Assembly: GCF_000186305.1 (NCBI RefSeq)
Contig: NW_006536941.1
Coordinates: 4,676-26,640, forward strand
Source of the DNA: Python bivittatus
Lineage: Eukaryota
Length of the DNA: 21,965 nucleotides
Direction of reading: 5' to 3'
Shown: positions 1 to 21,965 of the stretch, piece after piece
How positions within the stretch are numbered: position 1 is the first letter of the stretch
Layout: the number at the start of each line of letters is the position of its first letter
Program-made: the position numbers and the translations under genes
The notes under the pieces: model-generated
The model's input: the letters and a program-made list of their open reading frames with translations, nothing else
Told to the model about the DNA's origin: nothing
Databases searched by the model: none

Positions 1-2560
1 TACATTTAATGCCAATTGGAAGCCCTTTTGGACTTTTTGCAGGAGACAGAAATGAAATTGTGATCTATGGATTTGATTATTACTTAAATCAATAGATTAT
101 ACAAAATATGTATGTTAAGATGTAGTTTTAGAGTAAGAGGCTATTATGTGATTTACAGTTGCAAGAAAAAGTATGTGAACCTTTTGGAATTTCATGGTGT
201 TCTGCATTAATTTGTCATAATTATGTCACTTATTGAGGAAGATGATACCTGGAGAACTTTCCTTCTCCAGATACATTCAAAAGAGAGACTATACAAAGAT
301 TTGTCAGGGATGCTCTAATTTGAATTCCTGCACTAATGAGGGGTAGAATTCAGCTTAAATAGCTCCTTCCAAATTTATGATCCTTTATTTCTCTAGAACT
401 AGTGAAAGAGATGAAAAGCATGCTGGGAAATTTAGAACACTATGATATCATACCATCCTTCTGAGTTTGTCTGACAGTCTGACAGATTACTAGGAATCTG
501 TCCCTATGCAAGCATAACAATACAATTTCCCCCAACACTAGGGCCTCTTGGAGTTTTATAACACAGGTAGATTATTCTACATCAATTGCTGGATACGTTA
601 ATCTCTCATCTGTGTACCCAGCATCCCCTGTAATCAGGCAGTGGCGCATCACAAAAGTATGTGTAGTGCAGGCAAATCAGCTTCTTACTTGATCCTCTGC
701 CACATATTGTTACCATTCTGCTCTTGCTCTGAATGTGTCTGGTTTCAACACCAATAAACCCAAACCTCTCATGCACTCTCCATATCGTCAGAGGAAAACA
801 ATGTGAAAGAAACTTGGCTTTCCTTCTCTAAATTGCTGTCCTCCACAAGTATTGAAACTGTAGTGCCACAATTCCTCATAGAAATTCTGAAGGTTTGAGT
901 CCCAATATACATGGAAGCTGCCTCATCTTTCCAAAGGAAGAAGCACTCAGTCACATTATGTTAAATGGGGGAGGGAGAGAGTCAATATACATACCATGCT
1001 GGTATCGTCCAGTTCTGTTGAATATTCCATGTAGGGTAAAATATCTACATCTTCTTTGGCTACAGGTTCCAAGACATTTAAAGTATCAGCACTTCGGTCT
1101 TCATCTGCCTCCTAATCGAGAAGTACCACAATACAAGAGAAGTAATAATATTGTTAAATATTCAAAGCCAAGAATAATATCAATTAATCATACATATTAA
1201 TCTGAGAGGGGAAAACAGTCCTCTTAGAACCAGCTCCCTCCGTCCCACCACCCAAACTTCAGTTCTGTCAGAATTACAACTCTGAGAATCCTTAACTTTG
1301 CTGGTTGAAAGCCACAGTCCACCATCTCTGGATGCCAGTTTGAGATTATAACACTTTTCCTAACCTGAACTCCATTCACATGTCTGAACTTCAAGACTTA
1401 AAATGACTTGTTGGCTGAGAAATTCTGGAAGGTTGTTCTATTGGTAAAAGTATATATGCATGCAAGATATAAATGGAAATAATATGATTTTATTTTATTA
1501 CTCTTCAACTGTTTATAAAAGCTATACGTTTTATATTGTTTATTAACTGAATTATTGTTTTGTTAAGTATTGGATATAAAGGGCTTATTTTTTTCTACTA
1601 ATTGTTTACATACTTTGTCTGCTAAAGGATAGTATTTCTAAAGCAATAACCATTATGAGCTTCTTCTCTGAATGAGAAGCGGTATATAAGCAACCTGAAA
1701 GAAAATAATGACTTCTGAAGTAATTCAAGACTGTGTGTGGTAGAAGCAAATCTGCAGTCTATTTAGAAAAATGGCTACTTTATTACTTTGCAAGCAAACA
1801 GTTAGGAACAAAACATTCCTAAAGTTCAGAGGAAAAGTGCTTTCTCATTAAAAAAGCAGAATACAATATCTCACTTGTTGATCAGATCATTCAGAACAAT
1901 GTATCATCACATTGTCATTAAAAGCTGAATATCTCCTAGCAGTGACTTTGGCCTAGTGGGAGTTGATTCATCACCACTGAGCTCAGGGCTTTAATTTTTT
2001 TTATTATTATTATATTGTCTTTCCAATTGATTACATTTTTCTCTGCTGTCATATTTTCCAAACTCACAAAAGAGGAACTCTTACTTTTCTTGTGCTTGGC
2101 ATTCACCACAGAGACATACTATTCTCTCTTAGCCTTTATTCTTTCTAGTTTGCGTCACTCCCCTGTTCATACCTTAACTACTGAAGTTTCATTTTGTTCA
2201 TTAGGTGTTCCTGATATATAGCATCCTGCCACTTCCTGAAAATTTTTATTGTCTTCTGGCAGTACTGGTTAACAGGATTGCCATCCATGCACCACTATGC
2301 CAGAGTTTTACTGATTCCTGGTGAAGCATCAAGTCCAACAAACCAAGGTTTAACCACTAGTCACTTGTATTTTAATGAATCTACCCATTAATATTCTAGT
2401 GTACTGACCATTTTTACCTATGGTCTATTTTTTGTTGAAATTAAGATAATTTAGGTTATCCATACCGTTGTCTTCCCAATCTGTTGGACTTTAACTTCCA
2501 TAATTCAGCACTAGCGTGGAAAAAAATGAGGAAGGATGGTTTGAAGATGAACATACATAC

Positions 2561-2656
2561 CCTTTTTTCAATTGCCACGAAGCTTGTAAATTGGGTCACA
2601 ATGGAGTTTTTCAGGCTGAGCTCAATGATGAAGGACTTCAGTTGTTGTTTCTTCAT
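2561..2656 (-). CDS. PARP4: PARP4 exon P
   Basis: Acceptor ccttaactatttag|ATG, donor AAAAGG|gtatgtatg. Encodes MKKQQLKSFIIELSLKNSIVTQFTSFVAIEKR, phase 0 at both ends. It lies in the minus ORF 2456..2656. Further exons are expected below 2561, but I could not place them. Confidence 0.85.
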
Positions 2657-2715
2657 CTAAATAGTTAAGGCCCAGGCAAATGTTAAAGAGTCTACTTCCC
2701 TGCAGGGATAAGCAA

Positions 2716-2800
2716 CCTGATATCTACCAGATGTTTTGGACTACAGATCTCATAAGCTCAGACACCATAGCCAATGGCCAACATTTATAGGAGTTCCAGG
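2716..2800. repeat. fragment of a common squamate palindromic repeat (tggactacaactcccat... family)
   Basis: ccagatgttttggactacagatctcataagctcagacaccatagccaatggccaacatttataggagttccagg resembles the abundant ccagatgttttggactacaactcccatcagcc...ccaatggtc... element. Recalled from memory, not verified. Confidence 0.35.
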
Positions 2801-3315
2801 AATTATTCTCCAAAAAATCTAAAGGGCACCCTGTTACTGCTGTATTTATAATTGTTACCAGTGATATACATCTGGCCCAGTGGAGTATCTCACCTGGACT
2901 TCTACCATGGCAATAACTTCTACACAATGCTTTATTCCCTGAACTGGCAGATCTTCAACATTTTATGTATAGTTTATAATATACATTTTCAAGCATTTTT
3001 TTTAAATTACCTCATAATGTCATTACTATTTTATATATACCATGTATTTTGTTCATTAAAACATAATATTATAAAATAAAACATAGGATCACATTCTTAA
3101 TATGTTATTAAGATACCATAAAATGTTAGGACCCACAAAAAGAAAACTGTCATTATCAGTTATAACATTAGGAAGGAAGTGGAAGTATAAGTTAAGGCTG
3201 GATTATTACATAAGGTTTTGGTTTAGCACAACATGTGAATCCTACAATTAAGAGCTACCATTAAATGCACAAAGCAGTTATTTCATGGATGTTTCAGACT
3301 AGAGAGTAAACTGAG

Positions 3316-3503
3316 AGCCAATGTTGTGTAGTAGTTAAAGTATTGGACTAGGAATGGGGACATGCATGTCCTAATCCACCCTCAGCCATGGAAACTCACT
3401 GGGTGGCCTTGGGCCATCAGTTTCTTTCAGCCCTACCTACAAATTGCTGTTGATAAAAATAGGAGAAAGTAGAAATATGTACACTGCCTTAAGTTCCTCT
3501 ACA
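3316..3503 (+). mobile_element. tRNA-derived SINE (saurian/squamate type)
   Basis: tRNA-like head gtgtagtagttaaagtattggactagg. Body ccaccctcagccatggaaactcactgggtggccttgggcca...cagccctacctac...gttgataaaaataggaga...atgtacactgccttaagttcct. This matches the widespread reptile/bird SINE with the ccatggaaactcactgggtgaccttgggcca core. Confidence 0.8.
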
Positions 3504-4149
3504 AAAGACATGATATAATCCAAATAAATCTAGACTTCATTTGCCATCTAGAGCACTCACTTTATTGTATCTAAAATTTACAGTTCTTGGAGCAGCTGGC
3601 CATCCTATCAGCAATGTTCTGTGGTGACAGAAAGGGAATATCAAGTGCATTTCCCCCCAATCCACACAATTACCCTTCTGCCACCTTGTGAATGTCTTCA
3701 ACTTGCTGTTGAGTATATGCCTTGAGTAAGGAAAGTTAAATAGTACTCAAAAACCAACATTACAGTCAGCAATCTGCATCTCTTCTTTCCTCTTGCCATA
3801 CTTGTTTCCAGAGTGAAGAAACTGGCCACTGTATAGAGGAGTTACCCCTCAGAGTGACTGGGAAGAACAAGAGATGCTGGCACAATAGCACCCCTCTGCA
3901 GACAGGAAGAGGAAGTGTTCTGAAGAGCCAGAAAATGGAACCAACTCTCCCACTGTACAGCTCCAGAGAAAACTCTGTAACTGTCTTCCCAGTATTTTCT
4001 CTGGAGGAGCAGCTAAACCAGACATTAAAACAGTTCAGCTAGAAAATATGTCCATAAATCTCATAGCATGTTAGGACACAGGGATACCGAGCCAGTCTCA
4101 GATCATCACAGCCACTGTGTGGGGAAGGAGCCTCAGGTAGCACTGTGCA

Positions 4150-4300
4150 TCTTGTTCCAAACTGATTCTATTTATTAATTTAGCAAATTTATATAGCCAC
4201 CCATCTCACAATATGTGACTCTGGGCAGCTTACAAACATAATAACAATTAAAATCATATGACAATTCAGGAAACAAACATAAATAAAAATAAAAACATGA
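4150..4300 (+). repeat. possible SINE/LINE 3'-tail fragment
   Basis: atttatatagccacccatctcacaatatgtgactctgggcagcttacaaacataataacaattaaaa resembles the ggactcagggcggcttacaa...ataaaa tail shared by reptile SINE families. Recalled from memory, not checked. Confidence 0.35.
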
Positions 4301-4589
4301 AAAACCCCAAGCTTGCAGGAGAACAACAATCATTTAACTTAATTCAATAAGAGAATCATAATCCTATAGCAATTATTTAATCTGAAACTACCCTAAGAAC
4401 ATAAGAAAAACCCAAAGCTTGTCTAGTCCAGCATCCAGTTTTTTTCAATGAGCAACCAAATGTCTCTGAGAAGGTTAGATAAACAGAAACTGGATGCAAT
4501 CTGTATCATGCAATTTTGTAGACAGCAGTCATAACTAAAATGGTTAATAAATACAGGGTTACACGTTTTTTATTTTCTTGGCTACATAC

Positions 4590-4670
4590 CTCATGTTCTG
4601 TTTCATTCTCATCAAGCATTCCTTGTTCATAATCTCTGATAAAGGCTCTTGCTGCAAGTTTGTGGAGCAT
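4590..4670 (-). CDS. PARP4: PARP4 exon O
   Basis: Acceptor ctcttgtccctggtacag|ATG, donor CATGAG|gtatgtagc. Encodes MLHKLAARAFIRDYEQGMLDENETEHE, phase 0 at both ends. Too short for the ORF track; found by hand translation. Confidence 0.85.
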
Positions 4671-5110
4671 CTGTACCAGGGACAAGAGAAGACATCCTGA
4701 TCAGTAATATTAAAACAATTATTCAATAGTTTGGCCTGATCAAAAGTGTATTGAGCAGCTTCCCTCTGAGTGTAAACAGTGTATTGGAAAAGAATTATTC
4801 TCCCTATATCATCAGAGAAAAAAAGAAACTCACCTCAGCTGATCATGAATGGACATCTCTACTTCTAATATTAAAAATCTGTCTTTTGACATTATACACT
4901 GGTTGGCCTAAGGACCCAACATTTCAGGAAGATAGATTTTATTAAATAACTACAACCATTCAACAATTTAATGGGTTAGGATGGGAAATGGAGGAGAAGC
5001 TTTGCAATGCCAGGTCACAGTTTCCTAAAATTAGGCAGGGCTTTGGATTCTAAGACAAAAAGCACTTCAGAATGCTCAGAGACACAAATGTAACCCCTGT
5101 TTGCAACTCC

Positions 5111-6110
5111 TTAAAATAAACATGATTCTACTAACAAAAGATGCAGCTGCTTTAAGGAAGGGCAGACCAAGGCTTCATTTGTGCCGAGAAATGTCTCTGT
5201 ATTCAAAACATAGTCTGCCTCTGGACTGGCAACAGCTGTGACACAATTGGTTCTGTCACTGCCTTCCTCATTTCTTGGCCACATACAGTTTCCAAAGCTT
5301 TTATCCCCAGTTAGGGTCAAAGACAGGGGGAGAATGACAGGCATAATGGTCTTCATAGATCCTATGTAGCTATTTCTCCAGTTGCATCTAACCATGACAT
5401 TGCCTTCATCTCATCCTCAATCCATCTGTGAGACAGCCTGAAATTGTCCTTCGCCGAAAGATGGCTAGATCATGGCTAGACGCACTCTCAGGGGAGCACA
5501 GGTTTAGTGTACCTTCCTTCCTGTAGACAGTAAGGAAGATGACCAGCATATCTCCATCAAGGTCATCTTTCTTACTCTTTAAACTTCCCAAGTCTACTGA
5601 AGAGCTCTTCAGTAGGCTTGCAGAGTTGGAAAGTAGATTCACCCTCTCCACACAAAGGCTCCTGTAAGCACCTGGGGTCATAGCAGCCAGACTCAATATC
5701 TGGCTTGGAACTAGAATTTCCTTAAGAATAAAAGGATTACCGAGGAAAAAGTCCCTACTTCTAAATAATGCTGTTGGATGGAAATAATCTAGCTGTTGGA
5801 ACAAAAATCATTCAACTGAGAGCAGCCCAGTGCTGGAGCCATATCTGATCTCAGCCAATCTTCTTTGTTTATATTTCCAGATGACCAAACTCTGTTTATA
5901 ATTTACAGCTTCAGCTGACTTATTCCTCTTAACCCAATCTTTTACTATCATCTTTGGCTCTAAGTTCATCCCACATCTGCTTTTTCCTGCTTGTGCTGTA
6001 AGACAGGAGATGGAGAATTCTTCAATAGGTAGAGCAACATTCACAATGAGTTGGTGTTCATTGTGATGCATAAAGTACCTTATGCATGCTGCCTTGCAAG
6101 GATGTCCCAC
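5111..6110 (-). pseudogene. decayed ~1 kb coding relic (three consecutive ORFs in three frames), unclassified
   Basis: Minus ORFs 5808..6110 (100 aa), 5406..5804 (132 aa) and 5111..5395 (94 aa) abut end to end, each shifted by one frame. About 330 codons have only two stops, in DNA where stops should occur every ~20 codons. No motif I can assign. Confidence 0.45.
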
Positions 6111-6277
6111 TATGTCCAGTGGGGTTTACCCTTTTGAATGTGGTTTTATGACTGCATTCTTAACTAGACAAGTATCCATAAAAAGAAGGTAGGCTCCTAA
6201 GTGGTCCACTTTCAAATATTGATTATGTCAAGAACATGAAGCAGGTTTATAGTTTGAGCAATCAATGCCTAACTCAC

Positions 6278-6358
6278 AGTTCCCGTGGTCTTCTGCAGTT
6301 CAGTTGTAGATACCAGCGCACGCAATTCCTGCCTATCTACTAGTGCATTTAAAATGGC
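6278..6358 (-). CDS. PARP4: PARP4 exon N
   Basis: Acceptor tttttttctctttcag|GCC, donor GGAACT|gtgagtta. Encodes AILNALVDRQELRALVSTTELQKTTGT, phase 0 at both ends. Confidence 0.85.
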
Positions 6359-7539
6359 CTGAAAGAGAAAAAAACAGAATATTCTTCTGAATTTAATTGT
6401 TAAAAAAGTTAAGAATGGTGCAATAGCATGCTTATCTACTACTTCAGCTTTCATGTAAAGTCAATTGCTTCTATTTGCAGTATGAGCTCCATGCAACATT
6501 TATTAAAATTATTTTTAGATATCTCTTCAAGATTACAGACATGGGGATGCTAATACAGACGAATCTGCCAGTAGAATGGGACATTTGTTGTTGACTTAAT
6601 TAAGACAATACACCAACAATTTTTTTTTAAAAAACGTAATTCTAGTGCAATAGAATGGCTGCTTAATTTACCAAGGTTTGACATTGTCAGGCAAGCTAGA
6701 ATATGAAACATGGTTAGTATGGAATTTCACACCATGCTTTGTATTAACTATGACTTGATCTAATGTCTGGTTTTAAAAACCACATTATATATACTGCTGT
6801 CTATATCCTTGTAGAGTAAACTAGAGAACAAAAAATGAAAGCAGCTGAAATGTGGAAGTTCAAAGCTATGTTAAACCTGATACATTCTGAAGCTCAAACC
6901 ATGGACTGGCATGAGTATGAATTACATGGTTATGGTGGCAAGTGGAAGAGTTTATTCACGTTGAGCATTCCACTAGGAAAGATATTTCCCAGTTTTCCAT
7001 TGCTTCAACCAAGCTGAGACAGCACTAAGAACCCAACAAATATTATAATAATTCTTTCTTACTGAATACCTGGAAATCACCTGTTCATAGTATGTTATGC
7101 CATTGCAATTTTCTTCAAATGTCATACACTCAGATTTATGTCACCTAACCACTTCTTCAATGGCTTCAGCCTCATCACTGTTACATACATCAGGTTGCCA
7201 GCTGAGAGGCATAGCTTATTCTTATTCCAGTTTATCCCCATTGTGCCATGATAACTTTTATCCATTGGTTCAGGGAGTATAAAGCACAAAATCCAGTATG
7301 AAATATAGTAAGTCCTGGTTTACTTAACCATGGATTACTGAGGATGCCATAAATAGATGGTTCAAAATATGAATCAAACCCAAGTATGTCCCCTCGATGC
7401 TTAACATCCACTCCACTTAACAGTGGAAATCTATTGGCCTTGTCCATATCCTCAATGGCATATCTTTAGATAAAGATGGGCTTCTTGATTTGGAATAGGA
7501 ACTATGCCAGCCTCATCTTTGTTTTTGGGCAAAGTTGGA

Positions 7540-8095
7540 AATTGCAGAGATCCAAAAGATTTCTGAGAAATGTTTTAACTGCAATTATATGGTTTACTAT
7601 GCAATCAACCTAATTTGTTCACAAAATTTTAAGAAGTGTGAATTCCTTATTCTCCTCCGCTCTGCATTGTTGAGACCACAGCTGGAGTACTGGCATATTT
7701 TAAGAAAGATATTGACAGGTTAGAACAGGTTCAGAGGAAGGCTACAAATGCAATATATAAATTTGAGGATATGTCCTATGAGGACAGGCTGAAGGAACTT
7801 AGGATGTTGGGTCTAAAGAAAAGAAGAATGAGGGGAGTATAAAAGGGTGCCATAGAGGAGATGATCAGGAACAATTTTCTGTTGCCACAGAAACTAGGAC
7901 CAGAAATAACAGGTATAAGTTGCAGCTACCTAGATGTTTTTTAAATATAAAGTAAAACTTCCTGATGGTAAGATCTGTACAATAGTGGACAGCTACCTCT
8001 TGAGGATGGTTTAAATTGGTTTTCTTCCATATTGCAGAAGATTGGACTAGATGATCCTTATGGCCCCTTCCAACTCATCATTCTATGGGAGTGGA
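7540..8095 (+). mobile_element. CR1-like LINE 3' end (degenerate ORF2 C-terminus plus 3' UTR hairpin)
   Basis: Frameshifted translation gives ...LLRSALLRPQLEYW..., KKDIDRLEQVQRKATNAIYKFEDMSYEDRLKELRMLGLKKRRMRG and KGC...FSVATETRTRNNRYKLQLPR. These match the conserved CR1 ORF2 tail (LVRPHLEYC...KKDVELLERVQRRATK...SYEERLRELGLFSLEKRRLRGD...). It ends in ttggactagatgatccttatggccccttccaactcatcattctatg, the conserved CR1 3' hairpin and ATTCTRTG-like tail. Confidence 0.8.
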
Positions 8096-8338
8096 GGTCC
8101 AGAAAGTGTTATATGTATAACCTTTGTAACTTTCCTGTTTTCCTATCTCTGTTTCTATTGCTTTTCTTAGAAAACCCTTTCTTAGAAAAACCTCCCATCT
8201 CATCAAGGTGATTCTAGGCAGCGTACAAAAATTAAAACCAAAAGAAAGCAATAACGAATGTATAAAACAACATACAAATACCATAATATATGACATGCCT
8301 GGGGATGAAAAAAATATTTCTACTACTATCACGGAACC

Positions 8339-8428
8339 ATAACTAAACTAAACTAAACTAAACTAAACTAAACTAAACTAAACTAAACTAAACTAAACTA
8401 AACTAAACTAAACTAAACTAAACCAAAC
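8339..8428. repeat. (AAACT)n microsatellite, ~17 perfect units
   Basis: aactaaactaaacta... runs perfectly from 8341 to 8422. Confidence 0.95.
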
Positions 8429-8439
8429 CAGTGGGGCTT

Positions 8440-8950
8440 GCTTAACCTCCCAGCCCAAATGCCTATAGGAACATCCAGGTTTTTAATGCTGTTTGAAAAG
8501 CCAACAGTTTGGGGTCATCTGAATCTCTAGGGGGACATCATTCCATAGGGCAAGTGTGGCAACAGAGATGGCATGACTCCTAGACCTCACAAGGTGACAA
8601 TAACAGATGAGGTCTGCAGGATGCCAACATGCCATTTCTGGTGGGGCAAGCAGAGACAAACTATCACACAGATGGAAGGAAACACAAAAATTAAATGCAG
8701 AATGGCTTTCTATTTCCATTCTATGAGTTATGAGTTATTCTGGAAGACCTCCCCACCCTGGCTATCTCTGGAGAAACCACGTACAGCATCCCAAAGGGCA
8801 TGTCTACTTGAGTATTGATCAACCCTTTAAATTCCCATATAGTTACTATCAAAGATCCAAGAGAGAGAGAGTCAGCAGGATATACTTACTATCTGATTGG
8901 TTCTTTTTCTTGAAAAGTCCATATGGATTTAAATTTATCATATGAATTAT
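8440..8950 (-). repeat. interspersed repeat carrying an ALWN..LPLEI..FK-type ORF relic
   Basis: Minus-strand translation ...VATLALWNDVPLEIQMTPNCWLFKQH*KPGCSYRHLGW. This resembles an ORF tail (ALWNSLP.EIR.APSL..FKK.LKT.LF..AF) that recurs in vertebrate repeat-derived gene predictions. Overlapping ORFs on both strands at 8483-8945. Confidence 0.4.
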
Positions 8951-9030
8951 TCATTCATATGAAAGAGATGCTGGCAGTATATGAGTTTTGAAACTGAGGA
9001 GAGAAGAAGCTTCTTTGGACAGCTTATTAC

Positions 9031-9201
9031 CTGTGTGCAATTGAGGATAAATCCATAGACTAGAAGACGCTCGTGGTTAAATAGAGACTGTATCTGAGCA
9101 GGAGCATATGTAAGTTCAGGTTTTTCTATATCATAATTCTGCCATTCAATGGAAATAGAACTGCACCGTGGAGAAAACATTCTAGTTGCCTGGCTTTCCA
9201 T
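9031..9201 (-). CDS. PARP4: PARP4 exon M: end of vWA domain and post-vWA region
   Basis: Acceptor ttttttgtttccatgtctgtgcag|ATG, donor CACAG|gtaataagc. Encodes MESQATRMFSPRCSSISIEWQNYDIEKPELTYAPAQIQSLFNHERLLVYGFILNCTQ. It lies in the minus ORF 8947..9213. Confidence 0.85.
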
Positions 9202-10019
9202 CTGCACAGACATGGAAACAAAAAATTAGTATTTGTTCCTTTTGTTAAATTATTTTACATAGAGTAATAAAAACACAACAGAATAGAACAAGTGTGAAGA
9301 AATGCTATTTTATAGGGTATTTCATCAAGTGGTTTAACCACATCCATCTTTTTTTAAGTGGATTAGACAAAAGTCTTGAACTTGGGAAACTGAATTGTAA
9401 TAAATGCAAAGGACTAAAATTATTTTTTCCAAATCTAACAGATCAGTTACTACTAATGCTCAGGCATACTGCTCTTTCGTACTGCTAATATCAAATATGA
9501 TTAACACATTTGTAAGAACTTAATTTATATTTATATTTATACACACACACACATAGTAAGCCACTAACAATAGGGCATTTCATACAAGGATCCTGTACCA
9601 GTTTGAATCCAACTCTATAGTTCTGTGTTCTCAGACCATCTCATCTATGCTTAGCAGCTATCTACCCAATTCATCTGTGATGCAACAAAAACTGAAAAAC
9701 AGTGATCTCTTGGTATTCAGTGGCAAAGCACCACAAGCTGGAAATGGGGCTTCCTTGCCTCAGCTAACCTGTGAGTTCCTGAGCTTGAGTAGATTTACCA
9801 TTTGTGTTGAAAGATCTTTAAAGGGGGAAGCCCCCCATCAAAGTAACAGCTCTATTTGTTTTGTTCCTATCTTGCTTCCTTGCTTTCTTAACATATTAAC
9901 ATTTTTTTTCTTTTCCTACCCGCCCCCCCACCACACACAGCATCTTGCTCCTGATGCCTGTCTGCAAGCATTGTTTAGAGGGTAACTCCTCCTCTCGTCC
10001 CACTGCAGCAAATACAACA

Positions 10020-10345
10020 CGATTACAGCTACAGGTAATCCTTGCTTAACGACTGCCTGTTTAGTGACCGTTCAAAATGACAACAGTGTTGAAAAAGTAA
10101 CTTTATGACTGGTCCTTGCACTTACAACCGTTACAATGTCCCTGTGGTCACATGATAGAGATTTGGTTGCTTCGCAACTGTGGTCATTTACCACTGTTGC
10201 GGTGTTCCACAGTCACATGATTGCCATTTGTGCGCTTCACAGCCAGCTTCTGACAAACAGACTCAACAGAAAAGTCACAGTCACTGAGGTCTCACTTAGT
10301 GACCATGTCACTTAGTGATGGATTTTCCAGTCCCAACTGTGGTCA
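10020..10345. repeat. interspersed repeat with internal short direct and inverted subrepeats
   Basis: Reiterated TGGTCA/TGACCA-containing motifs: tggtcacatgat, ctgtggtcatttaccactgttgcg, cacagtcacatgattgcc, cttagtgaccatgtcacttagtgatgg, ctgtggtcattaggtgac. The composition differs from the flanks. Confidence 0.4.
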
Positions 10346-10818
10346 TTAGGTGACTACTACCTGTATTGGGAAAAAACCCTAGTAGCAAAAAATGCCATCC
10401 TTTCTCCATCATTGCTAGCAAGAGGTTTTTATTCATCTGCACCCTTTTTTCTGGTAGCTTCAGATAGTGCACATGGGGTCTCCTCTCACCTTATACCCAC
10501 AACAACTACGTGAGAGAGGCTGGGCTAAACTGCAATGGAGGAATAATGTCTTAATGCTTGCAGTTGCTTTTTTTAATAAGAAATAGTAATTTTCTTTTCA
10601 AACAACCATACAAATACACATAACAATGTAGAAATGTAGAATTAGGGTTGCAATTTATTTTATTCCCTTTTTGCACGGAGAGGGATGATACAGTATATTC
10701 TTTGTTGCTTCCCAGAGCTATAATATTCTAGATGGGGCATTGCTGACTGGCTGGAAGAAGAAGAACACTTGGCTTATGATGTTTGCCTGTTCTCTGCCTT
10801 TCAAGAACAGCAGACAAT

Positions 10819-10864
10819 AAAAGGATAGTAGGTTACCTTCCAAAAAGGATAGTAGGTTGCCTTC
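10819..10864. repeat. tandem duplication of a 23-bp unit
   Basis: aaaaggatagtaggttaccttcc / aaaaaggatagtaggttgccttc. Confidence 0.8.
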
Positions 10865-11007
10865 AGATTGGTTTGTGAGGGGCTAGGGAAGGGGAACACT
10901 GTGGTATGGAAGCACCCTGGAAAGTAACTAATAAATATATTAAGTAATAAAACCTCTTCTCCAGCTGATTTCTGTGCCTATAAAAAATAATACTAAAATA
11001 TACTTGC

Positions 11008-11107
11008 CTTTCTCTCCCAGTTATATTTTGATTTCACATCAAAATATTCAAAAGCTCCAGCTCCATATTGCGCTAAAGACCTCAGCATGTGACGATTTGC
11101 TGTAGGA
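11008..11107 (-). CDS. PARP4: PARP4 exon L: vWA domain; ends in a GC-AG intron
   Basis: Acceptor aaatcatcttag|T. Encodes (G)PTANRHMLRSLAQYGAGAFEYFDVKSKYNWERK. The donor is AAG|gcaagtat, an exact match to the GC-AG consensus AG|GCAAGT. No GT donor gives the phase 0 that exon M needs. Confidence 0.8.
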
Positions 11108-11640
11108 CTAAGATGATTTGTAAAGATTTACAATTTATAAAAATCTGCAATAGAGAGTCAACCTGATCAAGGAAAAATTAATGTTATGTACAACATATGC
11201 TCTGCATAGTTACATTAGTCCACACATCTAATTTACTAGTGTAAGTTGAGCATCCAAGGAGTGGGGAGGGGAAGGCCAGAAGAGGTGACAAGGAGTAACC
11301 TGTAATGGTATGTGGGAATGACCTTGGGAGACAGGAGGGCAAGCCACAGACTAACAACTGGCATGTAAAAGGCTTCTCGGCCCCTCAGAAGGAGAGGTGA
11401 TGTGGGAAATGTTTCAGAAGGGATCCTCCCTTGTTTTCTGGAGAGTAAAAGGAGAGGAGGGGAGAAATACTTTCAGTCTTGCAAGATTCTGTTAATGTAA
11501 CCTTACAATAAAGATAGAGCTAGTACTCCTGGTTGTGCTTCTTGTCTGGACTACCTCACAGGTCTAAACTCACCAATTTGTTTTATGGTAAAAGGGTGTT
11601 TTTGCCTACCTGTTAGATCCCTATTGTTGCCCTATAGCAG

Positions 11641-11751
11641 TGTTTCTCAACCTCAGCAACTTTAAGATGTGTGAACTTCAATTCCCAGAATTCTGGGAAT
11701 TGGGGCTGGCTGGGGAATTCTGGAAGTTAAAGTTGCTGAGGTTGAGATACA
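11641..11751. repeat. hairpin-forming inverted-repeat element (MITE/SINE-like)
   Basis: tctcaacctcagcaactttaa at 11645-11665 is the exact reverse complement of ttaaagttgctgaggttgaga at 11727-11747. An inner palindrome cccagaattctggg/ggaattctgg is also present. Confidence 0.6.
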
Positions 11752-11824
11752 TTGCTCTATAGTTTGCCAAAACTATGTTTTGCAATTCTATCTGGATGTA
11801 AGTTTTCACTGAATGCGCACTTAC

Positions 11825-12012
11825 CCCACTGCACATGTGAATATTCTAGTGTGCGTTGCATTTTTCTTCACAGTCTGCAGGGTCAAGCCTTCATTCTGAA
11901 TATGTCCATCAGATATAAGAATAACGTTGCGCTTGCTTTCAGCAGGGTACAGCAAACTCAGATAGTGCAATGCCTTCCATAAGTGTGAGTCTCCCATTGT
12001 AGCTGTAGCTGA
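11825..12012 (-). CDS. PARP4: PARP4 exon K: vWA domain
   Basis: Acceptor ttaatttttag|TCA, donor GTGGG|gtaagtgcg. Encodes SATATMGDSHLWKALHYLSLLYPAESKRNVILISDGHIQNEGLTLQTVKKNATHTRIFTCAV(G). The vWA signature LISDG and the ...CAVG strand are present. Confidence 0.85.
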
Positions 12013-12203
12013 CTAAAAATTAAAAATAAAAGCTAAATTAAGGCCATCCTCTCCCAATGGTCAAATCAAAAATCCCATACTGTCTTGGAATTTTAGGATT
12101 GTAATTTTATGGAACGATAATTCTATCAAGAAGTTTTCAGGCTAAGGATACTGTTTTAGACAACTGGTATTCAAAGGTATCCTGTCTCTAATAGTACACT
12201 TAC

Positions 12204-12274
12204 TGTGATAAACTCTTTCAAAGCTGTGGGATCCATTGGAGAACCATCAAGATTGGGAAAAAACTCTACAAAAT
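12204..12274 (-). CDS. PARP4: PARP4 exon J: vWA domain
   Basis: Acceptor ttatttttgcccctctatag|AT, donor ATCACA|gtaagtg. Encodes (N)FVEFFPNLDGSPMDPTALKEFIT. The phase fits exon I (A+AT=N) and exon K. Confidence 0.75.
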
Positions 12275-12552
12275 CTATAGAGGGGCAAAAATAAAATTTT
12301 ATTAATACATAAAAGATATATCTTTATTAGAAATCAGTTATAATAATTACAGCTGCAAAATTCAGAGCACAATCCTATACATGTGAACTCAGAAGTAAGT
12401 TCCATTGATAACATGAAGCTTAGTCCTCAGTAACTGCAGGAAGATCAAATGAAGACTCAAAAAATCTTATGCATGGAAACTGGACAGACCTCTAAAGAAT
12501 ATACTAAAGAGAAACATAATAAAGATGACATGGTTCCACAAAAAAGCCTTAC

Positions 12553-12748
12553 TTGTCCCAAATTTGATAACACTTATTTTTCTTGTCAAATGACATGAGT
12601 TTAGAGCGTGTAATGCAATCTCCTTGGCTTGCTGGATTGCTGAACCTGCCATGGAATTGGAGCAATCTAGGCAGATAACAGCTTCACCATGGAGGCTTAA
12701 AAGATCAAATGGGTCTTCAAACTCTGGTTGAAATACAAGCATGCAGGC
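12553..12748 (-). CDS. PARP4: PARP4 exon I: start of the vWA domain, with the metal-ion-dependent adhesion site (MIDAS)
   Basis: Acceptor cctttcttttag|GCC with an in-frame stop directly upstream. Donor ACAA|gtaaggc (phase 1 end). Encodes ACMLVFQPEFEDPFDLLSLHGEAVICLDCSNSMAGSAIQQAKEIALHALNSCHLTRKISVIKFGT. The D-x-S-x-S MIDAS motif DCSNS lies at 12653-12667. Confidence 0.85.
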
Positions 12749-13548
12749 CTAAAAGAAAGGAAATGGGAAAAAATCAACCAAGAGCAGGTCATCTTAAATG
12801 AGAGGCAGATGTCAGCCAAGACAGAAGACACACCACAGGTCACAAAACCTGGTATTTGCTGTGGTTCAGAGACAGACAAGTGACCTGTCAGGATTCTGTG
12901 TTTGAATGTCATCAATTCCAACATTCTGAACATTTTTCTGAATTAAGGAAGCACTAAGTAGCCTAAATAGACAGTACAAGGAGGGCTGGCACCTTAATGG
13001 TATTAGTGGATGCTTTTCCACTTTCTGTGGTATACTAGTTACCTAGGAATTCTTGCAGGTTCCTAGAATTTCTTGGAGATGGCATTGTATCCAAGCTGAA
13101 CTTATAGATCTTTTTAATCAGTAAAAACCAGTACTATATCCCAGTACTGACACTAGCTTTAAAGGACAGATTTTCTTCAGGGACACAGCAGGCAAAGAAA
13201 GGACTTATTCCTCTTTGACCCCACTAATTATCATTCTCTCACACACACTCCTTTCAAACACACACACACAGACACATTTTTAAAATGCAAAGACATACTT
13301 AATATCAGGACATTGGGACACTAGGAGTACAATCAAAACCTCATTAGGACAACTCTTGCACTGTCGCCATAGATCGATTGACTTAGATGCTATTGAATGG
13401 CTTCCTATAGTGCAAAATGGAAAACGGATTTTGCTATTGTTCAAACAGCCTATCATTCCATCCATGATATTCAAGATGAGACCATATTTAGCAACTTTTC
13501 AAATTTTTCCTTCCAGAGTGTTCCGCGAGATAATAGTTAATCCTTTAT

Positions 13549-14082
13549 GTGGTTTTGCTGTTTCCAGACGCTATTCCAACACCAACTGCAACAGAAGCTA
13601 ACAAGCCTTCCCCCCCTCACAAGACCTTGAAAAAGCAAGGCAGTGGGAGTCAATTTTCTCCTCAACCAGACAGTATGACCAATCCAGCTGAAGCAGACCT
13701 TACCTGTGCCTTTGGCTCCCTGCCCAGGAAGGAACAAGATAACACTATTTTTAAACTAGAAAATCTTAAGAAAACCTTACTGGACTCCATTGCTATTGCA
13801 GAACCCCTCATTGATTTTGTGTCTCCAACTACTGACCCTAATTACTATCAGCTGGTGGATATAGATCTGGAGGAAAATCGATACCCAAATAACAACTGCT
13901 CTAGCCTTTATGAGATGAATGGGGTCTTCCCTGGAGAGCACCAGTCTATGCAAATAACTGAGGAGGCAGTCTTCCCAAGACCACAGACAGATGCTGACCA
14001 ACGCCTAGTGGATACTAGATCTCCTCCACATGATGGGTTGTCTCCACATTCTGCGGATTCCCCTCACCATATTCCATAAAAA
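13549..14082 (+). CDS. intact 176-codon ORF of the LINE fragment (ORF1-like, unclassified)
   Basis: No stop across 534 nt in AT-rich DNA. It begins at GTG with a TAG stop directly upstream; the first ATG is at codon 44. Pro/Ser-rich ends. No similarity to L1 ORF1p that I can recognise. Confidence 0.4.
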
Positions 14083-14139
14083 TCAGACATGAACACATCT
14101 GACTCCCCTGATCCTTCATCTGTTGAGAAATGACTGAAT

Positions 14140-14412
14140 ATGTCTCACCATGACCCTCCCTCACCTAGTGTTTCTACCCCACCCCTTACAGGTGTTGTTA
14201 AACATTCAGCAATTCACATATTATTGTGGAATCTTGCTGGATGGAAAAACAAACTACATGAGTGTTCTGATTTTCTGTCTAACCATGATTTGATTGCAGT
14301 CCAAGAGACCTGGTTAACTGCTGATGATGAGCAGATCTCAATCCCTGGCTTTAAATCCTGGTTCACTCCAGCTTGGAAATTAAAAGGAGGTTTGGCCATT
14401 TTGATTACTTAA
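14140..14412 (+). pseudogene. truncated LINE ORF2 (AP-endonuclease N-terminus only)
   Basis: Motifs LLWNLAGW, DLIAVQETWL and GGLAILI, then a stop. No reverse-transcriptase motifs downstream in any frame. Confidence 0.6.
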
Positions 14413-15528
14413 TATCATGTCTAGTTTGGTCCTAAAAGTAGATATTATGTATCACAGTATTTAAATTAAAAAAATAAAAAAATCACCTCACTATCTTCAT
14501 CTGGATGTTTTTCTACCCACATTCTGGGCAAATATACATCACCAATCAGGATTTCCATTGCAAAGCCACTAGTGTCCAAGAAACTGCCTTCAGTAGTACA
14601 AACCACTGCTTTGCAGTCTGTTTTCTAAATGACGGGAATATGCAAGGAAAAAAAAATGCTGTAAGAAAACTTGAATTATTTCAGCCTGATCTTTTTCAGA
14701 CATATCTGTTCAGCTACAAGCACTACTAAAAGGGTGGGGGAATAAAATCTTGCAAAATAGGATTTTACTACCCTGAAATCTTGTCCTCCATTCTCTCTTC
14801 GTACTTCTCCACCCACCTGCTGACCAAAAGGGGATTATTTCCCTTTAGATTTTCATTTCAATTTTTTAAAAATTCTACAAACTCTAGAGCAGGGTTTTTC
14901 AAATTGTGTTTTGTTGATGAATTTGATGGGGTTCCATGAGAAACTAAGGGCAAGAAAAAAAATAAGTTCACTCTAACACAGCCAATTTTCTATCACTAGA
15001 GCTCTGCATCTTGATCAAAAGTTCTGGGAAGTTTCTGAATAACAGGTTCTACAGCCTGAAGAAGTTTGAAAACCTCTACTCTAGAGTGCCCCACAAGCCT
15101 GTTGATACCTTTCTCTTCTGAAAAGGTGATAATAATTTAGCAACAACAGTCACAGTCTAACCTTGGAAATAAAATAAATTATTCTGGCAAGATTGCCTGC
15201 TCTAAAATACTGTGCAGGGGTCCCACGCAAGAGTTTATTTTGATGAAATTGTGCAAAGCCTGATTTAGAAACCTTCATCGTTTTTCAAGCTATTGATATT
15301 TTAATGTTGCATTAAGCGCTTTGCTTACCTTTATTTTAAGCTGATGTGTCCAACTACTAATGTTATTAATTTTGAAGGGCATTTCAATGGACATTTCTAA
15401 ACTGAACTCTCTGTCATAAGATAAAGAGAAGCCACATACAGGTTAGGACTCGGCTGAGATATAATACAAACTTAGATAAGTAGGCAGATATCAGGGTTTT
15501 GTTTTTTTTAAAGAATCCATTACTGGAC

Positions 15529-15696
15529 CCAGATATAAAGGTGAGCAAGCCACATCATGTGTTCTTTAAGCTTTTGAGGGAAGCTATGGGCTATTAGACT
15601 AGAAAGTAGAAACATTACAATAGCAAACCACTTCCATAGCACACCAAGGAAGTTGCATGGATGGTAAAGGACTTTAGGGAAGTTACAGTTCACATG
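15529..15696 (-). CDS. PARP4: PARP4 exon F/G: linker just before the vWA domain (boundaries uncertain)
   Basis: Long minus-strand open frame HVNCNFPKVLYHPCNFLGVLWKWFAIVMFLLSSLIAHSFPQKLKEHMMWLAHLYIW. Acceptor ctgcttaattatttacctgag|CAT (phase 0), or aacttccctaaag|TC at 15671 (phase 1). Only a weak donor, TGG|gtccag, gives the phase 0 needed by the vWA exon. Loose similarity to the PARP4 linker (KRTDCKA against KHVNCNF; SLHIGLSAAYLPRMW against SLIAHSFPQKLKEHMMW). Confidence 0.4.
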
Positions 15697-15837
15697 CTCA
15701 GGTAAATAATTAAGCAGATTTAAGATATTCCATTCAGAGAAACAGATTTTGGGTAGCATTGAAAGTCAACTATTTGATATTTATTATTATACTTTCAGCA
15801 GTAGGGTGTCATTTGGATTTTTTTCCTCAAGAAAAAA

Positions 15838-15858
15838 ATATCTGTCTGTCTGTCTGTC
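15838..15858. repeat. (TCTG)n microsatellite
   Basis: atctgtctgtctgtctgtcc. Confidence 0.9.
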
Positions 15859-15912
15859 CATCAAAGCCTTCTCAGGCCTATAAATCATATAAGGAATAAA
15901 TCACTTTCTTAC

Positions 15913-15995
15913 ACAGAGGACATTTTTCATAACTGTGAATGCTTCTTGCTTGAACTAATGAAGACATGATTAACTTCCTTGTCTCCACAATGTCT
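15913..15995 (-). CDS. PARP4: PARP4 exon E: VIT–vWA linker (boundaries uncertain)
   Basis: Acceptor ctccagtttaag|A. Open frame (R)DIVETRKLIMSSLVQARSIHSYEKCPL. Donor CTGT|gtaagaaag (strong, phase 1), or alternatively AAGAAA|gtgatt at 15905 (phase 0). It sits where the DTVEK...SFSLTMSIEMPY linker segment of PARP4 is expected. The frame fits exon D only if D uses its alternative donor. Confidence 0.45.
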
Positions 15996-16931
15996 CTTAA
16001 ACTGGAGAATTTTCTGGGAACACTAGGAGTTTGAGACCAAGGTGCAGCTAGAATTTGTACAAGGCAGCGTACACTGTATTTTGTTTGCCCCAAATATTAT
16101 TAGGTTATTTTGGGTATGTTGTTATATAATAATCATCACAGCACCAGTCCAAGAGGTTTACAACTCTGTTCATAAGACTTACAATTGTGCAGGAATCATG
16201 CAGGGGAGCATCTATATTACTGACAGCTATTCGTGATCCTTACAGGCAATATTACTAAGTGCCAATAAACTAGAACATACTATCTTTATGTATAACTAGA
16301 AGGTTTTCCCAAAATTATTTAGACAGCTGCTGGTATGGAACAAGATACTGAAATAGTTGGATCCAGCAGAGATTATTTTACCTGAGTTTTAATCTGTAAA
16401 TAGGAAAAGTGTGGCAGTTTACCAACTTACCTTTTTGTTTCTGTTTGTCTAATGCAAATTTTCCTTACCGAGTCCTAGTCAAAAGCAAAGATAAAACATT
16501 AAGTGATGAGACGTAATACTCTGGAAGATAACACTCATCTTGGCAAGGCAACATTAGTAAAACTTATTCCTTCTTTTATTGATCGCTTTGGATTTTTCAG
16601 TACAAGAGAATTACCAGAAGGGTTTTATTCAACCAATGCTTAATAAAGTGAACATTAATTTAGGACTCTTCAAAACCACATTCTACCTGTTAAGCACATT
16701 AAGTCCATAACAAAGCGAACTGTTATAAAGATAATTTGCAGTTATAAATGCAAACTATTTTGCTAAGCCCAGTATAGCTCTGACCATATACTCTTGATAC
16801 TTTATAGCAGTCAGCCATGTTTCCTTCAGCTGTCTTCAAAGAAGAATACAGGAGTTCCTGTGGTGTCTCATTAAACCTGAAGCTGTTGGTAATATTATTA
16901 ATAAGCAATTTCTTAGTAAAAGCACACTGAC

Positions 16932-17096
16932 CTGCGTGTTTTCATTTAGTGCTTTGTCTTGTTGCCAAGGAGCCACAGCAGCTGGCAAGTGAAAGCAAAG
17001 GTTTCCTTTCTCATAACTGAGCTCTGTGATGTAGGAGATCTTGATGAGCACCTTTGTTGAAGGCGGCAAGTTTCCAACAGAAACAGTAAAAATGTC
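16932..17096 (-). CDS. PARP4: PARP4 exon D: VIT domain C-terminal part
   Basis: Acceptor attacttcatag|GAC. Encodes DIFTVSVGNLPPSTKVLIKISYITELSYEKGNLCFHLPAAVAPWQQDKALNENTQ. Two donors are possible. CAG|gtcagt at 16932 ends in phase 0. CAGGTCAG|gtgtgc at 16927 ends in phase 2. Only the second keeps the frame with the best next exon. Confidence 0.8.
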
Positions 17097-18233
17097 CTAT
17101 GAAGTAATATTTAAATTGTTTATAAAATTATGGTTTTACAAACAACAGTATATACAGTTTTAACCTAAAAAAAAAGATTACCAGGAATGACTTATGATAT
17201 ATCTTATTTGAGGCCTATGTAGATGTTCAAACTCATGTAGAGAATCAGGGCTGTGGCTTCTAGCCCTTCTTGAGAAACCTACTCTATTATAGTCCTCATC
17301 TACCATTTGAATGTTGGCTCTAGTGCTATAAATATGAAATGTATGAAGATGTCCATATAATTGAACATGTATGTTGTAATTCTGATGGCAATCCACATTT
17401 GCTTCCAACATATTCAATGTCATTGAATAGATGTCCTTACACAGAGAACTCTACACATACTCAATGTTTACATCATCAATACATTCTTAGAGAACAGACA
17501 ATCAACATATGGCAAAGGCACATTAACCACATGGCAGACAATGACCAGATACATTGTAGTGCATTTTGGGCTAGTTAAGAACCACAGAGAACAAAGCATA
17601 AAGGAATTGACCTCTGTGAAGATGTTTTCCTATGTGATGTGTAAAAAACTGGGTTTCGAAATAAAGTGCCTGTGGCAGTGCCAAATGCTTCTTAAATTCG
17701 GATATCGCAAAGCTTATTCTGAGCATGCAAGCTTATTCTTCTAGGAATGGACGTTGAGCAAGTAGACTTCCCAGTAGTATGCAGAGTTTCTTATTCAAGG
17801 AAACTGTAGAGAGCCTGAGGAAGGTTTCTCCTGATCTGCTAAGCTGGAAACAGGACAAAGTTTCTACCCATTCCAAAAGCCAGTGCTGCATTGGATCTCA
17901 TTCTGCTTATCCTTTGGCATAAGCAAAAAGGCAGGAGGAAGAGTTTTTCTTACCCAACTAGGATACAGAAGAGATAAAAGCTGTCTAGATAACTGTTTAC
18001 TGGGTGGAGGCAGAATGTATACAGTTGTCCTATGATGCCTCTTCCTCCAATCTCTTTGTCTCAATAAGCAGAATTTGGTTCAGGGGCACCAGGGGATTAG
18101 ACATATATCTAGAAAATGTATGTATGCATATTACTATTTTCAGTTTGAAGACTAGTGTAGTTTCAGAAAATGAGTAGAGTCCAATGTGTGTTGTTGTCAT
18201 AAATTGTACAATAAATCACTATATATCACCTAC

Positions 18234-18320
18234 AGGTGCATCCTGATCCATCAGATAAGCTCCATCACCTCGACTGATGGCCTCTCTGTATTCTTGATGT
18301 GCCTTTTCCTTTTCTTTAAC
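18234..18320 (-). CDS. PARP4: PARP4 exon C: VIT domain
   Basis: Acceptor caatgttaatag|GTT, donor GCACCT|gtaggtgat, phase 0 at both ends. Encodes VKEKEKAHQEYREAISRGDGAYLMDQDAP, which continues the VIT pattern (KEKEEA..Y..A...G.GAYL). Confidence 0.8.
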
Positions 18321-18750
18321 CTATTAACATTGAATATAATATCTATTTATATTTTTAAATTTTATTTATATATCACATATATAAATAAAAGATAGCTGCC
18401 CATCTCACACAAAGCAACTATAGGCGTATAAATATATAAAAATAAATAAATAACACTGAATATAATATACAATACTTATCCTGGTTGGAAAGAAAGTAAA
18501 AATAAAGTAACATACATCACCATGCCACACTCAGCAATAAGTCTGGGGAAGCAAGATAAGGGAAGTTAGTGGGATAACGTAGATCAGCTTATTAAGTGGT
18601 TACTTGCATGTCATAATAAGTTGCTGTTTAGAGGATGATTTCATTCTAATTTATTGGAAACAAAGACACAATAAACTCTTTTAAATCTAATTTAGGTAAT
18701 TCTATCAGAAATGATGTGCTGCTTAACTCCTAGGTAGAAGAAGGAGACAA

Positions 18751-18806
18751 CCTCAGAATAAAGTCTAGAGCCCCACAACTCAGAATAAAGTCGAGTCCCA
18801 CAACTC
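18751..18806. repeat. tandem duplication of a 28-bp unit
   Basis: cctcagaataaagtctagagccccacaa / ctcagaataaagtcgagtcccacaactc. Confidence 0.8.
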
Positions 18807-19499
18807 ATGTAGCAGCATCTTTCTTATTCTTTTAAACACTTTATAGTCAGGACGCAGATGCTCTTGCCCACTTGCTCAGATGCCCACTGAATTACTTTTA
18901 TTTTAAAAAATTATTATTCTCTTTTAAAATACAGTGGTACTTATTCTCATATAAGAAATATCACTTATTATAAAGCTGGAAGCTCTGCCATTACTATATC
19001 TAGGGTCCAAAATTATCTTGTTTCACCACTGCTGTATTTCCTCTTTAAATACTAGGCTGTTCTTTGCAGGAGTACAGTTCAAGCTATCAAAAATCAATAC
19101 ATCCTAGGAGATCTTTTCCTCTCATTGCTCTTTCAACTAATATCAGGGCCTGGTGGAGTTGGACCATTACCTGGACCACGAGGATGGTCAAAGGACCACC
19201 CAAGCCAATACTCTCTATGGCAATTTATCTGCTGCATCTCTAGCAATAGGGAGACCAATATAGGAGACTATATATGAAAGACTGCTGAAGAGAATCAAGC
19301 ATCAACAAAACCGGTCAATTGCATGCTTTCACCATGGAAAAAACAGATTGCTGGCTTGGAGGATGTTATCACAGTTCTCTTGACAGCCTAGAAAAGCCTT
19401 CCCCAACAGGCTGGGAGCAAAGGGGGTTGTATCCAACAAATCCAAGTTGGGAAATATTGGCCTAGAATCATCCTTCTTTCTGCCACTGCATCAGCTTAC

Positions 19500-19631
19500 C
19501 TCTCCTATTATATGCTTTCCTTTAATGAACGCTTCAAATCCACATACAGCAGCTGTGTCATCCAAAGGAAAGACATATTTGGCCTCAATGGGATCCCTTG
19601 TTTCATTTTCATAGGTCTGAAACACCACAAC
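19500..19631 (-). CDS. PARP4: PARP4 exon B: VIT domain core
   Basis: Acceptor ttatatttcag|GTT, donor GGAGAG|gtaagctg. Encodes VVVFQTYENETRDPIEAKYVFPLDDTAAVCGFEAFIKGKHIIGE, the canonical VIT motif (EA.Y.FPL...AV..F.A.I.GK.I.G) seen in ITIH, VWA5A and PARP4. Confidence 0.85.
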
Positions 19632-19941
19632 CTGAAATATAATGCAATATATTTTATGCATTAGTTTGGACAAACACAGTTGTTTTCACCAGAAAGATTT
19701 TTATGGGTGGTGCTTCCATCCTAAGATTAACATTTTCAACATGACTGAACACAGTCCAAAGAAAGAGAATACAGAAAAATAGTAAGTCAACTAGTTGTGG
19801 TAGAAATGTATATCTCAGAATATGGCTGGATATTATACGAAGGCTAATTCCCTGAATTTTCTTCTCCATTCCTGCTCTTGGCTCAAAAGATAACAGTTCT
19901 GATTTTACACTAAATTAAAAACATGGTAGTAAAGGATGCTT

Positions 19942-20006
19942 GAAGAATTAAAAATACAATTTTTGAAGAATTAAAAATACATTTTTGATAAATTAAAAAT
20001 ACCATT
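19942..20006. repeat. 22-bp minisatellite, 3 units
   Basis: gaagaattaaaaatacaattttt / gaagaattaaaaatacattttt / gataaattaaaaataccatt. Confidence 0.85.
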
Positions 20007-20030
20007 AATCAGGGATGTGTTTACAGTTGT

Positions 20031-20395
20031 TTTTTAATAATATTTTTATTAAAGTTTAAAAATGCAAAGATAAAAAACTAATACAAACTAAGAAAAATAT
20101 AAAAAGCAAAAAGAAAGAATGAAAAGGGAAAAGGGAAAAGGAAAAAAAAGGGAGGAGGAAAAAGAAAAAAACATACACACATACACACACACATATATAC
20201 ACACACATCAGCATATGTTTCTTTATATATTCTTTTTTCTTTATATATTTTTCTTTTTCCTCCTCCCCCTTTTTTTCTTCTTTTCCCTTTGCACTTTTTA
20301 TTCTTTCTTTTTTTCTTTTTATATTTCTCTTAGTTTTAGTTTTTTATCTCTGTATTTTAAAACTTTAATAAAAAATATTATTAAAAAAGGGATAT
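20031..20395. repeat. large inverted repeat (~145 bp arms) flanking a CA/TA microsatellite; the purine-rich arm mirrors the pyrimidine-rich arm
   Basis: The reverse complement of 20031-20171 aligns at about 85-90% with 20241-20395 (shared blocks ctttttcctcctccc and tcttagtttt...ttttttatct...ttttaaactttaataaaaaatattatt). The spacer 20172-20240 is acatacacacatacacacacacatatatacacacaca. Confidence 0.8.
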
Positions 20396-20459
20396 GCTTA
20401 CACTTATTCAACAAAATAGTCAGCATTCCTAGGAAAAACAAAAAACAAAAAGAATTTTA

Positions 20460-20584
20460 CCTCTGCTACAAAGTCTATTATTCTTCCTTTGATTCGAATA
20501 TCTTTAAGAGGAATTGGATTTCCAGCTCTGTCCATGAGACCAGCAGAAATATCATTCAATAGATCACGGCTTGGTATTGAATAA
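20460..20584 (-). CDS. PARP4: PARP4 exon A': linker and start of VIT domain
   Basis: Acceptor ctctcatttag|AT, donor GCAGAG|gtaaaattc. Encodes (D)YSIPSRDLLNDISAGLMDRAGNPIPLKDIRIKGRIIDFVAE. The phase fits exon A (G+AT=D) and exon B. IPLKDIRIKGRIIDFVAE matches the first strand of a VIT domain. Confidence 0.7.
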
Positions 20585-21297
20585 TCTAAATGAGAGAAGT
20601 CAAAGGTAAGCCCAAACTGTAATCAGAGTCTAAGATTAGTGGTCCCTTTACACACCCTGCTCCCTGCCGTTCCTGGACATTTCATCTCTTAGTTTTTCTT
20701 ACCTTGACAGCAGCCTCCTACAACTGTACTTTCTCCTCCCCTAGTACCCCACCTCCCAATTCCCTTTGCCCTCCTTTCTCCCAAGGACTTCATTGTTTAA
20801 ATGTGTGTGTGATGCTAAATGTGGGTGCTTTCTGGACTGTGGGGTGTGAATCTTGGGGTGCTCTGAGGGTAGCAACATGGAGATTGGAAGCCACAAATAG
20901 CCTACAGACAGCTCACTGCTGCTCTAGTGGGAAAACTCCCTCTGTAAATAGGAAAAAAAAAACATATTCAGAGAAAAGCAAATTTAGAGGCTTCCTATAT
21001 TCCAATTAATTCTACGTAACTACTTTCCCTATTTTAAAAAATGTAGAAGAAATAAGGTTTCTTCTACAGGTTTTAGAGATGGGCTCAGAGAATATACTCA
21101 TGATTTTATTTGTGAGGGGGACAAGAGTTAAAATGGATATTTATCATTCAAAGGTCATATCTGGCATATTTCTAGAGTACCAAGCTAGTGTAGATGTATT
21201 TTTATCAAAAGTCTCATAAATAAAAAAATCAGTTTCAGAAAATACCAAGGAAACAGACTCATTGTTGCTGTTTGTAATTTCAAATATTATGTCTCAC

Positions 21298-21454
21298 CTT
21301 TAGGCTGGTCATGATGCTCAAGAGAAAGCATCTGGTCTTCTAATTCAGTCTGAATTATTGGCTGGAATTCTTTTACTTTGTCATTAACACAAGAAAATTG
21401 AACCACATATTTGATCTTCATCTGACTGGTTCTGTACACTACAAATTCGTCATC
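21298..21454 (-). CDS. PARP4: PARP4 exon A: C-terminal end of the PARP catalytic domain
   Basis: Minus-strand acceptor ccaataag|GAT, donor AAAG|gtgagac. Encodes DDEFVVYRTSQMKIKYVVQFSCVNDKVKEFQPIIQTELEDQMLSLEHHDQPK plus 1 nt (phase 1 end). The DEFVVYRTSQMKIKYVVQF segment matches the conserved C-terminal strand of PARP catalytic domains (PARP1 [21 protein letters not shown]). Confidence 0.75.
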
Positions 21455-21840
21455 CTTATTGGAGGAAAGGAAACAGAACATATATTTTAAGAACCTCACT
21501 AGAGCAAAAAGATAGATACATGAGCTGATCCTAAAGGCTTATTCACAACTGCAAAAAAGTCAAGTTAGTTAGGGAAAAGTTCAGAATATTGAAATATTAC
21601 ACCAACTTAGCAAACCGTTGCTTTTCTTATGAATAGGACTTTGGTGAACTGCTTCCAAACAAGCAGTTAATTGAAAGTCCACTGGCCACACAGGACCTTC
21701 AACAAGGCCCATCCCTTCCCCAAGGCTTATTCTCTCATAGGGGTCTGGTTAGAAATAGCACGTGTTAGAGACAGAGGTTAATTTATAATTGTATAATTTA
21801 TAACTGCTGTAAAGAAGATTGGAAGCCATTTGTTTATATC

Positions 21841-21965
21841 TTTCTTTGTATCTTTTTCTTTTTTCTATGTTTCTTCTACCTTTTTTCTTTCTGCACTTTT
21901 AGCTTTTTCTTTTTGTTCTCCTTTCTCTTTCTTTATTTTTTGTTCTGTTTTAGTTTGTATTAGTT
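21841..21965. repeat. third, partial copy of the pyrimidine-rich arm of the 20031-20395 inverted repeat (cut off by the window end)
   Basis: ctttctgcacttttagctttttctttttgttctcctttctctttctttattttttgttctgttttagtttgtattagtt matches the right arm and the reverse complement of the left arm (gcacttttt..., cttagtttgtattagtt). Confidence 0.5.

Follow-up and report, generated by a model that had tools for sequence, protein, structure and literature searches.

The 21,965-nucleotide window from Python bivittatus, meaning the whole stretch of DNA analyzed here, almost certainly carries on its reverse strand the middle of a reptile PARP4 (vault PARP) gene, amounting to the central third of the gene when judged from sequence. 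A spliced model of 17 exons runs along the minus strand from 21454 to 995 (table 1) and comprises 2031 nt, or 677 codons without a stop. The predicted peptide is collinear, end to end, with residues 545–1214 of human PARP4 (vault PARP, UniProt Q9UKK3), and model residues 1–655 align to the human protein with 849 bits (E 1.5e-254) in a search of PDB sequences, bearing out a preliminary description that had placed the middle of PARP4 antisense to the given strand. The top 120 matches listed from a search of 5.8 billion proteins are PARP4-type wherever the source gives a name, and most of them carry PF00644 with VIT and VWA. The locus is nuclear genomic DNA of a squamate reptile, most likely a snake, with PARP4 transcribed from the minus strand. 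The N-terminal BRCT, WGR-like, and helical domains and the bulk of the catalytic domain would be encoded upstream of the window, and the C-terminal MINT domain (MVP-ID) past its low end; a search with eight orthologues, some reaching further C-terminally, found no further exons at 21455–21965 or at 1–994.

Table 1. Predicted PARP4 exons in the window, in order of transcription
Exon	Coordinates	Strand	Length (nt)	Content	Splice sites and phase
E1	21298..21454	-	157	Residues 1–53; last 21 residues of the PARP (ART) domain and linker	Acceptor AATAAG/GAT, donor AAG/GTGAGA; first exon base 21454
E2	20461..20585	-	125	Residues 53–94; VIT begins at 20508	Entry phase 1; acceptor TTTAG/AT, donor GAG/GTAAAA; length and sites identical in gecko and bird
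E3	19500..19631	-	132	VIT; peptide 91% identical to the gecko exon	
E4	18234..18320	-	87	VIT	
E5	16932..17096	-	165	Pfam VIT envelope stops at 17031; exon runs on through WQQDKALNENTQ	
E5b (micro-exon)	16431..16474	-	44	DSVRKICIRQTETK + 2 nt	Entry phase 0, exit phase 2; acceptor GACTAG/GAC, donor AAAAG/GTAAGT
E6	15329..15410	-	82	VIT-vWA linker; 82 nt also in gecko and bird	Entry phase 2; acceptor GACAG/A
E7	14487..14624	-	138	Linker (KTDCKAV...LPRMWVEKHP)	
E8	12553..12748	-	196	Start of vWA; MIDAS DCSNS at 12667-12653	
E9	12204..12274	-	71	vWA; blastn match to gecko locus	Entry phase 1; acceptor TATAG/AT, donor ACA/GTAAGT
E10	11825..12012	-	188	vWA; Ser at 11988-11986, SDG Asp at 11910-11908	
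E11	11008..11107	-	100	vWA; followed by GC-AG intron	Entry phase 2; donor AAG/GCAAGT
E12	9031..9201	-	171	Probable end of vWA fold and region after	
E13	6278..6358	-	81	AILNALVDRQELRALVSTTELQKTTGT	
E14	4590..4670	-	81	MLHKLAARAFIRDYEQGMLDENETEHE	
E15	2561..2656	-	96	MKKQQLKSFIIELSLKNSIVTQFTSFVAIEKR	Donor AGG/GTATGT; last base 2561
E16	995..1111	-	117	EADEDRSADTLNVLEPVAKEDVDILPYMEYSTELDDTSM	Acceptor GATTAG/GAG, donor ATG/GTATGT

The 17 exons are separated by 16 introns of 191–2672 nt, with AG acceptors throughout and GT donors in all cases but one (16/17), the remaining donor being GC (1/17). All exons join in frame and splice phases are consistent at every junction, a full agreement that depends on accepting the 44-nt micro-exon and a GC donor at the end of E11. 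The preliminary description had counted 15 exons between 2561 and 21454, with phases agreeing in 12 of them; that interval holds 16, the micro-exon having been missed, and the micro-exon together with the GC-AG intron explains why no more than 12 could be reconciled in phase. Both ends of the interval proved to be true exon edges, with one more exon lying below it (E16), whose peptide aligns to human residues 1188–1214 and to the Micrurus, Varanus, and Limosa proteins. An initial junction scoring chose wrong splice pairs at junctions 1-2, 5-6, 8-9, 11-12, 13-14, and 15-16, and these were resolved by reading the DNA against orthologues.

The PARP4 loci of Gekko kuhli and Limosa lapponica agree with the model in exon length, phase, and splice dinucleotides. 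Assuming the same length for each exon compared (nine in Gekko, 13 in Limosa) lands on an AG acceptor and a GT donor every time, the sole exception being a GC donor after gecko E10. All blastn similarity to the gecko and bird loci falls on predicted exons.

The domain order is that proposed originally, that is, the C-terminal end of a PARP domain, a VIT domain over four exons, a linker, and a vWA domain. E1 alone matches only PARP4 (E 1.3e-9, at human 545–585), and in constructs 8swy and 8sx1 it matches the final 29 residues, which form the C-terminus of the crystallized catalytic domain. A Glu codon at 21448-21446 aligns with human E547, and the catalytic domain is present in the window through its last 21 residues only. 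E547 has been named as the triad Glu of PARP4 (PMC10711553); the triad His and Tyr would be encoded upstream of the window. The VIT domain starts 58 residues past the end of the PARP domain and is complete (PF08487 positions 1–111 of 111, E 9.2e-39, model residues 79–189, exons E2–E5). The vWA domain is recognized by PF13768 (VWA_3, E 4e-13) and PF00092 (E 9e-11), with a Pfam envelope spanning E8–E11, and the fold probably extends into E12. Its D-x-S-x-S MIDAS motif is intact, as had been claimed, and the SDG Asp is retained. The Thr found downstream of DxSxS in human PARP4 is replaced here by Ser, likewise in every squamate orthologue seen, whereas birds and mammals have Thr. Human PARP4 (PDB 9bw6, 9bw7, 11jf, 8swy, 8sx1) has the same order of ART end, VIT, linker, vWA, and post-vWA region, and the catalytic Glu, DxSxS, and SDG Asp are common to both proteins.

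Short open frames are generally abundant in this window, and the exon-like pieces could in principle be chance open frames in AT-rich DNA. This reading has a vanishingly small probability and is already refuted by the E-values against human PARP4 and the VIT family, by the collinear order of the exons, and by splice sites conserved in two other species. A second reading takes the locus for another VIT-vWA gene, VWA5A or an inter-alpha-trypsin inhibitor heavy chain (ITIH), with a first exon that resembles PARP only by chance; it draws on the fact that ITIH heavy chains have the VIT-vWA module in common with PARP4 and align weakly along it. However, ITIH4 and ITIH1 score just 37 and 34 bits in the PDB sequence search against 849 for PARP4, which refutes an ITIH identity, and these heavy chains lack an upstream PARP exon and are members of another gene family (PMC10711553). 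None of the 120 best matches listed bears an ITIH or VWA5A name, and an in-frame PARP exon preceding the VIT domain and matching only PARP4 also speaks against VWA5A. We regard this second reading as exceedingly improbable.

An inactive PARP4 duplicate or pseudogene, as opposed to a functional orthologue, is very unlikely. The window shows only the middle of the gene, so an inactivating lesion could lie elsewhere, and one donor reads GC rather than GT, a feature not shared with the bird. Against this, all 17 exons are open with every splice site usable, and dN/dS is about 0.2 relative to gecko and bird (0.21 and 0.18), with differences mainly at third codon positions. The locus has kept its catalytic Glu, DxSxS motif, and SDG Asp, and with its introns in place it is not a processed copy.

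The micro-exon in the VIT-vWA linker fills a 16-residue gap in the alignment to human PARP4 (the segment has 16 residues in human and 15 here). Scanning intron 5 for a missing linker segment entering and leaving in phase 0 gave nothing above shuffled controls, whereas a frame-free local alignment scored 47, with shuffled controls reaching 33 at most, and revealed the micro-exon, which exits in phase 2. The orthologous micro-exon is 47 nt in gecko and bird, with the same phases. The next exon, E6, carries a tandem AGAGAG acceptor, and the choice among its sites is fixed by the exit phase of the micro-exon. Skipping the micro-exon and using an acceptor 4 nt downstream (15406) would keep the frame (NENTQ/FSLEM), and two isoforms differing by 16 linker residues might thereby exist in this lineage, a proposition to which we give little credence; such a pair would be lineage-specific because the gecko acceptor does not permit it. 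At the intron following E11, where the window has a GC-AG pair, the bird has a GT donor. GC donors are a known minority intron class.

The nearest listed proteins are from elapid snakes, at 77–80% identity, and no PARP4 among the protein database matches listed exceeds 80% identity or a length of ∼1150 residues. Squamate PARP4 models (Micrurus P0061, Pseudonaja P0002, Varanus P0001, Podarcis P0003, and Gekko P0021) are 69–80% identical to the predicted peptide, and mammalian orthologues are ∼57–59% identical. Several of the squamate models differ from ours in exon content. The automated Pseudonaja, Podarcis, and Varanus models omit the micro-exon and continue into intron sequence at that point, and the read-through peptides of the Pseudonaja model (RVCMFIFKPSF, FGTSKTSLWN) nearly equal translations of introns in the window, a resemblance indicative of snake DNA. 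E13 is also missing from the Pseudonaja and Podarcis models, and E9 from that of Pseudonaja.

Elsewhere in the window, the minus strand of intron 13 is unusually open at 6125-5114; these frames have no Pfam match, a search of 1.84 billion representative proteins with the 6125-5409 part gave no match at E ≤ 0.001, and they were treated as noncoding. The other long intronic open reading frames have no Pfam match reaching the family cut-off, and no RNA genes were detected in the window with Rfam at gathering thresholds. There is nothing unusual in what is an ordinary stretch of reptile chromosome.

By analogy with the human protein, for which the domain roles have been described (PMC10711553, PMC12280208), we predict that the first exon would supply the final strand of the ADP-ribosyltransferase fold, including the catalytic Glu of the H-Y-E triad. 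The following exons would encode an ITIH-like VIT-vWA module serving as a protein-interaction region, its vWA domain with a metal-ion-dependent adhesion site, and the MINT (MVP-interaction) domain would dock the enzyme within the vault cage. PARP4 is already well described, as is its BRCT-ART-VIT-vWA-MINT architecture, and the locus is an orthologue of the expected structure. The significance of the finding is small and lies mainly in correct annotation. A GC-AG intron such as the one found here can mislead phase checks made by eye, and a micro-exon of 44–47 nt in the VIT-vWA linker, although conserved across birds and squamates, is left out of several automated squamate models, which run on into the intron instead.

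The window has the look of vertebrate genomic DNA, being AT-rich (GC 34–43%) and lacking long ORFs, with short open frames on both strands. The minus strand carries a descending series of conserved-looking peptides in stop-to-stop frames, and joining these frames roughly end to end is already enough for Pfam to recognise a complete VIT domain as well as a vWA domain. The preliminary description had read the region as the middle of PARP4 on the minus strand, with ITIH or VWA5A as the competing identity, and both its observation and its interpretation are correct. The spliced peptide of a first model (16 exons, 661 codons) aligns over residues 1–655 with human PARP4 545–1214 at 849 bits (E = 1.5e-254), compared with 37 bits for ITIH4 and 34 bits for ITIH1. 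The check proposed there, tblastn with PARP4 proteins, gives collinear minus-strand matches for all five orthologues used, from ~21466 down to ~962. A search of 5.8 billion proteins (E ≤ 1e-10) returned 322 matches; the best 120 of these, which we examined, are PARP4 wherever the source gives a name, most with PF00644 (PARP), VIT and VWA domains, and the closest among them are squamates (Pseudonaja 79%, Varanus 75%, Podarcis 72% identity). Orthologue identities to the model are 80% for Micrurus and 77% for Pseudonaja, both elapid snakes, 74% for Varanus, 71% for Podarcis and 69% for Gekko. The gene and its architecture are already known.

Junctions were settled by listing frame-compatible GT/GC-AG pairs and then reading the DNA against orthologues. 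The final model comprises 17 exons (E1–E16 and the micro-exon E5b, window 21454 down to 995) with 2031 nt, 677 codons and zero stops, occupying only 9.2% of the window. The gene and exon order of the preliminary description stand, but it missed the micro-exon, a GC-AG intron and one exon lying below its range. Its figure of 12 phase-consistent exons out of 15 has to be replaced, because with these three additions every phase is consistent. We accept the GC donor of intron 11 because splicing at the GT close by would disrupt the frame, and orthologues have no additional residues there; the equivalent junction in the bird Limosa lapponica is GT.

Positions of splice and motif features in the window
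Feature	Position	Strand	Detail
GC donor of intron 11	11006-11007	minus	AAG/GCAAGT after E11; GC-AG intron
Micro-exon E5b	16474-16431	minus	44 nt; acceptor GACTAG/GAC, donor AAAAG/GTAAGT; enters phase 0, leaves phase 2
MIDAS motif DCSNS	12667-12653	minus	
SDG aspartate	11910-11908	minus	

The alignment of the first model to human PARP4 contains a single 16-residue gap, opposite human DTVEKICIKEIGTKQS, a region present in gecko, bird and rodent proteins. Scanning for the missing linker exon under splice constraints, with phase 0 required at either end, failed. Frame-free alignment places DSVRKICIRQTETKR at 16474–16430, with a score of 47 versus a shuffled maximum of 33. Given the phase of E5b, the tandem acceptor of the following exon, otherwise ambiguous, must be placed at 15410. 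The micro-exon occupies the same place with the same phases in the gecko and bird loci, where it measures 47 nt versus 44 nt in the window.

For validation, the model was compared with PARP4 genomic loci from two other species, Gekko kuhli (L001) and Limosa lapponica. Each exon peptide maps over its full length in both, and when the window's exon lengths are imposed on the two species, all boundaries of the exons compared (9 in Gekko, 13 in Limosa) are AG/.../GT, the sole exception being a GC donor in the gecko at the junction before that of intron 11, after E10 (L001 ~33446). Comparison of the window with the two loci by blastn gives 10 and 13 matches, every one on a predicted exon. Codon differences fall mostly at third positions. 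With gapped codons excluded, the gecko comparison covers 421 codons and gives a dN/dS of 0.21, and the bird comparison covers 545 and gives 0.18. Because of this shared exon structure, the exon-only matches and the low dN/dS values, the gene appears to be intact and kept so by purifying selection rather than to be a copy in decay.

The automated Varanus (P0001), Pseudonaja (P0002) and Podarcis (P0003) protein models lack the linker micro-exon and show ‘QV...’ in its place, where translation continues past the donor into intron sequence. E13 is likewise missing from the Pseudonaja and Podarcis models, both of which run through the E15 donor, and that of Pseudonaja is additionally without E9. 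Pseudonaja reads into two introns: peptide EKRVCMFIFKPSF is identical to the window intron translation over 13 residues, and FGTSKTSLWNYV matches FGTSKAFLWNHV in that of the second; the Podarcis read-through does not match the window intron translation. With the highest identities falling to elapids, this suggests that the DNA comes from a snake or a near relative of snakes. These gaps and read-throughs look like annotation errors and not biological differences.

E1 alone matches only PARP4 in the PDB, at human residues 545–585 and, in the catalytic-domain constructs crystallised as 8swy and 8sx1, at the final 29 residues. The Varanus Pfam PARP domain ends at its residue 349, equivalent to model residue 21. 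Model residue 3 (codon 21448–21446) aligns with human 547, which the crystal-structure paper (PMC10711553) gives as the glutamate in the H438/Y477/E547 triad. The VIT domain (PF08487, positions 1–111 of 111, E = 9.2e-39) spans model residues 79–189, encoded by E2–E5. Pfam vWA envelopes cover residues 333–481 in E8–E11 and the fold probably extends into E12, in agreement with the five exons originally assigned to it. Downstream of DxSxS, a site in E10 (11986–11988, minus) encodes Ser where birds and mammals have Thr (GNT), which we take to be the metal-binding Thr position of vWA domains. All five squamate orthologues in which the motif was found (Varanus, Pseudonaja, Laticauda, Podarcis and Gekko) likewise have Ser, and to judge from these sequences the substitution would be a conservative, lineage-wide change.

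A search for exons in window 1–994 and 21455–21965 detected none. The exon that, to judge from the Micrurus protein (P0061), is due after E16 (ILHSCSMPAYYYED...) presumably lies past the window end. Micrurus carries the E16-type segment (EADEDQSGDTLDHLEPVAIHDVDILPYIDYST...), with the segment after it, twice in tandem at residues ~225–348, whereas the window has one copy (1111–995); the tandem arrangement could be a real exon duplication or a transcript-assembly artefact.

Several introns contain repeats or open frames. Intron 12 holds a nearly perfect (AACTA)n microsatellite (8341–8428; 17.6 copies, 98% matches). A low-complexity block in intron 2 (20030–20387) has purine-rich (AAAG/GGAA type) and pyrimidine-rich arms forming an imperfect inverted repeat (71–80% complementary), and also contains a short (AC)n-like run (20171–20208); the purine-rich window end (21833–21965) resembles it. 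In intron 7, a plus-strand frame of ~290 codons with only two stops (13549–14412) weakly resembles, at its end, the Exo_endo_phos (LINE-type) endonuclease N-terminus (E = 2e-4, below the Pfam cut-off). It looks like the degraded remnant of a retroelement lying antisense to PARP4, with its 5' part kept and ending ~75 nt from E7. Intron 13 has unusually open minus-strand frames at 5114–6125, where GC content reaches 0.43, the highest of any kilobase in the window. One frame is open for 105 and 133 codons with one stop between them, and a different frame then stays open for 99 codons. These had no Pfam match, the part at 6125–5409 had zero matches among 1.84 billion representative proteins, and they are probably non-coding.

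Splicing and domain content can be read directly from the window, and the functional roles would be those assigned to PARP4 in the literature. The protein is an ADP-ribosyltransferase housed in the vault particle and is considered mono-ADP-ribosylating despite its H-Y-E triad; a role in macromolecular interactions is proposed for its VIT-vWA ‘ITIH-like’ region, and a C-terminal MINT/MVP-ID domain docks it to MVP, the major vault protein of the particle (PMC10711553, PMC12280208). Of these parts, the window encodes the last portion of the catalytic domain and all of the ITIH-like module, and it reaches into the poorly conserved region that precedes MINT.

Follow-up and report, generated by a model that had tools for sequence, protein, structure and literature searches.

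Judged by its homologies, the segment at positions 13308–14405 of the window, i.e. of the whole 21,965-nt stretch of DNA analysed here, is a dead fragment of an APE-type non-LTR retrotransposon (LINE). Its 3' truncation probably dates from the insertion itself, in which case the fragment would be a tailless retrocopy generated by internal priming and joined to the target before its 5' end was reached. An origin at insertion is favoured because a 12-nt direct repeat, a putative target-site duplication (TSD), brackets both ends of the homology with other copies.

A LINE fragment in an intron of PARP4

All of the window falls within an orthologue of PARP4 (vault PARP), since nine minus-strand exon-like segments align with residues 639–1181 of the human protein (E=6e-130), and its composition is vertebrate-like (GC 37%, CpG o/e 0.13). 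The LINE fragment is antisense to the gene, in the intron between the exons at ~15329–15406 and ~12554–12733 (Table 1), and is ordinary junk DNA for this locus, a dead intronic repeat by which PARP4 is little affected and whose sole unusual trait is a 3' end that seems never to have been inserted. Elsewhere, the window contains an (AACTA)n microsatellite (17.6 copies, 8341–8428), a purine/pyrimidine-rich low-complexity block (20114–20320) that gives rise to a spurious 147-aa ORF (20119–20562) and two palindromic stretches, found by reverse-complement self-comparison at 11633–11759 (~127 nt, 70% identity) and 5589–5620 (32 nt, 94% identity). Self-comparison of the window detected no second LINE copy. 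Rfam (at gathering and permissive thresholds) and tRNA searches gave no matches, and neither an HDV-like ribozyme nor a SINE head was found at the 5' end of the fragment.

Table 1. Position, strand and supporting evidence of the features discussed in the text (window coordinates)
Feature	Position	Strand	Evidence or remark
PARP4 exons, VIT and vWA domains	19497–19631, 16932–17096, 15329–15406, 12554–12733, 11824–12012	-	Alignment to human PARP4
PARP4 exons, continued	11008–11109, 9031–9207, 4590–4679, 2561–2656	-	Alignment to human PARP4
PARP4 vWA exon	12554–12733	-	Matches human PARP4 residues 860–919 (E=3e-10)
5' copy of the 12-nt direct repeat TACTTAATATCA, putative TSD	13296–13307	+	12/12 match with 14406–14417; ends where L002/L011 homology begins
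LINE fragment, putative insert of 1098 bp	13308–14405	+	L002 and L011 are homologous and colinear over 13308 to ~14400
Conserved ORF1 coding domain, frame 3 (GHWDTRSTIK...FPSRVFRE), 74 codons, no in-frame ATG	13308–13529	+	Gapless alignment with L002 20–241 and L011 1069–1290
Poorly conserved linker, frameshifted at least once (frame 3 to frame 1)	13530–13680	+	5' domain and core split between frames in the window
ORF1 remnant, 176 codons	13549–14079	+	GTG start behind an in-frame stop; no Pfam family
Conserved ORF1 core (AFGSLPRKEQDNTIFKLENLKKTLL...AEPLIDFVSP)	13681–13842	+	Matches P0003 (65–66% identity), P0005, L002 and L010
TAA, probably premature ORF1 stop	14077–14079	+	18 codons ahead of the junction stop
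ORF1 stop of the family (TGA, next codon CTG), in frame with ORF2	14131–14136	+	TGA CTA/CTG at the homologous junction in L002, L001, L006 and L011
ORF at the start of ORF2, 90 aa	14140–14412	+	Reads open to TAA 14410–14412
ORF2 start: N-terminal extension and approximately the first third of an APE-type endonuclease (LLWNLAGW...QETWL...GGLAILI)	14140–14405	+	Pfam, P0001 alignment, ExoIII/APE profiles
3' copy of the 12-nt direct repeat TACTTAATATCA	14406–14417	+	12/12 match with 13296–13307; holds ORF2 stop TAA 14410–14412

An earlier note on this DNA had reported two ORFs of 176 and 90 codons, the first starting at a GTG behind an in-frame stop, and both are present as described. They share a single frame in which only TAA 14077 and TGA 14131 intervene, and the 176-codon frame (180 codons from stop to stop) is the longest open frame of the window. 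In composition-preserving shuffles, the longest open frame had a median of 123 codons and a 95th percentile of 158, with 185 or more in 1% of trials. The same note had recognized in the second ORF the first ~90 codons of an ORF2 endonuclease, an identification that is borne out by three lines of evidence. First, the 90-aa ORF aligns with positions 2–76 of the 225 of Pfam Exo_endo_phos (E=2e-4) with 21.7 bits, just below the cut-off of 24.5. Second, its best match in a library of 1.84 billion proteins (P0001, E=7e-14, 56% identity) is itself a clear Exo_endo_phos protein (E=8e-11) whose domain extends to the GDFN motif. Third, a profile built from the ORF and its relatives matches ExoIII/APE structures in the PDB (best E=8.5e-5); with the L1 endonuclease structure, the endonuclease profile reached only E=0.74. 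The segment does align to LINE ORF2 proteins, of which it retains the first ~88 codons, about one-third of the endonuclease. It stops short of the GDFN and SDH motifs and carries a six-codon deletion relative to other copies (AWKLK------GGLAILI against ARKFKSKGRASGGLCVF). That ORF2 then breaks off without reverse transcriptase (RT) motifs was also correct, no endonuclease or RT similarity having been found past 14405 or elsewhere in the window. An apparent extension of the endonuclease to 14574 in a tblastn of P0001 ('SSSGCFSTHI' against 'SSSPCFSPDI') was discarded, since its Smith–Waterman score was equalled in other frames (shuffle p ~0.1), and downstream similarity in general was no better than in shuffled controls (p ~0.1–0.9).

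Relatives were found only by exhaustive search. A word-indexed protein search with a 281-aa concatenate of ORF1 and the endonuclease found nothing, while HMMER run over 1.84 billion representative proteins returned nine matches, each a short ORF in a short record of ENA, Logan or UniRef. The endonuclease part accounts for seven of them and a ~50-aa core of the 176-aa ORF (AFGSLPRKEQDN...AEPLIDLVSP) for two, and the only named relative is P0003, an uncharacterised protein of the coral snake Micrurus paraensis (UniRef A0A2D4KN01). An exact-match look-up of the window ORFs in public assemblies yielded no record. Relatives of the fragment are present in at least eight independent public assemblies, and both ORFs are represented among them. 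Two of these loci, L002 and L011, are colinear with the window (5' domain, core, single TGA, endonuclease ORF), and a third, L004, has N- and C-terminal parts of the endonuclease followed by a segment aligning to the start of an RT (L007 residues 532–640, E=4e-16). A metagenome scan also yielded two distant relatives, L005 and L007, which are full-length LINEs with both Exo_endo_phos and RVT_1 domains. Since the relatives share the same layout (upstream ORF, in-frame TGA, endonuclease) and one of them runs into RT, the family is an endonuclease-plus-RT LINE of which the window copy is a fragment. In L004 (Logan SRR32623559, 53–697), an internal portion of the endonuclease is missing, '...GRARGS' being joined in frame to the C-terminal 'VIDYIF...SDH' ahead of the RT, which makes it either a deletion derivative or a spliced transcript.

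The length of the 176-codon frame, together with a relative that is transcribed in a snake, where it figures in the transcriptome as an 'uncharacterized protein', could be read as the mark of a host exon or of a domesticated LINE-derived gene, for which a pyrimidine tract and AG at 13555–13568 would provide the splice acceptor. This is extremely improbable. The homology passes straight through the putative acceptor in another frame, for which reason a coding exon beginning there was rejected, and the fragment has two in-frame stops and a frameshift relative to other copies, only one-third of an endonuclease without the catalytic GDFN or SDH motifs, and an antisense position within a PARP4 intron.

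The ORF1 region and its junction with ORF2

Upstream of ORF2, the sequence is homologous to the ORF in front of the endonuclease of L002 and L011, and its substitutions follow a coding pattern, but it is not the intact ORF1-like frame that had been proposed. A further coding domain of 74 codons lies upstream in a different frame. Over its 222 nt the window, L002 and L011 align without a gap, and amino acid identity is 35–40/74 in frame 3 versus 16–20/73 in the other frames; variable columns are distributed over the three codon positions as [41,33,63] (p=0.005), and frame 3 is free of stops in the window and in L002. Since the 5' domain and the core are held in one open frame of 348 codons in L002 and in different frames in the window, the window copy must have suffered at least one frameshift, within 13530–13680. 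The CpGs from which a young 5' UTR had been postulated do exist upstream of the 176-codon ORF (13365, 13375, 13524 and 13526). However, they fall in this coding sequence, as shown by its codon-position bias and gapless conservation in three copies, and CpG o/e is 0.18 in the insert versus 0.13 in the window, so that the insert is not CpG-rich overall.

No recognized ORF1 domain, nor any Pfam ORF1 family such as Transposase_22, was detected in the upstream region, and hhalign comparisons of the 5' domain with other LINE ORF1s were not significant (E=0.23 and 0.43). An RRM-like fold lacking its first strand was suspected, with a single-sequence AlphaFold pLDDT of 56.7, and Foldseek comparison of this model with the PDB gave no match below E=0.03.

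The 3' part of ORF1 is probably damaged as well. TAA 14077 is probably premature rather than the ORF1 stop of the family, because the ORF1 stop of the relatives has its counterpart in TGA 14131, beyond which the residues align too (LNMSHHDPPSPS in the window, LYEPHHSTIHPS in L002). With a frameshift, this premature stop and the six-codon deletion, and lacking RT as well as the catalytic motifs GDFN and SDH, the fragment is, on these grounds, unable to encode anything functional.

The conserved junction deserves attention in its own right. In the window, L002, L001 and L006, ORF1 and ORF2 are in the same frame, with a single TGA followed by CTA or CTG between them (L002 1046–1051, L001 1624–1629, L006 1687–1692; the L011 junction is at 1977–1984), and in L006 there is no ATG between the junction stop and the endonuclease motif. 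UGA-CUA is among the classical contexts for read-through. ORF2 may thus be made as an ORF1–ORF2 fusion by read-through of UGA-CUA/G. Termination–reinitiation is suggested as an alternative means of ORF2 expression by L011, which has the same GAGAAATGACTGA string but whose endonuclease is read in the frame set by the ATG of an overlapping ATGA; an ATGA overlap is found in the window as well.

Ends of the copy and origin of the 3' truncation

Both ends of the copy could be mapped by homology, independently of the repeat. At the 5' end, position 13308 is the exact start of homology with L011, a locus that extends for another 1068 nt upstream, and homology with L002 starts from the same base. At the 3' end, homology of the endonuclease ceases at ~14400. 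The two copies of TACTTAATATCA, which the earlier note had overlooked, immediately adjoin these ends, and they most plausibly represent a TSD around the 1098-bp insert, the flanks (...GCAAAGACA TACTTAATATCA TGTCTAGTTTGG...) then corresponding to an empty site with a single 12-mer. It is solely this coincidence with both homology ends that makes the repeat convincing. Exact 12-mers repeated at a spacing of 300–2500 nt are frequent in the AT-rich 22-kb window (~10 of them), while the empirical probability of a repeat of at least 12 nt at two such pre-defined boundaries is ~2e-4. The reconstructed empty target, AGACA-TACTTAATATCA-TGTCT, has 5-nt inverted repeats around the 12-mer (13291–13307 with 14418–14422), which may be a coincidence. 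There is neither an A-run nor a microsatellite at 14405 that could be a 3' tail, since 14394–14405 still codes for endonuclease and the repeat begins right after it. An A-rich run at 14463–14483 was considered as a LINE tail and rejected, because it falls beyond the repeat and has no flanking repeat of its own.

The copy is probably truncated at its 5' end too, starting within ORF1, because it begins in coding sequence with no in-frame ATG. The description of the fragment as the 5' portion of a LINE therefore holds in that it consists of material from the 5' half and lacks the 3' end, but what is present is an internal piece, from which the complete 5' end is probably absent. L002 and L011 may have five further codons in common upstream (N.[VI]NR) that are missing from the window. 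In L002, a mere 19 nt of contig precede the point equivalent to 13308, which could alternatively place 13308 near the natural 5' end of the element. In L011, a 175-codon open frame (419–943) is found directly upstream of the 5' domain on the same strand, a length that 0/500 shuffles reach; it is possibly the N-terminal part of the family ORF1, although no homologue was found among the fetched loci.

The following scenario would account for these features. Target-primed reverse transcription would have started at an internal position of the LINE RNA, within the endonuclease-coding region, instead of at its 3' end. The cDNA would have been extended for ~1.1 kb towards the 5' end and joined short of it. 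The outcome would be a retrocopy truncated at its 3' and probably also its 5' end, with no 3' tail and flanked by a TSD. Two points count against internal priming: tailless retroposition is known from the relaxed L1 system of therians, to which the LINE does not demonstrably belong, and the target reads ACA/TACTT, which differs from the L1 target consensus, TT/AAAA. As for age, the perfect repeat and the long open frame argue against a very old insertion, while CpG o/e of 0.18, the frameshift, the stop and the deletion show that it is not fresh either.

Alternatively, an ordinary LINE insertion might have lost its 3' (and perhaps its 5') part later, by genomic deletion or rearrangement, the 12-nt repeat being coincidental. 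Deletions are common in old intronic repeats, the copy shows other signs of decay (frameshift, stop, six-codon deletion) and, as seen above, exact 12-mers do recur in this window. Nonetheless, this is rather unlikely, given that the repeat adjoins both independently mapped homology ends (empirical P=2e-4) and that after a deletion there would be no reason for the 5' flank to recur at the 3' breakpoint. Capture at the DNA level is another scenario, in which LINE DNA or cDNA from another place would have been patched into a staggered double-strand break, or acquired by template switching during repair, with fill-in of the overhangs producing the 12-nt duplication and no part played by the element's own target-primed reverse transcription. 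It would account for truncation at both ends, the missing 3' tail and the flanking duplications, and it fits a target unlike a known endonuclease consensus. However, TSDs of 10–20 nt are typical of LINE-mediated insertion, and no filler or other non-LINE sequence is visible at either junction. Sequence alone is unable to separate DNA capture from internal priming, but we consider capture improbable.

If truncation at insertion is the preferred reading, one might still ask whether the 3' end is peculiar to this copy or belongs to a family of such copies. In a non-autonomous half-LINE family comparable to mammalian HAL1, the mobile unit would itself end in the endonuclease and be mobilized in trans. 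HAL1, as cited in PMC5322556, provides a precedent, ORF1 sequence is kept while ORF2 function is absent, and the called ORFs of several relatives end near the same endonuclease position. However, the stops in these relatives are point mutations or frameshifts, beyond which the endonuclease goes on in L003, L002 and L006, so that a systematic truncation point (whether caused by an intron or by a half-LINE structure) was dismissed. Moreover, neither poly(A) nor any other 3' tail is present at 14405, ORF1 is both broken and startless, and the window holds no second copy. A half-LINE family is thus very improbable.

Significance and comparison with known systems

If its 3' end was indeed skipped at insertion, this LINE copy is a clean example of an event in whose place standard repeat annotation tends to see a later deletion, and should many such copies be found in the host genome, they would inform how strictly the LINE reverse transcriptase recognises its own 3' end. 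The UGA-CUA junction is perhaps the more promising lead, as translation of LINE ORF2 is understood for a few elements only and a read-through fusion, if true, would be an unusual expression strategy for a LINE. Similarly, a tailless insertion by a non-L1 LINE in a non-therian host, if true, would widen the reach of a process that is ascribed to the therian L1 machinery. Taken jointly, the proposal of a read-through ORF1–ORF2 fusion, or of a tailless and internally primed insertion by a non-L1 LINE in a non-therian host, is nevertheless an improbable one.

In its general layout, the window copy resembles other APE-type LINEs. It has an upstream ORF and then an ORF2 with an APE/ExoIII-like endonuclease at its start (WN..G, QETW and GG motifs), its relatives carry an RT after the endonuclease, and it is flanked by a putative TSD of the variable-length kind. 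Unlike these elements, it has no RT, no catalytic core of the endonuclease and no 3' tail (poly(A), microsatellite or 3' UTR), and its ORF1 region belongs to no Pfam ORF1 family and has no significant similarity to other LINE ORF1s. Marks of the L1 clade were not found in the window copy, which has neither Transposase_22 nor poly(A) and whose target is not TT/AAAA. LINE insertions that occur independently of the endonuclease, at DNA breaks, may likewise be 3'-truncated and devoid of poly(A), but they reportedly lack TSDs in most cases, whereas the window copy has a perfect 12-nt repeat.

HAL1 is similar in that it is LINE-derived, has kept ORF1, has lost ORF2 function and is flanked by TSDs (Bao & Jurka 2010, cited in PMC5322556). 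HAL1 differs, however, in having an intact ORF1 and a poly(A) tail and in numbering thousands of copies of one structure, while the window copy has a broken, startless ORF1, no tail and a piece of endonuclease, and its relatives continue into ORF2.

The closest parallel is provided by the 3'-truncated, tailless and TSD-flanked retrocopies generated by internal priming, which are a documented class (Schmitz et al. 2004; Noll et al. 2015, PMC5322556). Among human L1 with TSDs, 708 are full-length, 90 are 3'-truncated and 5,593 are 3'/5'-truncated tailless copies, a form reported to be common in human (Noll et al., PMC5322556). The signature of internal priming is a target complementary to the RNA at the priming point; at this position L002, the nearest relative, differs from the window copy, to which it is just 52–68% identical at the nucleotide level. 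This class has been described for the relaxed L1 machinery of therians, whereas the element in the window is not demonstrably an L1 and has its nearest named relative in a snake. In its structure, however, the window copy conforms well to the class: its 3' truncation exceeds the minimum of at least 10 nt, it has no oligo(A), and its 12-nt repeat is within the 8–35 nt range of the TSDs.

What the first reader, a model, noticed from the sequence alone, without database searches (positions are those of the whole stretch)
15900..16935. Frame conflict at the D/E exon junction, so the donor is ambiguous
Exon D ends ...ALNENTQ with a donor CAG|gtcagt (phase 0). The best next exon (frame DIVETRKLIMSSL...) has no phase-0 acceptor. 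The frame only closes if D uses the overlapping donor CAGGTCAG|gtgtgc, 5 nt downstream, and E uses the acceptor tttaag|A. That adds two residues (VR) relative to the expected ...NENLQ-DTVEK... junction. Either this lineage has a small insertion, or exon E is mis-assigned, or the assembly has an indel.
Basis: seen in the sequence. Interest (0 to 1): 0.5.

Follow-up and report, generated by a model that had tools for sequence, protein, structure and literature searches.

The report
Missed 44-base exon in PARP4

Summary
The window carries 17 minus-strand exons of a squamate-like PARP4 gene: the tail of the PARP catalytic domain, then the VIT and vWA domains. Exon D (17096-16932) does end ...ALNENTQ at CAG|gtcagt in phase 0. 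The true next exon is a 44-nt exon at 16474-16431 (gactag|GAC...AAAAAG|gtaagt). It starts in phase 0, ends in phase 2 and encodes DSVRKICIRQTETK(R). It then joins exon F (15410-15329, EFSLEMSIEMP...) in frame. The spliced 677-aa product has no stop codon. The 500 residues I tested align to human PARP4 without a gap at the junction (E 1.9e-200). Genomic loci of a skink, a gecko, a bird and a rodent have the same small exon at the same place and in the same phases (47 nt there). The proposed rescue donor 'CAGGTCAG|gtgtgc' does not exist: the sequence is CAGGTCAGTGTGC, so the nearest other GT is 4 nt downstream, not 5. No insertion, assembly indel or ambiguous donor is needed. About a third of public vertebrate PARP4 models with both flanking exons mishandle this exon similarly. 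Interest is low.

The parts
16932..17096 (-). Exon D (exon 5 of my 17-exon model), 165 nt. Encodes DIFTVSVGNLPPSTKVLIKISYITELSYEKGNLCFHLPAAVAPWQQDKALNENTQ. Acceptor cttcatag|GAC, ends in phase 0.
   Evidence: 83-84% DNA identity to the same exon of Lerista and Gekko
16930..16931 (-). The GT of the genuine donor CAG|gtcagt. It sits after the same codon as CAG|gttggt or CAG|gtttgt in four orthologous loci.
16926..16927 (-). The only nearby alternative GT (TCA|gtgtgc), 4 nt downstream and not 5.
   Evidence: rough donor matrix score -2.9 against +4.5 for the genuine donor
16475..16931 (-). Intron between exon D and the small exon, 457 nt.
16431..16474 (-). The true 'exon E': a 44-nt exon, GACTCGGTAAGGAAAATTTGCATTAGACAAACAGAAACAAAAAG. 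Encodes DSVRKICIRQTETK plus 2 nt of the next codon. Acceptor ttatctttgcttttgactag|GAC (phase 0), donor AAG|gtaagt (ends in phase 2).
15411..16430 (-). Intron between the small exon and exon F, 1020 nt.
15913..15995 (-). Intronic chance open frame with no conservation and no relation to PARP4.
15329..15410 (-). Exon F (exon 7), 82 nt. A|GAG TTC... encodes (R)EFSLEMSIEMPFKINNISSWTHQLKIK. Acceptor cttatgacag|A, donor AAG|gtaagc.
995..21454 (-). Span of the 17 modelled PARP4 exons: 21454-21298, 20585-20461, 19631-19500, 18320-18234, 17096-16932, 16474-16431, 15410-15329, 14624-14487, 12748-12553, 12274-12204, 12012-11825, 11107-11008, 9201-9031, 6358-6278, 4670-4590, 2656-2561, 1111-995. Together 2031 nt, 677 aa, no stop codon.

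Best explanation
The region is part of a vertebrate (squamate-like) PARP4 gene on the minus strand. Exon D is spliced from its canonical donor CAG|gtcagt (G at 16931) to a small 44-nt exon at 16474-16431. That exon is spliced from AAG|gtaagt to exon F at 15410. The phases are 0 and then 2, so the frame is continuous: ...ALNENTQ|DSVRKICIRQTETK(R)|EFSLEMSIEMP..., the exact counterpart of human ...ALNENLQ|DTVEKICIKEIGTKQ|SFSLTMSIEMP.... The 'frame conflict' arose because the small exon was overlooked and a chance open frame in the downstream intron was taken as the next exon. Gene structure, conservation and frame closure are shown here. Actual use of the junctions in RNA of this species is inferred.
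For: 1. Gene identity. The spliced 17-exon model is a 677-aa open frame. It has Pfam VIT (E 9.5e-39) and vWA domains. Its best database hits are PARP4 of Varanus, Pseudonaja and Podarcis at 71-77% identity. The 500 residues tested match human PARP4 (PDB 11jf/9bw6/9bw7, residues 597-1095) at E 1.9e-200, with no gap through the D/E/F junctions.
2. The peptide. DSVRKICIRQTETK scores 32.6 against 11 orthologous peptides. The next best window in the 1521-nt D-to-F interval scores 12.1. The best score per shuffle averages 8.9 +/- 2.8, and 0 of 300 shuffles reach the observed value.
3. Conserved architecture. Genomic loci of Lerista, Gekko, Chlamydotis and Nannospalax all show CAG|gt at the end of exon D, then a 47-nt exon starting ag|GAYAC in phase 0 and ending in phase 2, then exon F. 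blastn aligns window 16477-16433 to the Gekko small exon (E 0.005), collinear between the two flanking exons.
4. Splice signals. The small exon has the best donor in the window (AAG|gtaagt, 8.5 bits on a rough matrix) and 76% pyrimidines upstream of a TAG acceptor.
5. Human spliced sequence. A 1545-nt contig whose product (P0121) matches the human sequence as recalled from memory encodes NENLQDTVEKICIKEIGTKQSFSL contiguously.
Against: There are no RNA data for this species, so the junctions are inferred from conservation and frame logic. On its own the 15-residue match is weak in tblastn (E 2.5), and blastn found no hit to the Lerista small exon. The case rests on position, phase, splice sites and the profile score taken together. 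The exon is 44 nt here against 47 nt in the four compared species, a one-codon difference. An AlphaFold model of the Gekko orthologue gives pLDDT below 50 for this segment, so structure adds no support.
Confidence: 0.95

Rival explanations
1. One reading: exon D uses a donor 5 nt downstream and joins an exon starting at 15995 (tttaag|A). This inserts VR and continues DIVETRKLIMSSL...
For: The frame DIVETRK... exists and shares D-x-V-E with human DTVEK. With a hypothetical 5-nt extension the frame would read NENTQVRDIVETRK.
Against: - Five nt downstream the intron would begin TG, not GT. The only real GT is 4 nt downstream and gives stop codons with that acceptor.
- The acceptor has a weak pyrimidine tract (53%) and A at position -3.
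- The only donors inside that frame that keep exon F open score -3.2 to -6.7, while the better-looking GTAAGA and GTGATT donors give stop codons.
- The peptide scores -4.9, at chance level. hhalign against the PARP4 alignment gives probability 0.4%.
- There is no DNA conservation in four orthologous loci.
- This reading would leave the conserved small exon unused.
Confidence: 0.01
2. The assembly has an indel near 16925-16935 or 15990-16000 that creates an artificial frame conflict.
Against: With the 44-nt exon included, all 17 exons join in frame through AG and GT (one GC) boundaries, with no stop codon. The product aligns to human PARP4 without a gap at this junction. Nothing remains for an indel to explain.
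Confidence: 0.01
3. The 15995 region, the GT 4 nt downstream of the donor, or skipping of the 44-nt exon is used at low level as an unproductive, frame-shifting alternative splice form.
For: Many database models lack the small exon. In principle a few of them could reflect real minor isoforms. Skipping 44 nt shifts the frame, as expected of a form degraded by nonsense-mediated decay.
Against: Most models that lack the exon read 'QV...' straight through the GT of the donor, or patch the frame with a few odd residues, which is typical of prediction artefacts. The candidate sites are weak and unconserved.
Confidence: 0.03

Closest known systems
Human PARP4 (vault poly(ADP-ribose) polymerase; PDB 11jf, 9bw6, 9bw7; Nat Commun 2025, PMC12280208)
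   Same: Same domain order (end of the catalytic domain, then VIT, then vWA). Human residues 597-1095 align at E 1.9e-200 with no gap at the junction: NENLQ-DTVEKICIKEIGTKQ-SFSLTMSIEMP against NENTQ-DSVRKICIRQTETKR-EFSLEMSIEMP.
   Different: Moderate sequence divergence (mammalian hits are 57-59% identical). The window holds only part of the gene: the BRCT, WGR-like and most of the catalytic domain, and the MVP-interaction region, lie outside it.
The orthologous small exon in Lerista edwardsae (L001 43551-43597), Gekko kuhli (L002 25628-25674), Chlamydotis macqueenii (L003 9090-9136) and Nannospalax galili (L004 65031-65077)
   Same: Same position between the same two exons. Same phases (starts in 0, ends in 2). 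Same opening codons GAY-(A/T)CN-(G/A)TA. YAG acceptor and GT donor.
   Different: 47 nt in all four, 44 nt in the window (one codon fewer). Upstream intron lengths differ: 273-3297 nt against 457 nt here.
Small exons (microexons) missed or misannotated by gene prediction (PMC8831610 in plants; the 51-nt-or-less definition in PMC12409088; the 30-nt-or-less definition in PMC10639058)
   Same: A short exon is overlooked and the flanking exons are then forced together with shifted or read-through junctions.
   Different: At 44 nt it is a microexon only under the 51-nt definition, not under the 30-nt or 15-nt definitions. There is no evidence that it is alternatively spliced or tissue-regulated.

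Membership tests
PARP4 (vault PARP) orthologue | VIT domain | tested here: met
   Pfam PF08487 E 9.5e-39, full length 1-111/111, model residues 79-189
PARP4 (vault PARP) orthologue | vWA domain following VIT | tested here: met
   PF13768, PF13519 and PF00092, E 4e-13 to 9e-11, residues 333-481
PARP4 (vault PARP) orthologue | PARP catalytic domain directly upstream of VIT | tested here: inconclusive
   Only the last exon of that region lies in the window (DDEFVVYRTSQMKIKYVVQF...). It matches the conserved DDEFVVY column of the PARP4 alignment, and the hits carry PF00644. The domain itself is outside the window.
PARP4 (vault PARP) orthologue | Closer to PARP4 than to other VIT-vWA proteins (the ITIH family) | tested here: met
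   Human PARP4 E 1.9e-200 against ITIH1 at 8.7e-08 and ITIH4 at 2e-07. The named hits are PARP4, generic 'poly [ADP-ribose] polymerase' or unnamed; none carries another family's name.
PARP4 (vault PARP) orthologue | C-terminal MVP-interaction (MINT) domain | not testable with these tools
   It lies beyond the end of the window (the model stops at 995).
Conserved constitutive small exon (microexon, 51 nt or less) | Length of 51 nt or less with canonical AG/GT boundaries | tested here: met
   44 nt, tag|GAC...AAG|gtaagt
Conserved constitutive small exon (microexon, 51 nt or less) | Length of 30 nt or less (the strict microexon definition) | tested here: not met
   44 nt
Conserved constitutive small exon (microexon, 51 nt or less) | Same position and phase in orthologous genes | tested here: met
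   Four genomic loci. 53 of 94 database proteins carry the collinear peptide.
Conserved constitutive small exon (microexon, 51 nt or less) | Inclusion in mature mRNA of this species | not testable with these tools
   No transcript data for the source species. The only spliced sequence found is human-like (P0121).

The most novel reading that the evidence does not exclude
This lineage has a one-codon-shorter version (44 against 47 nt) of an otherwise length-conserved PARP4 small exon. In addition, the weak GT 4 nt downstream of the donor, or the pseudo-exon at 15995, might be used for unproductive, frame-shifting splicing that tunes PARP4 levels. The 3-nt difference is shown here. Any regulatory use is pure speculation.
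Probability: 0.04. Interest if true: 0.15.

Novelty: already known. Interest (0 to 1): 0.07.

Why it matters
It matters only as quality control. The conflict disappears once a conserved 44-nt exon is placed, so there is no unusual splicing, insertion or assembly error to follow up.

The practical lesson is that this PARP4 exon is easily missed. About a third of the vertebrate PARP4 models retrieved that contain both flanking exons lack it, and most read through the donor ('QV...') or patch the frame. Annotation of this gene in new genomes should be checked at this junction.

Tried and rejected
- I folded the Gekko orthologue instead. Mean pLDDT was 64.8, and the exon-encoded segment (about residues 639-654) falls within 623-653, where pLDDT is below 50. 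This gives no structural argument either way, so I ran no fold search.
- A second protein search with only exons 5-8 looked for same-species or transcript-derived fragments. It returned only a human-like spliced fragment (P0121) and short ORFs called on genomic contigs that read through the donor. The source species was not found.
- blastn did not detect the Lerista small exon, and the Nannospalax hit was weak (E 2.7). The exon is too short for DNA search alone.
- Rfam found nothing on the whole window.
- Pfam found nothing on five long intronic open frames.
It is only a rough ranking aid.

Full report
**What is in the window.** Read on the minus strand, the window is an intron-rich vertebrate gene. 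That memory was later checked against a database copy and against the PDB sequence. I then inspected every boundary by eye and modelled 17 exons between 21454 and 995. They join through AG acceptors and GT donors, with one GC donor, into a 2031-nt, 677-aa open frame with no stop codon.

The product has a full-length Pfam VIT domain (E 9.5e-39) followed by vWA domains. Its best matches among 5.8 billion proteins are PARP4 of Varanus (74% identity), Pseudonaja (77%), Podarcis (71%), then birds, turtles and mammals. Against the PDB, 500 residues of the model match human PARP4 residues 597-1095 at E 1.9e-200. The next best matches are ITIH1 and ITIH4, at about 1e-7. The gene is therefore PARP4 of a squamate-like reptile. 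The species itself was not found.

**Checking the observation.**
- The frame DIVETRKLIMSSL... exists from 15994. It has no phase-0 acceptor: the nearby AG dinucleotides give first exon bases 16001, 15995 or 15993.
- The proposed rescue donor 'CAGGTCAG|gtgtgc, 5 nt downstream' is not in the sequence. The bases 16934-16922 read CAGGTCAGTGTGC, so one G was counted twice.
- GT dinucleotides start at 16931, 16927 and 16925. Five nt downstream the intron would begin TG.
- The real alternative GT is 4 nt downstream (TCA|GTGTGC). It scores -2.9 on a rough donor matrix, against +4.5 for CAG|GTCAGT, and with tttaag|A it runs into stop codons.

**The real next exon.** At 16474-16431 lies GACTCGGTAAGGAAAATTTGCATTAGACAAACAGAAACAAAAAG.
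- It is preceded by ttatctttgcttttgactag (76% pyrimidines, TAG acceptor).
- It is followed by gtaagt, the best donor in the window on the rough matrix (8.5 bits).
- It starts in phase 0 and encodes DSVRKICIRQTETK plus two bases.
- Exon F (15410-15329) supplies the third base and continues (R)EFSLEMSIEMPFKINNISSWTHQLKIK.
- The human protein reads NENLQ-DTVEKICIKEIGTKQ-SFSLTMSIEMPYVIEF at this spot, and the two align without a gap.

**Is the small exon more than chance?** I scored every stop-free 14-codon window of the 1521-nt interval between exons D and F against the corresponding peptides of 11 orthologues.
- The small exon scores 32.6 and the runner-up 12.1.
- The best score per shuffled interval averages 8.9 +/- 2.8 (maximum 21.8); 0 of 300 shuffles reach the observed value.

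**Independent genomic evidence.** I fetched the PARP4 loci of Lerista edwardsae, Gekko kuhli, Chlamydotis macqueenii and Nannospalax galili. In all four:
- exon D ends ...CAG|gt after the same codon;
- a 47-nt exon follows, starting ag|GAYAC in phase 0 and ending in phase 2;
- exon F comes next.

blastn of the window interval against these loci finds exon D, exon F and, collinear between them, the Gekko small exon (window 16477-16433, E 0.005). The Nannospalax hit is weak (E 2.7).

The window's exon is one codon shorter than in the four other species (44 against 47 nt). The frame is unaffected.

- It lies inside the 1020-nt intron between the small exon and exon F.
- Its open frame is one of 91 purely intronic stop-free runs of 40 codons or more on this strand.
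- It has no Pfam match above threshold.
- hhalign gives 0.4% probability against the PARP4 alignment.
- Even granting the non-existent 5-nt extension, the only donors that keep exon F open score -3.2 to -6.7. The better-looking GTAAGA and GTGATT donors give stop codons.

**Why the error is understandable.** Of the 120 proteins listed in the first search, 94 contain both flanking exons.
- 53 carry the collinear small-exon peptide.
- 41 fall below my score threshold. About eight of these are invertebrate sequences with a divergent segment of similar length.
- About 33 are vertebrate models that lack the peptide. Most read 'QV...' straight through the GT of the donor, or bridge the gap with a few odd residues. 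Examples are Varanus NENTQVGVLSIQ..., Podarcis NENTQVRAFFHG..., Pseudonaja NEITQVEFSLEMS and Equus asinus NENIQVCMLKIR....
- Short ORFs called on unspliced genomic contigs show the same 'QVR' read-through.

Missed small exons are a recognised annotation problem (PMC8831610, PMC12409088, PMC10639058).

**Mechanism and function.** Nothing unusual is needed. Ordinary GT-AG splicing joins D to the small exon to F. Because 44 is not a multiple of three, the exon must be included for any functional PARP4. The 15 encoded residues lie after the Pfam VIT match (model residues 79-189) and before the vWA domain (333-481). An AlphaFold model of the Gekko orthologue gives low confidence for this segment (pLDDT below 50 over residues 623-653), so I make no structural claim. 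PARP4's VIT-vWA region is thought to mediate macromolecular interactions inside the vault (PMC12280208). Nothing here bears on that.

**Verdict.** The finding is a resolved annotation slip, not a biological oddity.
- Shown: the gene identity, the exon, its conservation, the frame closure, and the absence of the proposed alternative donor.
- Inferred: use of the junctions in RNA of this species.
- Novelty: already known (a conserved exon of a known gene).
- Interest: low.

Noticed in passing
window 11006-11007 (minus strand; donor of exon 12, 11107-11008): This intron has a GC donor (AAG|gcaagt) instead of GT. Lerista has the same GC donor at the homologous intron (AAG|gcaagt), whereas the bird and the rodent have GT. 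It looks like a GC-AG intron shared by at least these two squamate sequences.
   Followed up: partly
window 20030-20388, with a related copy at 21916-21965: A large imperfect palindrome in the intron. Purine-rich and A-rich arms (up to 90 nt, 71-87% complementary) flank a (TG/TA)-rich core at 20171-20208. A third related segment lies at the window edge. It may be a hairpin-forming repeat element. It was not identified.
   Followed up: partly
proteins P0001, P0003, P0005, P0006, P0009, P0010, P0011 and many fish entries: About a third of the vertebrate PARP4 models retrieved that contain both flanking exons lack the small exon. They read through the donor ('QV...') or patch the frame. This looks like a systematic annotation error at this junction in public databases.
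   Followed up: partly
window 16431-16474 compared with L001 43551-43597, L002 25628-25674, L003 9090-9136, L004 65031-65077: The small exon is 44 nt here but 47 nt in the skink, gecko, bird and rodent. That is a one-codon deletion in this lineage, and the frame is preserved.
   Followed up: yes
window 8341-8428: Nearly perfect pentanucleotide microsatellite, (AACTA) x 17.6 at 98% matches, in the intron between exons 13 and 14.
   Followed up: no
   Followed up: no
window 5114-6125 (minus strand): Three adjacent long stop-free runs (133, 105 and 99 codons) lie in the intron between exons 14 and 15. G+C peaks at 0.426 in the overlapping 5001-6000 window, the highest in the window. No Pfam match. 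It could be a decayed repeat or chance.
   Followed up: partly
protein collection: All PARP4 hits are under 1200 aa although PARP4 is about 1700 aa. The collection seems to hold only truncated or partial models of this protein, which enriches for faulty gene models.
   Followed up: no

Follow-up and report, generated by a model that had tools for sequence, protein, structure and literature searches.

How a near spacer-less palindrome of 359 bp (20030–20388; 78% A+T) came to lie in an intron is the question that this locus raises. We analysed it within the whole stretch of DNA at hand, 21,965 nt in length (hereafter the window), for which an initial annotation had described a large inverted repeat at this place and had suggested that it might mark a foldback transposon. 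The most likely explanation is an ordinary mobile-element insertion that is specific to this lineage. The palindrome belongs to a known kind of feature, the footprint of a mobile element, and this element was probably of the retroelement type and not a foldback DNA transposon.

The window is vertebrate DNA (G+C 37%; CpG observed/expected 0.13), and exons on its minus strand encode VIT, VWA and PARP-catalytic segments whose best matches are PARP4 proteins, with 78% identity to that of the coral snake Micrurus carvalhoi and 51% to that of the tuatara. Judged by these exon matches, the host gene is PARP4, on the minus strand, of a snake-like squamate. The palindrome is contained in the 829-nt intron between exon A′, in which the VIT domain starts (20461–20585, minus strand; 5′ splice site GT at 20459–20460), and exon B, also of the VIT domain (19500–19631, minus strand). 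The initial annotation had placed it in this intron, and the exon coordinates agree. The 5′ splice site of exon A′ is 72 nt from the end of the palindrome and 54–55 nt from the end of the direct repeat that borders it on the right. Elsewhere on the gene strand, three consecutive long open frames of 99, 133 and 105 codons (5111–6125, minus strand), the upper two in one frame with a single stop between them, all lack a Pfam match and may represent either a large, rapidly evolving exon region of PARP4 or a decayed element. In another vertebrate, represented by an ENA contig of 40.6 kb (P0186), the open reading frame that runs from the upstream intron into PARP4 exon B likewise consists mostly of a phenylalanine/serine/leucine-rich stretch, which implies a long pyrimidine-rich tract in the same intron there and may be a coincidence. 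The window also holds a near-perfect (AACTA)n microsatellite (8341–8428; 17.6 copies, 98% matches).

The inverted repeat claimed at this place was confirmed by a gapped alignment of the core arms, 20030–20172 against the reverse complement of 20243–20388, which gave 127 matches, 9 mismatches (5 transitions and 4 transversions) and 9 gap positions that fall into 5 indel events. The arms are identical at 93% of the aligned bases (~136), or at 88% when gaps are counted, with a K2P distance of 0.069; their divergence amounts to 6.6% plus the 5 indels. The alignment score was 104, against a mean of 32.1 (sd 4.3, maximum 49) in 300 dinucleotide-preserving shuffles (z = 16.7), and a blastn comparison of the window with itself returned the arm pair at E = 1e-88.

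Masking of simple repeats had been proposed as a check on this similarity. The dustmasker program masked exactly 20030–20388, classing the entire element as low complexity, and BLAST with DUST switched on reported no arm match. DUST masking is unusable as a test of arm similarity, because the whole palindrome falls inside the mask, and we therefore used controls based on shuffling and on Tandem Repeats Finder (TRF) in its place. The outer 76 nt of the arm, which are not homopurine, scored 57 (shuffle maximum 33), and the purine tract by itself scored 46 (shuffle maximum 34). In the sole stretch of the arm that has no TRF match, 25 of 29 positions are paired, and its score of 21 compares with a maximum of 14 among 2000 AT-matched segments of the window. 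The similarity of the arms stays above all of these controls and exceeds what their shared composition would give.

The left arm (20030–20208, minus strand) is purine-rich on the plus strand and has its A-rich end outward, where it appears as T6 at 20030–20035; the right arm (20213–20388, plus strand) is pyrimidine-rich on the plus strand. Their lengths are nearly equal, at 179 and 176 nt. Beyond the well-aligned cores (20030–20172 and 20243–20388), weaker complementarity runs on inward to ~20208/20213, within about 4 nt of the centre, and the unrelated 70-bp spacer of the initial annotation was not borne out; nor were its ends at 20031 and 20395, the true ends being 20030 and 20388. The centre of symmetry is a junction at 20209–20217, composed of CAGC and then the self-complementary hexamer CATATG (20212–20217). 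A (CA)n/(TA)n tract, which had been described as a central microsatellite, is indeed present (20171–20208) but is confined to the left arm, where it occupies the inner 37 nt and aligns with ...AAAGAATATATAAAGAAACAT of the right arm; this alignment suggests that the repeat expanded only once the palindrome existed. The pairing of a purine run with a pyrimidine run stood as described: an uninterrupted homopurine run of 51 nt (20121–20171, plus strand), which includes a perfect 20-nt mirror repeat at 20121–20140, has as its partner a homopyrimidine run of 43 nt (20248–20290).

The outer ends of the two arms are alike. The right arm terminates in ...CTTTAATAAAAAATATTATTAAAAAA, that is, AATAAA and then A6 (20383–20388), and the outward end of each arm can be written ...CTTTAATAAA(A)ATATTATTAAAAAA, with AATAAA followed by an A-run that adjoins the flanking repeat. 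In both arms the AATAAA sits 13 nt before the A6, and the A-run has the same length, only 6 nt.

A search for a target-site duplication at the ends, another check that had been proposed, revealed a 17-nt direct repeat that abuts both ends of the palindrome. Its left copy (20012–20029, plus strand) is GGGATGTGTTTACAGTT (20012–20028) plus G, and its right copy (20389–20406, plus strand) is GGGATATGCTTACACTT (20389–20405) plus A. The copies agree at 14 of 17 positions, a level reached at a frequency of 6e-5 among random 17-mer pairs drawn from the window, and at 14 of 18 once the additional base is included; the 8–10 nt directly at the two palindrome ends are by themselves not repeats of each other. 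The complementarity of the arms stops exactly at T6/A6, and the repeats enclose both arms together, not one arm. By its position and length, the direct repeat looks like a target-site duplication of 17–18 bp, and the three differences between its copies are compatible with an old event. One of the inferred nick sites, CAGTT/A, resembles the TT/A of L1 type, whereas the other, CCC(T)/GA, does not.

To compare the locus with its orthologues, we used exons A′ and B in a protein search, which identified relatives among whole-genome squamate contigs. Four of these, from related snake samples (L012–L015), are 80–83% identical to the window on both sides of the palindrome, and in all four the segment corresponding to 19995–20440 of the window (446 nt) is replaced by 12–16 nt; the intron measures 403 nt in L012 versus 829 nt in the window. 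None of the four carries a single arm. The relatives, of which L014 comes from run SRR32478114 (assigned in a paper to the viper Macrovipera lebetinus), form two groups, L012/L013 and L014/L015, that are ~94% identical within and ~87% between, and both groups are ~81% identical to the window, a divergence of ~19%. The palindrome is thus missing from two lineages, neither of which includes the window species. In a more distant squamate (L016), the intron of 237 nt could not be aligned and gave no sign of the palindrome.

At the empty sites the junction is not altogether clean, in that the window also has an extra unit of a 23-bp minisatellite and ~23 nt at 20407–20429. The latter, approximately TTCAACAAAATAGTCAGCATTC (plus strand), adjoin the right direct repeat and have no counterpart in L012–L015. 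The minisatellite (19940–20007, plus strand; 3 units of TTGAAGAATTAAAAATACAATTT) lies directly to the left of the insertion site and is context, not part of the insertion; with ~2.4 units in L012–L015, its copy number differs between species. Under one alignment the relatives have one diverged copy of the 17-mer (...TTGAGACACTT...), and under an alternative they have none.

We interpret the palindrome as the product of a transposition-type insertion because it has sharp edges, is flanked by a duplication of 17–18 bp and is absent at the orthologous sites. The 17-nt direct repeat and the empty sites support the idea, put forward in the initial annotation, that the palindrome marks a mobile element. 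More specifically, we would give about even weight to the proposal that one insertion event brought in two ~180-nt copies of a single AT-rich (78%), low-complexity unit, placed head to head with their A-rich 3′ ends outward. The orientation follows from the arms themselves, since each ends outward in AATAAA and an A-run. Extension of both 3′ ends at a staggered break, each from the 3′ end of a template, would be expected to leave such an arrangement, and a staggered break of retroelement type, with target-primed reverse transcription (TPRT), is the better fit because the duplication is 17–18 bp long.

In the course of events that we propose, an element-encoded endonuclease would nick the target with a stagger of 17–18 nt. 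Reverse transcription would then extend both exposed 3′ ends, starting in each case at the 3′ end of a short template of one kind; alternatively, one copy would be primed on the other. The nascent strands would pair via the self-complementary CATATG at the centre, each being completed on the other, and fill-in of the stagger would generate the flanking duplication. The central CATATG would allow either this pairing of two nascent strands or a snap-back. After the insertion, the arms would have diverged to the extent now observed, and the (CA)n/(TA)n microsatellite would have grown in the inner left arm. Two independent primings on poly(A) would not give an equal A6 on both sides, and for this reason the A-run would have been templated, or one arm copied from the other. 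The equal tails and near-equal arms are likewise better explained by a short template with defined ends or by the copying of one arm from the other. An architecture of this sort is routine in Penelope-like elements, and the mechanism would also represent LINE twin priming taken to its limit, with the second primer on the tail and not inside the template.

In L1 twin priming, two oppositely primed cDNAs are joined by microcomplementarity, sometimes with an internal duplication, and L1 inserts with a poly(A) tail at both ends have been documented (10.1101/2024.08.27.596794). The resected ends of L1-induced breaks can also self-anneal, giving inverted duplications and small hairpins with 2-bp microhomology (10.1101/2024.12.14.628481). 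The insertion described here is like a LINE-1 product of TPRT in that its duplication falls within 7–20 bp and directly flanks the insert, the orthologous site is empty, and the A-rich end with its upstream AATAAA adjoins the duplication. It is like a product of twin priming in having two opposed cDNA-like segments joined by microcomplementarity; however, the inverted segment in the classical case is an upstream part of the RNA, whereas here both arms are the same 180 nt, tail included. It also departs from LINE-1 in its tail, which is only A6 and equal in both arms, and in having only one inferred nick site that is TT/A-like.

Penelope-like elements (PLEs) are common in squamates. Their 5′ end is often joined by a 5′-truncated copy in inverted orientation, the junction being palindromic and duplications flanking the insert (PMC8557442; PMC3846280), and the junction palindromes, which occur together with such duplications, are attributed to self-priming (PMC8557442; PMC8969392; PMC3846280). 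The locus shares with them the head-to-head inverted copies of the 3′ part of an element, a short palindrome at the inverted junction (here CATATG) and a duplication outside both arms, an architecture that is not exclusive to PLEs, as well as an insertion site next to simple repeats (PMC8557442; PMC3846280). It differs from them in its duplication of 17–18 bp, as against 8–10 bp in the rotifer cases, and in having no clear tail of 30–40 bp. No coding sequence for a reverse transcriptase or GIY-YIG domain is present, as each arm holds only ~180 nt. A hammerhead ribozyme motif was not found either, and the arms may be too 5′-truncated to hold one; in an Rfam search of 19800–21965 with E values up to 10, in which the cmscan filters can miss weak matches, no hammerhead was among the matches listed. 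The likeness of the palindrome to PLEs is one of architecture, and they serve as a putative comparator.

Further searches were made for a family to which the unit could be assigned. Rfam returned nothing for the whole window at gathering thresholds, and the matches listed by the relaxed search of 19800–21965 were only sub-threshold generic hairpin matches to plant miRNA families. ARAGORN detected no tRNA-like SINE head, and HMMER found no match for the longest open frame of the arm among 1.84 billion representatives; the insert holds no coding sequence, only low-complexity non-coding sequence. When metagenome contigs were scanned for exact occurrences of a 21-base arm motif, 11 matches were obtained, all of them chance matches to the seed only. 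Ten open reading frames of the window had no exact counterpart in a collection of 15 billion proteins. With an nhmmer profile of the arm, only the two arms themselves were recovered from the window and all of the snake loci. On the plus strand of the window, 13549–14412 is a fragment of the 5′ region of a non-LTR retrotransposon, and it breaks off abruptly at ~14415. Its 176-aa open reading frame has no Pfam match; beyond stop codons, the frame continues into the beginning of an apurinic-type endonuclease domain, a match (Exo_endo_phos, E = 2e-4) that falls short of the curated cut-off.

A possible third copy of the arm unit, older, single and non-palindromic, lies at 21829–21965 (plus strand), where it is cut by the end of the window. 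It has an exact 16-mer, TTAGTTTGTATTAGTT, in common with the left arm, is pyrimidine-rich and resembles the right arm, with a colinear score of 50–51 against shuffle maxima of 42–46, and coincides with a dustmasker block (21829–21958) that has a sharp start at 21829. No inverted partner lies on its left, and blastn of 21640–21835, the segment to the left of it, found no other copy. It was also unreported by nhmmer with bias correction. On these resemblances, the assignment is suggestive only. In a contig from a related snake (L019), the 82% identity to the window extends up to ~21633–21676 and similarity is lost after that; the window from ~21676 onward (21676–21828 together with 21829–21965) may be another lineage-specific insertion.

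The palindrome might instead be a MITE or foldback element, in other words a non-autonomous DNA transposon of the cut-and-paste type, made of two long terminal inverted repeats and inserted as a unit by a transposase. The structure fits this perfectly, as the 359 bp consist almost wholly of two inverted arms that reach to the centre and have sharp ends, with a direct repeat on both flanks and empty orthologous sites, and identical outer ends and equal arm lengths would be natural if the palindrome itself were mobile. Cut-and-paste DNA transposons, however, produce fixed duplications of ~2–11 bp, and the 17–18 bp observed here lie outside this range and point to a staggered break of the retroelement type. 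In addition, the termini of the palindrome (TTTTTTAATAAT...) are not known to match the terminal motif of any DNA transposon superfamily, and the only other candidate copy, at 21829–21965, is non-palindromic, with no inverted partner on its left. We consider this origin unlikely, and the foldback transposon of the initial annotation is not supported.

A still slightly less likely account has two steps, in which a single ~180-nt unit inserted first, or was present beforehand, and was later duplicated in place, in inverted orientation, without element-encoded machinery. The second step could have been a fold-back of a resected double-strand-break end or a template switch in replication. Self-annealing of 3′ overhangs at L1-induced and other breaks is documented and gives inverted duplications (10.1101/2024.12.14.628481), and a fold-back would come more readily with a self-complementary CATATG at the centre. 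This account, however, requires the second arm to have stopped exactly at the end of the unit and to have rejoined exactly at the inner edge of the left repeat, and the complementarity does end precisely at T6/A6, with the repeats flanking the pair and not one arm. Moreover, no relative with a single arm was found.

The single insertion event of two opposed copies, which we prefer, could also be the expression of something more regular. The ~180-nt unit would then be a complete, very short retroposon that is copied from both sides of the staggered break, with routine 'retro-foldback' insertions bearing 17-bp duplications in snakes. There are hints of defined ends, namely the arm lengths of 179 and 176 nt and the start of the third-copy block at 21829, which corresponds to the centre of the palindrome. 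We regard this extension as improbable. If it were true, it would mean either double tail-priming outside Penelope-like elements or a new hairpin-shaped family of non-autonomous retroposons.

The time of the insertion can be approached through the arms, whose divergence (K2P 0.069) is about one third of that between the window and the relatives (~19%), an estimate that gene conversion between the arms could bias. On this comparison, the palindrome looks younger than the split between the window species and the relatives, and a gain in the window lineage is favoured over a loss because the arms have diverged less than the window has from the relatives. Because the window species lies outside the group formed by the snakes found, parsimony by itself cannot fix the polarity, which rests on arm divergence. 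The converse, an ancestral presence of the palindrome in snakes followed by its deletion in the lineage of the four relatives, would be in keeping with the proneness of long palindromes to deletion and with the empty sites, which also lack some flanking nucleotides. The low divergence of the arms speaks against such a loss, unless gene conversion kept them alike, as does the 237-nt intron of L016, in which the palindrome was not seen. We hold an ancestral origin to be very improbable, and it concerns the timing, leaving the nature of the object unchanged.

That no real feature exists here, and that low-complexity purine and pyrimidine tracts are alike by chance or the assembly contains a palindromic artefact, is already refuted, in spite of the DUST results, by the z of 16.7 against dinucleotide shuffles, by the colinear identity of 93% over ~136 aligned bases, the outer 76 non-homopurine nt included, by the pairing of the TRF-free segment at 25 of 29 positions and, for the artefact, which would be near-perfect, by the 9 substitutions, 5 indels, arm-specific microsatellite and diverged flanking duplication. 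Assembly artefact was thus ruled out by the divergence of the arms. Two other sources of hairpins were considered and dropped: parvovirus-type terminal hairpins are GC-rich and come without a duplication, and Helitrons have neither terminal inverted repeats nor a duplication.

We also evaluated the folding potential of the palindrome. The gene-sense RNA has a predicted fold of −154 kcal/mol (z = −20.7), with the loop of the predicted hairpin falling at the junction 20209–20217, and each DNA strand has a predicted fold of ~−101 kcal/mol (z = −16.9). These predictions support the capacity for a hairpin or cruciform that the initial annotation had proposed. Its argument for a triplex conflated an inverted repeat with mirror symmetry; formation of a triplex is possible in principle, given the perfect 20-nt mirror repeat inside the 51-nt homopurine run. 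To call the palindrome a fragile site is speculation, and an actively unstable perfect palindrome is argued against by the divergence of the arms (6.6% and 5 indels) and by the asymmetric centre. The palindromic AT-rich repeats (PATRRs) of human chromosomes 11, 17 and 22 are near spacer-less palindromes of a few hundred bp that are capable of forming a cruciform. The present palindrome is like them in being AT-rich (78%), near spacer-less, intronic and lineage-specific, with a predicted cruciform. It is unlike them in that its arms are only 88–93% identical and its centre is made asymmetric by the arm-specific microsatellite, that the flanking target-site duplication points to a transposition-like origin, and that this one sequence offers no evidence of instability or rearrangement.

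Long hairpins in pre-mRNA typically serve as substrates for editing or for the production of small RNAs. The insertion doubles the length of the intron and, by the predicted folds, would place a hairpin of ~360 nt in the pre-mRNA, 72 nt downstream of the 5′ splice site; a hairpin so near the splice donor might be a target of editing or dicing. Since the other snakes examined lack the element, there is no indication of a conserved or selected function; the palindrome shows no sign of function, is wholly of low complexity and has no RNA family match. The insertion is probably neutral.

Taken together, the locus provides a clean example of a head-to-head inverted insertion that has a long target-site duplication around it and can be compared with empty orthologous sites in other snakes, and its significance is modest. 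The palindrome is a lineage-specific marker in an intron of PARP4, and insertions of this kind help to show the use of both ends of a staggered break in the integration of retroelements.
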